Below, one piece after another: positions 1-64,000 of a stretch of 64,000 nucleotides of DNA; the stretch's first letter is position 1, and each line of letters opens with the position of its first letter. Source of the stretch: Candidatus Multivoradales bacterium (lineage in GTDB: Bacteria > Acidobacteriota > Thermoanaerobaculia > Multivoradales > J023); the NCBI GenBank assembly GCA_965248925.1, contig CBDFLE010000006.1, forward strand, positions 1,856,001-1,920,000, written 5' to 3'. The notes beneath the pieces were generated by a model. It was not told the DNA's origin and searched no databases. It worked only from the letters and a program-made list of their open reading frames with translations. A program made the translations under genes and the position numbers.

Positions 1-5
1 CGGAT

Positions 6-40
6 CGGCCAGCCTACCGGCCAGCCTACCGGCCAGCCAC
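6..40. repeat. 12-bp tandem repeat CGGCCAGCCTAC x2 plus a degenerate third copy
   Basis: Read directly: cggccagcctac cggccagcctac cggccagccac. Confidence 0.85.
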
Positions 41-120
41 AGACTAGCAAGAGGATAGCGCCGAGCAACCATGAGTGTGGATCCAATCATCCGACTGATC
101 TCAATCTTGTGGCCAAGCCG

Positions 121-1311
121 ATGAAGACCCGCTTGACAGAAGGCAGCGGACTCCGTCGCCCAGCCCGCTGGGGGGCCAACCTGGCGTTGGCGCTGGTCAG
201 TATTCTGGTGGTCTGGACAGCGATCGACCTGGCGGCCTTTTTCGCCTTCAAGATCCGACTGCCCGGCCACGCGCCGGAAAGATTTTTCCACCGCAGCCGG
301 CTGCTCGGCCACACTCACCGAGCAAACACTCGGGGCACCTGGTATCGCTACGCGGACGGCAGCCGGTTCGAGGTCGAGGTCAATCAACACGGCTTTGCCG
401 ATTCGCCGCGGGAGGTTCGCGGTAACAGGCCGCGCATCGCTTTGATCGGCGATTCGACCACCGAGTTCTGGGAAGCGGCGAAGGAAGATCGCGGGCAGTA
501 TCTGCTCGAGAACCTGCTTGACAATCGCTGGGAGGTGCTCAACTTCGGCGTCCGTGGCTTTGGTACCGACCAGAGTTTCTTGCAATTCTCCCTGCTCGGC
601 CACCACTTTGCCCCCGAGGTGGTGGTCTACACCTTCTGTATCAACGACATCCGCGACAATTTGACGGCCGACAACCGGCCCCACTTTGTCCTTGACCCGA
701 GCCAATCCGACGGCCTGCGGCTGGAGAATTTCCCGGTGCGGGCGGGCGCTGATTGGCTCAGCGGTGGCGGCCGCGGCTGGCTCGAAAGCCACTCCTGGGT
801 TTTTCGCTCGCTACGTGGCCGCCTACTACCCAAGCTCGCTCGCCTCCGCGGTGGCACGCCAGCGGCGGTCACCCTGGACCAGCATTTCGAACTCCGCCCC
901 TACCGCCGGCACTACGACGCCGAAGACCAGAGCGGCTGGCAGATCACCCGGCGGCTGATCAGTGCTCTTGATCGCTTTACCAAAGCCCGCGGCATGCGTT
1001 TGCTAGTAGTGGAAGGAATCTACCGGCCGGTGATGCAGCTAGGCAGCAAGAAATCACTGATCCGGCGCTACGGCGATGTTTTCGACTTCGGCCGCGTGAC
1101 CCGCCAGCTCGACCAGCACTGCACCGCTCAGGGCATCCCATTCCTCTCCCTTCCCCGAGAGGTCAGCCGGCAACAGCTCGATCCGGCCCAGCTGATGCAC
1201 TCCCAAGATTCCATGCACCTCGACCACCGCGGCATCGTGCTGTGGGCTGAGAGCGTCGCCGCGGAAATCGAGCGCCTCACCGCACCGCCGAACCCGGCCC
1301 CGTTGAAGTAG
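121..1311 (+). CDS. SGNH/GDSL hydrolase-fold protein with N-terminal membrane anchor (AlgX/AlgJ-like polysaccharide O-acyl modification)
   Basis: Block I IALIGDSTTE, block II NFGVRGFGTDQ, block III CINDI, block V DSMH. N-terminal TM segment. Start is 109 (GTG) or 121 (ATG). Confidence 0.75.
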   Translation: MKTRLTEGSGLRRPARWGANLALALVSILVVWTAIDLAAFFAFKIRLPGHAPERFFHRSRLLGHTHRANTRGTWYRYADGSRFEVEVNQHGFADSPREVRGNRPRIALIGDSTTEFWEAAKEDRGQYLLENLLDNRWEVLNFGVRGFGTDQSFLQFSLLGHHFAPEVVVYTFCINDIRDNLTADNRPHFVLDPSQSDGLRLENFPVRAGADWLSGGGRGWLESHSWVFRSLRGRLLPKLARLRGGTPAAVTLDQHFELRPYRRHYDAEDQSGWQITRRLISALDRFTKARGMRLLVVEGIYRPVMQLGSKKSLIRRYGDVFDFGRVTRQLDQHCTAQGIPFLSLPREVSRQQLDPAQLMHSQDSMHLDHRGIVLWAESVAAEIERLTAPPNPAPLK

Positions 1312-1339
1312 GCAAGAACTTCGGGCTAGAGTCGCCACG

Positions 1340-2227
1340 ATGTCCAGCGCCCAAGCCTCTCGGCCAGTCGAGCACCGCAATCTAGATCACTCTGATCTAG
1401 ACCACTGTAGCTGCCCCCTCTGCGGTAGCCGGCACCCCTCTGCGGTCCGTTTCAGCTTTCCACCGTTCGGGGTGGTTCGCTGCGGCGATTGCAGCCTTTG
1501 GTATCTGCGTCCCCGAGCTCCCGAAGGTGAGACCGTAGCCCTCTACCAAACCGACAGTTATTACTCCGGAACCGACGGCGGCGGCTACGGTGACTACCGC
1601 GCCCAAGAGGTCGCCCTGCGGCTGACCTTCCGCCGCTTTCTGCACCGCCTACAAGCCGCGGGAATGGCCGGCGGCGACTTGTTGGAGGTGGGGTGCGCCT
1701 ACGGATTCCTGCTTGACGAAGCACGCCCATACTTCACCCAACGGGCAGGACTAGACTTCTCCGGCGAAGCGTTGGCCAGCAGCCGCCAGCTGGCCGATCG
1801 GGTGTACCTCGGCGGGCTGCCGGCGGTCGACGACGGTAGCCGCTACCAAACCATCGTCGCCACCCAGGTAATCGAGCACGTCTACGATCCGCGCCTGTTC
1901 GTCGAGCAGGCTAGCCGGCTGCTGGCCCCGGGCGGCTGGCTAGTGCTGGCAACGCCGAACATGGGCAGTGCCTGGCGCCGCTTGATGGGCCGCCGCTGGC
2001 CATCGTTCAAGATCCCCGAGCACGTCACCTACTTCGACCGCCAGACCCTCGGTCGGCTACTGCGCCACGCCGGCCTCGGACAGACCACGGAAATCCCTTA
2101 TCCCCACGCCTTCCCCCTCGCCCTGGTGGCCGCCAAATTAGGCTTCAAAGTACAGCGCCGTTGGGCCGAAATCAGCTGGTGGATTCCCGCCACCACCCTG
2201 GCCCTCGCCGCTCGCAAGGAACCCTGA
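1340..2227 (+). CDS. Class I SAM-dependent methyltransferase with N-terminal zinc-binding domain
   Basis: CPLC...CGDC, motif I LLEVGCAYG, VIEHV, PEHVTYF. Confidence 0.85.
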   Translation: MSSAQASRPVEHRNLDHSDLDHCSCPLCGSRHPSAVRFSFPPFGVVRCGDCSLWYLRPRAPEGETVALYQTDSYYSGTDGGGYGDYRAQEVALRLTFRRFLHRLQAAGMAGGDLLEVGCAYGFLLDEARPYFTQRAGLDFSGEALASSRQLADRVYLGGLPAVDDGSRYQTIVATQVIEHVYDPRLFVEQASRLLAPGGWLVLATPNMGSAWRRLMGRRWPSFKIPEHVTYFDRQTLGRLLRHAGLGQTTEIPYPHAFPLALVAAKLGFKVQRRWAEISWWIPATTLALAARKEP

Positions 2228-2229
2228 AG

Positions 2230-4401
2230 GTGATCAACGGGGCCTTTTGGCTACTGCTGCCACTATGCTTGAGTGGGTTGCTGTGGCGTGATCGGGGCTT
2301 GGGTCGGGCTTGGTTGTGGGCGGGACTGGCGGGTCTGCTCCTGCTCTCTCCCACTTTGCTGCGCAGCGGCACTATCCCCAGCCCGGCCGGCAGCTTGGCT
2401 TCGTTGCCACCCTGGCAAGCGACCGGCGACGCGGCCAGCGGCAATCCCGAAATGCGCGACGTGACCTTCCAGGTGCAGCCGTGGTTGATCTACCTGCGGC
2501 ACGAACTGCGCGCCGGGCGACCCCCTTTTTGGAACCCCCACCATTATGCCGGCATGCCTTTCTGGTCGAACGGTTCGGCGGCGCCGCTCTTCCCGCTGCA
2601 CTTACTTTTCGCCGCCCTGCCGCTGGGCCTCGGTTTCGTGGTGCTGCCATTCGCCCGCATCGTCCTCGGCGGTTGCGGCGCTTTCTGCCTCGCCCGTCGC
2701 CTGGGCGCCAGCGAGCAAGGAGCACTGCTGCCGGCCATCGCCTACCCTCTTTCCGGCATGCTGGTGAGCTACGCCTTGTTTCCCATGGGCAATGCATTGG
2801 CCCTGGTGCCGTGGGTGCTGTGGGCGGTGGAAGGGCTGGCCAGCGCACGCGGCAGTTGGCGAGCACTGGCGGTGACCGGCGGCCTGCAATTGCTCGCCGG
2901 CCACCCCGAGACCTGTCTGCACACGGCGCTGCTCTGCGGCGTCTATCTGCTGGGCCGCGGTGCTAGCGGACGCGCTTGGGCCGGCCTGATCGGCGGCTGG
3001 ACGGCGGCCTCAGCTTTGGCGGCGGTGCAGATCGTGCCCCTGGCCAGCACCCTATTCGACAGCAGCCGCTGGCAGCACGCGGCCGAAGTAGGATCGTTGA
3101 ACTTCAGCGAGGTGGCTCCGCAGCTGCTGCGCTGGGTTTGGCCGAGCCCCTGGGGCATGCCCAGCCAGCACGACTACTGGGGTGTGTTCCCGTGGGTGGC
3201 CAGTGCGGCGTATGTCGGTATTGTCAGCTTGGTGCTGGCGGTCGCTGGCATCGCCTCGGCCCGGCACCAGGCGCCCTGGCGGGGTTTGGTAGCGCTCGGC
3301 GGCGTGGCCTTGGCGGGTGCCTATCAACTCCCCGTGGCAAGCGAGCTTCTCGGCGCCCTGCCGCTGGTCGGTCAAGCTCCGCCCCATCGATTGATCTTCG
3401 GTGTCGAGTTGACGTTGGCAGTGTTGGCGGCAGCTGGCTACGACCGCTGGCTAGGCGGTCGCCAGCGCGGGACCTTGGCGGGCGGCAGCCTGCTATTGCT
3501 GCTGATCGCCAGCGGTGGTTGGCACCTGGGCCGGCAGTGGCACGCTCGCGGCGAACTCGTCGAGCAAGCGCTGTGGGCCGTTGGCGCCCTACTGATTGCC
3601 GGCCTTCTGGCTTGGGCTAGCCGCGGTGGACTCGTCTTCCGCCAGCGGCTGGCGGCGCTCTTACCTCTGCTGCTAGCCGCCGATCTGGCGCTCGCTCACC
3701 ACCAGGCCAACTCGACTCTTGAACTCGACCGCCTCTATCCACCAACCGCCGCCATCAGTTTCCTACAAGAGCAGGACGGCCGGGTCGCTGGCCTCGGCCC
3801 GGCGCTTCATGCCAACGCAGCGATGGTCTATGACCTCTACGACCCACGCGGCGACGAGTCGATCAAGATGGAGCGCTACGAGCGCTACTACGCGGCTCTC
3901 GCCCGGCCTGAGCCGATCTACTCGCTACCGATCAGCCAGTGGCGGCAACCGCGACTCGACGATTTGGGCTTGAAATGGGTGCTCGGCGGCCCCCACCAGC
4001 CAGCCCCTGATCAAAGTTGGCAGCTGACTTACCAGGGTGAAGACGGGCGGGTCTGGCAACGCCCCACTGCCCTGCCGCTGGTGCGCTGGCAAGGATCCGC
4101 GGCTACCGCCGGCTTGCACATCGAGACGCGCCAGCCCGGCCACTGGAAACTCGCCTGGCAGAGCGCCGAGCAGCGCACGCTGGTGGTGGCGGAGTGCTGG
4201 GATCGAGGTTGGCGGGCGCGGATCGATGGCCGTGCAGTCAGCCTCGGCTTGGAGGACGACGTCTTCCTCGCCGTCGAGGTCGGCCCCGGAAAGGGCCACC
4301 TGGAGCTGATCTACCGGCCCCACGGGATCGGCCTTGGCCTGCTGCTCAGCGGCCTGGGTTTGGTGTCGTTGTGGGTATGGCGGCGACAGCCGCCGTGCTG
4401 A
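2230..4401 (+). CDS. YfhO-family polytopic membrane protein (putative GT-C glycosyltransferase)
   Basis: PFWNPHHYAGMPF, LAGHPE, C-terminal VAECWDRGWRARIDG, many TM helices. GTG at 2230 follows the upstream stop. Confidence 0.8.
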   Translation: MINGAFWLLLPLCLSGLLWRDRGLGRAWLWAGLAGLLLLSPTLLRSGTIPSPAGSLASLPPWQATGDAASGNPEMRDVTFQVQPWLIYLRHELRAGRPPFWNPHHYAGMPFWSNGSAAPLFPLHLLFAALPLGLGFVVLPFARIVLGGCGAFCLARRLGASEQGALLPAIAYPLSGMLVSYALFPMGNALALVPWVLWAVEGLASARGSWRALAVTGGLQLLAGHPETCLHTALLCGVYLLGRGASGRAWAGLIGGWTAASALAAVQIVPLASTLFDSSRWQHAAEVGSLNFSEVAPQLLRWVWPSPWGMPSQHDYWGVFPWVASAAYVGIVSLVLAVAGIASARHQAPWRGLVALGGVALAGAYQLPVASELLGALPLVGQAPPHRLIFGVELTLAVLAAAGYDRWLGGRQRGTLAGGSLLLLLIASGGWHLGRQWHARGELVEQALWAVGALLIAGLLAWASRGGLVFRQRLAALLPLLLAADLALAHHQANSTLELDRLYPPTAAISFLQEQDGRVAGLGPALHANAAMVYDLYDPRGDESIKMERYERYYAALARPEPIYSLPISQWRQPRLDDLGLKWVLGGPHQPAPDQSWQLTYQGEDGRVWQRPTALPLVRWQGSAATAGLHIETRQPGHWKLAWQSAEQRTLVVAECWDRGWRARIDGRAVSLGLEDDVFLAVEVGPGKGHLELIYRPHGIGLGLLLSGLGLVSLWVWRRQPPC

Positions 4402-4568
4402 GCACTCAGCAAGACAACTGTGACCAGAACCTAGACGCGAGCCGAGCAAGCTCCGTAAGAACATGTCAGAAGAGCATGGCGCGGCTTTGGTCCCCGCCTG
4501 AATCTCCCCAATCCTCAAGACTCTCTCTTTCGCCCTGCTGTTGTAGGGCTTTTCTTTTGCAATCAGAG

Positions 4569-5147
4569 CTAGCCAGGAGGCGCGGCCGCCGGCCTACGGC
4601 GGTGGCTGCGCTGACGCTCTTGCAACCGCTGCCGCGCGCGGCGCTCTCGGGACCGTCCGCCGCCTTGGGCCAATTGCCGCACCCGGGCGAGAAAACGACT
4701 GAACCTCTGCCGCTGCTGGTCGTCGAGCAACTCGCGAGTCGCCACCATGTTGTCGACAAAGGCCCGCTCCTGAGCGGCGTAAGCCGCAACCAACTCATCG
4801 AGCAAGTGGTCGATACTCTGGCGATCGGACTCAGCAGCCGCGATCTCGTGGACCAACTGCTTCTGCACTTCGCGAAAATGACGGTGAGCTTGCAGCGTTT
4901 TCTGGAAAAAACGGCGCTGTTGCCTAGAAAACAGGCGCCGCTTCTCATCTTGCAAACCAAGCTCATCGGCCATTCGCCTCACAAACGGTCCGATCCGCCC
5001 CTCGATCCGTGACAACTCTTGCTCAAGGGCAAGGGACTGTCGCGGCTGGAGTTTCTGGCTTAACTTGCCAGAAGCGAAGGCCAACATGAGGCCGATGTTG
5101 ATACCCACCGACAGCAGCAGCAGAATTAACAGCCACCAACGCTTCAC
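4569..5147 (-). CDS. Periplasmic Spy/CpxP/heavy-metal-sensor family protein
   Basis: LLSVGINIG TM segment, LGLQDEKR and LLDDQQRQRF LTxxQ-like motifs. Third gene of an ECF operon. Confidence 0.7.
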   Translation of the reverse strand: MKRWWLLILLLLSVGINIGLMLAFASGKLSQKLQPRQSLALEQELSRIEGRIGPFVRRMADELGLQDEKRRLFSRQQRRFFQKTLQAHRHFREVQKQLVHEIAAAESDRQSIDHLLDELVAAYAAQERAFVDNMVATRELLDDQQRQRFSRFLARVRQLAQGGGRSRERRARQRLQERQRSHRRRPAAAPPG

Positions 5148-5617
5148 GGCGAGTCCTTGTCAGCATCAAGCCTAGGGTCTTCGGCCAAGATTTGCCAGTA
5201 GGACTCTGCCAATCCCGGAGCGTCGAGTAGCTGGCTCAGCAAGTCGGCGTCGTAACCGGCGTCGTTGTCAGCCGCGCCACCTCCCACTGAGAACCCGGGG
5301 CCTACCACCACGTTGCCCAACAACACCCCGGCAAGCAACGCCACGGTGGCAGCCGCTCGCGCCCACCGCGGTGCGGCTGCCCAACTCCAACTGGTCTCGC
5401 CGCGCCGCGCCGCCACGACCACCTGCTGGCGCCAATGCCCCGGCAGCGGGCTCAGCGGCGCTAGCTCGAGCCCTTGCCAGGTGCCTTCGAGTTCCTGCCA
5501 CCGCAGCCGCAACTCAACGTCCATCCGCAGCCGCTGGCGCAGTTCAGCAGCCTCGGCACCACCCAACTCGTCGTGGAGAAGGCGCAGCAGCTGACGTTCG
5601 TCGATGGCTTGGTTCAT
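5144..5617 (-). CDS. Putative single-pass membrane anti-sigma factor
   Basis: N-terminal LLHDEL anti-sigma-like helix and one TM. 4-bp overlaps with both neighbours. Confidence 0.65.
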   Translation of the reverse strand: MNQAIDERQLLRLLHDELGGAEAAELRQRLRMDVELRLRWQELEGTWQGLELAPLSPLPGHWRQQVVVAARRGETSWSWAAAPRWARAAATVALLAGVLLGNVVVGPGFSVGGGAADNDAGYDADLLSQLLDAPGLAESYWQILAEDPRLDADKDSP

Positions 5618-6246
5618 CTGCTTCTCTTTCGACCCACCAGCGGTCTTGCCGGCTGGTCTCGGAATTCCTTGCGCAAGCGGGTCATGGCGCGGTGTAAGCG
5701 ACTCTCGACAGCGCTCTCGGTGATCTCTAGAACCGCTGCGATTTGGCGGTAACTCAATCCCTCGAAACGAGCCAATACCAACACCGCCCGTTGCCCCGCC
5801 GGCAAGCCGTCGATCATTCGCCGCGTGCGCTGCCAGCGACGCCGCGAATCGAGCCGCCGCGCCGCATCCGGCGCCGCATCGGGGGGATCGAAGGTGAGTC
5901 CCTTCTCAGCCACCCGTGGCACCTCGGCGAACGACAGAAACCGCACTACCTTGCGCCGCCGTAAGCGATTCAAGCAGTGATTGACGGCGATCCGATAAAG
6001 CCAGGTGTAAACCTTGCCCCGAGGCCGGTAGCGGCCGGCGTTGCGATAGGCTTTGAGCAGAACCTCTTGAACCGCGTCGCGCGCCTCCTCGGCATTCCCC
6101 AGCATGCGTTGGCAAAGCCTCGCCAAGCGCTCTCCGTGGCGCTCTACCAGGATCGCGAACGACTCGGCGTCGCCCTGTGCCACCCGCTCGATCAAGGGTA
6201 GATCTTGATCCACCTCGGCAGCAGCTGGCGGCTCTTCGACAGTCAT
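5614..6246 (-). CDS. ECF sigma-70 factor
   Basis: EARDAVQEVLLKAY, TWLYRIAVN, EGLSYRQIAAVL, VESRLHRA. Start is 6246 or 6327. Confidence 0.9.
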   Translation of the reverse strand: MTVEEPPAAAEVDQDLPLIERVAQGDAESFAILVERHGERLARLCQRMLGNAEEARDAVQEVLLKAYRNAGRYRPRGKVYTWLYRIAVNHCLNRLRRRKVVRFLSFAEVPRVAEKGLTFDPPDAAPDAARRLDSRRRWQRTRRMIDGLPAGQRAVLVLARFEGLSYRQIAAVLEITESAVESRLHRAMTRLRKEFRDQPARPLVGRKRSR

Positions 6247-6544
6247 TGTCGCTCTACTTGTGGCCGGTCCGAGCGCCCAGGAAGCTGCGGCTCTGCAAAT
6301 AACCGTGCCGCTTGCCGAGATCTCCATGCACGGTGCAAACCGCCAACTGGTCTTTTCTTGCGGCCGATCTTCCGGCCCATGAGACCGGGGTGAAAGTCAG
6401 GCACAGGCGAGAGCGAGGGGTTTGGGGCCAGATCACGGCGCGGAATCGTGGAAATATCGATGCTATCTCAAGATTTCGCAACGCTAAGCTGGCCCCAAGG
6501 CGCCGCTCGCAGCGTGACTTGACTTTCACTACGGGCTCCCGTGT

Positions 6545-9259
6545 TCAGAGCCGGATCTGGTCGAGCCTCTCGAGAACCTCATGTGCCGCTCGCGGGCGAT
6601 CTGCGGCGGCTTTGGCCAGGCAGTGCAACACCAACTGCTCAAGATCCGGCCCCACCTCATCGCTGAGGCTGCTGAGGGCCGCCGGCTGCTCGCCGACATG
6701 CTTGGCAAAAATCTCCGCCGGGCTGCCGGCGGTGAACGGCAGCTCGCCGGTGAACATCTCGTAGAACATCACCCCGAGGGAGTAGAGGTCGGTGTGGGCG
6801 CCAGGTTCGCGACTCTGAATCTGCTCCGGCGCCAGATAGTAAGGCGATCCAACCACCTCGCCACCAGCGATGTTCTGCGGCACTGCCAAACCGAAATCCA
6901 TCCACTGTGGATTGCCGCTGGGCTCGACCAACACATTCTCGGGTTTCAGACCCAGGTGTAGTACTTTCTCCTGATGCGCCGCTGCCAGACCAGCGGTCAT
7001 GCGGCGGGCCAGCTGCAAGGCCGCCAGCAGAGGTAGACGGCTACTCTGGTCGAGCAGGTAGCGCAGATTGACCCCACGAACGTACGCGGTGGCGACAAAG
7101 GGCAAGCCATCGACTTCGGCAAAATCGAGGATGGTCTGCACATTCGGATGCTGAATACCCCGTGCTTGCAAAATCTGGCTCTTCAGCCGCTGCATCCGCA
7201 GCGGGTCGACCAACACTTCGGGACGAAGCATCTTCAGGGTCAAATAGTCGTGAGTCTCGCGATCCCGAACCTTGTAGACCACCGCCGAGCGGCCGGCTCC
7301 GAGTTGCGCCAAGACCTCGAAACGATTGCCGAGCAGTACCCCGGGGGCAATTTCAGCCATGCTCCTAGCATCACCACCGAGTGGGCTCTCCAGTGGCTGA
7401 GCCGACTGCACACCGGTCACTCGGCCGGCAATTTCGGCACTGACCAGGTAGAGGGCCTGGGTGCTGACCAGGCCCCGTTGCGGGTTGATCGTCACCTCGG
7501 CGCGCTGAAAAGCGGGTGCCAATTCGCCGTAGATCGCCGCCGACAACAGCAGATCCCCGGGAGTAGCTTCACGCAGCAGGCTTTCGAGCTGCTGCATCGG
7601 CAACCCAAGAACGGCGCTGGTTTGCCGGTCGCCCCAATTTGCCGAGCCGCTAACCACTGGACCAGAGGTCATCGCCACCAACGGCGGCTGCGGATCGTCG
7701 AAGACGTTCTCACGCTCGGTCAGCAGCAACACCACCTCGGTAGCCGCCGCCAGCGCCTGCAGAGCAGCGTCGTCGCCCTCGAAACTGGCCAGGACCCGAT
7801 GGCCGAAAACCGCCTCGGGACGCCCTCGATGGGCCGCCACTGCAGAGCCGATACGCTGCAAATCGCGGCTCAGGCGATCGACACTCTCTTCGGGATCGTA
7901 GCCCAGTTTGGGGTTGGCGAAACGGCGCATCTCGACCGCCAACAGGGCCGCATTCTTGACCCTTGGGCGCTGGATCACCTCGCTCTTAGAGGGCTCCGGC
8001 AAATGACGCGAAACATGGCTGACCAGCGATCCCAGAGCTTCTTTCTCGCGCAGATCACTCAGTAAGTCCGACAGCGAATCGGCCAAGCGGCCAACCTCGC
8101 CTTCAGCACTCGCTGGCAGCGCAAGATCGTAATGGCTGGCACGGGCCTGCTGAGCTACCGCGACGAGCTGTCGCACCGGTGCCAGAGTGCGGCGGGAGAT
8201 CAACAGCGCCGAGAGCAAGGCGCAGATCAAGCCAAGCCCACCGAGTAGCAGCAATACTCTCTGCAAATCACCTACGGCGCTCCGGCCCGTCGGCGAGGTG
8301 AGCGCCAAGAGCCCGCCGATGGGCTGTTCGACGGCATCATGCAAGGGTATCAACAAGCCTGTCCGCTGCTGCTCATCGAGCTCCAGCTCGATACCATCGA
8401 CCCGCTCGCCGCGCTCCAAGGTGCGCGACAAAGCATCCCCAGCGAGGCGCAGAGCCGGCATCAGCTGGTCGCTCTCAGCCGGCGACAGGGTGCTGGCCAA
8501 AACCCGCGGCCCAGCCGCCATCGAACTGAGAAAAACGGTGTCGAGTTGGTCGCTGCGTTTGAGCTGCCGATAGAAGGCATCGTCGATTGCGAAACCAACC
8601 AGCATGTAGCCGATAAAATCAAAGTCACGCGCCAGGGGCACCGCCAAGGTATCGAACATGCGTCCTTCGTGGGCCCAGACGCCAAAGGCCTGGTCCTCGC
8701 GCAACGCCACATCGAGTAAGGGATTGCCGGAATAGTCCTCGCCCGCGAGGTCGGGATCGTCGGTACGAATCAGGGTACGCTTGTTGCGATCGAGAACTAC
8801 CGCCAGATCAAAATGCAGCCGATTCTGATATTCCTCGACCAGATCGAGCACTTTGCGTCCGTCGCTGGCCTCGACGGCCTCGACGATGTAACGAGTCAGC
8901 GCCGGATCGGTCGAGAAGATTCTCGCCACCATGCGCAACTGCTGGTAGCGCTGCTGTTGAAAAGCGTTGTGCACCGCCAGATGGCCCGCCAATCGCTCGT
9001 CGACCCCTCCGCCAGTAGGCTTCGAGTCGAGCTGCGAGACCACCAAGTAGGCAGCGCCGAGGGTCAGAAGCAACAGCAATGCCATCCAGCCGAAGATCCA
9101 CAGCCACAGTGGAAGCCCGAACCTTTTCTTACGCGCCACCTTTGCAGTCCTCTCGGCGATGTGGAGGCCGCTGCCCGTGCTCGAAGAGAGGGCTTGGCCG
9201 GAGATTGATGAGTCGGAAAAACCGGATAGTAACTGTATCAAAAGCCGAGCCGGCGTCAC
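6545..9259 (-). CDS. Membrane receptor: TM-Cache-like-TM-HAMP, degenerate class III cyclase domain, Hanks-type kinase-like domain (probable pseudokinase)
   Basis: Two TMs, HAMP-like PVRQL...GEVGRLADSL, cyclase-like fold motifs, LGAGRSAVVYK, HLGLKPEN, DFG, YLAPEQ. Start uncertain. Confidence 0.75.
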   Translation of the reverse strand: MTPARLLIQLLSGFSDSSISGQALSSSTGSGLHIAERTAKVARKKRFGLPLWLWIFGWMALLLLLTLGAAYLVVSQLDSKPTGGGVDERLAGHLAVHNAFQQQRYQQLRMVARIFSTDPALTRYIVEAVEASDGRKVLDLVEEYQNRLHFDLAVVLDRNKRTLIRTDDPDLAGEDYSGNPLLDVALREDQAFGVWAHEGRMFDTLAVPLARDFDFIGYMLVGFAIDDAFYRQLKRSDQLDTVFLSSMAAGPRVLASTLSPAESDQLMPALRLAGDALSRTLERGERVDGIELELDEQQRTGLLIPLHDAVEQPIGGLLALTSPTGRSAVGDLQRVLLLLGGLGLICALLSALLISRRTLAPVRQLVAVAQQARASHYDLALPASAEGEVGRLADSLSDLLSDLREKEALGSLVSHVSRHLPEPSKSEVIQRPRVKNAALLAVEMRRFANPKLGYDPEESVDRLSRDLQRIGSAVAAHRGRPEAVFGHRVLASFEGDDAALQALAAATEVVLLLTERENVFDDPQPPLVAMTSGPVVSGSANWGDRQTSAVLGLPMQQLESLLREATPGDLLLSAAIYGELAPAFQRAEVTINPQRGLVSTQALYLVSAEIAGRVTGVQSAQPLESPLGGDARSMAEIAPGVLLGNRFEVLAQLGAGRSAVVYKVRDRETHDYLTLKMLRPEVLVDPLRMQRLKSQILQARGIQHPNVQTILDFAEVDGLPFVATAYVRGVNLRYLLDQSSRLPLLAALQLARRMTAGLAAAHQEKVLHLGLKPENVLVEPSGNPQWMDFGLAVPQNIAGGEVVGSPYYLAPEQIQSREPGAHTDLYSLGVMFYEMFTGELPFTAGSPAEIFAKHVGEQPAALSSLSDEVGPDLEQLVLHCLAKAAADRPRAAHEVLERLDQIRL

Positions 9260-9279
9260 CGGCCCTCACCGCCCCTCAC

Positions 9280-9762
9280 TCACTCTGCGGAGCCGTACTT
9301 GGTCACGGGTTCATTTACCGTATCAACCACTGCCAGGAAGGGATTTACCACCCGCACTGTGCCGTAAGTTCGGCGGTCTTGAAAATCCTCTGAGATCAGC
9401 TCTGGCAAGCCGTAGACCTCGGCGTAGGCCCACAGGTGAGCATCGAACCATGACAACTGGTAGGTGGCGGCGCCACGCAGAGCAGTGCGTACGATCTCCT
9501 CGTTCGGGAACAACACCGTGAATTGGGCCAAGAAGCTCTCCGCTTCGCGAAAGGCCTCATGCGGTGTTAGCAATGGGCGCCCATCGAGAGTGGCCTGCGG
9601 GCGCGAGGTGGCAGCAACGAACTCGATCACCGCCTGATGCGGCAGGCAAACGGAACCAAACTCGATGCCCTCAGCCAGCAGCCGCCGAGCAACGCGCTGC
9701 TTGTTGGGAAAACGAGGGTCGTAGCGATAGACCAGGATGTTGGTATCAATCAGAGCTGCCAC
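9280..9762 (-). CDS. vapC: PIN-domain VapC toxin
   Basis: LIDTNILVY, QAVIEF, SWFDAHL, SEDF. GTG at 9762 overlaps the antitoxin end. Confidence 0.88.
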   Translation of the reverse strand: MAALIDTNILVYRYDPRFPNKQRVARRLLAEGIEFGSVCLPHQAVIEFVAATSRPQATLDGRPLLTPHEAFREAESFLAQFTVLFPNEEIVRTALRGAATYQLSWFDAHLWAYAEVYGLPELISEDFQDRRTYGTVRVVNPFLAVVDTVNEPVTKYGSAE

Positions 9763-10036
9763 GGCGATAGAGTTCCTCCCGCTGCCAACCACGGTCGGTC
9801 GGCGGCTCTAGGGGCAGAGGCTGGTGGGCTTCGCGCTCATCCTGACGAGCACTCGCCTCGGCAAATAGCCGTAGCCGCTCGCTGACCTCCCTAGGTCCGT
9901 GCTGGCGACCGGGCGGAATCACCCGAATGACCGCGCCGGCGGGCTGCCATTCGATGTCGTCGCCAGGACGAATGCCGTAGCGCTCAGCGACCGCCTTCGG
10001 AATCGTAACTTGCAGTTTGCTAGTGACCTTAGACAT
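9746..10036 (-). CDS. vapB: AbrB/MazE/SpoVT-family antitoxin
   Basis: KVTSKLQVTIPKAVAERYGIRPGDDIEW, C-terminal WQREELY. Upstream of and overlapping the PIN gene. Confidence 0.88.
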   Translation of the reverse strand: MSKVTSKLQVTIPKAVAERYGIRPGDDIEWQPAGAVIRVIPPGRQHGPREVSERLRLFAEASARQDEREAHQPLPLEPPTDRGWQREELYRRGSSD

Positions 10037-10042
10037 TTCCTT

Positions 10043-10070
10043 ACTCTAACAAGGATTTGATCCTTGTCAA
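10043..10070 (-). promoter_or_regulatory. sigma70 promoter of vapBC overlapped by a palindromic operator
   Basis: Minus strand TTGACA(10070-10065)-N16-TAGAGT(10048-10043), preceded by TG. Perfect inverted repeat ACAAGGAT-ttg-ATCCTTGT at 10049-10067. ATG lies 6 nt after the -10. Confidence 0.8.
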
Positions 10071-10259
10071 CAGGTGCCGGAACTTCGCAGCCCGCGGCAG
10101 TTACCCAACCCAGGGATCTGCTCCAGATATGGAGGGCGGACCTCTTGAGCCCGGCGGGTAGCAGCTGTTAAGATTGATGATCTGAAGTCTTTCGCCACAC
10201 CCACTACTTCTACCGCGATGCGCCGGTTCCAGCTGGTGCATCTGACGGAGGTTCTCTAC

Positions 10260-11168
10260 GTGCATACTCCCTTCCAGCGTCTGGCCGCCACCGGTTTCGC
10301 CCTCTCTCTTCTGCTCCTGGCGTTCCCATTGACCGCCCAAGATAATCTCGAAGATGTTCAGATCGAGACCACCAAGCTCGCTGACGGTCTCTACATGTTG
10401 ACCGGTGCCGGTGGCAACCTGGGGTTGTCGACCGGTGAGGACGGCGCCTTCTTGATCGACGATCAATTCGCCCCCTTGACCGAGAAGATTCAAGCGGCGA
10501 TCAGCGCCATCGGCCCGCGGAGTGTGCGCTTCGTCTTCAACACCCACTGGCACGGCGACCACACCGGCGGCAACGAGAACCTCGGCAAAGCTGGCAGCTT
10601 GATCGTCGCTCACCACAATGTCCGTGAGCGGATGTCAATCGACGGCATGCTCGCCGACCGCGACGTCGAGGCTTCACCGGCAGCGGCGCTGCCGGTGGTG
10701 ACCTTCGATAAAGACGTGACCTTTCACCTCAACGGCGAGACCATCCACGCCTTCCATGTGGCGCCGGCCCACACCGATGGCGACTCCGTGGTCCACTTTG
10801 TCAACGCCAACGTGGTGCATATGGGCGATCTGTTCTTCAATGGCCTCTACCCCTTTGTCGACGTCGACAGCGGCGGCTCGGTCGACGGTCTGATCACCGC
10901 TGTCGAGCAGATGCTTGAGATGTGCAATGCGGAGACTCAGATCATCCCTGGCCACGGGCCGTTGGCCAACCGCCAAGACCTGGTCGCCTATCACGCGCTG
11001 CTGACCAGCATTCGCTTGGCGGTAGGGGTGGAAGTCGCCGCCGGCAAGAGCTTGGAAGAGACGCTAGCCGCCGAACCTACCGCGGCTTTCGACGAAGAGT
11101 GGTCTTGGCAATTCATCGATGGCGCCAGAATCACCACGCTGATCTACCGTAGTTTGACCGAGAAGTAG
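10260..11168 (+). CDS. Secreted MBL-fold metallo-hydrolase (cyclase/glyoxylase-like)
   Basis: THWHGDHTGGN, AHTDGD, HMGD, IPGHG, signal peptide ending PLTA. Start is 10218 or 10260. Confidence 0.85.
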   Translation: MHTPFQRLAATGFALSLLLLAFPLTAQDNLEDVQIETTKLADGLYMLTGAGGNLGLSTGEDGAFLIDDQFAPLTEKIQAAISAIGPRSVRFVFNTHWHGDHTGGNENLGKAGSLIVAHHNVRERMSIDGMLADRDVEASPAAALPVVTFDKDVTFHLNGETIHAFHVAPAHTDGDSVVHFVNANVVHMGDLFFNGLYPFVDVDSGGSVDGLITAVEQMLEMCNAETQIIPGHGPLANRQDLVAYHALLTSIRLAVGVEVAAGKSLEETLAAEPTAAFDEEWSWQFIDGARITTLIYRSLTEK

Positions 11169-11270
11169 GTCGATCGAGCAGGCAGGCAGCCTTCGTTCCC
11201 AATGCCTTTGGTCGCCTGCAACCTCAAGGCTGGATGGCTCTGAGATCCGGCCCGCTATTTCCTCGCTTGC

Positions 11271-11906
11271 TCAAGGCATCGGCGGCCCTAGCAGCTGTTC
11301 TACCCGCGCCGTGACCATGCCTAGCGCCACCCGGTTCTCGCCCCCCTCGGGAACAATCACGTCGGCATAGCGCTTCGATGGTTCGACGAACTCCAAGTGC
11401 ATCGGTCGCACGGTTTCCATGTACTGGCGCAGAACTTCCTCCACCTCGCGTCCCCGCTCCTCGATATCGCGGCGCATGCGCCGTGCCAAACGCACATCGG
11501 CAGCAGTGTCGACATAGATCTTAAAATCCAGCAACTCGCGGACTCGCGGCTCGGCGAGTAGGAGGATTCCCTCGGCCAGAATCACCGAACGAGGGGCCGT
11601 CGGCCGAGTCTCTTCCGCACGCCGATGAGCGACGAAGTCATACACCGGCACCTCGACTCCAGTACCGGCCTTGAGGGTCTGAAGATGGTTGACGTAGAGG
11701 TCGAAATCGAGGGCATCGGGGTGGTCGAAATTGTGGCCCTGGGGCTGCTCGCCACCATGCCAGTCGATATCGTAGTAGTAGCTGTCCAGCGGCAGAAAGG
11801 CGATGCGCTGGTAGCCGACGGCATCGAGAATGGCCCGGGCAACAGTGGTCTTGCCGCTACCAGTACCCCCCGCGATACCAAGAATTACAGGCGTCAATTC
11901 AGGCAT
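11271..11906 (-). CDS. udk: Uridine kinase
   Basis: GIAGGTGSGKTT, NFDHPDA, RDIEERGR, VRPMHLEFVEPSKRYADVIVP. Confidence 0.95.
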   Translation of the reverse strand: MPELTPVILGIAGGTGSGKTTVARAILDAVGYQRIAFLPLDSYYYDIDWHGGEQPQGHNFDHPDALDFDLYVNHLQTLKAGTGVEVPVYDFVAHRRAEETRPTAPRSVILAEGILLLAEPRVRELLDFKIYVDTAADVRLARRMRRDIEERGREVEEVLRQYMETVRPMHLEFVEPSKRYADVIVPEGGENRVALGMVTARVEQLLGPPMP

Positions 11907-11973
11907 TGGACGATTGTATCCGAGGCGATCCTACGGCGGTGAATCCAACTCGGTTGCGGTCTCAGTAGCGGTC

Positions 11974-12798
11974 TCAGTGCTGACAGCCAGGGCAGTAAAA
12001 AGTGCTCCGGCCACCGATCACCAGGCGTTTGATCGGTCGACCGCAAGACGGACAAGGCCCCTTTTCACGACCATAGACCGCCAGCGACACTTGAAAGTAG
12101 CCAGCATTGCCACCACCATCGACAAAATCAGCCAGTGTGGTGCCCCCTTCTTCAATGGCTTGGCCGAGTACCGCTTGAACAGCCTCCGCGAGTCGCCCCC
12201 AAGTAGCCAGCGAGACTCTCCCTACCGAGCGCAGCGGATGCACTCCGGCGCGCCACAGGGACTCGGAGGCGTAGATGTTGCCCACCCCGACAACGATCCG
12301 ACCATTCATCAAGAAGCTCTTCATCGGCCCCCGCCGGCCGCGTGCCTGTGCGGCCAGATAGGCCCCGTCGAGCTCACCCGCGAGCGGCTCGACTCCAAGG
12401 TGGGCGAAGCTCGGATGCGCCGCAAGGCGCGCCGAAGGAGTGGCGAAGACCATGCCGAAGCGACGCGGATCGACCAACCGCAGTCGCTCCCCGCAATTGA
12501 AGTGAAAGGCCACATGCTCGTGACGCTCGACCGCGGTCGCTGCCGGCACCAGGGTGAGCTGTCCACTCATCCCCAAATGAACCACCAAGGTGCTATCGCC
12601 GGAAAAGTCGATCAGCAAATACTTCGCCCGCCGGCGAACCCCGGTCACCATCCGCCCCTCAGTGTGACGGCGCAGACTGCGCCGATCGAGAGGTTGGCGC
12701 AAACTAGGAAAGCGCACTTCTGCCCGCACCACCCGCCGGCCCGGCAGGCAAGGCAACAGACTGAGGCGCAGAACCTCGATCTCGGGCAATTCAGGCAT
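11974..12798 (-). CDS. mutM: Formamidopyrimidine-DNA glycosylase
   Basis: N-terminal MPELPEIE, HLGMSG, GVGNIYASE, C-terminal CPSC...CPGCQ zinc finger. Confidence 0.97.
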   Translation of the reverse strand: MPELPEIEVLRLSLLPCLPGRRVVRAEVRFPSLRQPLDRRSLRRHTEGRMVTGVRRRAKYLLIDFSGDSTLVVHLGMSGQLTLVPAATAVERHEHVAFHFNCGERLRLVDPRRFGMVFATPSARLAAHPSFAHLGVEPLAGELDGAYLAAQARGRRGPMKSFLMNGRIVVGVGNIYASESLWRAGVHPLRSVGRVSLATWGRLAEAVQAVLGQAIEEGGTTLADFVDGGGNAGYFQVSLAVYGREKGPCPSCGRPIKRLVIGGRSTFYCPGCQH

Positions 12799-12824
12799 AG
12801 GCGGTAGTGTAGCGTAAATTCTTC

Positions 12825-12854
12825 TTGACAGATGGCGTAAACATGGCGTAAGTT
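12825..12854 (+). promoter_or_regulatory. sigma70-like promoter with an 11-bp-period direct repeat in its spacer
   Basis: TTGACA(12825-12830)-N18-TAAGTT(12849-12854). ATGGCGTAA at 12832-12840 and 12843-12851. Confidence 0.6.
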
Positions 12855-12865
12855 CCACCTAAGCC

Positions 12866-13600
12866 ATGAACGCAACGACGACATACTTTGCCCCGCCCAC
12901 CTTCCTCCCCGCCACCGGCCCAAGCCTCCCTTCGGGGTGGTTGCAAGGCTGGCGCGCCACTCCCTCGACCGCCAAAACCCGCCAGCGACGGCCTACTCTC
13001 GAACGGCATCTACGCAAGGCCTTGCGGCGCCGGCTGCCGATCAACCTCGGCACACCGGCGGAACCGTGGATACCGACCACTGAAGGTCTTGAGCAGGCCC
13101 GAATCCTGTTCGCCGACCTAAAGCCACTCGAAGGCCGCTTGTTGCGGATCACCACCGACTCGCCAGAGATCCTCGGCGAGCTTCCCACCCTCGAACTCCT
13201 CGATCAACGGCACGCCTTGGAAGTCTCTCTGCTGATTCCGAGCCTCTGTCCGAGGCGCGGCGAGCAGAACGGCGAACGCCAAGCTTGGCTCGATGATCGC
13301 TGGTCGGCAATACGCTGCTTGTCCGCCGCTGGCCTACTGACCCGCGTACTCATCCCGTGGTCTGTAGACCTCGACCATTCGGACCAGGTGGTGGAAGCCT
13401 CGTTTGCGGCTGCCCGCACCCACGGTGCCGAGGATGTCGTCGGTCTGCCACCGTGTTCAGGTGATTCCGATCGTCGCGGTTGGGCCGCCCTGCGGCGGCC
13501 AGCCGTGGCGGTTCCGGAACAAGCCCAGCAGTGGCTCCAATCCTGCCACCGGCTGAGGCTTCAATATGGTTTTCCGCGCGGTTTGCCCGGCCGCGGTTGA
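12866..13600 (+). CDS. Hypothetical protein resembling the C-terminal part of SplB/Rv2578c-like radical SAM proteins, without the CxxxCxxC motif
   Basis: INLGTPAEPW, LRITTDSPEIL, LSAAGLLTRVLI resemble the family motifs IxGTxTDPY, ITTKSxLI and LxxAGI. Confidence 0.5.
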   Translation: MNATTTYFAPPTFLPATGPSLPSGWLQGWRATPSTAKTRQRRPTLERHLRKALRRRLPINLGTPAEPWIPTTEGLEQARILFADLKPLEGRLLRITTDSPEILGELPTLELLDQRHALEVSLLIPSLCPRRGEQNGERQAWLDDRWSAIRCLSAAGLLTRVLIPWSVDLDHSDQVVEASFAAARTHGAEDVVGLPPCSGDSDRRGWAALRRPAVAVPEQAQQWLQSCHRLRLQYGFPRGLPGRG

Positions 13601-13723
13601 AGGCTAGCAGCCCGTAGCAAAGGTCTCACTTCGGTCTGCTGCTCGGCAAATTCCCTAGCCAAGCTATCTCTGCATTCCCGACCTTGCTGACGCAAACAGA
13701 GAAAGGGTGATAATGCCATTCTC

Positions 13724-14290
13724 ATGGAGTCTTTCCGCGTCAAAGGGTCGACCATGCGCTATAAGGTCGACTACATTGAAACTTGTCTCGGCAAGGAGTC
13801 GGTCGAGAAGCTCGCGCAGCAATTCGAAGGTCGTGCCCTATTCCCGATCCTCGATGGCTCCTGGTACCCGGTCGACCTCTACAATGAGCTGTTGCGGCAA
13901 ACCGCCGAGATGTGCTTTGGCGGCGACATTCGCAAGCTGCGAGACCTGTCTGCTTCCTGGGCTCAGGAGTCTCTTTCCGGAGTCTACAAAGCCTTCGCTT
14001 GGGATCAACGACTCAGTGCTTTTCTAGAACGGCTGCCGCGCCTGCACAACCGAATGTTCACCCGCGGTCGGATCGTCATTGAAGAAAACCCGCTACCTGA
14101 TCGCTACAAGCTACTGTTGCTCGATGCCAGCCTTTACTTCGACGCCGCGCTCTACTCAGCCGCCGGTTTCTACATGGGAGCAGTCAGCTTTCTCGGCTTC
14201 GCCGGTACGACCTGCGAGTTCGTACGCCGCGGCAGTCGAGTAATCTTCACCCTCGACGCCCCGACGCCGGCCGGCCCGGCGAGCCCCTGA
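13724..14290 (+). CDS. Hypothetical protein, DUF2378/V4R-like small-ligand-binding fold
   Basis: VKGS N-terminus, SWYPV motif, GFYMGA near the C-terminus. Confidence 0.5.
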   Translation: MESFRVKGSTMRYKVDYIETCLGKESVEKLAQQFEGRALFPILDGSWYPVDLYNELLRQTAEMCFGGDIRKLRDLSASWAQESLSGVYKAFAWDQRLSAFLERLPRLHNRMFTRGRIVIEENPLPDRYKLLLLDASLYFDAALYSAAGFYMGAVSFLGFAGTTCEFVRRGSRVIFTLDAPTPAGPASP

Positions 14291-15782
14291 AACCCCTCGG
14301 GCCGCTTCGCCCAGGACCCCGCGAGCGACTGGCGGCTACACCACCAGCAATTCGCGCCAAGAGTTGCGCCACCGCGGCATCCGAGTCGCTGCTCTCTCCC
14401 TTGATCTTGAGTTCGGTATCGAGTACTCGCGCCGGCAAGTCTGCCGCGGCCGCGTGGCCAAGCCCGGATGCTGCCAAATAGGCACGGTGCAGAGGAAAGA
14501 CCTTCATCCTAGCCAGAGGATTCTTCGCGCCACCAGGTAAAGCCTGTTGCAGGTTGGGCGCCAACGCACTCTGGAAACGCCCAAAGTGAGTCTCGCCGGG
14601 GCCCACTCGAGCTGCCCGCATCATGCCCGCCGTGGCGGTAAGCTGACGGCAAAAGCCGGCCAGCAGGCTAAAGAAAGACAACCTTGCGGCCATCGCATCG
14701 TCGGCCCCGATGATCAGCCGTCGATAGCGCGACATAGCCTCCCCCGCGCGACCCGAGCCCACAGCATCGATAATCTTCCACACATCCTCGTCACCACGAT
14801 CTTGGACCGTGGCCTCAACTTGTGTCTTGCTGATCGGTAGATCCCCAGCCAGCTCCGCCAATTTGCGATACTCGGCGGCGAAACGAGCGGTCGAGTCGGC
14901 TTCGACCCGCCTCGCCCTGAAATCTCCGACTTGGCGCAGCGTCCGGCGAGTGAGCTCGGCCAAAGCGTCACGGTCGATAGCGTTTCCGGTTTCACTACGC
15001 AAACCTTCCACCAGCTGCTCGACTCCCTCTAAACGACCTCGGTTACCGACTTCGACCCGGCCCACCGACACCGCGGCCTGACTCTTGACTAGCGCTTCCA
15101 CCAATGGATGATCTGTCGCCACGGAATGCTCCGCTAGGACCAGAGCGTGGCCCTCCGGCAGCCCTTTTTGCAACATGCCACCGAGTTCAGCCAAGTCTCC
15201 CTCAGCAAAACCCTGCAATCCGGCCGCTCGCGCACCCTCGAGCAACCGCGCCAGACCTTCGCGCAAATCAGCCACCTGACGCTTTCCTCGCGGTCGGTTG
15301 CGGTGTCGCTTGCGCCTCGCCTGCCCGCCCTCGAAAGCCCATTTGGGCAAGCTCTCGAGAACTTCTTCTGCGGTACCAACCTTGGGGTCGACGCCAAAAA
15401 TCCGGATCGCCTGCAACAGGCGAGAGGCAGCCTCCCGTTCAGCCCCATCGAGTTCAGCGCCAGCGTCTGACGGCAAACCCTCCTCGGCCTGATCGACTAG
15501 ATCGGCGGCGGCTCGCCGGTCGCTAAACTGAGCAGTGTCGACAACCAGGAGCACTTTGGCACTGGCGAAGAGGGAGAAGGTCTTCAGGTCGGCGAGCAGG
15601 TCAATCAGCGCCGCCGGCCGGCGGTGAGTTTCAATATCGCAACCAGCCCGCGCGGCCAGTGCCTCGGCCAGGCGCCTGGCGGCGGGCTCAGCGAGAACCA
15701 GGTCGCCGCCCACCAGATACAAGGGTTGCACCTTGCCGTTGGCAATCTCTTTCAGGATGGAATCAACAGTAGGGCGTGCCAT
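14247..15782 (-). CDS. holA: DNA polymerase III delta subunit, unusually long
   Basis: PLYLVGGD, TFSLFASAKVLLV, EYRKLAEL, EDVWKIIDAV, DTELKIKG. Confidence 0.75.
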   Translation of the reverse strand: MARPTVDSILKEIANGKVQPLYLVGGDLVLAEPAARRLAEALAARAGCDIETHRRPAALIDLLADLKTFSLFASAKVLLVVDTAQFSDRRAAADLVDQAEEGLPSDAGAELDGAEREAASRLLQAIRIFGVDPKVGTAEEVLESLPKWAFEGGQARRKRHRNRPRGKRQVADLREGLARLLEGARAAGLQGFAEGDLAELGGMLQKGLPEGHALVLAEHSVATDHPLVEALVKSQAAVSVGRVEVGNRGRLEGVEQLVEGLRSETGNAIDRDALAELTRRTLRQVGDFRARRVEADSTARFAAEYRKLAELAGDLPISKTQVEATVQDRGDEDVWKIIDAVGSGRAGEAMSRYRRLIIGADDAMAARLSFFSLLAGFCRQLTATAGMMRAARVGPGETHFGRFQSALAPNLQQALPGGAKNPLARMKVFPLHRAYLAASGLGHAAAADLPARVLDTELKIKGESSDSDAAVAQLLARIAGGVAASRSRGPGRSGPRGFRGSPGRPASGRRG

Positions 15783-15829
15783 GGCGGCAATCTACCGCTG
15801 CGGCGAAAACTTGTCTATCAGCGGCTCAG

Positions 15830-17269
15830 TCAAGCGATCTCGATCCGGTCTTCAGCACTGCCCCGGCCGCCACTCGGGCGTTCATCTGGGCCGCCATAGC
15901 CGCCCCAGAAAGCGGGCTCGCGCAACCCCAGCTCGGCCGCCGAGAGCTGCTCGGCCCGCAGATCGAAGTCGATCGAACTCCAGGTGCCACAGTGCTCGCA
16001 ACGGTCACTCCATTCGTGATGCCGGCTGTCGCAAGCGGCGCAGAGGAAGGCCGCGGTGGGGACACCCTGACGTTGGACGCAGGTCTGCAAACTAGCCAAC
16101 GCCTGGCTGGTGTCGCCACGCCGTTGATAGAGGCGCCCAAGCAAGTAGTGGTAGGTCGGCGAGCCATCCAGCGCTTCGCTGAGATCTTCCAGCACCTTGA
16201 GCGCTTTTTCAGGCATCTCCAGGCGATAGTAAAGCCGACCGAGGTAGAAGCGTGGCAGCAGGTCGCTACCGCTGGCGGCGATCAGCCGCCGCAGGGTTTC
16301 GATTCCCCGCGCCGGATCCCCACTTTCGATGAAGTAGTCTTCGAGGCGTTCAAGAAAGATCGGGCTGTGGGTGGCTCGGAAACCGCTGCGCCAGGCGTCA
16401 ATGGCGCCATCCCCATCCTCTTGCAGCAGCTCGGCCTCGCCCAGCATGATGCCCGCCGGTATGAAACGGGGCTCTTCACGCAACAGCTTGCGAAAAGCCT
16501 GCGAAGCCTCCCGCGAGCGGTCCTTCTCCAGCAGCTCCACCCCCCGCTGATAGGCCAGGCCGATAGTGATTTGGGACTGGCGGTCGAGGCTCTCTCGACC
16601 CGCATCGCGGAGGAAGGTCTCAATCCTCTCCTGCCAGCGAGTGGCGTTTTCCCAGTCGCGCTCGACCAATGCCAGGTCACGCCAACGGCGCATCACTTGC
16701 AAGCCGTGATCGGGAAAATCGCGCAAGATCCGGTTGTGGATCTCCCGCGCCACCGGTGCTTCGCCGCGAGCCTCGTAGTCCTCGGCCAATTGGTAGAGCA
16801 GCGAGACTGAGTGAGGGTAAAGCACGGAAGCTCGGCGATGGATTTCTAACGCTTCGTCGAGCTTGCCTTGATTGCGCAGCACTTCGCCATAGCGAATCAG
16901 GGTCGAGAAGTCTTCCGGCCGATCGGTGAGCAGGATCTCGAGTTCGGTCGCTGCCTTGGTCCACTGGCCATCGACATGAAAATCGACCGCGCGCCGGAAT
17001 CGATGTCCCAAGCTGGCGGCCTCGCGGCGCGCGCGGCGCGCGCGGCGGCGCGAGAGATCTTGTTTCAGGGACTGCAAGTAGAGAGCGGTAACGCTAGGCA
17101 GGAAACCTACCAACAACAGGCCGAGAAAAGCGACCCAGGCCGGGACGCTGAGCCGCGAAGAGAGTTCAAAGGGAGTGGTCAGCAACTCGCGATTCAACGA
17201 AGCGAGAAAAGCCACCACGACCATCACCAGCAGGCCGCAGAGGAAACCGATGTAAGTTCTCGATCTCAT
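15830..17269 (-). CDS. LapA-like TM domain fused to a LapB/YciM-like TPR protein with C-terminal rubredoxin knuckles
   Basis: FLASLNRE LapA-like TM hairpin, TPR repeats, FLCAAC...WSDRCEHCGTWSSI. Start is 17269 or 17290. Confidence 0.75.
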   Translation of the reverse strand: MRSRTYIGFLCGLLVMVVVAFLASLNRELLTTPFELSSRLSVPAWVAFLGLLLVGFLPSVTALYLQSLKQDLSRRRARRARREAASLGHRFRRAVDFHVDGQWTKAATELEILLTDRPEDFSTLIRYGEVLRNQGKLDEALEIHRRASVLYPHSVSLLYQLAEDYEARGEAPVAREIHNRILRDFPDHGLQVMRRWRDLALVERDWENATRWQERIETFLRDAGRESLDRQSQITIGLAYQRGVELLEKDRSREASQAFRKLLREEPRFIPAGIMLGEAELLQEDGDGAIDAWRSGFRATHSPIFLERLEDYFIESGDPARGIETLRRLIAASGSDLLPRFYLGRLYYRLEMPEKALKVLEDLSEALDGSPTYHYLLGRLYQRRGDTSQALASLQTCVQRQGVPTAAFLCAACDSRHHEWSDRCEHCGTWSSIDFDLRAEQLSAAELGLREPAFWGGYGGPDERPSGGRGSAEDRIEIA

Positions 17270-17364
17270 CGCTCCACACCTCCGGGGCACCCCAATCGGG
17301 GGTCTATCGCTTGCCGCAAAACCCTGCTCCTCGCCTACCCACGGACTCCGCGGCGGCGCGGAAC

Positions 17365-17757
17365 TCAGTCCTCAAGCAGGCCCTTCTCTTCCATTTTCTG
17401 ACACTCGATACAGTAACGCGCCCAAGGCACCGCGTCCAACCGCGGCTTGCCGATCGACGAGCCACAGTGGGCACATTGGCCAAAATCGCTTCGCTCCAAC
17501 CGTTCGAGAGCTGCCTCTACTTGCAGTAACATGCCCCGTTCCGTAGCGGAGAGCGAGAACATCAACTCGCGGTGATAGGAGTTATTGGCCCGATCGGCAA
17601 AGTCATCCGAGCTGACATCACTCGTTTCCTTGCCGGCCCGAATATCATGCTCGTAGAAGCTGAGTAACTCGCTACGCTTATCGTCCAGGCTCTCGCGCAG
17701 GGCTGCTAGATCCGAAGCGTCTTGACGCTTGACAACCTGAACTTTCGAGTTTCGCAT
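17365..17757 (-). CDS. dksA: TraR/DksA C4-type zinc finger protein
   Basis: DFADRA coiled-coil tip, CAHC...RLDAVPWARYCIECQ. Confidence 0.85.
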   Translation of the reverse strand: MRNSKVQVVKRQDASDLAALRESLDDKRSELLSFYEHDIRAGKETSDVSSDDFADRANNSYHRELMFSLSATERGMLLQVEAALERLERSDFGQCAHCGSSIGKPRLDAVPWARYCIECQKMEEKGLLED

Positions 17758-17864
17758 GGCTATCCCCTCAAAGTTCGAGCAGCCGGCTGTTGGTAACCAG
17801 CTGGAGATCCGAGGGATTGGCGCCTCGAGTAGTGGGAAATCCCCAGGGCACGCCGTCGACAAGA

Positions 17865-18341
17865 TCAAACCGGTTGGCGATGGTAATTTATTCCGCGGCG
17901 AATCGAAGTTGCTCGATAGAGCTGTTCGTAGAGCACCAAGCGAGCCAGTTCATGGCCGAAGGTCATCGGCCCGAAAGAGAGCCTCTCACGGCAACTGGCG
18001 AGCAGTCGCTGATCCAAGCCAAGATCTGAACCGATGAGGAACGCGACGGGGTGAGGCCAACGATCACGCAAAGCGCCCAGGTGCTCAGCAAACTGTTCTG
18101 AGGAACGACTTCGGGCCCGAGGATCGAGGGCGATCGGCCAACAGGGCTCGGGCAGGGCATCGAGCAGGGCTTTGCCTTCCAACTCCAGACGGGCGGCATT
18201 GCGACCACTGACGCGAGCGCGCACCGGAACCTCGCGCACCGGAACCTCGCGCTCGATTCGCCGCCGGTACTCAGCGCACAGCTCGTCCCACGGCGGCCGC
18301 TGATGGCGCCCTGCCCAGACGATCAAGATCTCCCGACCCAA
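17865..18341 (-). CDS. rlmH: 23S rRNA pseudouridine-1915 N3-methyltransferase
   Basis: SSEQFA, FLIGSDLG, LSFGPMTFGHELARLVLYEQLYRA, NYHR. Confidence 0.95.
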   Translation of the reverse strand: MGREILIVWAGRHQRPPWDELCAEYRRRIEREVPVREVPVRARVSGRNAARLELEGKALLDALPEPCWPIALDPRARSRSSEQFAEHLGALRDRWPHPVAFLIGSDLGLDQRLLASCRERLSFGPMTFGHELARLVLYEQLYRATSIRRGINYHRQPV

Positions 18342-18356
18342 GGGCTTCTCGACCGC

Positions 18357-18914
18357 TCAGCCGACGGCGGCGGGTTCTTCGTCGTCGGTGGTCAGGTAGC
18401 GCTCCCACTCTTCGGTGAAGCACAGAGAGCGCAAATCCCGCATCCGGTCGAGGAAGACGATGCCGTTCAGGTGGTCAAACTCATGCTGCACGATCCGCGC
18501 TTCGTAGCCGTCGAGGCGCAGCTTCAGCGATTGTCCTTGGCGATCCAGGGCATGAACCTGGACTTGCGGGTGGCGCGGCACTAGACCCCGCATATCTGGA
18601 ATCGACAGGCAGCCCTCCCAATCGTAGGCCAACTCGCCGGCCAGTGGCTCGAGCATCGGGTTGACCAGCACCTTACGGCTGGGAGGCGGGGCGTCGTCAG
18701 CGGCCTCCGGATCCACCGCCAGATAGACAAAGAGCTGCAACCCAAGTCCTACTTGAGTCGCCGCCAGCCCGACACCGCTGGCGTCTTCCATGGTGTCGAA
18801 CAAATCGTCGATCAAGGCCTGCATCTCTTCGCCGCCGAGGATCGACGGGTCGACCGCCTCTGCTGGAATGCGCAGGGCAGGATGTCCAAGGCGAACAATT
18901 GGGCGAATGGCCAT
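18357..18914 (-). CDS. def: Peptide deformylase
   Basis: GVGLAATQVG, EGCLSIP, QHEFDHLNG. Confidence 0.97.
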   Translation of the reverse strand: MAIRPIVRLGHPALRIPAEAVDPSILGGEEMQALIDDLFDTMEDASGVGLAATQVGLGLQLFVYLAVDPEAADDAPPPSRKVLVNPMLEPLAGELAYDWEGCLSIPDMRGLVPRHPQVQVHALDRQGQSLKLRLDGYEARIVQHEFDHLNGIVFLDRMRDLRSLCFTEEWERYLTTDDEEPAAVG

Positions 18915-18994
18915 CAGTCAGCGTCTCCTGCCGCACATTCTACACCGCCGGGCGGCGCGCGTCGGAGGCCTTTGGCGTGATATCCTGCGCCGTC

Positions 18995-19990
18995 ATGGCT
19001 GCCCAGACACGCGAAGAAGAACACCGCAAGCGACGCCGCAAGCGTTTGATTCGAGGGCTCCTGATGGGGAGCGCGGCCATCGGCGTACCGGCCTTGGCCA
19101 ACCTTCTTGTGCGGCGGCGCGCTCGGCAGTTGCCGGCAGCCACCTGGGGCAGCGGTGATCGCTATGCTTGGCGTCACGGCGAGGTTGTCTTCCAGCGCCT
19201 CGGCGATGGCAAACCGCTCTTGCTGCTGCACTCCCTGGGACCGGGTCACAGCTCTGCCGAGTGGCGCCGATCCGCTGAGTTATTGGCTGAGAATCACCAA
19301 GTATTCGCTCTCGATCTACTGGGTTGGGGCGACTCCAGCAAGCCGGCAATTGCTTACGACGACGAACTCTACATCCACCTACTGACCGACTTCTTGGCCG
19401 ACGTGGTGGGTGGACGAGCCGCCATTGCGGCTGCTGGTCTGCCAACAGCCTATGCCCTCCAGCTGGCGGTGGATCGCCCGGAGCTGGTGCGCTGCCTGGC
19501 CCTGGTGGTACCGCAAGGCATCGAGCTGCACAGCGACGAACCCGACCTCAAAGACGCGGTGGTGCATCGCCTGTTGCGGCTGCCAATACTCGGTACCTCG
19601 GCAATGAACCTCTACACCAGCCGCTCAGGCATCGCCTCCTATCTGCGCCGCGAAGTTTACGGCTCACCGGTATTGGTCAACGAAGCTCTGATCGACCAGC
19701 ATTACCGCACCAGCCACGAGGACGGCGCAGCGGCGCCGCTTGCCGCCTTGCTCAGCGGCTATCTGAATCACAGCGTCCGCACCGTGCTGAGACGGGTGGA
19801 ACAACCCGTGTGGCTAGCTTGGGGTCGGCGCGCCGTCAGTCCGCCGGTGGAGTCCGCCGATCTCTGGCTGCGCCAGCTGGCCAACGCCGACCTTGACGTC
19901 TTCGAGCGTTGCGGCACCCTGCCTCACGCCGAGTCCCCCGAAGAATTCAGCCGCAAACTTGATAGCTTCCTCGGCGAGCCAACCAGCTGA
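18995..19990 (+). CDS. Alpha/beta hydrolase-fold protein with N-terminal anchor; nucleophile Ser absent
   Basis: PLLLLHSLG, LDLLGWGDS, PHAESPEEF. The nucleophile elbow reads AAGLP. Confidence 0.75.
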   Translation: MAAQTREEEHRKRRRKRLIRGLLMGSAAIGVPALANLLVRRRARQLPAATWGSGDRYAWRHGEVVFQRLGDGKPLLLLHSLGPGHSSAEWRRSAELLAENHQVFALDLLGWGDSSKPAIAYDDELYIHLLTDFLADVVGGRAAIAAAGLPTAYALQLAVDRPELVRCLALVVPQGIELHSDEPDLKDAVVHRLLRLPILGTSAMNLYTSRSGIASYLRREVYGSPVLVNEALIDQHYRTSHEDGAAAPLAALLSGYLNHSVRTVLRRVEQPVWLAWGRRAVSPPVESADLWLRQLANADLDVFERCGTLPHAESPEEFSRKLDSFLGEPTS

Positions 19991-20051
19991 GCGGCGCAAG
20001 GCCTTTCCATCGACCCTTCCCCCAACCCGCAGTTTCAGGAGTGACGACCCC

Positions 20052-21410
20052 ATGGCCGGCATTTTCAAGGCATACGACGTCCGCGGTACCTACCCGGACC
20101 AGCTCGACGAAACCACCGCCTACAAGATCGGGCGAGCCTTTCCCAACTTGCTAACCGACGAGGATTTCGTCCACGGTCGCTCGGTGGTGGTCGGCCACGA
20201 CATGCGCTCGCACAGCAAGCCCCTCACCGCCGAGTTGATCCGCGGTCTGTCCGAGGCCGGCCTCGACGTCATCGATATCGGCTTGGCGACCACGCCGATG
20301 GGCTACTACGCCGTCGGCCATTTGCAGGCAGCTGGCGGCATCCAAGTTACCGCCAGCCACAACCCGGCGGCTTACAACGGCTTCAAACTCAGCCGCCACG
20401 GTGCCCGGCCGGTCTCAGGCGACCACGGTCTGCCACTGCTCGAAGAGAAGGTCAAGGCTGGCGACACGGCGGCTGCGGACACCGCGGGCAAGATCCAACA
20501 ACACGATATTGGCCCAGCCTACGCCAAGCACCTACGCAGCTTCCTGCGCCGACCCGACAAGGCCCGTCGGCTGAAGGTGGTGGTGGACGCCGCCAACGGC
20601 ATGGGGGTGCTCTACCGCAAGCTATTGGAGAGCGCCGGTATCGAGCTGGTGCCGCTCTACTTCGAACTTGATGGCAGCTTTCCGAATCACGAGGCTAATC
20701 CACTCAAGCTGGCCAACCTACGCGACCTGCAAGCTGAAGTGCTACGGGTCGGCGCCGATCTTGGAGTCAGCTTCGATGGCGATGCCGACCGCGCTGCCTT
20801 CGTCGACGAGCGCGGCCAGCCAGTGGGCTCGGACCTCTCAACAGCGTTGATCGCTGGCGAGATTCTGCTGCGCGAGCCCGGCAAGGCCATCGTCTACGAC
20901 CTACGTTCCTCGCGCGCCGTGGCCGAGCACATCGAAACCCATGGCGGCCGGCCGATTCGCGAACGGGTCGGCCATTCGTTCATCAAGGCGACCTTGCGCG
21001 AGAATAACGGCATCTTCGGCGGCGAACTCGCCGGCCACTACTACTTCCGCGATCACTACACCGCCGACTGCTCACTGATGGCGGTATTCGAGATTTTCAA
21101 CCTACTGTGGAAATCGGGCCGTTCGATGTCCCAGTTGGTCGCGCCCTTGCTGCGTTACGCAAAAAGCCCAGAAATCAACTTCGAGGTGGTGGACAAGGCG
21201 GGCAAGATCGAGGAATTGGCCAGGCGCTACGCGGACGGCGAGATCGACTATCTCGACGGCATCACCGTGCAGTACCCGAGCTGGTGGTTCAACGTCCGCC
21301 CATCGAACACCGAGAACTACCTGCGGCTGGTCGCCGAAGCGGCCGACGACCGCGAACTGCAAGAGAAGCTGGCACAGCTGATGGAGTTGCTCGGCGAACC
21401 GGCAGACTGA
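20052..21410 (+). CDS. Phosphomannomutase/phosphoglucomutase
   Basis: IFKAYDVRG, VTASHNP, FDGDADR, GGELAGH, VRPSNTE. Confidence 0.95.
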   Translation: MAGIFKAYDVRGTYPDQLDETTAYKIGRAFPNLLTDEDFVHGRSVVVGHDMRSHSKPLTAELIRGLSEAGLDVIDIGLATTPMGYYAVGHLQAAGGIQVTASHNPAAYNGFKLSRHGARPVSGDHGLPLLEEKVKAGDTAAADTAGKIQQHDIGPAYAKHLRSFLRRPDKARRLKVVVDAANGMGVLYRKLLESAGIELVPLYFELDGSFPNHEANPLKLANLRDLQAEVLRVGADLGVSFDGDADRAAFVDERGQPVGSDLSTALIAGEILLREPGKAIVYDLRSSRAVAEHIETHGGRPIRERVGHSFIKATLRENNGIFGGELAGHYYFRDHYTADCSLMAVFEIFNLLWKSGRSMSQLVAPLLRYAKSPEINFEVVDKAGKIEELARRYADGEIDYLDGITVQYPSWWFNVRPSNTENYLRLVAEAADDRELQEKLAQLMELLGEPAD

Positions 21411-21447
21411 TCCCCACGAGATCCCTCCGCCGATCCACGGCGTCAGG

Positions 21448-22125
21448 TCAGTCGCGGCCACCGAGCAAGCCGGCTCGCATCAGGAAGTAGAGCAAAATCA
21501 TCAGCGAGGAAACCGCGGCCGCGACATAAGTGAGCGCCGCGGCATCCAGTACCTGGTTCATGCCACGCTGCTCGCTCGAGCTAACGATGCCATGCTCAAC
21601 GGCGAGTTTCTTGGCCCGTCGGGTAGCGTCGAACTCGACCGGCAAAGTCACCAGCTGAAACAGCAGCACGGCGGAAAACAACATCGCGCCAAGCAGCACA
21701 ATGCCGGTGGCATTGAAGATCAAACCACCCATCATCACCCACATGCCAACCCCAGAGCCGATCTTGGCAGTCGGCACCAACGCCGACCGCAAACCGAGAG
21801 CGGCATAGTTATTGGCATGCTGAATCGCGTGCCCAGCCTCGTGACAGGCCACCCCGACCGCCGCTACCGTCGGCTGCGAATAGACCGGCTCCGATAGCGC
21901 CAAAGTCTTGTTAGTCGGGTTGTAGTGATCCGAGAGATAGCCCCGAGTGGGAACGATCTTGACATCGTTGATCCCCGCCCGCTGGAGCATCAGTTGCGCC
22001 GCCTGCGCCCCAGTGAGGCCGCCAGTCACTCGCTGCCGAGAGTATTTCTTGAACGCCGACTTGGTCTTCCAACTGGCCCACATCGACAAGAAGATCCCAG
22101 GCAAGATGAAGAGTAGATAGTCCAT
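21448..22125 (-). CDS. YugP-like membrane zinc metallopeptidase
   Basis: LSDHYNP, ACHEAGHAIQH, TLPVEFDA, AAALTYVAA. Confidence 0.92.
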   Translation of the reverse strand: MDYLLFILPGIFLSMWASWKTKSAFKKYSRQRVTGGLTGAQAAQLMLQRAGINDVKIVPTRGYLSDHYNPTNKTLALSEPVYSQPTVAAVGVACHEAGHAIQHANNYAALGLRSALVPTAKIGSGVGMWVMMGGLIFNATGIVLLGAMLFSAVLLFQLVTLPVEFDATRRAKKLAVEHGIVSSSEQRGMNQVLDAAALTYVAAAVSSLMILLYFLMRAGLLGGRD

Positions 22126-22292
22126 AAGGCAATTCTCCTTGAGCTGGATTGACAGATCCCTCGAGATCTCGAAACGGCAAGACGCCGAAAATCGGTGGAG
22201 TGATGGGGCGAGTAAGGCGGACACCTTCAACAACAGAATGGCCCCAGGCTCCTATTCCACCAGCGCCGTCACAAGCCATGAAAGCTAAGCCT

Positions 22293-22889
22293 TCAGGACT
22301 GCTTGGCGGGAGCGACCACAACCTCCTCCGCCGCCGGATCGTAGCGTTCATAGCACTGCCGGCACCGAGCCTCGTAAGACTCTAGGTCACCGACCTGAAC
22401 TTGCTCCGCGGTGCCGGCAATGCGCTGCGAATACTGCGCCGGCTGGCCACAGCGCAGGCATATAGCATGCATCTTGTCGACGTATTCCGCCGCGGCCAGC
22501 AGCGCCGGCATGGGGCCAAAGGGCTGGCGTAGAAAGTCGAGGTCAAGGCCCGCGACGATCACCCGTACGCCGGCATCGGCCAGTTCCGCCACTACCGCGA
22601 CCAAGCCGTCGTCGAAGAACTGTGCTTCGTCGACACCCACCACCTGCACGCCAATCTTGAGCCGCTGACGCAGTTCTTGACTATCAACCACAGCGAGCGC
22701 GGCGAGTTCTCGATTATCCCTTGTCACCAGCCGCTCGGGACCATGACGGGTATCGGCGGTAGGCTTGAACACCTGCACCCGCAGACGGGCAATCACCGCC
22801 CGGCGTAGGCGCCGAACCAGCTCCTCGCTCTTGCCGGAGAACATCCCTCCAGCGATAGCTTCGATGTGGCCATTAGACCGTTCGTACAT
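22293..22889 (-). CDS. tdk: Thymidine kinase
   Basis: GGMFSGKSEEL, VDEAQFF, AGLDLDF, CLRC...YEARCRQC. Confidence 0.96.
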   Translation of the reverse strand: MYERSNGHIEAIAGGMFSGKSEELVRRLRRAVIARLRVQVFKPTADTRHGPERLVTRDNRELAALAVVDSQELRQRLKIGVQVVGVDEAQFFDDGLVAVVAELADAGVRVIVAGLDLDFLRQPFGPMPALLAAAEYVDKMHAICLRCGQPAQYSQRIAGTAEQVQVGDLESYEARCRQCYERYDPAAEEVVVAPAKQS

Positions 22890-22903
22890 CTAACAAGGCT
22901 CCG

Positions 22904-23602
22904 TCAATCAGTGGTGGCGAAACGACTCTGCAAACCCACCAACGACTCGCTGGCGAGCGACTCGACCACCCGGTCGGCTTCAGCAAGTGCACTGGCCGGA
23001 TAGGTGTGAGCGACCCCCAAGGTCTGCAGGCCACAAGCCGCGGCCGCGGCGATACCCGCCGGCGAGTCCTCGATCGCCAACACCTCGTGTGGATGCAGCA
23101 AGCGTGCCGGCAACGGCTGCAACGAGTTGAGCCCCGCGAGACCGCGGCGGTACCCCTCGGCATCAGGCTTGCCAACAGCTACATCCTCCGCCGTAACTAG
23201 AATCTTGAAGGCCGGGCGGAGGTCCAATTGTTCGAGCGCCGCCACCACCTCATTCCTCAATGCACCGCTAACAACGCCGAGGGGTAAGCCGGCTGCCGCC
23301 GCCGTCCGCAACAGCTCGGCTGCACCGGGGAAAACCGGAAAGCCGGCTTGGCGAATCGCCTGGCTATAGAACATCGACTTTCGCACGATCAGGCGCGACA
23401 GCTCGGTTGCACCTAACTCCCTGCCGGCGGCCTCGTAGACGGCGGCAAAACAGCCTTTGTCGTCAAAGCCGAGGTACTTATCGTAATAGTCCTGGCGAGC
23501 GAGTTCGACGCCTTCGGCGGCCAGCACCTGCTGAAACAGCCGTAGGTGCAATGGTTCGTCGTCGACAATGACACCGTTGAAGTCAAAGAGAATCGCCCGC
23601 AT
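22904..23602 (-). CDS. HAD-family phosphatase
   Basis: FDFNGVIVDDE, GKPDAEGY, IEDSPAG. Confidence 0.9.
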   Translation of the reverse strand: MRAILFDFNGVIVDDEPLHLRLFQQVLAAEGVELARQDYYDKYLGFDDKGCFAAVYEAAGRELGATELSRLIVRKSMFYSQAIRQAGFPVFPGAAELLRTAAAAGLPLGVVSGALRNEVVAALEQLDLRPAFKILVTAEDVAVGKPDAEGYRRGLAGLNSLQPLPARLLHPHEVLAIEDSPAGIAAAAACGLQTLGVAHTYPASALAEADRVVESLASESLVGLQSRFATTD

Positions 23603-23656
23603 GGGCCGCTAATGATAACTCAGAAGAGCCCGTCCGCGGCACCCAAGTGAACCGGG

Positions 23657-23694
23657 GCAGTGACGGCGCAGTGACGGTGCGGTGATGGCGCAGT
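23657..23694. repeat. 11-bp tandem repeat GCAGTGACGGC-like, about 3.5 copies, in a divergent promoter region
   Basis: gcagtgacggc gcagtgacggt gcggtgatggc gcagt. Confidence 0.75.
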
Positions 23695-23729
23695 AGACTG
23701 GCACTAGCCAGCCAACCGAGCGACCGTGG

Positions 23730-23758
23730 TTGACTAGGATGAAAGCGCTAGGTATCTT
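23730..23758 (+). promoter_or_regulatory. sigma70 promoter of the A-type Fe-S carrier gene
   Basis: TTGACT-N17-TATCTT, 79 nt upstream of ATG 23838; AGGAG RBS present. Confidence 0.6.
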
Positions 23759-23837
23759 GGATCAGCGGCAGCTTCTCCATCGGCCTGCGGGAGCGCTTGC
23801 TTGCCACCGCTGGCCAACAACCAGGAGACTAAATCCC

Positions 23838-24227
23838 ATGCCAGATATCGATACCACTCCGACGACAGAATCCGCCACCGTCAACCTACCGCTCGAAGGA
23901 CCGGTGATGCTGACCGAGAAGGCCGTAAACATGGTCAAAATCACCCGCGAGCAAGAAGGCATCGATGCTGACCATGCACTGCGCATTGCGGTTCGCGGTG
24001 GCGGCTGTAGCGGCTTCGAATACGCCCTCGACTTCGAGAACGAGGAGCGGCCGACGGACCAGGTCTACCTGCAAGGCGACTTGAAGGTGTTCATCGATCC
24101 GATCAGCGCCCGCTACCTCACCGGCACCGAGATTGACTACGTTCTCGGCACCACCGGCGCCGGTTTCAAGTTCCATAACCCACAGGCCGTGGGCACTTGC
24201 GGTTGCGGCTCGTCGTTCGCCGTTTGA
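23838..24227 (+). CDS. A-type iron-sulfur cluster assembly accessory protein (IscA/SufA/ErpA family)
   Basis: GGGCSGFEY, FHNPQAVGTCGCGSSF. Confidence 0.95.
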   Translation: MPDIDTTPTTESATVNLPLEGPVMLTEKAVNMVKITREQEGIDADHALRIAVRGGGCSGFEYALDFENEERPTDQVYLQGDLKVFIDPISARYLTGTEIDYVLGTTGAGFKFHNPQAVGTCGCGSSFAV

Positions 24228-24235
24228 TCCTCTAC

Positions 24236-25327
24236 TTAGACGCCAGAATCTGGCGCTAGCTCAACCACCTCGCCCACGCCACCGCCAGCGATGTCGAGGA
24301 GCGCCCCGGTGGCGGCTCGCTGGTGCAAGATCGCCAGTCCGAGGTTGCCCTCCGATAGCCGGGCCATGCTGGTTAACCGCCCTACCTCGCGCTCGTTGAC
24401 GGTGAGCCCTTGACCCGTGGCCTGGGTGCAGTCGCCAGTGATCCGTAGCTGGCATAAACGCCGCTTGACGCCGCCCCGATAGTGAATCCGCGCCACCACC
24501 TCTTGGCCTAGATAACAGCCCTTGGTGTAGCTCACCGCGTCGCCATCCAGGCCGCATTCCTGGGGAAAGCAGTCTGCCCCGTAGTCTTGGCCAAAGGTCG
24601 GCCAACCGAGTTCGACACGGCGCGCCTCATAGGCAGTCCAGCCAACCAGGGTTACCTCTTCCCTAGCACTTAGCAACGCCAACACATCGGCCGCCGCGGC
24701 AGAGGACACCCACAGAGTAAAGGCCGGTTGGCGGAACAATGGCTGGTGCGCTACCCACACCTCACAACCGGCGACGGTCGCCGATCGATGGCGCCACGGC
24801 CCTCCAGGTAAGGCTCCCGGCAACACCTGCTCCAACTGCTCGGCGGCTCGCGGCCCGGCCATCGTCAATGCTCGCCAGCGGACCGCAGAGTCGATCTCGA
24901 CCCGGTCGACGATGATGTACTTGGCCAACCTCTCAGCCACTGACGGCGCGCGACCCGCTGGCAACTCGAGCAACAAGCGATCCTCAGCCGCCAGCACCAC
25001 CGCATCGGTCTCTACCCGCCCCTTGGCGGAAACCAGCAAGCCGTAGAGCACTCCGCCGGGCTTGAGGGCGGCGACATCGGAGGTCAGCTGGCCACCGAGA
25101 AAGCGTGAACGGTCCTCGCCGGTGAGTTCGAGCGCATCGATCCAGGTGCGGTCGATCAAGGCGACGCCATCGCGCAGCGCTTCGAGTTCGGCCTCTGAAG
25201 AGCCATAGTCGGCCACCGCCTGAACACCCAGGAATGGCGCCAGGCGGCCACCTAACCGCAAGTGGACTTGCTCAACGGCAGCTGCTTCGGTAGTCAGAAC
25301 AGGAGAATCGGAGGTGGTTTCTGGCAT
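24236..25327 (-). CDS. ygfZ: Folate-binding YgfZ/GcvT-like Fe-S maturation protein
   Basis: Signature KGCYLGQEVVARI. Confidence 0.92.
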   Translation of the reverse strand: MPETTSDSPVLTTEAAAVEQVHLRLGGRLAPFLGVQAVADYGSSEAELEALRDGVALIDRTWIDALELTGEDRSRFLGGQLTSDVAALKPGGVLYGLLVSAKGRVETDAVVLAAEDRLLLELPAGRAPSVAERLAKYIIVDRVEIDSAVRWRALTMAGPRAAEQLEQVLPGALPGGPWRHRSATVAGCEVWVAHQPLFRQPAFTLWVSSAAAADVLALLSAREEVTLVGWTAYEARRVELGWPTFGQDYGADCFPQECGLDGDAVSYTKGCYLGQEVVARIHYRGGVKRRLCQLRITGDCTQATGQGLTVNEREVGRLTSMARLSEGNLGLAILHQRAATGALLDIAGGGVGEVVELAPDSGV

Positions 25328-25374
25328 CAGGTCATCTTAACCCGCTGCCGCCAAGACGATCTAGAATAGCTGCC

Positions 25375-26217
25375 ATGAAAGAGACTCAGCCCTTCGTCCT
25401 CGACACCCCCCAAGGCGTGCGCCTGAAGGGATTCGTCCACACACCGACTCAAGATGGGCCACGGCCCACCGCCGTGATCTGTCACGGTTTCAAGGGTTTC
25501 ATGGAGTGGGGATTCTTCCCGCCGCTGGCCGAACTGCTCAGCGATCGTGGTTTCACCGTCCTGCGATTCAACTTCTCCGGCAGTGGCATGCAGCCCGGCG
25601 ATCAGCTAGTAACCGACCTCGACGCCTTCCGCCGTAGCACTTTCAGCCAGGAGCTGGGCGAGATCCTCAACGTACTGGCGGCAGCCGGCAAAGAGCTGGC
25701 GCCGGGGCGGGTAGACCGCCGTCGGCTGGCACTTGTGGGTCACAGTCGTGGTGGCGGCGGTGCGGTACTAGCCGCGGCGAGTGAGGCTGGTCAAGAGCTG
25801 GCGGCCTTGGTGACCTGGGCAGCGGTCTCGACCTTCGACCGCTTTGGCGAAGCTGCCGCCGAGAGCTGGCAACGCGGCGAAGTGATCGAGATCGAGAATG
25901 GCCGCACCGGCCAAAAATTACCGCTGGGCCTGGACCTCTGGGACGACCTACAGAACCACCGGGAAGTGATCGACATCATGGCCGCCGCCAGTCGGCTGCG
26001 GGCGCCCTGGTTGATCGTCCATGGCGAGGAAGACCCGGTGGTCGCCGCCGCGGAGGCGCGGCAGCTCGCCAGCGCCGCCACCGGCGAGCATGACTTGCTG
26101 GTGATTCCGGGAGCCGACCACACTTTCGGCGCCAAACATCCCTTCGTCGGCCCAACGCCGGCGCTGATTCAGGCGTTGAATGCTACCCAGAGCTGGCTGC
26201 TCAAGCACCTGCGATGA
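25375..26217 (+). CDS. Alpha/beta hydrolase (S9/dienelactone hydrolase-like)
   Basis: HGFKGF, GHSRGG nucleophile, HGEED, ADHTF. Confidence 0.9.
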   Translation: MKETQPFVLDTPQGVRLKGFVHTPTQDGPRPTAVICHGFKGFMEWGFFPPLAELLSDRGFTVLRFNFSGSGMQPGDQLVTDLDAFRRSTFSQELGEILNVLAAAGKELAPGRVDRRRLALVGHSRGGGGAVLAAASEAGQELAALVTWAAVSTFDRFGEAAAESWQRGEVIEIENGRTGQKLPLGLDLWDDLQNHREVIDIMAAASRLRAPWLIVHGEEDPVVAAAEARQLASAATGEHDLLVIPGADHTFGAKHPFVGPTPALIQALNATQSWLLKHLR

Positions 26218-26233
26218 AGTCTCAACGATTTCC

Positions 26234-27070
26234 TCAGCGGCCCAGCATCCAGCGAGCTGCTAGCCAGCCGACCAGAATGATGCCGCCGAGCACCAGTACG
26301 GCGTCGGAGTGGCTGTAGGTCAGGGTCGGATACTGGTTGCCGGCGAGCATCACCAGGACTAGCGGCACCACCATGTAGGAGTTGTGTTTCGAGCGCAGGG
26401 GACCGCTAGCGGCGATCGCCGGATCCAGCTCCTCCCCGGCCGCAACCGCTGCCAGCAGCCGGCGCTGCGCCGGCAGGATACACATCCAGACGTTGGCCGC
26501 CATCACCGTGCCGATCACCGCACCGAGGTGGATCCACGCCGCTCGCGGCTCCATCACTTCGCGCAAACCGTAGAACATCCCCAGCAACAGCAGCAGACCG
26601 ACCCCGGCAAATAAAGTCGGCCGCCGGCCCAGAGGCGAGCGCACCAGCAAATCGTAGACTAACCAACCGCCAAAGACCGCGCCGGCACCGCTCCACGCCG
26701 CCCGGCCATAGCTCATCCCAGCTTCAGTGATGCCGAAATCGTCCTGCGGCGCCACCAGCAGTCCGCCCAGGTAGTAGGTCAGTACGATCAACACCAGGCC
26801 GCTCAACCAGGTCGCCGCGGCTTCCCATTTGAACCAATGCAACTTGGTCGGCAACGGCAGCCTATATTCCTGCTTCTCCAATCGGTATAAGCCACCGCCA
26901 TGCACCATCCAGAGGTCGCCGATCACTCCCTCGGGAGCGTCCTTGCGGCGCTCGAGATGGCGCTCGAAGAAGTGGAAGAGATAGGTCTGGCCAATCCACA
27001 GAATGGCGGCAAAGACATGGATCCAGCGCACAATCGCCTGCGCCCAGGCATGGAGGGTGTAGCTATCCAA
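26234..27070 (-). CDS. PuuD-like urate hydroxylase membrane domain protein without a cytochrome c domain
   Basis: RWIHVFAAILWIG, WMVHGGG, LHWFKWEAAATWLSG, RSKHNSY. TTG start at 27070 after a GGAG RBS. Confidence 0.8.
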   Translation of the reverse strand: MDSYTLHAWAQAIVRWIHVFAAILWIGQTYLFHFFERHLERRKDAPEGVIGDLWMVHGGGLYRLEKQEYRLPLPTKLHWFKWEAAATWLSGLVLIVLTYYLGGLLVAPQDDFGITEAGMSYGRAAWSGAGAVFGGWLVYDLLVRSPLGRRPTLFAGVGLLLLLGMFYGLREVMEPRAAWIHLGAVIGTVMAANVWMCILPAQRRLLAAVAAGEELDPAIAASGPLRSKHNSYMVVPLVLVMLAGNQYPTLTYSHSDAVLVLGGIILVGWLAARWMLGR

Positions 27071-27150
27071 GGGCTGCTTGCTCCGTAGGTTTTTTGGGGG
27101 GGGGCTCAAGATAGCATATGAGGCCTTGAGGCTACCTCGAGGCCAGACCA

Positions 27151-29481
27151 TCAAGAGAGGACACCGACACCGCGCTCAGCCAAACCAACACGCCGCTCGC
27201 GGTGCTCCAGCGCCACACCGGCCGCCAACGACAGGATACCTGCCGCCATCAAAGACATCGCCCAGCCGGGCACGTCGAGCCACTCATAGCGATCGGCGAT
27301 CAGTAACAGGGCCAAACCAACGTTGGTGAGTCCGGCAAAGTAAAAACCAAAATGCTGGCGAAAGTGACTCAGGAATGCCACCCCGAGGGCCAGCGCCAGC
27401 CAGCCCCACAGCCAAACCGTGGCATACTCACCGGTCCAACTCAGATACAGCGCCGGTTCGAGCAAAGCGAAGGGCGCCAGCCAAACCAACGGCCGACCGG
27501 CGCGCCGCAACAAAGGGGAGTTGGCGCTCTCCGAACCCGAGCCCACCAGGTAGATCAAGACCCCGTTCAGAGTCATCACCACGACAGTCGCCAGCAGGGT
27601 CGGATCGCTGAGATCGGCCGCCGCCGGAGAGGCGAAAGTCCAGCCGCAGTAGGCTGCGGCACGGCCATTGAGCGCCAGCAGCTCAAGCACCCCGGCCAGC
27701 AACCAGGCAACCGACAGATAGAGCGGCAGGGCCAACCAATCCAAGCGCCGACGCTCAGCCTGCCAGCCAAGGGCAGAATTGAAGACCAGCAGCGGCAGTA
27801 GATGTAAGGCCAATAGGTCCCAACGCCCCTCCTGCAACCAATCGCTGAGACCGAAATCGGTCAGCATCGCCAACATCGCCAGCGCCGCGCAACTCGCAAA
27901 TAGGGAACCCAACGCCAAGGTCCGCGTTCGCTGCCCAAGCCACAGTGACCAGAGCGCCGCCAGCACCATCGCCACCTGCAACTGCCGATTAGACACCGAG
28001 CCATCGCCAAAGAACGGCTCCCGACCCCCTGGCCACAGCCCCAACTCGTGGAAAATCACCAACAACAACAGCGGCACCAGGGCCGCCCCGGCCAGGTGAA
28101 ACGCCACCGAAATCGCCCGCCGATCACGACTACTCAAGCGCTCGGCGGTGAGGTGCAGGAAGGCGATCGGCAGACCCAACACCAACAGAGCCTGCCACAG
28201 GCCATGGCCGGCTTCGAACAGCCGATGGGCGGCGAAGTAAAACAAACCGCCGGCTAGCAGCAGAAAGGCGCCCAAGTAAAGGGCGATCTGCGACAACTCC
28301 AAACTGCGGCCATGAACAATCCACTCACCGGGCGAGGCCCGCAAGCGGCCGTAGGCATCGGCCAAGCGGCGGGCTTCATGAGCACCCACCAGCCGCAACC
28401 GCCGCCAGCGCTCGATTTCCCGCAAGTGGGGCCGGACGCGCTCTGCGAGGGCCGCGGCGTAGCGACTCGGCCGCGCCCGCACCAGTTGTCCGGCCAAGAA
28501 TCGCCGCAGGTCCCGAGCTAGCTCGAGGGCGTTGACGGTGCGCCGCTCCGGATCGACTTCGATCGCCGCCAAGGCGATCGCCTGCAACGGCTCGGGCAAC
28601 GACGGATCGATCTCCAGCGGTAGCGGCGGTCGGCCGGCACAAACCGCCCGTTCGACCGCTGGCGCATCCTCACCGGCAAAGGGCAGCTGGCCGCAGAGCA
28701 GCTCGTAGAGCACCACCCCGAGGGCGTAGACGTCGACCCGCCGATCCAATGCCCGGCCACGGACGAGCTGCTCGGGGGCGGCATAACCTGGCGTGCCCTG
28801 GCCGTGGCCGCGCCAACCCTCGCCATCGCTGAGGCCGAAGTCGACGATCTTTGGCCGCAGCTCAGCATCGACCAAGATGTTGGACGGCTTGAGATCGCGA
28901 TGCTGAATACCGAGCTGGTGTGCCCGATGAATGGTTTCGGCGACGCAAGCGAGCAGCTCGACCCGCCGCGGCAGGTCGAGAGAAGGACCGATCTCACCGA
29001 GTTCGAAGCCGTCGACGTACTCCATTACGATCACCGGCCCCTCGGCAGCAGTGCACAACTCGTAGATCTGCACGATCGACGGATCCTTGAACAACGCCAG
29101 CGAGCGCGCTTCGCGGAGGAACTGCTCATAGGCCCGCAGGCGCGGCCGATCACGGCGCAGGATCTTGGCCGCGACCGTGCGCCCGAGGTTCAGATCGACC
29201 AGCTTGAAGACCTCGCCCATGCCGCCCGCGCCGAGGCGCTCAATGGTGCGAAAACCATCGATTTCGGGTAGCGCTTCGCTCAACGAATCGAGGGCTGGCG
29301 AGGGTTCGCCGAAGCTCAGCGTGTTTTCGAGGATCGCAAGTTCGCCAAGAGCCTGCTCTAGCTGTTCCAGTAGGGCCGGATCCTGCGCCCCCAACCGCGG
29401 CAGCGACGGCAGCTCGCCATGCCGCTCACGGTGCTCGACAGCCGCCGCCAAGAGCTCCTCCAGGCGCTCCGCTTCGCTCAT
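27151..29481 (-). CDS. Hanks-type Ser/Thr kinase fused to a polytopic membrane domain (DUF2157-like)
   Basis: LGAGGMGEV, VAAK, HRDLKPSN, DFG, GTPGYAAPEQ, followed by roughly 12 hydrophobic segments. Confidence 0.88.
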   Translation of the reverse strand: MSEAERLEELLAAAVEHRERHGELPSLPRLGAQDPALLEQLEQALGELAILENTLSFGEPSPALDSLSEALPEIDGFRTIERLGAGGMGEVFKLVDLNLGRTVAAKILRRDRPRLRAYEQFLREARSLALFKDPSIVQIYELCTAAEGPVIVMEYVDGFELGEIGPSLDLPRRVELLACVAETIHRAHQLGIQHRDLKPSNILVDAELRPKIVDFGLSDGEGWRGHGQGTPGYAAPEQLVRGRALDRRVDVYALGVVLYELLCGQLPFAGEDAPAVERAVCAGRPPLPLEIDPSLPEPLQAIALAAIEVDPERRTVNALELARDLRRFLAGQLVRARPSRYAAALAERVRPHLREIERWRRLRLVGAHEARRLADAYGRLRASPGEWIVHGRSLELSQIALYLGAFLLLAGGLFYFAAHRLFEAGHGLWQALLVLGLPIAFLHLTAERLSSRDRRAISVAFHLAGAALVPLLLLVIFHELGLWPGGREPFFGDGSVSNRQLQVAMVLAALWSLWLGQRTRTLALGSLFASCAALAMLAMLTDFGLSDWLQEGRWDLLALHLLPLLVFNSALGWQAERRRLDWLALPLYLSVAWLLAGVLELLALNGRAAAYCGWTFASPAAADLSDPTLLATVVVMTLNGVLIYLVGSGSESANSPLLRRAGRPLVWLAPFALLEPALYLSWTGEYATVWLWGWLALALGVAFLSHFRQHFGFYFAGLTNVGLALLLIADRYEWLDVPGWAMSLMAAGILSLAAGVALEHRERRVGLAERGVGVLS

Positions 29482-30059
29482 CCCATCTCCTTTGTGTGCA
29501 GCACCAGCATGGCCATTGCCCGACCGTAGAGTTGCCGGCAGGCGTCGGGGCTGCGCTCGAGACGCTGTGCTACTTCGGGGTAGGTCAGCTCCTCCAAACG
29601 GCGCAGCACGATCACCTCGCGATAGTCCTCGGGCAGGCTCTCAAGGGCTACTTCGAGACACATGAGATGCTCATTCCGTTCCAAATTCTGGGTCGCCGAG
29701 CGTAGCTGAGCGGCCAACATCTCGCCCTGTCCGTCGATCGGCACTTCGCGGTCCAGCGCGCGCCGGGCGCGACCATGGAAGGCCGCCTGATCACGAATCT
29801 CGTTCTCGGCGATGCGGCCCAGCCAGGCCATCAACGAGCGGGTCGAGGTGGCCTGCAAGCCATCGAGGCGGCTGAAGGCTTTGAGCAGGATGTTCTGCAA
29901 GATGTCCCGCGACTCCAATCGGCGGCGTAGCCGATTTCCCATCCGAAGGCGCACCAACGCCAATAGCCGATCGCCGACACTGGCGAATAGCTCGTTCACC
30001 GCCGCCTGCGACCCACCGCGGGCGCGTTGCAAGAGCTGAGCTCCGGCTTCGGTATCCAT
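29478..30059 (-). CDS. ECF sigma-70 factor, kinase-associated type
   Basis: RRRLESRDILQ (Ser at the DAED position), WLGRIAEN, LPEDYREVIVLR. 4-bp overlap with the kinase gene. Confidence 0.88.
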   Translation of the reverse strand: MDTEAGAQLLQRARGGSQAAVNELFASVGDRLLALVRLRMGNRLRRRLESRDILQNILLKAFSRLDGLQATSTRSLMAWLGRIAENEIRDQAAFHGRARRALDREVPIDGQGEMLAAQLRSATQNLERNEHLMCLEVALESLPEDYREVIVLRRLEELTYPEVAQRLERSPDACRQLYGRAMAMLVLHTKEMG

Positions 30060-30176
30060 GATGGTCGAAACGCTATCACCACCGAAGCCGGCCAGCGTTC
30101 GGTCGCACTGGCCAACGTCGTCTAATCAACCAAGGGCCTGTGCAACCAACCAAGGCGCCAGGCGCAAGGAGACACC

Positions 30177-30878
30177 ATGAATAGAACGCTGGATTTGAGA
30201 ACACTGAATCTGAGAACGCTGAATCTGAGAATCCTGAGTTTGACCGCCTTGACGATCTTCGCCTTGGCCCTCGGCGGTTGCCTCAGCTCCGAGACCCGCC
30301 AGGTGCTCTATCTCGAAACCAACGGCTCGGTCACCTGGATGGTGCTCGAACACAATGTTCACTCGACCCACGCCGATGTTGAACAAAGAGCCGCCGAAGA
30401 GCGCGAGTATATTGAAGCGGCCCATCACCACGACCACACGGTGGCGCAGGCCCTTGCAAAGCTCGGCGGCCAAGCCGTCAGCAGCCGCATTCTGCGCCTC
30501 CGGCGGCCGTTCGTGGTGTTCACCCAGGCGCGCTTCGCCAGCCCCGCCGAACTCGCTGAAACGCTGCTCGGGCAGCTTGGCGTGCCAGCCAGAATCACTC
30601 TCCAAGGCGACGGTCAAGAGGGCAGCCTAGCGCTCGAACTACGGCTCAACGAAGCCGATGAGGACACTCTCGATGATCACCCGGAGCTGTGGGCACTGAT
30701 CGACGATTTCGCCACTTACCGGTTGGTTCTGAGCGAGGGTTGCTTTGATCACGCCGAGGGTTTCAAGCTCGAAAATCGCGCCACCGCCGCCTTGCTTCCC
30801 GAGCCCGACATTGACGCCATCGAGAGCGCTGGCGGCAAATGGCACTTGGCACTTTCCTGGGGTGGAACGTGCAGCTGA
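30177..30878 (+). CDS. Hypothetical lipoprotein
   Basis: AAGGAG RBS, hydrophobic stretch ending LGGC (lipobox-like). Confidence 0.7.
   Translation: MNRTLDLRTLNLRTLNLRILSLTALTIFALALGGCLSSETRQVLYLETNGSVTWMVLEHNVHSTHADVEQRAAEEREYIEAAHHHDHTVAQALAKLGGQAVSSRILRLRRPFVVFTQARFASPAELAETLLGQLGVPARITLQGDGQEGSLALELRLNEADEDTLDDHPELWALIDDFATYRLVLSEGCFDHAEGFKLENRATAALLPEPDIDAIESAGGKWHLALSWGGTCS
30183..30242 (+). repeat. 15-bp tandem repeat x4 encoding RTLDL-RTLNL-RTLNL-RILSL in the signal peptide n-region
   Basis: agaacgctggatttg agaacactgaatctg agaacgctgaatctg agaatcctgagtttg. Confidence 0.9.
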
Positions 30879-30911
30879 CCGCGGCTCGAAGGGGCTATTG
30901 CAGCGCCTATT

Positions 30912-31601
30912 TCAAGCTCCGAACGGAGGAAACTCGCGGGCCGCCGCGAGCAAGTCGGGAAACACCCAATCGGCCCCCGCCGCCGCCAGCTCCTCGATCG
31001 CGGTAAAGCCGGTGGCAACGGCTAGCGACCGCAGGCCGGCGGCACGAGCGCAGTCGATATCGAGCACCGTGTCGCCGATCACCACTACCTCTTCGGGACG
31101 AAAATCGCGGCCAGCGCGGCGGGCGGCGCGCTGCAAGGCCTTGGGCGGCAGGTCGCGACGGTCAAGGCCATCGTCACCGAAAGCGCCGAACTCGAAGTAG
31201 CGGTCCAGACCCAATCGCGACAGCTTCACGCCAGCGCTCTGGCGCCAATTACCGGTCACCAGCCCGAGTAAGACATCGGGCCGCGCTTGCAGCCTGTCGA
31301 GCAAGTCGACAACCCCTGGCAGTCGGCGCATGCGTTCAGCATCGAGCCCGGTTTCCAGGCGTTCGGTGTAGACATCGCGCATTTCCGCCAGCCGGGGCAG
31401 AATCTGGTGGTCCGTCAGGCCGGTGCCGCGAATCAGGTCGCGGGTGATCATCGGGTCGGTTTTACCGGCGAAATGGTAGCCCTCAAGGTCGGCACAGGCA
31501 CCGAAGACCTGCTTCAGAGCACCCACGAAGAGTGGCCGCACCTGCGGTCCGCAGCGCAGTAGGGTGCCGTCAATGTCGAATAGGAACAGGTGACGTGGCA
31601 A
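30912..31601 (-). CDS. HAD-family hydrolase
   Basis: LFDIDGTLL, LVTGN, IGDTVLD. Confidence 0.9.
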   Translation of the reverse strand: MPRHLFLFDIDGTLLRCGPQVRPLFVGALKQVFGACADLEGYHFAGKTDPMITRDLIRGTGLTDHQILPRLAEMRDVYTERLETGLDAERMRRLPGVVDLLDRLQARPDVLLGLVTGNWRQSAGVKLSRLGLDRYFEFGAFGDDGLDRRDLPPKALQRAARRAGRDFRPEEVVVIGDTVLDIDCARAAGLRSLAVATGFTAIEELAAAGADWVFPDLLAAAREFPPFGA

Positions 31602-31628
31602 GTTGGAAGCTCTCCTCGCGGCTAGGCT

Positions 31629-32444
31629 CTAGCGCCAACGCGGCGATTTCTTGGTGTCGAGAAAGGTGGCGATACCGTGCTTGCAATCGGCGGTAGCGCG
31701 CGTCTCTGCGTTGACTACCGCGGCATGTTCGAGCACCTGCCGTAGAGGTTGGCCGATCATGTCGAGCAGCAAGTGCTTGGTGCGGGCGATCGACTCTGAA
31801 CTCGAGCGGCACAGGATTCCCGCCACCAACTCTTCACCAGCAGTGGCTAGCTCGGCGGCCGGCACCACCCGGTTGATCAGGCCGATATCGAGCGCTCGCT
31901 GGGCATCGAGAAACTGAGGGTCGAGCAATAGCTCTCGCAGGTCTCTCCCCTTGACCCGCAGCGGCAAGAAGGTGGCCACCAGTGCCGCCACAAAACCGAT
32001 CCGCACCTCGCTGTACATGAAGCGCGCATCCTCGGCCGCAACCACCCAATCGTGAGCAGTCGCCAGTCCGCAACCACCCGCAACCGCCGAACCCTGCACC
32101 AGCGCCACGGTCAATGCGTCCTGGTAGAGGATGGCGGCAAACAAGTCCCGCAGGCGCTCGGAATCGAGCCGGTCTTCCTCCGCACCGCAGTGGCGCACCT
32201 GCTCCAGGTGCTCTAGATCGGCGCCAGCCGAGAAGTGCTTGCCGGCTCCTTGCAACAGCACCGCCCGCACCCCTTCCGCACGCAAGGGGCGGCTGTAGAG
32301 ATCAGTGAGCTCGGCAATCATCCGCGGCGCCAGGGCATTGGCCTTGAGAGGATTGTTGAGAGTCACCCACAGCAAGTCGTCGGCCCGCTTTAGCTGCAAG
32401 GTGTCGAAAAGGGTCGGACCTAGCTCGGATTGGCTTTCATTCAT
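31629..32444 (-). CDS. Enoyl-CoA hydratase/isomerase (methylglutaconyl-CoA hydratase-like)
   Basis: FSAGADL, AVAGGCGLATAHD, SEVRIGF. Confidence 0.85.
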   Translation of the reverse strand: MNESQSELGPTLFDTLQLKRADDLLWVTLNNPLKANALAPRMIAELTDLYSRPLRAEGVRAVLLQGAGKHFSAGADLEHLEQVRHCGAEEDRLDSERLRDLFAAILYQDALTVALVQGSAVAGGCGLATAHDWVVAAEDARFMYSEVRIGFVAALVATFLPLRVKGRDLRELLLDPQFLDAQRALDIGLINRVVPAAELATAGEELVAGILCRSSSESIARTKHLLLDMIGQPLRQVLEHAAVVNAETRATADCKHGIATFLDTKKSPRWR

Positions 32445-32705
32445 CGTCGGTATCGCTCGCGGCTCTATCCCAATGCTCGCCGCTTGAGGGGTGTCTTTGT
32501 TGCACTATTTGGAGATCAAGTCGTGAAATCTGGGGCAGGTTGACGTGCTCTGGGCTCGATGTCAACATGCTTTGGGAGAGCAAGCGCGCGATCGCCTCTG
32601 CCGCCGGCCGAGCGACTCGCCATTGGGATTCTCCGCCTCGCGCGGTCCGCCCAGTCCCGACTTGCAACGCTCCCTCAGTCGACCCCGCGATGGAGGATCT
32701 AGCAG

Positions 32706-33686
32706 GTGCCCGCACACTCATCCAGCCGCCAATCTGGCCCGAGCCCGCAGGTGAGAATCTGTGAGATGTCGTTGCGCGATGGCATGCAGGTGCTCAACCA
32801 CCAGCTGCGAATCTCCCTCGACGATCGCCTCGAACTGGTCGCGGCGATCGAGAATGCCGGTCTGCCCTACGTCGAAGTAGGTTCCTTCGTCAGCCACAAG
32901 GTGATGCCCTCGATGCAGGACACGCCCGAGATGTTAAGGCGGCTGGCTGGACCGGTGGAACGCCGCGCGGTGCTGGTTCCGACCTGGAGGCAATACCAAC
33001 GCGCCCACCAAGCGGGTGGTTTCGGCACCGTCGCGCTGTTGGCGTCGGCCTCGGACTCGTATTCGCGGCTCAACACGCGCATGCCCTGCCGAGACGCACT
33101 GGAAGCCAGCTGCAAGGTGGGCGAGGCCGCGAGCCAGGACGGCTACCGGCTGCGCGCTTACCTGTCCTACGCTTTCCGCGAGATGAAAGACAGCGGCGGA
33201 GGCCAACAGCCGATCGCCCATTTGGTCGCCATCTGCCGCCGGCTGCTGGAGGTGGGTTGCGAGGTGATCGCCCTCTCCGACACCGACGGGCGCGCCACCC
33301 CCCGAGACATCGAACGAGTGATCGGCGGCCTCGGCGAGGCCTTGGGGTTCGCCGCCTTGGGCGTTCATCTCCACGATCGCTATGGCCTGGGCCTGCTCAA
33401 TGCCCACGTTGCCTACCGCGCCGGGGTGCGTAGCTTTGACGCCTCCCTCGGCGGCGTCGGCGGCAACCCAAAGATCGCCTACGCGGTCGGCAATCTAGCC
33501 ACTGAAGAGCTGGTCTTGCTCTTCGATAGCCTCGGCGTCGAGACCGGTATCGACCGGCGGGCGGTACTCGACGCGGCCCTGCGCATCGCCGAAATGATTG
33601 AGCGTACCGGCGCCCCGCCGACCACTTCAAAGCTGCTGCTCAACGCCCTCGCGCGGCAACAGCCCACCGCGGTCGCCAGCCGCTGA
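32706..33686 (+). CDS. HMG-CoA lyase-like DRE-TIM metallolyase
   Basis: EMSLRDGMQ, EVGSFVS, LSDTDG, HLHDRYG, GNLATEE. Confidence 0.85.
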   Translation: MPAHSSSRQSGPSPQVRICEMSLRDGMQVLNHQLRISLDDRLELVAAIENAGLPYVEVGSFVSHKVMPSMQDTPEMLRRLAGPVERRAVLVPTWRQYQRAHQAGGFGTVALLASASDSYSRLNTRMPCRDALEASCKVGEAASQDGYRLRAYLSYAFREMKDSGGGQQPIAHLVAICRRLLEVGCEVIALSDTDGRATPRDIERVIGGLGEALGFAALGVHLHDRYGLGLLNAHVAYRAGVRSFDASLGGVGGNPKIAYAVGNLATEELVLLFDSLGVETGIDRRAVLDAALRIAEMIERTGAPPTTSKLLLNALARQQPTAVASR

Positions 33687-33735
33687 ACAACACTAGAGCT
33701 GGGAAGTAGCGCTACAGGTTCGCTATCATCTACCG

Positions 33736-34359
33736 ATGAGTACCGCACCAGAAACCGAGAGCGATATTCGTCGCCAACTGCCCTTGTTGGCCTGGACCCC
33801 TGCTTCCTGGGCCGAACTCGCCGCTAGCCAGCTACCGGTCTTCCTCGCCGATCACGCGATCTGCGAGCAGCAAGCCGCGATGTTCGGTCTGTCCTTGATC
33901 GGCAACTACCCTGACGACCCAGATCTGGTAGATGAAATGGGCGCCTTGGCTGCCGAGGAAGTCGCACATCTGCGGCGAGTCACGACACTCATGCGAAAAC
34001 GCGGCTTCAAGCCCGGCAAGAAGCGCAAGAACCCTTGGGTAGCGGGCCTCAGAGGGCATATGCAGACCGATCGTGGGCCACTGCTCAAGGTGGACCGCCT
34101 CTTGGTCGGTGCCTTGATCGAGGCCCGCAGTTGCGAGCGCTTTACTTGCCTCTTGGAGGTGATCAAGGACCGTGATCCCGAAGTCGCCCGACTGCTGCAC
34201 GACCTCGGACCGGCGGAGAAACGCCACTGGCAGATGTTCTACCGCCTCGCCCAACGAGAACTCGAGCAGAAGCAGTTCGCAAGCCGCTGGCAAAGCTGGC
34301 TCGAGCACGAAGCCACGCTCAGCCGCCAAGGTGGCAAGGTAGCCACCGTTCACGGCTAG
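33736..34359 (+). CDS. miaE: tRNA 2-methylthio-N6-isopentenyladenosine hydroxylase
   Basis: DHAICEQQAA, EEVAH, LIEARSCERF, EKRH di-iron motifs. Confidence 0.9.
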   Translation: MSTAPETESDIRRQLPLLAWTPASWAELAASQLPVFLADHAICEQQAAMFGLSLIGNYPDDPDLVDEMGALAAEEVAHLRRVTTLMRKRGFKPGKKRKNPWVAGLRGHMQTDRGPLLKVDRLLVGALIEARSCERFTCLLEVIKDRDPEVARLLHDLGPAEKRHWQMFYRLAQRELEQKQFASRWQSWLEHEATLSRQGGKVATVHG

Positions 34360-36077
34360 CTAGCCGCTCTTGAGTTGATGATGGCGAGTGACTTGATCCG
34401 CCGATAGAGAGTTGGGCGGCTGATCTCGAGCCGCTCAGCCGCCGCCGCCGTGTCACCGCGGCACAGCTCTAGGGCGGCGATGATTTCGTCACGTTCGACA
34501 ATCTCCAGAGTTCGCTGCAAAGCTCCACCTGTACCCGCCAGCAAGCCAGCACGCACGCTAGGCCCGAGCCGCGAAGTATCAAGCAGCTCGCCATCCTCCA
34601 GAAACAGCACCGCCCGAGCGATCTCGTTCTTCAATTGGCGAATATTGCCCGGCCAGCGGTATTGGCACAGCTCCCTCAGTGCTGCGCGCGAGATACCGTG
34701 AATACGAACGCAGCAGCGTTGCGCTTCGCGAGCCAAGAAAAGGGCCGCCAGATTGGGGATATCCGCTCGGCGGCGGCGCAGCGGCGGCAGCTCCACTTCC
34801 CAAGTCGCCACCCGGTGGTAGAGATCACTCCGAAAGGTACCGTCGGCGAGCATCCGCTGAATCGGCCGGTTGGTCGCACCAATCACCCGCGCTCGCGCCG
34901 GCCGTGGCCGACTGCCACCGAGGCGAAAAACTTCTTTCTCTTGCAGCGCCCGCAAAATCTTGGCTTGAGTCTCCGCCGACATGTCGCCGATCTCATCGAG
35001 AAAGATGGTGCCGCCATCCGCCAGCTCGAACTTCCCCGGCCGCGCTTCGACACCGGTAGCAACACCCTTCTCAACCCCGAACAATTCGGCTTCCAACAAG
35101 TCGCGGGGAAGAGAAGCACAGTTGATCGCCACCATCGGCTGCGCCGCCCGTGGCGAAGAGCTGTGGATAAAACGTGCCAGCACCTCCTTGCCGGTGCCGG
35201 ACTCGCCGGAGATCAGCACGCCAACATCTCCCCGCGCCACTCGTTCAGCCTGATCGTAGAGCGTTTGCAGCTCGGGCACCACACTGTCGGGCTGCGGCCG
35301 CTGCGCCCGCTTGCCAACCAGCAAGGTTGGCGCCGGCAACTCAGTCTCGTCGATGGGCTGCTGAAGCCGGCCAACCAACGACAGCAGCAAGGCCACACTG
35401 TCGACCAAAGGACGGTAGTGACGACCGTTGGACGGACTCTCGAAAAGCGCTCTGACCCGACAAGGTCCAGCGATGGCCTCGACCCACTCCGAGCTTTCAC
35501 AACCTTCGCGCTCGGCGGCGTACACCACCCCCCGTTCCCCTTTCCAGGTCTCGATCACCTCGACTGCCAACACCGGCAGGGCCTCGAAAAGGGAATAGCC
35601 CACTTGCTGGGCCAGCCGCTGCAAGCTGGCTCCCGAATGCAGCTCTTCGAGCAACCGCGGTAAAAACTCCAGCGAAAAGCGATCCAGCAACCCACAGATC
35701 TCCGTCTGCCCGCCCGGGACCAGGCCGCGACCGTCGGCCTCTGGCAGGGCCGACATCGGTAACACGATGCCCGCTTCCAGGTCCTCGTCGGCGACCTCTT
35801 CGATCAACAGAACCACCCGCCCGATGACAAAGATGTCACCCGGCTCCAGAGTCGCTCGCTCAACCCGCCGCGAGCGCAATAGGGTGCCATTGAGGGAGCC
35901 CAGATCCTCGAGTTCGAAACCGCGGGGACCATGGCTCACCGCCGCATGCCGGCGCGACACCGTGCTATTGGGCAAGCAGATTCCGCAGGTAGGGTCAGAA
36001 CCGATTTCCGTGCGGCCTTCGGCCAGTGTCATCCGTAGCGTTTGTTCGCCGAACTTGGCGACTATTCGATACGCCAT
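34356..36077 (-). CDS. FHA-domain sigma54-dependent enhancer-binding protein with Fis-type HTH
   Basis: FHA motifs VSRRHA and DLGSLNGT; GESGTGKE, FLDEIGD, WPGNIRQL, ISRPTLYRRI. The GAFTGA loop reads GVATGV. Confidence 0.92.
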   Translation of the reverse strand: MAYRIVAKFGEQTLRMTLAEGRTEIGSDPTCGICLPNSTVSRRHAAVSHGPRGFELEDLGSLNGTLLRSRRVERATLEPGDIFVIGRVVLLIEEVADEDLEAGIVLPMSALPEADGRGLVPGGQTEICGLLDRFSLEFLPRLLEELHSGASLQRLAQQVGYSLFEALPVLAVEVIETWKGERGVVYAAEREGCESSEWVEAIAGPCRVRALFESPSNGRHYRPLVDSVALLLSLVGRLQQPIDETELPAPTLLVGKRAQRPQPDSVVPELQTLYDQAERVARGDVGVLISGESGTGKEVLARFIHSSSPRAAQPMVAINCASLPRDLLEAELFGVEKGVATGVEARPGKFELADGGTIFLDEIGDMSAETQAKILRALQEKEVFRLGGSRPRPARARVIGATNRPIQRMLADGTFRSDLYHRVATWEVELPPLRRRRADIPNLAALFLAREAQRCCVRIHGISRAALRELCQYRWPGNIRQLKNEIARAVLFLEDGELLDTSRLGPSVRAGLLAGTGGALQRTLEIVERDEIIAALELCRGDTAAAAERLEISRPTLYRRIKSLAIINSRAAS

Positions 36078-36192
36078 CTATTGCAATCCCCCTTTCCAAT
36101 CCGCCGATCACAACCCGTCAACCGGTACCCCCTGGACACCGGCTAGCTCTGATCCCAAGAACACAATCCCCGCAAGACGAACGGCTCGATAT

Positions 36193-36229
36193 TCTCACAT
36201 CTGCAAACGGTGCTGTCTCAAAGTTGAGA
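36193..36229. promoter_or_regulatory. Putative tandem upstream activator sites
   Basis: Perfect TCTCA-aagt-TGAGA at 36216-36229 and imperfect TCTCA-catc-TGCAA at 36193-36206, 23 bp apart. Confidence 0.55.
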
Positions 36230-36330
36230 AAAGAGCTCTGCTCCCCACTACCCGCGGACTAGGCCAAGAGGCGAGAAAGCCAATCAGGAGTTCTAGATAA
36301 GGAGCAAAAACGGTCGGTCGGTCGGAGATC

Positions 36331-36346
36331 GGGCACACCTCTTGCT
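36331..36346 (+). promoter_or_regulatory. sigma54 -24/-12 promoter of the subtilase gene
   Basis: GGGCACACCTCTTGCT has exact GG-N10-GC spacing with GGCAC and TTGC cores. Confidence 0.72.
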
Positions 36347-36480
36347 CTACATCCGAAGTGTCCGGAATTCGACCTGTAGATCAGCCGCGGCTGCCGACAC
36401 CTCGGGAGTACCGGAGAAGGGCGTGCCCGCAAGAAAGCGCCTACGGGTCAGTCAACCCACCGCAGAGAGAGGAAAACCGA

Positions 36481-38502
36481 ATGCGATCCAAGATTCTCAT
36501 GACCCTTGCCACTTTGATGGTACTGATGTTGCCGCAGACCCTTTTCGCCCAGGATGTCGTCGCCGCTCCTGGCGTGGAGAAGATCAACAGAGAGCTGCTC
36601 TCTCGCCTGCAGAACAGCCGTAGCAAAGAGATGCATCGGGTGATCGTCACCTTGGCGCCCCTCGACACCGCCGCTGAGCGAGCCACCGCTTTCACCAGCG
36701 CCGCTCGGGAACTCAGCTTGCAGGCCAACATCACTCGCGCCCAAGACGCGGTCCTGCGCAGCCAACGGCGCGGCGATTTGCAGGTGCTTCACCGCTACCA
36801 GACGGTTTACGGTTTCTCGATGCTGGCGACCGACGCCGCCATCCTCGACCTGGCCTCGAACAGCGCTGTCGAGCACCTGGAACTGATGCCGATGCATCAC
36901 AAGATGGACGCCCAAGCCCACGCCATCACCAACGTCGACAATGTTCACTCAAACGGCACCACCGGCGCGGGAGTCACCATCGCCATCATCGACGACGGCA
37001 TCGACCACGACCACGCCGCCTTCGGCGGCTCGACGGCGTGGCCCAACGCCAAAATCCTCGGCGGCTTCGACTTCGCCGACAACGACTCGAACCCCCGCAT
37101 CGACTGCACCAGCCAGAGCCACGGCACCGCCACCACCGGCGTCGCCACTGGCAATGGCGGCGGCATCATCGGTTCGGCCAAGGGCGCCAAAGTGGTGTTC
37201 CTGAAGATCCAGTCGGCTTCGATCTGCGGCCAGAGCGGTCTCGACGGCGACATCATCGGCGCCATCGACTGGGCGGTCGCCAACCGCAACACCTTCTCAC
37301 CGGCGATCAAGATCATTTCGATGAGCCTCGGAGGCGGCCTCTTCTCCGGCAATTGCGACAGCTCCAGCTCGGCCTACGCCACCGCGGTGAACAACGCAGT
37401 CAACGCCGGCATCACCGTCGTTGCCGCCTCCGGCAACGACGGCTCGGCGAGCCAGATTTCTCGCCCAGCTTGCCTGTCGGGGGCAATCGCCGTCGGCGCC
37501 ACCTACGACGCCAACATCGGCGGCGCCAACTTCGGTATCTGCAACGACACCACCACCTCCGCCGACCTGGTGACTTGCTACTCCAACAGCAACGCTTCGA
37601 TCGACATCTTGGCGCCTTCGCATTGCGCCCTCACCGCCCAGGCCGGTGGCGGTCAGAACACCTGCTTCGGCGGCACGTCCTCAGCCACCCCCTACGCTGC
37701 CGGCGTCACCGCGCTGCTCTATGAGACGGACTCCGTCCTGACCCCGAGTGAGGCACGCTCGACCTTGAGTTCAACCGGCGTTGCGATCAGCGACCCGAAG
37801 AACAGCATTAGCAAACCGCGGGTCGACGCTGAGGCAGCGGTGGCCGCGGCTGGTGGTGGTGGCGGAACCGCCGCCCTAACCAATGGCGTGACTGTCTCCA
37901 GTCTCAACGCCAGCACCGGCAACGGCCTGTCCTTCACCCTGGCGGTGCCGGCGGGCGCCTCCGATCTGGTCTTCCAGACTTCCGGCGGTTCCGGCGACGC
38001 CGACCTCTACGTTAAATTCGACAGCGCGCCGACTACCGCCAATTACGACTGCCGTTCTTGGGCCACGGGCAACACCGAGACCTGCACTTTCGCCGCGCCG
38101 AGCGCCGGCACCTACTACGTGCTGCTGCACGCCTACAGCAGCTACAGCGGCACCTCCCTGACCGGCAGTTTCACCCCTCCCGGTAGCGGTGCCCCCTGCA
38201 CTGGCTGCGACCAGTATTCAGGGAGCCTCTCGGGCACCGGCGATTCGGACGTGCAGCCCAACGGCAATTACTACTTCTCCGGCAGCTCGGGCACCCACCA
38301 TGGCTGGCTCGAGGGCCCAGGCGCGGCCGACTTCGATCTCGAGCTCTATCGCTGGACCGGCAGCTGGACCAAGGTCGCCTCATCGGCCAGCGCCAGCTCT
38401 TCGGAAGAGATCAGCTACAACGGCGCCTCGGGCTACTACTACTGGAAGATCCTCTCCTACAGCGGCGGCGGCGGCTACGACTTCTGGCTCGACCGTCCTT
38501 GA
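36481..38502 (+). CDS. Secreted S8 (subtilisin-like) serine protease with propeptide and C-terminal PPC-type domains
   Basis: Signal peptide; catalytic motifs IAIIDDGID, SHGTAT, AASGNDG, GGTSSATP; PPC motif GGSGDADLYVK; C-terminal ADFDLELY domain. Confidence 0.93.
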   Translation: MRSKILMTLATLMVLMLPQTLFAQDVVAAPGVEKINRELLSRLQNSRSKEMHRVIVTLAPLDTAAERATAFTSAARELSLQANITRAQDAVLRSQRRGDLQVLHRYQTVYGFSMLATDAAILDLASNSAVEHLELMPMHHKMDAQAHAITNVDNVHSNGTTGAGVTIAIIDDGIDHDHAAFGGSTAWPNAKILGGFDFADNDSNPRIDCTSQSHGTATTGVATGNGGGIIGSAKGAKVVFLKIQSASICGQSGLDGDIIGAIDWAVANRNTFSPAIKIISMSLGGGLFSGNCDSSSSAYATAVNNAVNAGITVVAASGNDGSASQISRPACLSGAIAVGATYDANIGGANFGICNDTTTSADLVTCYSNSNASIDILAPSHCALTAQAGGGQNTCFGGTSSATPYAAGVTALLYETDSVLTPSEARSTLSSTGVAISDPKNSISKPRVDAEAAVAAAGGGGGTAALTNGVTVSSLNASTGNGLSFTLAVPAGASDLVFQTSGGSGDADLYVKFDSAPTTANYDCRSWATGNTETCTFAAPSAGTYYVLLHAYSSYSGTSLTGSFTPPGSGAPCTGCDQYSGSLSGTGDSDVQPNGNYYFSGSSGTHHGWLEGPGAADFDLELYRWTGSWTKVASSASASSSEEISYNGASGYYYWKILSYSGGGGYDFWLDRP

Positions 38503-38532
38503 GAGAGCAGTAGACAACTAGCCTATTAATCG

Positions 38533-38572
38533 AAAAGCCCGCCCACCCCTATCGGGTCGGCGGGCTTTTCTT
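38533..38572. terminator. Rho-independent terminator, potentially bidirectional
   Basis: AAAAGCCCGCC...GGCGGGCTTTTCTT, 30 nt after the protease stop. Confidence 0.88.
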
Positions 38573-38758
38573 GTGCAAAGGGCGATCAGCGCCGCGTCTG
38601 GGCGGCGGGGAGGTCTTTGCGCCGGGCGAAGACCAGCCGCCGGCCATCTTCGAAGCGCAACCTCAAGTGGTCGGTTTCGGACACGCCGCGAGACTAGCAG
38701 GTTCTCCCACACCCCCGACCCGACGAGACCAATCCGAGATGCTGATAGGCTGGTCTTC

Positions 38759-39382
38759 ATGGAAGCGATCCGCCAGCAGCGATGGACCTGGGACGACTAC
38801 CGTACCTGGAACGATGACCAGCGCCGCGAGCTGATCGATGGCGAGCCCTACTGCATGTCGCCTGCTCCAAGCAGTCGGCACCAAGTGATCGCGGTCGATC
38901 TCGTCGTACTACTGGCCCAACATTTCAAAGACAAGGTCTGCCGGCCGTTGGTCTCACCGATCGACGTCAAATTGACGGCAAACGACATCGTTCAACCGGA
39001 TCTGCTAGTGGTCTGCGATCCGTCACAGATCCACGAGACTCACATCGAAGGACCACCTGCGCTGATCGTGGAGATTCTCTCACCCTCTTCCGGACGCCAC
39101 GACCGAGTGCGCAAGCTGAATCTCTACGCCCGCTCTGGCGTTGCTGAATACTGGCTGATCCAGCCCTACCCGGCGGTGGTCGAAGTACTACGGCTGGATG
39201 GCGACAGCTACCGCATCGCTGGTGTCTACACTGACCGCGATCACCTCTACAGCCCCACCTTCCCTGAATTGACCCTGGACCTGGCCGAGGTATTCACTCT
39301 GCCGGTTCCCATCGCGGAACGGATCGATGAGATCCGTGAGTCCCTGCCACCGCCCTACGACTCAGGAACGGTCGGAGCTTAG
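38759..39382 (+). CDS. Uma2-family (DUF820) PD-(D/E)xK endonuclease-like protein, copy 1
   Basis: ELIDGE, SPAPSSRHQ, VQPDLLVVC, VEILSPS, DRVRKLNLY, GVAEYWLI. Confidence 0.92.
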   Translation: MEAIRQQRWTWDDYRTWNDDQRRELIDGEPYCMSPAPSSRHQVIAVDLVVLLAQHFKDKVCRPLVSPIDVKLTANDIVQPDLLVVCDPSQIHETHIEGPPALIVEILSPSSGRHDRVRKLNLYARSGVAEYWLIQPYPAVVEVLRLDGDSYRIAGVYTDRDHLYSPTFPELTLDLAEVFTLPVPIAERIDEIRESLPPPYDSGTVGA

Positions 39383-39468
39383 TGCCCCTTTTCCGCAAAC
39401 CGACCACCAGCACAGGCTAAGGCATACCGAGGACAACTGTTTTTCATCTCCGCTCCTACCTTCTCGGC

Positions 39469-40335
39469 TTGCTCTTGCTCTACCTGCTGGCCCCATCTGC
39501 CCAAGCGCAGAGCCCGGCCGCCGCTGTCGCCCCCGAGCACGGCTCTCTGTTGATCGCTGGTGGCGCGGTGAGCGACCCGGCGATCTACCAACGTTTCCTG
39601 GACCTCGCCGGTGGCCCCGATGCGTCGATCGTGGTCATTCCCACCGCTGGCGGCCAAGAGATCTACGATCAAAGCTGGCCTGGGCTAAGCACTTGGCGCC
39701 AAGCAGGTGCAACAAATCTGACGGTATTGCACACCACGCAGCGAAAAGTGGCGATGAACACCGCCTTTGTTGCACCGTTGAAAAAGGCCAGCGGAGTGTG
39801 GTTTTCCGGCGGCCGTCAGTGGCGACTGGCCGATTCCTACCTCGGTACTCGAGTGCATCAAGAAATCCTGGAATTGCTCGATCGTGGCGGCGTGGTAGGC
39901 GGTTCTTCAGCCGGCGCCACTATCCAAGGCTCGTATCTGGCACGCGGCGACAGCCACACCAATACGATCATGATGGGCGATCACGAAGAAGGCTTGGGGT
40001 TGCTGAAAAACGTCGCCATCGATCAGCATTTGCTGGCTCGCAACCGACAGTTTGATCTGCTGGAGATCGTTCGAGCCAAGCCTGAGCTACTCGGCATCGG
40101 TCTCGATGAGAACACCGCCATCGTGGTGCAAGACGGCCTCTTTGAGGTCATCGGCCAAAGCTACGTCGCGATCTACGACAGTCAGCGCCAGATCGACACC
40201 GGGGGCTCGTTCTACTTCCTCGCCGCGGGTGATCGCTTCGACCTCTCCAGCCGCCAGCCCTACCGCTTCAACCGCCGCCTGGAACCCCTAGAACGCGTGG
40301 TCGAGCGCCAGACCCTGCTCGAAGCCAAGCCTTGA
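39469..40335 (+). CDS. Cyanophycinase / peptidase S51 family protein, probably secreted
   Basis: LLIAGG, VIPTAG, FSGGRQWRL, GGSSAGA, IDQH, GIGLDENTA, signal-peptide-like end SAQA. True start uncertain. Confidence 0.88.
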   Translation: MLLLYLLAPSAQAQSPAAAVAPEHGSLLIAGGAVSDPAIYQRFLDLAGGPDASIVVIPTAGGQEIYDQSWPGLSTWRQAGATNLTVLHTTQRKVAMNTAFVAPLKKASGVWFSGGRQWRLADSYLGTRVHQEILELLDRGGVVGGSSAGATIQGSYLARGDSHTNTIMMGDHEEGLGLLKNVAIDQHLLARNRQFDLLEIVRAKPELLGIGLDENTAIVVQDGLFEVIGQSYVAIYDSQRQIDTGGSFYFLAAGDRFDLSSRQPYRFNRRLEPLERVVERQTLLEAKP

Positions 40336-40413
40336 GCGCAAAGTTCTGAACGGAATCCGCGACCACTTTTGGCATATCGAATCGCGACCATATGGGCTGA
40401 TAGGCTCTTGGCC

Positions 40414-41034
40414 ATGGAAACCGCGCGGCAAGATCGATGGTCGTGGGACGACTATCGCAGCTGGAACGACGATCAGCGCTGGGAGCTGCTCGACGGCGAG
40501 CCCTACTGCATGTCACCCGCTCCGGCCAGCCGGCATCAAGCGATCGCCCTCGATCTCGGCGCACTCCTCACCCAACACTTCAAGAGTAGAGCCTGCCGAC
40601 CGTTCATCGCACCGATCGACCTCAAGCTGACGGCTCACGACATTGTGCAACCGGATCTGTTAGTGGTCTGCGACCCCTCACAGATCCGCGAGACCCACAT
40701 CGACGGGCCACCAGCACTGGTGGTGGAAATCCTCTCGCCCTCGTCCGGGCGCCACGACCGGGTGCGCAAACTGGGCCTCTACGCCCGCTCCGGTGTCACC
40801 GAATATTGGCTGATCCAGCCCTACCCAGCGGTGGTCGAGGTACTTCGATTAGATGGCGACAGTTACCGCATCGCTGGCGTTTACACCGACCGCGACCTCC
40901 TCCTCAGCCCCACCTTCCCCGAGCTGACCCTAGACCTGTCCGAGATCTTCACCCTGCCGGTGCCCGCCGAGGAACGGATCGACGAGGTCCGCGAATCTCC
41001 ACCGCCGCCCTACACGGCCGCGGTGGAAGTCTAG
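40414..41034 (+). CDS. Uma2-family (DUF820) endonuclease-like protein, copy 2
   Basis: Same motifs as copy 1, with long identical stretches such as EYWLIQPYPAVVEVLRLDGDSYRIAGVYTDRD. Confidence 0.92.
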   Translation: METARQDRWSWDDYRSWNDDQRWELLDGEPYCMSPAPASRHQAIALDLGALLTQHFKSRACRPFIAPIDLKLTAHDIVQPDLLVVCDPSQIRETHIDGPPALVVEILSPSSGRHDRVRKLGLYARSGVTEYWLIQPYPAVVEVLRLDGDSYRIAGVYTDRDLLLSPTFPELTLDLSEIFTLPVPAEERIDEVRESPPPPYTAAVEV

Positions 41035-41783
41035 GTTCGGGTCGGGCCAGCTGTCGCTCTACTGCTCTTACCGCCCCGCTTCAACCGCCGCTTTCCAGAA
41101 GTCGAGATGGGCGCGCGGGATGCCTTGCGGCCGAGAAAAATGGTGTGCCGCACACCACCCCGCTGGTGGCCGCGGGCGTTGATCGACCGAGCCTCGAAGC
41201 CAGCTTTACGCAGCCGCTTGACGAATTTCGGATCCTCCTGCGCCGACCACACCGCCAGCACTCCCTCGGGTCGTAGCAGCTGGTGGATTCGCCTCAGCCC
41301 ATCCTCGCCGTAAAGCCGGCCGTTGGAATTCAGGCACCAGGCCGCCGGGCCGTCGTCGACGTCGAGCAAGACAGCATCGTACTCTTGCTCACCCGCCAAC
41401 GACTCCCAAACATCGCCCAGCTGCACCCGCACCCGGCGGTCGGCGAGCAGTTGCCCGTGCAGCTCGACCAGGTAGCGGCGCTGCCACTCGACCACTTCGG
41501 CAAAGTACTCCACGACGACGATCTCGGCCAATACCGGCAGCAGATCGAGTGCCGCGCGCAGGGTAAAACCTAGGCCAAGCCCACCGATCAGCATCCGCGG
41601 CGCCCGGCGTTGGGGCAGATGCTCGCAGCCGAGTTCAGCCAACCGGCGTTCAGAATCAGGCTGCCGAGTCGACATCAGCTCCTCGCCGTCGAGGTAGACG
41701 AAGAAATCCTTACCACGACCGTGCAAAGTCAGATCCTGGCCGTCGGGAGTGGTAACGCTAGCGAGTTTCTGGAAAATCTGCAT
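41031..41783 (-). CDS. Spermidine-synthase-like SAM-dependent protein
   Basis: GEELMSTR, IGGLGLGFTL, LLDVDDGP, GVLAVWS. Start is 41783 or 41819. Confidence 0.82.
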   Translation of the reverse strand: MQIFQKLASVTTPDGQDLTLHGRGKDFFVYLDGEELMSTRQPDSERRLAELGCEHLPQRRAPRMLIGGLGLGFTLRAALDLLPVLAEIVVVEYFAEVVEWQRRYLVELHGQLLADRRVRVQLGDVWESLAGEQEYDAVLLDVDDGPAAWCLNSNGRLYGEDGLRRIHQLLRPEGVLAVWSAQEDPKFVKRLRKAGFEARSINARGHQRGGVRHTIFLGRKASRAPISTSGKRRLKRGGKSSRATAGPTRT

Positions 41784-42000
41784 AGCGAGCTTACCGACCG
41801 GGCCGAGAGATTTCCGCATCGTCCTTGCGGCTCACTGTCCGAGCGGCAGCCCGGTAACCCTCGATCACTGCACTAGACGGCACTACGGGTTCCAGCCGTC
41901 CAGCCTGATAGGCCGCGAGGATCTCGTTCTCGTCTGGATCCAGATCAGGCATGGCAATAGCTCCTTGCTGGACAAGTACCGTAGATTCTGGCCGCCTGGC

Positions 42001-43875
42001 TCAAAACGTCCCCCCGAGTTCCTTTTGCTGGCGGTATTGCAACTCATAGAGCTTATGGTAGATGCCGCCGAGTTCGATCAGCTGGCGGTGGGTGCCTTGC
42101 TCGCGCATCCTTCCCTTGTGCAGCACCAAGATGCGGTCGGCGCGACGGATGGTAGACAGGCGGTGAGCGATCACCAGGCTGGTGCGGCCAGCTAGCAAGC
42201 GCTCCAAAGCTGCCTGGATAAGCTGCTCGGTCTCGGTGTCGATCGAGGCAGTGGCCTCGTCGAGGATCAGCACTCGCGGATCGAAGGCCAGGGCACGGGC
42301 AAAGGCGATCAGCTGCTTCTGCCCCACCGACAGCCCTGCGCCACGCTCGCGAACCGGCGCGGCAAAACCCTCCGGCAAACGATCGATAAAGGCCAGCGCA
42401 CCCACCTCGGCCGCGGCCTGGCGTAGGCGATCTTCACTGATCGAGGCCTCGCCCAGCCGGATATTGCTGCCGATGTCGCCGGAAAACAGGAAAACCTCCT
42501 GCAAAACCATGCCAATGCCGGCGCGCAGCCGCGCCAAATCCCAACGCCGTACATTGACCCCATCGACCCGAACGGCGCCCTCATCGACATCGTAGAAGCG
42601 CAGCAGCAGATTGGCCAGAGTGCTCTTGCCGGCACCGGTGTGCCCGACCACGGCAACCATCTCTCCGGGCTCGATGCGCAGGGAGATATCCCGCAATACC
42701 GGCTCGCCAGCTCGGTAGGAGAAGTTCACCCGGTCGAATTCGATCGCCCCCTCTATGGCCGGCGGACTGTAGGCGTCGGTGGGAGTGGTGATCAGCGATT
42801 TACTATCCAGCAGCTCGAAAATCCGTTCCGAACTGGCCATCGCGCTCTGCAAGATGTTGTATTTGTCGGAGAGGTCGGCAAGAGGCTGGTAGAAGCGCTG
42901 AGCGTATTGCAGAAAAGCCACCAGCGCCCCCAACGACAAAATCTTGCCCATCACCTGCAAACCGCCGTACCAAACGATCAGCCCAAGACCGATCGCGGTA
43001 ACCAGTTCGACCGCCGGGTAATAAACAGCGTAGTAGCCAATAGCTTGCACGTTGACATCGCGATGCTGACCGTTGATCTCAGCGAAGGCGGCTGCCTGGC
43101 GGCGCTCGCGGCCAAACAGCTGCACCACCGCCATGCCGCCGATGTGCTCCTGCAAGAAAGCGTTGATGGCGGCGATCTTGACCCGCACCAGGCGGTAGCT
43201 CTGCCGGGCGCGAATCTTGAACCAGAAGGTCAGCGCCAATAGCAACGGCAAGATGGAGAAACTCACCAGGGCCAGCTTCCAACTCAGCAAGAAGAGCATG
43301 GTAACGATGCCGAGAAGCAGAAAAATATCGCCAAAAACCGACACCAGACCGGCAGTGAAGAGTTCGTTGAGAGACGCCACGTCGGTGGTGGCACGGGTCA
43401 CCAGGCGGCCAATCGGTCGCCGATCGAGAAACGCCACATCGAGACGCTGTAGGCGAGTGAAGATGTCTCGTCGCAGGTCGCGCATGATCAGCTGCCCCAT
43501 CAATTCCATCACATAGGCCTGCCAGAACAGCACCACGAAGATCAGCGCCAAGGCCACCAGGTAGACCCCGGCCATCAGCGTGACTCCGGCCAGAGGATCC
43601 GTCGGCAAGCCCGCCGCCAACAGCTGCTCACCAAGCCACTGTGACAGTGGCGAGGCCCCGTCCCGTCCTCCGAACGGCTGAATGAACAGGTCGAGGGTCA
43701 CCGCGGTGACCAGCGGCCCCACCAACTGCAGCAGCGACGACAGCACGATCAACACTACAGCCGTCGCCGCCATGCCGCGGTAGGGACGCAAATAGACCAG
43801 CAGACGGCGCATCAGACGAGCGTCGTAGACCTTACCCACCGCGCTTTCTTCCTGAATCGTCGCCTGCTCCACCAT
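42001..43875 (-). CDS. ABC exporter, fused permease and ATPase (MdlB-like)
   Basis: GHTGAGKST, LSVGQKQ, ILDEATA, IAHRLST, N-terminal TM domain. Confidence 0.95.
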   Translation of the reverse strand: MVEQATIQEESAVGKVYDARLMRRLLVYLRPYRGMAATAVVLIVLSSLLQLVGPLVTAVTLDLFIQPFGGRDGASPLSQWLGEQLLAAGLPTDPLAGVTLMAGVYLVALALIFVVLFWQAYVMELMGQLIMRDLRRDIFTRLQRLDVAFLDRRPIGRLVTRATTDVASLNELFTAGLVSVFGDIFLLLGIVTMLFLLSWKLALVSFSILPLLLALTFWFKIRARQSYRLVRVKIAAINAFLQEHIGGMAVVQLFGRERRQAAAFAEINGQHRDVNVQAIGYYAVYYPAVELVTAIGLGLIVWYGGLQVMGKILSLGALVAFLQYAQRFYQPLADLSDKYNILQSAMASSERIFELLDSKSLITTPTDAYSPPAIEGAIEFDRVNFSYRAGEPVLRDISLRIEPGEMVAVVGHTGAGKSTLANLLLRFYDVDEGAVRVDGVNVRRWDLARLRAGIGMVLQEVFLFSGDIGSNIRLGEASISEDRLRQAAAEVGALAFIDRLPEGFAAPVRERGAGLSVGQKQLIAFARALAFDPRVLILDEATASIDTETEQLIQAALERLLAGRTSLVIAHRLSTIRRADRILVLHKGRMREQGTHRQLIELGGIYHKLYELQYRQQKELGGTF

Positions 43876-44112
43876 AGCCGCCGCACCTTACCGCAATGAA
43901 CTACCGCAGATCGACGGTCGCGAGGGCCTTCCTCAGCTGCCCGCTTTGCGTGCTGCCGGCCATCGTATAGACTTCCATCGATTGAGACACTGCGGGTGCC
44001 AGCCGCAAGGCGTGCGCCTGGAGCGACTCGATTCCAAGGAAGCTCTACAAAATCTAAGTTTGCTCGAAGAGGATTCGATGCGCTATCGAGCCCAGTTCAA
44101 GGGGATCCGACC

Positions 44113-45234
44113 GTGGCGACGCTGAATGCCCTACTCAAGAGTATGGTCGAACAGGGGGGCTCTGACCTCCACTTGACCATCAATTCGCCGCCACAGATCC
44201 GCGTCGACGGCAAGCTGACGCCGCTCAACCTGCCGCCCCTGAAGCCCACCGAGTGCAAGCGGTTGGCCTACTCGATCCTCACCGACTTGCAGAAACACCG
44301 TCTGGAAGAGGATCTGGAGATTGACTTCTCCTTCGGTATTCGCGGCCTGTCTCGCTTTCGTGCCAATGTCTTTCACCAGCGCGGCGCGGTGGCGGCGGTG
44401 TTTCGCACCATCCCCTACCAGATCCGCACTTTTCGTGAACTCGGCCTGCCCTCGGTCGTCGAGCGCATCTGCGAGAAGCCACGCGGGTTGGTGCTGGTCA
44501 CTGGCCCCACTGGCTCGGGCAAGACCACCACACTGGCGGCAATGCTCGACAAGGTCAACCGCGAGCGCCACGAGCACATCATCACCATCGAAGATCCGGT
44601 CGAGTATCTGCACGAGCACCAGAGCTGTCTGGTCAATCAGCGCGAGCTGCACGCCGACACCCACAGCTTCTCGAACGCGCTGCGCGCTGCTTTGCGCCAG
44701 GATCCTGATGTGGTGCTGATCGGCGAGATGCGCGATCTCGAGACCGTCGAGTCGGCGCTGCGCATCGCCGAGACCGGTCACTTGACCTTCGCCACCCTGC
44801 ACACCAACTCGGCGGCGCAGACCATGAACCGGATCATCGACGTCTTTCCGGCGCACCAGCAATCACAGATCCGAGCACAGCTATCGTTGGTGCTTGAAGG
44901 CATCCTCTGTCAGGCCCTGCTGCCCCGCTCCAACGGCACTGGCCGGGTAATGGCGATGGAGATCATGATACCGACAGCGGCGATCCGCAACTTGATCCGT
45001 GAAGACAAAATCCATCAGATCTACGGCATGATGCAGACCGGCCAGTCGACGCACGGCATGCAGACCTTCAACCAATCGCTGGCTTCGCTCTATTTCAAGC
45101 GGCAAGCGACGCTTCAAAGTGTCCTCGGCAGATCGAGCAGCGCCGAAGAACTCCAAGACATCATTTCGCGCGGACCCGCCGCGCTCAATCCGAATCTGCA
45201 GTCGCCACAGGCGGCGGCAAGCGCGAGGAGGTAG
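44113..45234 (+). CDS. pilT: Type IV pilus retraction ATPase
   Basis: GSDLHL, GPTGSGKTTT, TIEDPVE, LRQDPD, GEMRD, TLHTNS, AIRNLIRE, GMQT. Confidence 0.96.
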   Translation: MATLNALLKSMVEQGGSDLHLTINSPPQIRVDGKLTPLNLPPLKPTECKRLAYSILTDLQKHRLEEDLEIDFSFGIRGLSRFRANVFHQRGAVAAVFRTIPYQIRTFRELGLPSVVERICEKPRGLVLVTGPTGSGKTTTLAAMLDKVNRERHEHIITIEDPVEYLHEHQSCLVNQRELHADTHSFSNALRAALRQDPDVVLIGEMRDLETVESALRIAETGHLTFATLHTNSAAQTMNRIIDVFPAHQQSQIRAQLSLVLEGILCQALLPRSNGTGRVMAMEIMIPTAAIRNLIREDKIHQIYGMMQTGQSTHGMQTFNQSLASLYFKRQATLQSVLGRSSSAEELQDIISRGPAALNPNLQSPQAAASARR

Positions 45235-45237
45235 TCG

Positions 45238-46443
45238 ATGGCGAGCTTCGTCTGGAAGGGCCGAACCACAGCCGGCAAGATCGAACAAGGTGTGTTGGTG
45301 GCGGACTCCCGCGACTCCGCCGGCGCCATCTTGCGCCGCCAACGTATCCAGGTCACCAGCTTGCGCGAGAAAGAGCGCCGCATCCCACTGTTGCCGAAGT
45401 TTGGCGGCAGCGTCAACTCTAAGTCCCTGGCGATCTTCACCCGTCAGTTCTCGGTCATGCTGGATGCCGGCCTGCCGCTGGTCCAATGCCTGGAGATCCT
45501 CGGCGCGCAAGAAGAGGACAAGCGCTTCAAGGAGATCATCAACTCGGTCCGCACGGACGTCGAGAGTGGCACCTCCCTGGCCGAAGCGATGAAGCGCCAT
45601 CCCGCAGCGTTCGATAACCTCTACGTCAACATGATCGCCGCTGGCGAAGCTGGCGGTATCCTCGACATCATCCTGCAACGCCTGTCGACCTACATCGAGA
45701 AGTCGGTGAAGCTCAAAGGACAGGTGAAAGCCGCTTTGATTTACCCGGTAACGGTCATCGTCATCGCCGCCGGAGTGGTGTTCATCATCTTGTGGAAAGT
45801 CATCCCGACCTTCGAACAACTGTTCGCCGGCCTCGGTGCGCGGCTGCCCTACCTGACCCGCGTGGTGGTGGCGGCCAGTGAATTCGTCGGCTCCTATGCG
45901 GTTTGGATAATCCTCTTTATCGTGCTGTCCTCGGTCGCTCTGAGCCAATGGCACAAGACCTACCGTGGGCGGCGAATGATCGACGCCGCTTCGCTGCGCA
46001 TTCCGATTATCGGCATGCTGCTGCGCAAGATCGCCATCGCCCGCTTTTGCCGCACCTTGGCGACCTTGACCTCGAGCGGCGTGCCGATTCTCGATGGCTT
46101 GGAGATTACCGCCAGGACCTCGGGCAATGCGGTGATCGAAGACTCGGTGATGAGTGTCCGCAAGAGCGTCGAAGAAGGCAAGACGATCAGTGGACCCCTT
46201 GGAGAAACCAAGGTCTTCCCGCCGATGGTGGTGCAGATGATCGGCGTCGGCGAGCAGACTGGTGCCCTCGATCAAATGCTGTCCAAGATCGCTGATTTCT
46301 ACGAAGAAGAGGTCGACACCGCGGTCGCCGGCTTGATGAAACTGATTGAACCGTTAATGATCGTCTTCCTCGGTGTCGTCATCGGTGTCATCGTCACCGC
46401 CATGTACCTGCCGATGTACTCATTGATCTCGCAGATCGGCTAG
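45238..46443 (+). CDS. pilC: Type IV pilus platform protein (GspF family)
   Basis: FTRQFSVMLDAGLPL, AGEAGG, GEQTGALD, AMYLPM. Confidence 0.96.
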   Translation: MASFVWKGRTTAGKIEQGVLVADSRDSAGAILRRQRIQVTSLREKERRIPLLPKFGGSVNSKSLAIFTRQFSVMLDAGLPLVQCLEILGAQEEDKRFKEIINSVRTDVESGTSLAEAMKRHPAAFDNLYVNMIAAGEAGGILDIILQRLSTYIEKSVKLKGQVKAALIYPVTVIVIAAGVVFIILWKVIPTFEQLFAGLGARLPYLTRVVVAASEFVGSYAVWIILFIVLSSVALSQWHKTYRGRRMIDAASLRIPIIGMLLRKIAIARFCRTLATLTSSGVPILDGLEITARTSGNAVIEDSVMSVRKSVEEGKTISGPLGETKVFPPMVVQMIGVGEQTGALDQMLSKIADFYEEEVDTAVAGLMKLIEPLMIVFLGVVIGVIVTAMYLPMYSLISQIG

Positions 46444-46489
46444 CAAATACGACCGGCGCGCTCCGTCCGGCGCCGGTCTAGGAGCCTCC

Positions 46490-48283
46490 TTGCCAGAGCT
46501 CGACAAGAAGCTCCGCCTGCTGATTGCCTACCGCGTGCTGGTAGTGCTCAGCATTGCTCTACCCTACTTTCTTTACCAAGCCAGCATCTTTCCTTCACGC
46601 GCCGCCAAAGCCACCGCCCATGCCGCGGGCGTGGTCCGGAGCGAGGGACCGGAGCAAGCTGGCGCCGCCGCCGAACAGCCGCTCGAAGGACCGCCAGAGA
46701 GGACCGCGGCCAGCGGTTTCTATGGCGCTATGGCGCTCGACACTCGACAAGGGCAAGCCCTGCGCTTCGTCATTGCTCTTGTGTCGATTCAAACCCTGCT
46801 TTACATTGCCATATCGCGCCTGATGCCAGCCCGGCACGCCTTGCAGGCCTACCTCCAGTTTTTTGGCGATTTATTGCTGATTACCCTATTGATTCCCCGC
46901 CTTGGCGATCCCGCGGGTAGCTTCTCGATCCTCTATCTGGTGACCATCAGTGTTGCGGCGGTGATCCTGCGCCGCTCGGCGGCGCTGTTCGTCGCTGGCG
47001 GCGCCATGCTGATGTTCAGCGCCATGCTGATTCTATTGGCGAGCCCCTTCGCGGACGCGCTGCCGATCCACTTGGCCGGTTTCTACGGCCCCTTCGAGAT
47101 GCTGAGCAAAGTCGAGCTGAGCAAGACACTACTGACCCATTTTGGCGGTTTCTTCGGCGTCGCCGTGCTGACTTCCTACCTGGCCCAAAACGTCGCCCGA
47201 GCCGAGGAACAGCTGCATGAAAAACACCTTCGCTTAGAAGCTCTACAACGCCTCCACCGCGACATCGTACAGTCGGTCTCGAGCGGCTTGATCACCACTG
47301 ATCTGAGCGGACGCATCACCAGCCTGAACCGCTCTGGTGGCGAGATCCTAGGCACCATAGAGAGTGAAGTACTAGGCCAGCCAATCACCTCCACCGGCCT
47401 GTTCGACAGCGCTCTCTGGCACCGCCTGACCCACACCGAGCAAGCGAATCAACGCACCGAGGTCGAACTAAACCGCGATGGCGAAACCACTTACGTCGGC
47501 TACCATCTGAACCACTTGCGCGACCCCGAGGGTGCCGGGCGGGGCTTTAGCTTGATATTCCAGGACTTGTCGCAACACCGCAAGATGCAAGAAAGACTGC
47601 GGATCAGCGACCGAATGGCGGCAGTCGGCGAGATGGCGGCCGGCCTAGCCCATGAGGTGGGCAATCCGCTGGCGGCGATCTCGGGCTCGGTGCAGATGAT
47701 GGCCGCTTCAGAGGACACGGACCCAGCCCGTCGCAAACTGCTCGAAATCACCCTCAGAGAGAGCCAGCGGCTGGACCGCACGGTTAAGCAGTTCCTCAAG
47801 TTCGCCACCCCGCGCGAACGCCACCCAACCCGCTTCGACATCGCCAGGCTGCTGGTTGAAGAGATTGCCTTGCTCAGCAACAGTGACGAGATTGACGAGC
47901 GGCACCGTATCGATGCCGTCATGAATCCGCGCAGCGCCATGGTAACCGCCGACCCGGACCAGATCAGTCAGATTTTCTGGAACCTGGCCCGCAACGCGCT
48001 CAAGGCAATGCCCGACGGCGGCACTCTGACGGTGAGTGGGCGCCTGCAAGAGGACCTTTACCAGATCGAGTTCAGCGACACCGGCAGCGGAATGACACCC
48101 GAAGAGCGCACCAATCTGTTCCACCCCTTCAAGTCGTTTTTCGATGTAGGCTCGGGCATCGGCATGGCTATTGTTTACCGGATCGTCGAAGAACACGGCG
48201 GCGCCATTCATATTGACAGTGAGCCCGGCAGGGGTTCCGTCATCCGTGTCGATCTGCCGGCCAGAACGAGTCCCAAGACCTGA
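46490..48283 (+). CDS. pilS: PilS-like sensor histidine kinase with PAS domain
   Basis: TM domain, PAS, LAHEVGNPL, NLARNA, DTGSG, GSGIGM; located between pilC and pilR. Confidence 0.88.
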   Translation: MPELDKKLRLLIAYRVLVVLSIALPYFLYQASIFPSRAAKATAHAAGVVRSEGPEQAGAAAEQPLEGPPERTAASGFYGAMALDTRQGQALRFVIALVSIQTLLYIAISRLMPARHALQAYLQFFGDLLLITLLIPRLGDPAGSFSILYLVTISVAAVILRRSAALFVAGGAMLMFSAMLILLASPFADALPIHLAGFYGPFEMLSKVELSKTLLTHFGGFFGVAVLTSYLAQNVARAEEQLHEKHLRLEALQRLHRDIVQSVSSGLITTDLSGRITSLNRSGGEILGTIESEVLGQPITSTGLFDSALWHRLTHTEQANQRTEVELNRDGETTYVGYHLNHLRDPEGAGRGFSLIFQDLSQHRKMQERLRISDRMAAVGEMAAGLAHEVGNPLAAISGSVQMMAASEDTDPARRKLLEITLRESQRLDRTVKQFLKFATPRERHPTRFDIARLLVEEIALLSNSDEIDERHRIDAVMNPRSAMVTADPDQISQIFWNLARNALKAMPDGGTLTVSGRLQEDLYQIEFSDTGSGMTPEERTNLFHPFKSFFDVGSGIGMAIVYRIVEEHGGAIHIDSEPGRGSVIRVDLPARTSPKT

Positions 48284-48301
48284 AATGAAGAGGTAAAGGC
48301 G

Positions 48302-49720
48302 TTGAAAGCTCGGATCCTGATTGTTGACGACGAGGCCAGTCTCCTCGAATTTCTGCACCTGCTGTTCGAGGAGGAGGGCTACAGCGTATGCCCTGCAGGC
48401 TCGGTCAAGCAGGCACGCCAGCGCATCACCGAAGATAACTTCGATCTGGTGCTCTGCGACATCTTGATGCCAGACGGCAATGGCCTCGAATTGCTGCGCG
48501 AAATCAAGGAAGTATCACCCTCGACAGCGGTGATCATGATGACCGCCTACACCTCCACCAAATCAGCGATCGAGGCGATGAAACTCGGCGCCTACAACTA
48601 TCTGTCGAAACCGTTCGATGTCGAAGAACTCAAGGTTGTTGCCCAGCAAGCGCTGGAGAAGACCGGCCTCGAAGCCGAGAACGTCTACTTGCGGCGCGAA
48701 CTCGAGCAGCGGTATCAGTTCTCCAACATCATTGGCCGCAGCCCGAAGATGCAGGAGATCTTCTCGCTCATCGAGCGGGTCGCGAAGACCCACTCGACGG
48801 TCTTGGTGGGCGGTGAGTCGGGCACCGGTAAGGAGCTGATCGCCCGCGCCATTCACTTCTCCGGACCACGGGCCAACGACCGTTTCCTGTCGATCAACTG
48901 CGGCGCACTGCCCGAAAACCTGCTCGAATCAGAGCTATTCGGGCACGAGAAGGGCGCTTTCACCGGCGCCGTACGAGAGAAGAAGGGTCTGTTTCAAGAG
49001 GCCCATCAAGGAACCCTATTCCTCGACGAAATCGGCGAGATGTCGCCGTCGATGCAGGTGAAACTGCTGCGAGTACTGCAAGAGAAAAAGATCCGGCGGG
49101 TCGGCGGCAACGAGGAAGAGGCGATCGATGTGCGGATCATCGCCGCCACCAACCGCGATCTTGAAGAACGTATCGCCGAAGGCAATTTCCGCGAAGACTT
49201 GTTCTACCGCATCAACGTCATCCCCATTCGGCTGCCACCCCTGCGCCAGCGACGCGAGGACATTCCGTTGTTGGCGGAATTCTTCATCGACAAATACTCG
49301 CGCGAACTCGGCTTGGCAACGAGACCGATCTCGATGGCTGCTCTCCAGGTGCTGGAGGGTTACGACTGGCCCGGCAACGTGCGTGAACTCGAGAATACTG
49401 TTGAACGCGCACTGGCCCTATCGACCTCCGAAACCCTGACCACCAAAGACCTGCCGATCAACATCCTGTCGAAGAATCAGCGCCCCGCAGAGGCTCTGGA
49501 GTTGCCCGAAGAGGGCCTCGACCTCGAATGCTATCTCGACAACATTCGTGGCCAGTTGATGGGCCTGGCCTTGGATCGTTGTGGCGGCGTGCAGACCCAG
49601 GCTGCCCAGCTCTTGGGAATGACCTTTCGTTCCTTTCGCTACTACGCAAAGAAACTTGGTCTGACCGGCGTCGCTGCCGACTCCGGCAGTGAAATAGAGT
49701 ATCCCGCACCAGCCAAGTGA
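48302..49720 (+). CDS. pilR: PilR-like sigma54-dependent response regulator
   Basis: Receiver domain, GESGTGKE, GAFTGA, WPGNVREL, LLGMTFRSFRY. Confidence 0.92.
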   Translation: MKARILIVDDEASLLEFLHLLFEEEGYSVCPAGSVKQARQRITEDNFDLVLCDILMPDGNGLELLREIKEVSPSTAVIMMTAYTSTKSAIEAMKLGAYNYLSKPFDVEELKVVAQQALEKTGLEAENVYLRRELEQRYQFSNIIGRSPKMQEIFSLIERVAKTHSTVLVGGESGTGKELIARAIHFSGPRANDRFLSINCGALPENLLESELFGHEKGAFTGAVREKKGLFQEAHQGTLFLDEIGEMSPSMQVKLLRVLQEKKIRRVGGNEEEAIDVRIIAATNRDLEERIAEGNFREDLFYRINVIPIRLPPLRQRREDIPLLAEFFIDKYSRELGLATRPISMAALQVLEGYDWPGNVRELENTVERALALSTSETLTTKDLPINILSKNQRPAEALELPEEGLDLECYLDNIRGQLMGLALDRCGGVQTQAAQLLGMTFRSFRYYAKKLGLTGVAADSGSEIEYPAPAK

Positions 49721-49814
49721 AGCTCATCGCCGCGCGAACCGGCGCGGCACGGGGGCCGTCAGCGCGCCTTTCTTGCTCGTAGCAGTCGCTGCTGGCAAAT
49801 TGCGGATGGCGTGA

Positions 49815-49849
49815 TGTTGTAGGGCAGCAATTCGCGCCTAGTCTAGTAG
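49815..49849 (+). promoter_or_regulatory. Conserved motif TGTTG-N15-CGCCTA-N3-TAGTAG, copy A; candidate ECF promoter
   Basis: The same three boxes with the same spacing recur at 54271-54305 upstream of the paralogous gene. Confidence 0.7.
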
Positions 49850-49982
49850 CAGCATTTGAGCCATCTCTGAGACAATCTACCCCTGAGACCTAGAGCAGTG
49901 ACCACCGCTCCGCACCCGGCAAAGAACCGGGGCGGCGCCGCAATGGCGCAGCTGGAGAGTCTCTTCGCAAAGGAGGAAGACC

Positions 49983-51482
49983 ATGCCTTACCTGTCTCTC
50001 GCTACTAGTTCGCCGTCAAGCTGCCATCGATCAGCTGCCGTGATTGGAGCCCTTCTGCTGACCTTGACTCTCGGCCCGGCCCACCTCGGCGCTCAACCTT
50101 ACCTCGCCGAGATCCTCGAAGCCCAGGCCCTCGACAACGACCTCGAGGTTTGGCTGGTGTGGCTCTCGGGCGCCGTGCAGGACGGCAGCGAGTTGGTCGC
50201 TCGCCACGAAGACGGAAGCAAGATCCTCGCCGTACCTATCACCACGATCCCCATTCAACAGGACGGGAACGAAAGCCCTGGCACCCCGTTGGCCCGCACC
50301 ACCACCAGCAAGCCCGTGTTGGCACCCAGCAAGCAAACCCCCGACTTGATCACCGAACCTCAAGCCGTGCCCTATGTACTGCCCAACCTGCTAGGGCTGA
50401 CCCTCCAGACGCATCTGGATCTGACGGTCGAGGACGGTCAGGGCAACAGACTGAGCCCAGTCTTGCCGATCATTGTCGGCCTGGTAACCGGTCCCAATGG
50501 CTGTGACAAGGAGGTACAATCCGGCATCGACACCAACGCCGTGTTAATCAGCCAAGCGCTGAGCGAGGTGCTCGACACCTACCCTTACTACGATCTACTG
50601 CAGGACCTACAAGAGATCGAGAGTAGCTACCCGGAACTTAGCTGCGACATCGAGAATTTGCAGACCTACCTGCTGCGCCTTCTCTCCCAGATGGGCAAGC
50701 TGGATCCCAGCGCCGACGGCAAACTGGCTTGCACCTACTTTTGGCAAGCCATGCTGAGCGGCAACCTCGAAAATCGGCCGATTTATCGCGGTCCCTACAG
50801 GCCCTCTCCAGATTTCGTGCACGACATCATGCCGGGCTTCGCCGAGGTCGGCGGCTACGAAGCCAGGTCACCACACTGCGTCACAGCTCGGGCACAGGGC
50901 AGGGAAGACAGCCCGAACGGCGGTGCGGAGATCTTCTATGAAAGCGAGTCGGCCGACCTGCAGCTGAACGTTCATTTCGCCACTCGCCGCTGGACCGGTA
51001 GCCAGGACATCTGCGGTACTTGCGCTGGATCGGTGCTCTACGGCGCCGCCTATTCGGCCTCGACCCTCGCCCTGTTGGATCAGACCTTCGGCACGGGCAC
51101 CGCCTCCGCCAGCACCACACAGACGGTCACTTTCTTGACTGACGCCAACCTGGTTTCGAGCGTGACCGTCGCCGCCGAAGTGAGTTCCACCCCACCTTTG
51201 GGTGATTTCGACTACGAACTGTCCACCAAGGCTACTCGCGCGCCGGCGGTCTCCCAACCCGCCCAAGGCACCCTCACCGTGACCGCCACCTCCAGCTCCA
51301 GCTCTACAACCCTCGCCACGGCCGAGTACCGACTCGACTACTTCTGGCTGATCAAGGCCGAGGCCAGCTGCGCGGCCTTGCCGGTGGTGGACATGACAAT
51401 GAAATCGGTGCCGCTCGAGTACCACGGGGCCATCGACCCCGCCGGCGGTGGTACCCGGATCAAGCTACAACGCTATCCCTAG
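49983..51482 (+). CDS. Secreted Cys-containing protein of unknown family, paralogue A
   Basis: AAGGAGG RBS, signal peptide ending AHLGA, collinear similarity to 54367..55776. Confidence 0.85.
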   Translation: MPYLSLATSSPSSCHRSAAVIGALLLTLTLGPAHLGAQPYLAEILEAQALDNDLEVWLVWLSGAVQDGSELVARHEDGSKILAVPITTIPIQQDGNESPGTPLARTTTSKPVLAPSKQTPDLITEPQAVPYVLPNLLGLTLQTHLDLTVEDGQGNRLSPVLPIIVGLVTGPNGCDKEVQSGIDTNAVLISQALSEVLDTYPYYDLLQDLQEIESSYPELSCDIENLQTYLLRLLSQMGKLDPSADGKLACTYFWQAMLSGNLENRPIYRGPYRPSPDFVHDIMPGFAEVGGYEARSPHCVTARAQGREDSPNGGAEIFYESESADLQLNVHFATRRWTGSQDICGTCAGSVLYGAAYSASTLALLDQTFGTGTASASTTQTVTFLTDANLVSSVTVAAEVSSTPPLGDFDYELSTKATRAPAVSQPAQGTLTVTATSSSSSTTLATAEYRLDYFWLIKAEASCAALPVVDMTMKSVPLEYHGAIDPAGGGTRIKLQRYP

Positions 51483-54113
51483 GCTGCTTCCTGCTGCCAG
51501 CCAGCGGCGATAGGGAGCGGCGGCCAACGGTTCGCCGCTCCCCTCGTAGAGTTCCGCCAGGCCTTCGGCCAGCAGCCGCTGAGCTGGCGAGATCTGCCGT
51601 GTCGACGGCTCCGAATCCACCTCCAGATCGGCAGCGATTTCCCGCAAACCCCCGCGCAGCAGAGCCGCTGCCGGCTCGGACTTGCCCGAACCGATCAGAC
51701 AATGGGCTAGCGCTCCCAGCGCCTCAGCGATGGCCAGTGGGCCAGCACCCGCGGCACGGCGTAAATTGACTGCTTCGCGCAGCAGACCCTCGCCGCCTTC
51801 GAACTCCTGGCGACCGGCCTCGAAACGACCAAAATCGAGCAAAAATCGGCCGGCCCAGAATTCTGGTAGCCGGTTTTGGCGATGCCAGGCGAGCACCCGC
51901 TCATAGAGGACCGAGGCGGCCCGGTCTTGATGCAGTGCCGCCAAGGCGTTGGCCAGGCTGTGACTGGTGCCGATGGTGTCTCGATGCTCAGCCCCCAAGA
52001 CCTTCCGCTAGATTCCCAAGGCCCGCTCCAGGATCTCGGAGGCTTCGTCGTAACGACCACTGTCGACCAACAACGAACCGAGGTTGTGCCAGGCGGCAGC
52101 AATGTCCGGGTGAAACTCGGAGAGCGTCTCTTGCTTCAGCGTCAGCAGTTCGCGATACAACTTCTCGGCTTCGCCGAGGCGCCCCTGGTCGTGGACGATC
52201 ACCGCCAGATTGTTGAGCGTCGTCACCGTATCGATGTCCTCGTCGCCGAGTTGTGAACGCTGGATGGCCAACGCTTCGCGGGTCTGGGACTCCGCCAGAT
52301 CAAGGTCGCTTGAGCGGACGATGGCCGCCAAACTGCAAAGGTTGCGGGCGGTTTTCGGGTGATTTGGACCCAGTACTCGGCGACGGATGTCCAAGGATCG
52401 TTGCAGTAGGCGCCGAGCCTCCTCCTCATGACCGAACTCGTGGTGCAAGGCGCCATAGGCATTCAAGGCATCAGCGGTTTGGCGAGATCGCTCGCCATAG
52501 AGCTCTCGCGCCATCTCGAGAGCTCTTTCAGCTAGTGGCATGGCTGCTTCATAGGCTCCCATGCCACGGTAGATCCCCTGCAACGTCGACAATAGCTGGA
52601 GTTGCACTCTAGGCTTTCCTCCGAGCTCCAGATCGAGTCGGGCGACACCGCGCTCGAGCATCTCAACCGGCCCCAAAGGCTCGCCGCCGACCTCGTGCGG
52701 ATCGGCCGATTCAAACACCGATTGCAGGTAGGCCACCGCCGCCTGCGCCTGGTCGCGTTCTCTGGCCAAGCGCACAGTGAAAAAAGTCAACTGACCCGCC
52801 AGCAACAGACTCAGCACACCAGCCACCACCAGCCCGGTGCGATGGCGACGGAGGTACTTCTGCAACCTGTACGCCATCGTCGCCCGCCGTGCCCGCACCG
52901 GCAACCCTTGGCAGTGACGGCGGATGTCGGCGGAGAGTTGCTCGACGGAGCCGTAGCGCCGCTCCGGCTCCTTGCGCATCGCTTCGAGCACGATGTTGTC
53001 CAGGTCACCAGTTAGACGGCGTCGCAAAAGCCGCGGTTCGAGCGGCGGCCGAGCCATTCGCGAGGAATCGAAGTCGCTGCTGGCGCGAGCGATCTCGGTA
53101 CTCTCTTCAGGCAGGCCGATGACCGTGCTGGGACGTTCAGGCTCGGTCTCGCAGATCGCCCGCTCGAGCTCTCGCGGATGGTCGCTATTCAGCCGGTAAG
53201 GCAGCTGCCCGGTGAGCATCAGGAAGAGCAGCACTCCCAAGGAGTACACATCGCTAGTAGTGGTCAGGGGTAGGCCCAAGACTTGCTCCGGGCTGGCATA
53301 GCGCGGGCTCAGCAGCCGCATCCCTGGAGCGGTGCGAATCAGGCTCTCGACACCGGGCTCGGGACGCACCTCCTTGGCGATACCAAAGTCGAGCAGCTTG
53401 GGAACCCCCTCCCGGGTGACCAGGATGTTCGACGGCTTCAGATCACGATGTATGATCAGATTCTGGTGGGCGTAGTGCACCGCCGAGCAAACCAGCCGAA
53501 AGAGATCCAAACGGGCGACCACGCTCAGCCCATGGCGATCACAGAAGCGGTCAATCGGCAGACCGTCGATATACTCCATGACAAAGAAGGGCAGACCTTC
53601 CGCGGTGGTGCCGCCATCGAGCAAGCGAGAAATATTGGGATGGTCCAAGGAGGCCAAGATCTGCCGTTCCTGGCGCAGGCGGTTGAGGATGTCCTCGGTG
53701 TCCATGCCGCGACGAACCACCTTGATCGCCACCTGCATGCGAAACTGATCGTCATCGCGCTCACCCAGATAGACGGTCGACAGCCCACCACGGCCCAGTT
53801 CACGCAACACCCGGTAGGAGCCGATCTTCTTCGGCACCTCGGAGCCAAGTTCATCCGCGGCCAGTGCCAAGGTGTGGCGAATAACGTCTTCAAACCGCCC
53901 CTCGGCCTTGTCGCTCGCCTCGAGCAAGCCTTTGGTGCGGCGGTGCAGATCCACATCGTCACCACATTGCTGGGCGAGAAACCGTGGCCGTTCAGCGGCC
54001 GGCAGCTCGATGGCGGCATAGAAGAGGTCTTGCATCTGCTGCCAACGTTCTGGTGCCAGATGTGTTCTCGGCCTCTCGCCTCCCGGCTCTTTCGACTCTC
54101 CGTCCCTGCTCAC
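51465..54113 (-). pseudogene. Ser/Thr kinase-TM-TPR protein B interrupted by one in-frame TAG at 52010-52008 (nonsense allele, sequence error or read-through)
   Basis: ORFs 52008..54113 and 51465..51998 share a frame (ALGI*RKVLGAEHRDTIG), and both parts align to the intact paralogue 55786..58317. Kinase motifs VAIK, HRDLKPSN, DFG and YASPEQ are intact. Confidence 0.8.
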
Positions 54114-54270
54114 GGTCTGACCTCCAGACTCTGCTGTGACGATCCCTGACGGCGGGTTTACCGTCCGGCAATCTTCTCATCCGTTGCCCCACAAACCACC
54201 ACTCCGCACAAAGCAAAGGGAAAAATGCGGCAGTTGAACACCAGTTCGCTACTCGCCAAAAATCGACTGG

Positions 54271-54305
54271 TGTTGCCGCACCGATCCTTACGCCTACCTT
54301 AGTAG
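54271..54305 (+). promoter_or_regulatory. Conserved motif TGTTG-N15-CGCCTA-N3-TAGTAG, copy B; candidate ECF promoter
   Basis: tgttg ccgcaccgatcctta cgccta cct tagtag; matches 49815-49849. Confidence 0.7.
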
Positions 54306-54366
54306 TGCAATAAATCAGAAGCCGAGCTGAGGGCAGGCTAGACCTTGATCACAAAGGAGAGAACGC

Positions 54367-55776
54367 ATGCAAGACCAGAAACTGCAATATCGAGGACCCC
54401 ATACCATCCTCCACTCCACCCCCTTACTGCTCTGCGGGCTGATCCTTGGCCTCCAGGTCGCCTGGCCGGCGGCAGCACTGCTACCACCCTCGGCGGCGGT
54501 CGAGATCGTCCGCGCCGTCGAGGCGCAAGCGGGCAGCAAGGACCTCCTCGCCGATCTGCTGTGGCGCCAGGACCCCGGAGTGCCTCTCTATCTGACAGCC
54601 AGAGAACTCGACGGCACGCCGATCAGCTCGACCCTCGTCGAGCCGACGAATAAGACCAGAGGCAAGGCTAAGCCTGGGAGTTCCGGCACCGTACCGGCGG
54701 GGACGCCGATCACCGAGACTCTGACAGCAGTGATTGGCGACATCGCCACCACCGGCATCCACATCCGCCTGACGGTGGAGACCGCGACGGGCGAGGTCTT
54801 CAGCAACCGCTACTCCTTCGTCATCGAGTGGGTGCCCACCTCCCAGGGTTGCGAAGGCCAGGTTTTCGGCCGTGCCGAGACGACAGCCGTTTGGATGGGC
54901 TACGAGCTCGACCTCCTTCTCGACGGAGCGACCTACAGCCACTTGGGAACCTACCTAGCGACTCTGCTGCTAGATGACAACCTAAATCCGGTGATCCGAT
55001 GCCAGACCATCTCCTTGCAGACCGAACTCGCCCGCCTCGATGACGACAGCGAAACGACTAGCTGCGAGCATTTCTGGCAAGTCGTGGTTCTCGGCCAGCG
55101 AGCTGTCAATGAGTTCTACAACGGCCCCTTTCCAGACGGGCGGCCCCGATACGAGGAGGCGCCGGTTGGCTTTGTAGAGCTACTTGTCACGGAGAAAAAC
55201 GCTGATCACTGCATCGACACGCTGGCGGTCGGCGATGGCGCCCAGGGTGGTGTCAAGTTCAAGGTGGCTCGGGTGACCGACGAGGCCCTCACCACCGAGT
55301 TCTCGGTGCGACGCTGGTTCGGCCCTGCGGCTTCCTGCAGCTGTGCAGGCGACATCGCGCAGTCAGCCCAGCTGACTGGCCTCATCTCGGCGCAAGCCAC
55401 CAACATCGGCCTTGGCTCGGCAGGCGCTTGGGCAGGGGAAGATCTCTACTTCACCCTCGATGACCAGCTGATGCTCTTCGCACGGCGGACGGCGCTAGTG
55501 CAACCCGGCCCCTTGGCGGAAGCTGCCGACTTTGTCGACTTCACCCGCGAGGTGGTCACCGAGAACGCAGCCGCGCCCCAGACCGGTTCGCTCCGCGCTG
55601 TCGGCGGGGTGGTGACCGAGGCCACTGGCGACTCCTTCGCTCGCGCTGACTACCGCAGCACCTACGTCTGGCAGCAGGACGCCACTTCGAACTGCACCGT
55701 GCTCGACAACGTCTCATTGATCCTATCGCCGGGTGTGGACATCGCAACCCGAATCAAGCTTGAGCCCTACCCCTGA
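54367..55776 (+). CDS. Secreted Cys-containing protein of unknown family, paralogue B
   Basis: AAGGAG RBS, signal peptide ending WPAAA, shared motifs CxxFWQ, RRWxG and TRIKLxxYP. Confidence 0.85.
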   Translation: MQDQKLQYRGPHTILHSTPLLLCGLILGLQVAWPAAALLPPSAAVEIVRAVEAQAGSKDLLADLLWRQDPGVPLYLTARELDGTPISSTLVEPTNKTRGKAKPGSSGTVPAGTPITETLTAVIGDIATTGIHIRLTVETATGEVFSNRYSFVIEWVPTSQGCEGQVFGRAETTAVWMGYELDLLLDGATYSHLGTYLATLLLDDNLNPVIRCQTISLQTELARLDDDSETTSCEHFWQVVVLGQRAVNEFYNGPFPDGRPRYEEAPVGFVELLVTEKNADHCIDTLAVGDGAQGGVKFKVARVTDEALTTEFSVRRWFGPAASCSCAGDIAQSAQLTGLISAQATNIGLGSAGAWAGEDLYFTLDDQLMLFARRTALVQPGPLAEAADFVDFTREVVTENAAAPQTGSLRAVGGVVTEATGDSFARADYRSTYVWQQDATSNCTVLDNVSLILSPGVDIATRIKLEPYP

Positions 55777-55785
55777 TCAACCGAC

Positions 55786-58317
55786 TCAGTGCGAGTCGTC
55801 GCAGGGCGCAGCCAGCGCCGCGGCAACTCGCTGGGTCCTTGGAGCAGTGCTACCGAGGTGGTGCCGTAGCACTGGCAAGCTGGCTTCGAGAGAGCGGCGG
55901 GCTTCCTCAGCGTCGCCTTGCCAACAGCGAGCTTGACCCAAGGCCGCATCGGCAAGCGCCTGCTCGAGGGAGCCTTCCATGCCCGCCGCGGCGAGCAGTG
56001 CCACCGCTTCCTCGAGCAGCTCGACCGCCTCCTTGAGAGTGCCCTTGGCGGTGAGGAAACCGCCAAAGTCGGTCAACAATCCAGCCGTCCAGGAGGCTGG
56101 TGGCCGGTGGGCTCGATGCCAGCCGAGAACGAGGCGATATAGCTCCTCGGCCCGCTGCTGTTGTCCCAACGCCTGGCACACCTTGGCCAAGGTGTGGCTG
56201 GTGCCGATGGTCTTCTGGTGCTGGCGCCCATAGAGACGGCTCTTGAGTTCCAACGCGGCCAGCAGATGGGTGCGCGCTTCCTCGTGCTTACCCCGCTCCG
56301 CCAACAGCCGGCCGAGGTTTTGATAGGCCACCGCCACGTCCGGATGATCCTGGTCAAAGACTTCGACTTTGACCCGCAGACCCTTGCGCAGCAGCTTTTC
56401 CGCTTGGTCGAGCTTGCCTTGCTCTTGCAGGATGATGCCGAGGTTGTTCTCAGAAGTGACGGTGTCGGGATGAGTCGGACCGAGCAATTCGGTCTGTCTC
56501 AAAAAAGCATCTCGCACTAACCTTTCGGCCTCCCCAAGCTCACCCACGGAAAACAAGATGGCCCCCAGATTCGACAGTGCCAAGACGAAGCTCCGCGGCG
56601 CCGCCGCCGCATGACGCTGCAAAATCGGCAACGCTTCTTCGAAAATGTCTCGGGCCGCCTCGCTATCTCCCTGGCGCGCTAAGACCAGAGCAACCTGAAC
56701 CCGAGCGTTGGCCACCTCGAGACTATTCTCTGCGAAACGCTTCCGCTGTAGGCTCAAGGCCGCTCGCCAGACCCTCTCGGCTTCTTCCAGAGCGACAATA
56801 TTGAAATAGATGTCGCCGCTGACCGTGAGCAGCTGCACCTGTATGTCGGGCTGATCGGCGAGTTCGTCAATACCCTCGATGCCACGGTCGAGAATCTGGC
56901 GAGCGCTCAGCTGCTCGCCACGGGCTTGCTCCGGGTCGGCATGCTTGAAAATGCCCACCAGGAAATCGACCACCGCCGTTTTCTGTCGCGCTACTTTTTG
57001 CGCCTGGTCGCGCTCGGCGGCCAGGCGGGCGGTGAAAAACACCACCAAGCTGGTGACCACCGCCACCAGGGTGGCCACTGCCGTTACCCCCGCGCTATGC
57101 CGGCGAGTGAATTTTTGCAGCCGATACCCGACGGTGTCAGGACGTGCCAAGACCGGCAAACCCGAGAGATGGCGGCGCAGGTCTTCGGCGAGCTGCTCCA
57201 CCGAACCGTAGCGACGGTCGGTCTCCTTGCGCAGGGAAGTCAGGATTATGTTGTCGAGATCGCCACTCAGCTGGCGGCGGAGTTTGGCCGGCGACGACGC
57301 GGCAGTGGGAATTGCCGGCTGCGGCCCCTCCGCCTCGCCAGGACTCTCCCCCGTGGTCCCGTCGACCGTCGCGCTGGGACGCCGCGGCTCTACCTCGCAG
57401 ATCAGACGTTCCAATTGACTTGGGTCACGGGTGGTCAAGTCATAGGGCAAGCGGCCGGTGAGCAGTTGGTAAAGCAGCACGCCGAGGGAGTAAACATCGG
57501 TTGCGGTAGTCAGAGGCAAGCCGCGAATTTGCTCCGGGCTGGCGTAGCGCGGAGTCAGCATCCGCAAGCCTGGCGCGGTGGGGTCCAGGGGCTCATTACT
57601 GGCCTCGGCCCGTAGAACCTTGGCGATGCCGAAATCGAGCAGCTTGGGGGTGCCGTTGGCGGTTACCAAGATGTTCGACGGCTTGAGATCACGATGAATG
57701 ACCAAGCTGCGATGGGCAAAGTCCACCGCCGAACACACCTGCGCGAAGAGTTCCAGACGGCGGCGCACGGGCAGTCTTCGGCGATCGCAGAAACTATCGA
57801 TCGGCTCGCCCTCGATGTACTCCATAACGAAATAGGGCAAGCCCTCCTCGGTGGTACCACCATCGAACAAGCGGGCGATATTGGGGTGGTCGAGGCTGGC
57901 CAGAATCTGACGCTCCTGACGCAGGCGGCGCAGGATGTCGTCGGTGTCCATCCCTTGGCGCACCACCTTGATTGCCACTCGCATGTGGAAGTGCTGATCG
58001 GCCCGTTCAGCCAGGTAGACCGTCGACAAGCCACCGTGCCCAAGCTCGCTCAGCACCCGGTAGGGGCCGATTTCCTTCAGTCCTTGGCTGCCAACTTCAT
58101 CGGCGGCCAATGCTAAAGTGTGGCGAATGACGCTCTCGAAACGACCTTCGGCTTTGTCGTTCGCCCGCAGTAGGTCAAGGGCCCTCTGCCGCAAGTCCGC
58201 ATCGCCGCTACATTGCTGATCGATAAAAGCCGGTCGCGCCGACGCTTCGAGTTCCAAAGCAGCGTAAAACAGCTCTTGCAGTCTCTGCCAACGCTCGGCA
58301 TCGAGATCGCCAGCCAC
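55786..58317 (-). CDS. Ser/Thr kinase-TM-TPR protein A
   Basis: RWQRLQELFYAALEL N-terminal extension, LGHGGLSTVY, VAIK, HRDLKPSN, DFG, YASPEQ, one TM, HPDT/HPDV-type TPRs. Confidence 0.93.
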   Translation of the reverse strand: MAGDLDAERWQRLQELFYAALELEASARPAFIDQQCSGDADLRQRALDLLRANDKAEGRFESVIRHTLALAADEVGSQGLKEIGPYRVLSELGHGGLSTVYLAERADQHFHMRVAIKVVRQGMDTDDILRRLRQERQILASLDHPNIARLFDGGTTEEGLPYFVMEYIEGEPIDSFCDRRRLPVRRRLELFAQVCSAVDFAHRSLVIHRDLKPSNILVTANGTPKLLDFGIAKVLRAEASNEPLDPTAPGLRMLTPRYASPEQIRGLPLTTATDVYSLGVLLYQLLTGRLPYDLTTRDPSQLERLICEVEPRRPSATVDGTTGESPGEAEGPQPAIPTAASSPAKLRRQLSGDLDNIILTSLRKETDRRYGSVEQLAEDLRRHLSGLPVLARPDTVGYRLQKFTRRHSAGVTAVATLVAVVTSLVVFFTARLAAERDQAQKVARQKTAVVDFLVGIFKHADPEQARGEQLSARQILDRGIEGIDELADQPDIQVQLLTVSGDIYFNIVALEEAERVWRAALSLQRKRFAENSLEVANARVQVALVLARQGDSEAARDIFEEALPILQRHAAAAPRSFVLALSNLGAILFSVGELGEAERLVRDAFLRQTELLGPTHPDTVTSENNLGIILQEQGKLDQAEKLLRKGLRVKVEVFDQDHPDVAVAYQNLGRLLAERGKHEEARTHLLAALELKSRLYGRQHQKTIGTSHTLAKVCQALGQQQRAEELYRLVLGWHRAHRPPASWTAGLLTDFGGFLTAKGTLKEAVELLEEAVALLAAAGMEGSLEQALADAALGQARCWQGDAEEARRSLEASLPVLRHHLGSTAPRTQRVAAALAAPCDDSH

Positions 58318-58320
58318 TGC

Positions 58321-58902
58321 TCAGGGGCTCGCCGCCATCGATTCGTTGTCGATCTCCTGATAGAGCCAGGCCTTGGCCATCTTCAGCTCGCGATCAACAG
58401 TGGACCGTGACAGCTCAAGCACCGCGGCGGTCTCCTGGATGGTCAAGCCGCCGAAGTAGCGCAGCTCGACGATCTTGCTCTTACGCTGATCGAACGAATC
58501 CAAGTCTTTGAGCGCGTCGTCCAACGCCACCAGATACCAGGCCGGCTGGGCCGCTATATGCGCATCGTCGAGTGGCAGGTCGGTGATCCCGCCACCCCGC
58601 TTGGCGGCCTTTCGACGGCGCGCGAAGTCGGTCAAGATACGCCGCATCATGCTCGCCGCGACAGCGAAGAAATGATTGCGATCTTGCCAGCCTAGTTTGA
58701 GATCGATCAGCCGTATATAGGCTTCGTGGATCAGAGCAGTGGTTTGCAGCGTGTGCAGCGGCCGCTCACCCTTCATGTAGTGGTGGGCCAGTCGGCGCAG
58801 CTCTTGGTAGACGATCGGCGTCAGTTGGTCGAGAGCTTGCCGATCGCCCGCCCGCCACTCGATCAACAGCTGGGTGATTCCTTGTAACCCCCGCTCCGTC
58901 AT
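58321..58902 (-). CDS. ECF sigma factor, TIGR02999/ECF43-like kinase-activated type
   Basis: ITQLLIEWRAGD, VYQELRRLA, HTLQTTALIHEAYIRL, MRRILTDFAR, ELRYFGGLT; ends 3 nt upstream of the kinase start. Confidence 0.93.
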   Translation of the reverse strand: MTERGLQGITQLLIEWRAGDRQALDQLTPIVYQELRRLAHHYMKGERPLHTLQTTALIHEAYIRLIDLKLGWQDRNHFFAVAASMMRRILTDFARRRKAAKRGGGITDLPLDDAHIAAQPAWYLVALDDALKDLDSFDQRKSKIVELRYFGGLTIQETAAVLELSRSTVDRELKMAKAWLYQEIDNESMAASP

Positions 58903-60224
58903 CGCCAGTTCCCTCGCCCTGGCCTGATTCGCAGCCAGGTCACTCTATCGCCCCAGTGATCGATGAAGGCCACCCAGGCGACCCACACAGTCGGTACCAG
59001 ATGGAAGTAGAGTCGCGCCGCGCTGGTGCGGATCCACTGCCGCGGATCGTGCGAGCCGGCCATGTAGACGAAGACGTAGAAACCAAGCTGAAAGGCAACC
59101 AGCGCCACCATCGGCCGTAAACGCCGATCGACCGCCAACAGAGGCAAGGTGAGCAAGACCAGACTCAAATAGTGCCAGTTGAGAGTCAGCAGACTGTGTC
59201 CAAGCTCCGCCAGCACGACCGCGGCCTTACTCCAGGCGAAACCACCGACATTGGCGCGCTGAAACAAATCGTGACGCAGCACCTGCAACACCCACGGCAC
59301 GACCATCAGCGCCGCCGGCCACCCCAAAACCCCCAGGGTCGATAGCGGATGGCGGCCACGCTGACGATAGTGGCGCAATGCTTGGATGGCGATCATCGCC
59401 GCCGCTAACGCCACACCTTCGATCTTGCTCGCTGCCGCGAACGCAGCGGCTACCGCCAAGAGCCGGTCCGCCGAGCCACTGAGCGGACGGCTGAGCACGG
59501 CTGCCGCCAGCAATACCGCCAGCGTCAGCAGCCAGTCAGCGCCACCCGCCGAAAGGTAGCCGATACCGAACATGGCGCCCTGCAATGCAACCACCGCCAC
59601 CGCGACATTGCGCGCCCATCGGCCGAGTTTGAGCGAGCGGCTCAACGCCCGCGCCGCCACCACCGCCAAGGCAAAGAATAGGGTGGAGAAAGCCAGTGCC
59701 GGCGCCACTTCGAAACTGCCAACCACGACCGCCGGCAAAGCCATTAAGACAGGCAGAAAATTCGGATAATCAGCATGAACATGCCCGTTCCAAGGCAGCT
59801 GCAAAAACTCTAGATCCACCCCGCCAGCAAGCTGATATTTCTGCGCTTTGATGCCCCAGTGATAGATAAAATCAGGGTTGGTGTTCCACAAAAGATGGGT
59901 GGCACCGGCAAAAGCCAGGCCCGCCGCCAAGGCGAGCCCATCACCCCATTCCAGTCCCCTCGGCAGGGTCAGACGGCGTGGTATTTCGCTGACCAGGATG
60001 GCCAACCCGACCGCTATTGGCAGAGCCCAACTGAGCCGCGTCCACGGCAGTCGAAGAATCCCCAAGCCGGTCGACCACAGAAAGAGCCCCAGCAAGCCGG
60101 CCAACACACACTCCGCCAAGGCCAGGTCACCCACCAACGCTCGCCGCACTCCACCGAGCCGCCGCCAACCGATTCCCAAGCCCGTAGCCGCCAGCACGAC
60201 CAGCGCAAAAGCGAGGTAACCCAC
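58899..60224 (-). CDS. Polytopic membrane protein, putative GT-C-fold glycosyltransferase
   Basis: DFIYHWGIKA, HADYP and KIEG motifs, many TM helices. Confidence 0.6.
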   Translation of the reverse strand: MGYLAFALVVLAATGLGIGWRRLGGVRRALVGDLALAECVLAGLLGLFLWSTGLGILRLPWTRLSWALPIAVGLAILVSEIPRRLTLPRGLEWGDGLALAAGLAFAGATHLLWNTNPDFIYHWGIKAQKYQLAGGVDLEFLQLPWNGHVHADYPNFLPVLMALPAVVVGSFEVAPALAFSTLFFALAVVAARALSRSLKLGRWARNVAVAVVALQGAMFGIGYLSAGGADWLLTLAVLLAAAVLSRPLSGSADRLLAVAAAFAAASKIEGVALAAAMIAIQALRHYRQRGRHPLSTLGVLGWPAALMVVPWVLQVLRHDLFQRANVGGFAWSKAAVVLAELGHSLLTLNWHYLSLVLLTLPLLAVDRRLRPMVALVAFQLGFYVFVYMAGSHDPRQWIRTSAARLYFHLVPTVWVAWVAFIDHWGDRVTWLRIRPGRGNWR

Positions 60225-60227
60225 GGC

Positions 60228-60665
60228 TCAGTCCTCTAGCGGCCGGATGCGGTAGAGGGTGCCTTCGAAAGACTCGTAGAGCACTTCCAGGGTGGGATTG
60301 GACAACCGAGTGCCATAGGCGATCCAGAAATCCGCCTGCACTCCATAAGCCGAGGTCGACGCCGTGCGCACCTGCTGCTTGGGCAGCAGGAAAGCACACC
60401 AGAGATAGCGGAAGAAACGCTCGCGATCGGGACCCGGGTCCGACGAAAAAGCCACCACGCTACCCGCTGGCAAGCGCGCTTCGAGCCGTCGCAGGAAACC
60501 CCCGAGGCGCTCGACATGAGCACTGCCCAAACGCCAGGTCGAGGGGGCCTCCGCGGTCCAGGGATCCGCCGTCGCCAGCCACCAGCTCGAGTACAGCTCG
60601 CGGGAGGCTCCCCAAGCGCACCACAGCAGCAGAGCTGCCAGCAGCAGATCAGCCCGGCGCTTCAC
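60228..60665 (-). CDS. Hypothetical protein with N-terminal signal/anchor
   Basis: AGGAG RBS, GTG start, hydrophobic N-terminus, 3-nt gap to the next gene. Confidence 0.65.
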   Translation of the reverse strand: MKRRADLLLAALLLWCAWGASRELYSSWWLATADPWTAEAPSTWRLGSAHVERLGGFLRRLEARLPAGSVVAFSSDPGPDRERFFRYLWCAFLLPKQQVRTASTSAYGVQADFWIAYGTRLSNPTLEVLYESFEGTLYRIRPLED

Positions 60666-60839
60666 CAGTCACTCCTGACCCGTGGCCCGCGGCCAGCCAG
60701 AGTGGAGGCTCTAGCGGCCCGCTGCAAATCACAAATTGGAATCATCGCCGTGAGCTTACCTCACGGCCGGCCGGCAAGGCACTGAGCCAGCCCCCAACGC
60801 CCAGCGCACGTGGGCTGCGATAGAGTGTGCCGACCACCG

Positions 60840-62246
60840 ATGTACCGCTTCTTCCTCACTTCCCTCGGCCTACCTTTCACCGGACCTTTCGCCGTGTTTT
60901 TCGCCATAGCTTTGTCCTTGCTACTGGCCAGTTGCTCAGCACCACTGCCGCCAACCGTGATTTGCCAGGACTGCAACGTCATCCTGATTCTGGCCGACAC
61001 CCTGCGCGCCGATCATCTCGGAGTTTACGGCTACCCACGGCCCACCAGTCCGCGATTGGACCAGCGAGCACAGTCAGCAGTACGCTTCAGCTGGGCTCGC
61101 AGCCAGGCCTCCTGCACCTTCCCATCGATGAACTCGCTGCTGACCTCGCGCCACACCTTCGAGTTCATGGACGCCACTACGCGACCCACCATCCCCTCCT
61201 CGGTACCCACCTTGCCGACCTTGCTGCGCGATCACGGATTCTCGACGGCGGCGGTCTCGGCCAGCCCGATTGTCCGCCGCTCGCCGGGCCAGCACAATCC
61301 CAAAGGCGGCTTTGGCGGCGGCTTCAAAATTTTTGACGAAAGCTGTGAGTGGAAAGAGGCCAGCTGCGTCACTGAACGAGCCAGCAAGTTGCTCGACCAG
61401 CTGCCCGAGCCCTTCTTCCTCTACCTGCACTACATGGATCCGCACGACCCCTACCGCCCCGAGGACGAGCTGCGCGGTACCTTCTCACGGCCCCACCCAG
61501 ACGGCCCGTCCTACATCACCCGCGGCAACCCCAACCCGGTGCGGCAGTTGATTCGCGACAACCTGGTCGACCAACACCTCGACCCGGACGACTTCGCCCA
61601 CCTACTAGACCTTTACGACGAGGAGATATTGGGGCTCGACCGCGGGCTCGGCCAGCTCTTCGACCAGCTTGACCACCGTCAGCTGAGCCAGCGAACGTTA
61701 GTAATTCTGGCTTCCGACCACGGCGAGGGCTTCTACGAGCACGGCACGGTGAAACACTGCTACTCGGTCTACGATGTCGAAACGCGGGTTCCTCTTCTCT
61801 TCTGGATCCCCGGCATCGCAGGCCCGGTAGAACGCCGCGCGGCGGTACAGAATCTGGATATCTTGCCGACCGTGCTGGACTATCTAGGCTTACTCGACGA
61901 CCCGCTGCCAGAGATTGCCGGCCACAGCCTGCGACCGATCATCGAGTCGAGCGAGGGCGGTGGTGGCTTGGCCTACAGTGCCGCCGGTGCCTACCGCAGC
62001 GTCAACGACGAGCGCTACAAGCTGATCCTCGACCTAGCCGCCCAGTCCTATCAGCTCTTCGACTTGCTCGAAGATCCGCAAGAACTGCACGATCTGCTAC
62101 CCGAGCGGCGGCCGCAGTTCCACCGCCTGCGCCAAGAGCTGGAAAGCTGGAACCGCTCAGCGGAGGGCGGCGAGGCCCTGGAGCGGCGTCTCGATCGCGC
62201 CCGCGAAATCGAGCAAGAGCTGCGCGCCTTAGGTTATCTCGGGTAG
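60840..62246 (+). CDS. Sulfatase-like (alkaline phosphatase superfamily) exported protein, possibly a lipoprotein
   Basis: NVILILADTLRADHL, CTFPSMNSLLT, HYMDPHDPY, ASDHGE, LRALGYL; LASC lipobox-like motif. Start uncertain. Confidence 0.88.
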   Translation: MYRFFLTSLGLPFTGPFAVFFAIALSLLLASCSAPLPPTVICQDCNVILILADTLRADHLGVYGYPRPTSPRLDQRAQSAVRFSWARSQASCTFPSMNSLLTSRHTFEFMDATTRPTIPSSVPTLPTLLRDHGFSTAAVSASPIVRRSPGQHNPKGGFGGGFKIFDESCEWKEASCVTERASKLLDQLPEPFFLYLHYMDPHDPYRPEDELRGTFSRPHPDGPSYITRGNPNPVRQLIRDNLVDQHLDPDDFAHLLDLYDEEILGLDRGLGQLFDQLDHRQLSQRTLVILASDHGEGFYEHGTVKHCYSVYDVETRVPLLFWIPGIAGPVERRAAVQNLDILPTVLDYLGLLDDPLPEIAGHSLRPIIESSEGGGGLAYSAAGAYRSVNDERYKLILDLAAQSYQLFDLLEDPQELHDLLPERRPQFHRLRQELESWNRSAEGGEALERRLDRAREIEQELRALGYLG

Positions 62247-62250
62247 CTGA

Positions 62251-62601
62251 CTAGTCGGACTTGCTGGGTGTCTTGGCAGTCTTGGCAGATGACTTCGAGT
62301 CGCTGCCCTTCGCGCCGTCCGATTTAGCCTCCTTAGACTTCCCATCGCTCGATCCCGAATCACTGGCGCCCGAGTCGTCCGATTTCGAGCCACCGCCGTC
62401 GTCCTTGTCTGACTTCTTGTCCTTGTCGGCATAGTCGGTGACATACCAACCGCTGCCCTTGAATTTAAAAGAAGGCGCCGAAATCAGCTTGGTTAACGAG
62501 CCACCGCACTCCTCACAGGTGGTCAGTGGCGGGTCGGCGATCTTCTGCAGCTCTTCGCTCTTGCGGCCGCAGTCTTGGCATTGATATTCGTAGATCGGCA
62601 T
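62251..62601 (-). CDS. FmdB-family zinc-ribbon protein with low-complexity tail
   Basis: [11 protein letters not shown]...CEECGG...[11 protein letters not shown]. Confidence 0.92.
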
Positions 62602-62744
62602 CGCTAAATTCTCCGTCGGTAGCGAGGGTCACGGCCCGTCTGCTCAGGGTCAACAGCTCAAGGGCCGGCCGCTGCTGCCGGTCAGTAGGCGGTCTAAGTC
62701 GTATCTTCGTGTGGATCGGGAAACAGGTCGCAAGCAACGGTCTT

Positions 62745-63530
62745 TCAGGGCCCGGAGTCGCTGCTGATCTTCTTGTCCGCCATGCGAATCATCACCTGGC
62801 CGGTCCCAGTATCTCCGGAGACCTTGCGAATTAGCTGCAAAACGCCGAAAGCGTACAAGCGGCGGGCGTTCTCCGACATGCTGTACGGCCCTTCGGCGCA
62901 GATATCATAGATCCGGCGACGGCCATTTACCAAGGTCAATAGCTGGTACTCATCGCGGTTCAGGGCGATCTCCACCAGATCCTCGGTGCCGTAGTTGGGT
63001 TTGTAGACCGTTCCCTTGCTACCTAGCTTGCCCACCAGGGCCTTGGGATCGGGGACTCGCGAAATCCCGCGCAAGATGACCTGACGCATCGGCAAGTGGA
63101 TCTTGATCATCAGCGGGTCCTCGAATTCGCCGATGCGGAAAGTCACTTCTCCCTGCTGCCAGGAGAAGACGCTCCACACGATCGCCGCCATCTGACCGCG
63201 AATCGCCTCGGCGAGCTCGTTAGGCGCCAGCAACCGATCCTCGATCAGCAGCTCGCCATGGCGCTTGCCCGACTGAGCCCGCTTCGCCATGGTCTGTTCC
63301 AGCACCGACCGCGACAACTTGCCACTCCGGTAGAGATGCACCCCGAGCCGGTCCGTCTTGTCGGTAGAGGTAGCATGGATGACGTTGCCGCTGCTAATGA
63401 AGACTCGTTTGTGGATCCCATCCTTGGTGAGTTCGATCAACCCCGGCACCCGATGCCGGTAGATCGTATAGAAAAGCTCCGCCAGCGAGGTCTCGGCAAG
63501 GCTCTCGCGAAAATGAAATTTGGTCACCAT
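62745..63530 (-). CDS. DUF4388 (PATAN-like) domain protein
   Basis: SLAETSLAELF, GNVIHATS, RLGVHL, VFSWQQGEVTF. Confidence 0.8.
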   Translation of the reverse strand: MVTKFHFRESLAETSLAELFYTIYRHRVPGLIELTKDGIHKRVFISSGNVIHATSTDKTDRLGVHLYRSGKLSRSVLEQTMAKRAQSGKRHGELLIEDRLLAPNELAEAIRGQMAAIVWSVFSWQQGEVTFRIGEFEDPLMIKIHLPMRQVILRGISRVPDPKALVGKLGSKGTVYKPNYGTEDLVEIALNRDEYQLLTLVNGRRRIYDICAEGPYSMSENARRLYAFGVLQLIRKVSGDTGTGQVMIRMADKKISSDSGP

Positions 63531-63753
63531 ACCTGGACAGAAAAGCGCTCACTCATCGGCTTGCTTTCCACGGAACCCAACTCCCCAAAGTAGAGTTCCT
63601 GGTCTTACTGCCTACAGCGACGGCAGAGAACGGCAGAGGGACATCGCGCTACAGCGGCTTCTCCACCATGTCGTACTCACGATATCGGCGCACTATAGCA
63701 TTGGCGCCGCAGGCGACCTCCGCGATGGCCGCCAACTGCGCTAGCATCACGAT

Positions 63754-64000
63754 ATGCTGAGCCCGGAACAGGCGTGGGACCTGATCGAACCCCATCTGCA
63801 GCCACTCGACACCGAACCTATCCATCCCGCCAAAGCGCAGGGCAGATTACTGGCTGCACCCCTACCAGCGACCATGGACCTGCCCCAAGCCGACGTCTCG
63901 GCGATGGACGGCTACTGCTGCCGCGGCGCCGTCGAAGCAGGTCATTCATTAGCGGTGATCGGCACGTCGGCGGCCGGGGCGCCGCCGGAATTCACCGTCG
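63754..64000 (+). CDS. moeA: Molybdopterin molybdotransferase, 5' part (runs off the window)
   Basis: Manual translation MLSPEQAWDLIEPHL...AQGRLLA...DLPQADVSAMDGY; absent from the ORF track because it has no stop in the window. Confidence 0.88.
   Translation, partial: MLSPEQAWDLIEPHLQPLDTEPIHPAKAQGRLLAAPLPATMDLPQADVSAMDGYCCRGAVEAGHSLAVIGTSAAGAPPEFTV

What the first reader, a model, noticed from the sequence alone, without database searches (positions are those of the whole stretch)
49815..58902. Duplicated 'secreted 7-Cys protein / Ser-Thr kinase-TPR' cassette under one kinase-activated ECF sigma factor: candidate undescribed signalling-effector system
Seen: the order is secA-> <-kinaseB, secB-> <-kinaseA, <-ECF, so a convergent two-gene unit occurs twice. 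The two kinases are clear paralogues, the two secreted proteins are diverged paralogues, and both secreted genes share an upstream motif. Known: ECF sigmas with Thr replacing the region 2.2 DAED acidic motif (here HTLQTTAL) lack anti-sigmas and are activated by a neighbouring Hanks kinase, as for EcfP/PknT in Vibrio and EcfK/PknS in Xanthomonas. Inference: each membrane kinase senses a signal through its external TPRs and phosphorylates the single ECF, which then transcribes the secreted proteins. Kinase and secreted partner were duplicated together, and the TPR halves look more diverged than the kinase halves. This suggests cognate receptor-ligand or sensor-effector pairs.
Basis: partly seen in the sequence, partly recalled or inferred. 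Interest (0 to 1): 0.88.

Follow-up and report, generated by a model that had tools for sequence, protein, structure and literature searches.

The report
Sigma-kinase module with secreted partner protein
Two copies of a membrane kinase gene, each facing a gene for a secreted cysteine-rich protein of an undescribed family, sit beside one kinase-switched sigma factor, and this unit is kept together in related bacteria, so it probably lets an outside signal switch on the secreted protein.

Summary
The gene order is secA> <kinB secB> <kinA <ECF. The kinases are 53% identical and the secreted proteins 27% identical.

The sigma factor is ECF43-like, with a QTTA motif and a Hanks kinase 3 nt downstream.

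The secreted protein (SEC) belongs to a small family with no Pfam model. It has 42 clusters among 1.84 billion representatives and is confined to one bacterial order.

In other genomes, 41 of 54 full-length SEC genes converge on a kinase-TPR gene within 1 kb. The SEC and kinase trees are nearly identical.

SEC genes carry a conserved ECF-type promoter. The window's variant, TGrTGTT-N16-CGCCTA, occurs exactly twice in the 8-Mb genome, upstream of secA and secB.

The most likely mechanism is kinase, then sigma, then SEC. Whether SEC also binds the kinase's outer TPR domain is open. The sigma-kinase switch is known; the conserved secreted third component and its promoter are new. I class it as a new variant of a known kind, interest about 0.6.

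The parts
49812..49840 (+). secA promoter-like site: -35 TGATGTT (49812-49818), 16-nt spacer, -10 CGCCTA (49835-49840), followed by TAGTAG
   Evidence: The strict pattern occurs only twice in the genome. It is a clade variant of the family promoter TGAGGGA-N16-CGCC.
49901..49924 (+). Shared motif copy 1, ACCACCGCTCCGCAC..GCAAAG; function unknown
   Evidence: family D16. The 15-mer pattern is unique to two sites in the genome.
49983..51482 (+). secA: secreted 499-aa SEC-family protein, 7 Cys in the mature part
   Evidence: No Pfam family.
51465..54113 (-). Kinase B: N-extension, Hanks kinase, one TM, TPR ectodomain. Interrupted by an in-frame TAG at 52008-52010 (701 aa plus a 177-aa open tail). 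No ECF gene of its own.
   Evidence: The TAG is reproduced in three run-level assemblies of one sample.
54195..54218 (+). Shared motif copy 2, ACCACCACTCCGCAC..GCAAAG, between the kinase B start and the secB promoter
54268..54296 (+). secB promoter-like site: -35 TGGTGTT (54268-54274), 16-nt spacer, -10 CGCCTA (54291-54296), followed by TAGTAG
54367..55776 (+). secB: secreted 469-aa SEC-family protein. Ig-like N-domain, helical linker, Bd1399-like elongated beta-sandwich.
55786..58317 (-). Kinase A: 843 aa, N-extension, Hanks kinase, TM at about 410-428, TPR ectodomain. Ends 9 nt from the secB stop.
58321..58902 (-). ECF43-like sigma factor, 193 aa, QTTA motif in region 2.2. Lies 3 nt upstream of kinase A.

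Best explanation
This is a three-part signalling unit. A membrane Hanks kinase has a cytoplasmic catalytic domain and an extracytoplasmic TPR domain. It phosphorylates the conserved Thr in region 2.2 of an ECF43-type sigma factor that is otherwise inactive (inferred from EcfP/PknT and EcfK/PknS).

The activated sigma factor then reads a dedicated promoter (-35 TGrTGTT, 16 nt, -10 CGCCTA) in front of genes for a secreted, disulfide-rich two-domain beta protein (SEC). That step is inferred from the promoter evidence.

In this genome the kinase+SEC unit was duplicated in tandem without the sigma gene. Two diverged kinases therefore probably feed one sigma factor, which drives both SEC genes. Kinase B has since acquired a stop codon that removes the last ~180 residues of its ectodomain.

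What SEC does outside the cell is unknown. Its C-terminal domain has the fold of Bd1399, a secreted Bdellovibrio protein of unknown function.
For: 1. ECF43 features.
- PF07638 matches at 1e-54.
- The ECF reads LQTTAL where other ECFs have the acidic DAED motif. The second Thr is kept in 42 of 42 cassette ECFs.
- The kinase gene lies 3 nt downstream.
- The literature basis is PMC13147305 and PMC8999054 (passages).

2. The kinases look active and are receptor-like.
- Both have VAIK, HRDLKPSN, DFG and SPE (alignment).
- Each has one TM segment and C-terminal TPRs.

3. Linkage.
- A third cassette, ECF>kinase> <SEC, lies on contig C5.
- In other genomes of the order, 41 of 54 full-length SEC genes have a convergent kinase-TPR gene within 1 kb, with a median gap of about 10 nt.
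- Three more have the ECF-kinase operon divergent just upstream.
- L060, L078 and the second SEC of L098 are also linked.
- Four sit on contigs too short to judge, and three show no link.
- An ECF lies upstream of the kinase in 37 of 39 pairs. The other two kinases are cut by a contig end.

4. Co-divergence.
- 30 of 39 splits are shared between the SEC and kinase trees.
- 21 of 22 SEC splits with support >=95 are in the kinase tree, and 26 of 28 the other way.

5. Promoter.
- TGAGG[GC][AG]-N15-17-CGC gives 81 hits in 667 kb of 55 loci, 37 of them upstream of SEC. A reversed control pattern gives 26.
- 31 of 42 cassettes have a site with the exact 16-nt spacer.
- The -35 variant changes by clade together with the sigma4.2 helix.
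- The window's variant is found exactly twice in the genome, upstream of secA and secB.
- In related loci the same promoter type precedes further secreted-protein genes.

6. Kinase B was maintained for a long time. It has diverged to 53% identity from kinase A yet carries only one stop and no frameshift.
Against: - No expression or phosphorylation data exist. No RNA run was available.
- The -35/sigma4 covariation follows phylogeny and amounts to only 3-4 independent changes.
- 11 of 42 cassettes show no site with the pattern used. One of them is L053, the only other ECF with the window's sigma4 variant.
- The window's promoter variant rests on two sites only. About one to two strict matches are expected by chance in 16 Mb of sequence, so the argument rests on where they lie.
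- No such promoter was found upstream of kinase B or of the ECF operon, so how kinase B is transcribed is unknown.
- The genome holds 42 sigma factors of this type, and another of them could read these promoters.
- Kinase B may be non-functional because of the TAG.
Confidence: 0.6

Rival explanations
1. SEC is the extracytoplasmic partner (ligand or co-sensor) of its own kinase's TPR domain as well as a sigma target. Each kinase/SEC pair would then be a cognate sensor pair with feedback.
For: - The kinase+SEC unit duplicates together and the two trees match.
- The TPR part diverges much faster than the kinase part: 37% against 65% identity.
- SEC pairwise distances track TPR distances (r 0.674) better than cytoplasmic-part distances (r 0.483).
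- Partial r(SEC,TPR|kinase) is 0.548, against 0.128 for the converse. Partial Mantel gave 0 of 2000 permutations.
- Both proteins should be in the same compartment.
- TPRs are protein-binding modules (general knowledge).
Against: - Matching trees are expected for any tightly linked genes.
- The distance correlation may only reflect two fast-evolving, partly saturated sequences. The mean SEC distance is 2.6.
- There is no direct evidence of contact.
- SEC may leave the periplasm altogether.
Confidence: 0.3
2. The secA/kinase B cassette is a decaying duplicate. Only ECF, kinase A and secB form a working unit.
For: - Kinase B has an in-frame TAG, reproduced in three assemblies of one sample.
- It is the only cassette kinase without its own ECF among those that could be judged (37 of 37 others).
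- No promoter was found for kinase B.
Against: - There is only one lesion after divergence to 53% identity, and all catalytic motifs are intact.
- The truncated product still has kinase, TM and about 270 residues of ectodomain.
- secA is intact, keeps all five universal Cys and keeps the shared promoter.
- A 76%-identical secA relative exists in a metagenome.
Confidence: 0.2
3. The SEC promoters are read by another sigma factor. In that case adjacency to the ECF-kinase operon reflects shared function or co-inheritance, not direct control.
For: - There are 42 paralogous ECFs in the genome.
- There is no autoregulatory copy of the promoter upstream of the ECF operon in the window. Only 2 such hits lie upstream of ECF genes in 55 loci.
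Against: - The promoter variant is private to the two SEC genes in this genome.
- The -35 variant changes together with the neighbouring ECF's sigma4 helix across clades.
- The SEC-ECF-kinase linkage is kept across 17 genera.
Confidence: 0.12

Closest known systems
EcfK/PknS of Xanthomonas citri (ECF43; PMC13147305, passages read)
   Same: - ECF with the QTTA-type motif instead of acidic DAED.
- Adjacent transmembrane Hanks kinase of about 830-840 aa, with an ~80-aa N-terminal extension, one TM and a periplasmic TPR domain.
- No anti-sigma factor.
   Different: - EcfK controls a T6SS cluster. Here the conserved neighbour is a single secreted protein of an undescribed family, set convergent to the kinase.
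- This locus has two kinases for one sigma factor.
- The ectodomain here is much longer, with about 400 aa of TPRs.
EcfP/PknT of Vibrio parahaemolyticus (ECF43; read as described in PMC8999054; the original paper, Iyer et al. 2020, was not seen)
   Same: The proposed mechanism is the same. The sigma factor is inactive until the second Thr of the xTTA motif in region 2.2 is phosphorylated by the neighbouring kinase.
   Different: - The EcfP regulon gives polymyxin resistance.
- No secreted partner protein is described in the texts I could read.
Bd1399 of Bdellovibrio bacteriovorus (PDB 8OKH), related to DUF4360 (PMC10792529, passages read)
   Same: - Both are secreted, elongated beta-sandwiches held by conserved disulfides.
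- It is the best structural match to the SEC C-terminal domain: Foldseek E 7e-6, probability 1.00.
- VIA gives Z 6.7 and 6.6 with 144-146 of 165 residues aligned. The next chain scores Z 4.6.
   Different: - There is no sequence similarity (8-16% identity).
- SEC is about 470 aa, with an extra Ig-like N-domain and a helical linker.
- Bd1399 has no known link to a sigma/kinase module, and its own function is unknown.
FecI/FecR/FecA-type cell-surface signalling (recalled, not tested)
   Same: A possible shared logic: an ECF sigma factor induces an envelope protein that is also part of the sensing chain.
   Different: - Fec uses an anti-sigma factor and a TonB-dependent receptor.
- This locus has a kinase and a soluble beta protein.
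- The likeness is one of logic only.
   Same: The same theme: a lineage-specific secreted Cys-rich protein as a third component beside ECF43/kinase pairs.
   Different: - It is a different protein family. That one is small; this one is about 470 aa with two domains.
- I did not compare the sequences.

Membership tests
ECF43 group of ECF sigma factors | Two-domain ECF sigma factor (sigma2 + sigma4) | tested here: met
   PF07638 Sigma70_ECF at E 1e-54 over residues 7-185, plus Sigma70_r4_2.
ECF43 group of ECF sigma factors | Region 2.2 lacks the acidic DAED motif and has the QTTA consensus with a conserved Thr (PMC13147305, PMC8999054) | tested here: met
   The ECF reads HTLQTTALIHEAY. The second Thr is kept in 42 of 42 cassette ECFs.
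ECF43 group of ECF sigma factors | A Hanks-type kinase gene next to the sigma gene | tested here: met
   Kinase A starts 3 nt after the ECF stop. 28 of 42 such ECFs in the genome have a kinase directly downstream.
ECF43 group of ECF sigma factors | No cognate anti-sigma factor | tested here: inconclusive
   No neighbour has an anti-sigma Pfam domain. The upstream 441-aa and 145-aa proteins have no family, and they are not conserved in related loci.
ECF43 group of ECF sigma factors | Assignment by the ECF classification's own group models | not testable with these tools
   The ECF Hub models are not available here.
ECF43 group of ECF sigma factors | Activation by Thr phosphorylation | not testable with these tools
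   This needs an experiment.
PknS/PknT-like receptor Hanks kinases | Pkinase domain with catalytic motifs, one TM, extracytoplasmic sensor domain, N-terminal extension | tested here: met
   - Pkinase at 1e-43 and 8e-41, TPR_12 at 2e-49 and 4e-36.
- VAIK, HRDLKPSN, DFG and SPE are present in both kinases.
- One strong hydrophobic segment each: 410-428 in A, 429-447 in B.
- The ~80-aa N-extension is 64% identical between A and B.
DUF4360 / Bd1399-like secreted beta-sandwich | Sequence match to the Pfam family | tested here: not met
   None of the 35 SEC family members matches DUF4360 or any other relevant Pfam family at E <= 1.
DUF4360 / Bd1399-like secreted beta-sandwich | Shared elongated beta-sandwich fold | tested here: inconclusive
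   - 8OKH is the top hit by two methods: Foldseek probability 1.00, E 7e-6, TM 0.37 on the target.
- VIA gives Z 6.7 and Z 6.6, the only chain with Z >= 5.
- Z below 8 is not decisive.
DUF4360 / Bd1399-like secreted beta-sandwich | Two conserved disulfides locking the fold | not tested
   SEC has five universally conserved Cys. Their pairing in the model was not inspected.

The most novel reading that the evidence does not exclude
SEC proteins are the missing input devices of a subclass of ECF43 receptor kinases. Each secreted SEC docks on the TPR ectodomain of its own kinase and confers ligand specificity. The sigma factor in turn induces SEC. The module would then be a self-amplifying, kinase-based counterpart of cell-surface signalling. 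Duplicating kinase+SEC pairs under one sigma factor, as here, would add new input channels to one output.
Probability: 0.2. Interest if true: 0.8.

Novelty: new variant of a known kind. Interest (0 to 1): 0.6.

Why it matters
Sigma factors switched on by Ser/Thr kinases were shown experimentally only recently. In the papers I could read, neither the signal sensed by the kinases' outer domains nor the regulons are known beyond two proteobacterial cases.

This work yields three testable things:
- a defined promoter;
- a dedicated target gene;
- a candidate periplasmic partner for one well-delimited subfamily.

The window's natural arrangement of two kinases and one sigma factor makes convergence of inputs testable. 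The SEC family is also a structurally confident protein family (pLDDT 86.7) with no Pfam model.

Tried and rejected
- Complex prediction of the kinase A ectodomain (432-843) with mature secB (38-469), both given as 42-row alignments, returned 'no answer' with score 0.00. This is neither support nor evidence against binding.
- The look-up of sequencing runs listed no RNA holder, so expression could not be examined.
- The ESM Atlas gave no usable hit.
- Three locus and homologue searches gave little.
  - The same tool with secB alone found no relative.
  - The search for homologous proteins with the three paralogues found only the protein itself and one 76%-identical metagenome protein.
- A PWM of the family promoter TGAGGGA-N16-CGC found no site near secA or secB. 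The best window score was 10.4, at 18404, below the training minimum of 12.2. This led to finding the clade variant TGrTGTT.
- Genome-wide, the loose TGAGGG pattern is not enriched: 46 hits against 45 for the control. The loose TGrTGTT..CGCC pattern gives 69 against 20, mostly inside genes.
- I found no variant site upstream of the SEC gene of L053.
- The 441-aa membrane protein and the 145-aa protein upstream of the ECF are not conserved in any of the 55 related loci. I do not count them as parts.
- None of 80 kinase-TPR loci from other phyla (3-kb flanks) holds a SEC gene.
- A sigma54 promoter upstream of secA was considered by eye and rejected because the GG..GC spacing is wrong.
- No terminator-like hairpin lies between the convergent genes. 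Antisense interference between SEC and kinase transcripts is an idea only.
- Whole-model Foldseek hits other than 8OKH had TM <= 0.15 and were ignored.
- The Ig-like matches to the N-domain (Z 6-7) are generic.
Full report
**Anatomy**

- secA, 49983-51482 (+)
- kinase B, 51465-54113 (-)
- secB, 54367-55776 (+)
- kinase A, 55786-58317 (-)
- an ECF sigma gene, 58321-58902 (-)

Pfam finds a protein kinase domain and many TPR_12/TPR_10 repeats in both kinases. It finds PF07638 (Sigma70_ECF, E 1e-54) in the sigma factor and nothing in secA or secB.

The two kinases are 53% identical. By region the identity is 64% in an ~80-residue N-terminal extension, 65% in the kinase domain, 37% in the TPR part and 31% in the tail. 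secA and secB are 27% identical, E 3e-28.

Each kinase has one strong hydrophobic segment between the kinase and TPR parts, so the TPR part should lie outside the cytoplasmic membrane. Both SEC proteins start with a signal-peptide-like segment, and each has 7 Cys in the mature part.

Kinase B carries an in-frame TAG at 52008-52010, aligned with a Lys codon of kinase A. The frame stays open for 177 more codons, which still resemble TPRs.

Three of four public runs each gave a contig spanning 49700-59000 with no difference from the window. All four runs come from one sample, which is probably the source of this assembly. The stop is therefore not a slip of one assembly, though this is not independent biological confirmation.

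Kinase B has diverged to 53% identity yet has only this one lesion and keeps all catalytic motifs. It was evidently kept under selection for a long time, so the stop is recent or tolerated.

**Context in the genome**

The window lies in an 8-Mb genome of six contigs. That genome has 42 sigma factors of this type by tblastn, and 28 of them have a kinase-TPR gene directly downstream on the same strand. The sigma-kinase pair as such is therefore commonplace here.

A profile of the SEC proteins finds only three copies in the genome. They are secA, secB and a third on contig C5. The third sits in the arrangement ECF (190 aa) > kinase-TPR (866 aa) > < SEC (473 aa).

**The SEC family and its linkage**

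An exhaustive profile search of 1.84 billion representative proteins found 42 clusters at E <= 0.001, almost all 440-540 aa long. None of 35 members matches a relevant Pfam family.

Among 400 other genomes sampled across the phylum, only one has a match, and it belongs to the same order. Within the order, 31 of 299 other genomes have it, including 16 of 23 in the window's own family, with up to six copies per genome.

I fetched 55 loci around these matches. They hold 54 full-length SEC genes, placed as follows:
- 41 are followed within 1 kb by a convergent kinase-TPR gene. The gaps range from -73 to +700 nt, with a median of about 10.
- 3 have the ECF-kinase operon divergent directly upstream instead.
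- 3 more are linked in other ways: L060, L078 and the second SEC of L098.
- 4 lie on contigs too short to tell.
- 3 show no link: L057, L065 and L091.

An ECF gene precedes the kinase in 37 of 39 pairs, and the other two kinases are cut by a contig end. The window's kinase B is thus the only cassette kinase seen without its own ECF. Eighty kinase-TPR loci from other phyla have no SEC gene beside them.

**Co-divergence**

Maximum-likelihood trees of 42 SEC proteins and of their 42 kinases share 30 of 39 splits. Of the 22 SEC splits with support >=95, 21 are in the kinase tree. Of the 28 well-supported kinase splits, 26 are in the SEC tree.

secA and secB are sisters (94), and kinase B and kinase A are sisters (100). 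The tandem duplication therefore copied kinase+SEC as a unit of about 4.3 kb, in line with the repeat spacings of 4246-4294 nt.

SEC evolves about twice as fast as the kinase; median end branches are 0.8 and 0.38. The correlations of pairwise distances are:

| Comparison | Value |
|---|---|
| r(SEC, TPR ectodomain) | 0.674 |
| r(SEC, cytoplasmic part) | 0.483 |
| partial r(SEC, TPR given kinase) | 0.548 |
| partial r(SEC, kinase given TPR) | 0.128 |
| partial Mantel | 0 of 2000 permutations |

This fits a specific SEC-TPR relationship. It may also arise simply because both are fast-evolving and partly saturated.

**Promoter**

The upstream regions of SEC genes share a bipartite motif, TGAGGGA, 16 nt, then CGC(C). 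TGAGGG occurs in 31 of 56 upstream regions.

Over the 55 loci (667 kb, both strands) a relaxed pattern gives 81 hits, 37 of them upstream of SEC. A reversed control pattern gives 26. Many remaining hits precede other neighbouring genes for secreted proteins, for example dockerin-like proteins of 170-200 aa. Only two precede an ECF gene.

With the exact 16-nt spacer, 31 of 42 cassettes have a site:

| -35 variant | Cassettes |
|---|---|
| TGAGGG[AG] | 24 |
| TGATGGG | 4 |
| TGAGGCA | 2 |
| TGGTGTT (secB) | 1 |

The variants go with clade-specific versions of the sigma4.2 helix. Most ECFs read SHATVERD. The TGAGGCA clade reads SSATVERE and the TGATGGG clade reads GRATIERD. The window's ECF and L053 read SRS(T/S)VDRE. 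These changes follow phylogeny, so they count as a few events only.

In the window, secA has TGATGTT-N16-CGCCTA-gtc-TAGTAG starting at 49812. secB has TGGTGTT-N16-CGCCTA-cct-TAGTAG starting at 54268. The strict pattern occurs exactly twice in the whole genome, at these sites.

A fixed short spacer and a CG-containing -10 are typical of ECF promoters (general knowledge). I therefore infer that the neighbouring ECF transcribes both SEC genes.

A second shared motif, ACCACCnCTCCGCAC, lies at 49901 and 54195 and is also unique to these two sites. It lies downstream of the promoter in secA and upstream of it in secB. I cannot explain it.

**Structure of SEC**

AlphaFold2 with the family alignment gives a confident model of secB, with pLDDT 86.7 and pTM 0.83. 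It has three parts:
- an Ig-like sandwich at residues 44-161, with generic matches at Z 6-7;
- three helices at about 179-225;
- a long beta-sandwich with strands of up to 36 residues.

The only specific structural match is Bd1399 of Bdellovibrio (8OKH). Foldseek gives E 7e-6 and probability 1.00. VIA gives Z 6.7 with 146 residues aligned. With the C-terminal part folded alone (pLDDT 75.8), VIA gives Z 6.6 with 144 of 165 residues aligned, and the next chain scores 4.6.

Bd1399 is a secreted, disulfide-locked, DUF4360-related protein of unknown function (PMC10792529, passages). Five Cys are conserved in 40-42 of 42 SEC proteins. The fold says 'secreted, disulfide-stabilised binding-type protein' and no more.

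**Comparison with what is known**

PMC13147305 (passages) states several things about ECF43. Co-occurrence with a Hanks kinase is the hallmark of the group. Its region 2.2 has a QTTA consensus in place of acidic residues. PknS is an 833-aa transmembrane kinase with an 83-aa N-terminal extension and periplasmic TPRs.

PMC8999054 (passages) describes activation of EcfP by phosphorylation of the second Thr of its STTA motif. The window's ECF and kinases match all these features.

I made two relevant searches of the held literature: 'ECF43' with 'secreted', and 'PknT' with 'EcfP'. From these listings, and from the passages I read in the papers cited above, I found no description of a conserved secreted partner or of this promoter. 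The original paper by Iyer et al. 2020 and all supplements were not available to me and may bear on this.

The theme of 'ECF43 module plus private secreted protein' therefore recurs. I did not test that note.

**Verdict**

The sigma-kinase switch is a known kind. The conserved secreted third component, its family-wide promoter and the two-kinase, one-sigma arrangement are new. I class it as a new variant of a known kind.

My estimates are:

| Claim | Probability |
|---|---|
| Chain kinase > sigma > SEC | about 0.6 |
| SEC also acts on the kinase's TPR domain | about 0.2-0.3 |

Noticed in passing
Own genome, all contigs (G000): The genome holds 42 ECF43-like sigma genes. 28 have a kinase-TPR gene directly downstream. 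By a crude signal-peptide rule, 9 of these 28 pairs (11 by eye) are followed by a convergent gene for a secreted protein of some other family.
   Followed up: partly
G000:C6:4314668-4318540: Another ECF-kinase pair is followed by a co-directional 300-aa secreted ORF. That ORF is preceded at -49 by TGAGGGG-N16-CGCA, the family promoter type.
   Followed up: partly
G000:C6:4149371-4152365: Three identical ECF-like matches, each with an in-frame TGA, are spaced 1259 nt apart. They lie next to an intact ECF and a kinase. This looks like a tandem triplication of a broken sigma gene.
   Followed up: no
G000, more than 20 sites (e.g. C5:291846, C6:1767316): A dispersed repeat carries ACCACCCCTCCGAAG, usually 115 nt upstream of a small ORF.
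   Followed up: no
window 58899-60665 and 60810-62246: - The ECF start overlaps by 4 nt the end of a 441-aa polytopic membrane protein gene.
- That gene is preceded by a 145-aa gene. Both lack a Pfam family and are not conserved in related loci.
- A sulfatase gene lies divergent to them. It is one of about 27 sulfatase-like ORFs in the genome.
   Followed up: partly
window 45238-49720: A PilC-like gene, a histidine kinase and an NtrC-type sigma54 activator lie directly upstream of secA (homologues). I found no sign that they regulate secA.
   Followed up: no
L065:4711-10490: This is an exception to the linkage. Here a SEC gene lies downstream of a GAF-sigma54 activator and converges on a VWA/Big_7 protein instead of a kinase-TPR.
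   Followed up: partly
L053:8420-11512: L053 holds the ECF closest to the window's (E 7e-85, same sigma4 variant). Its cassette kinase is split into a 425-aa kinase ORF and a 402-aa TPR ORF. This is a second broken kinase in this clade.
   Followed up: no
L060, L064, L068, L082: Small secreted dockerin-like proteins of 170-200 aa with a CCxLGD motif lie beside SEC genes in four loci. In three of them they are preceded by the same promoter type.
   Followed up: partly
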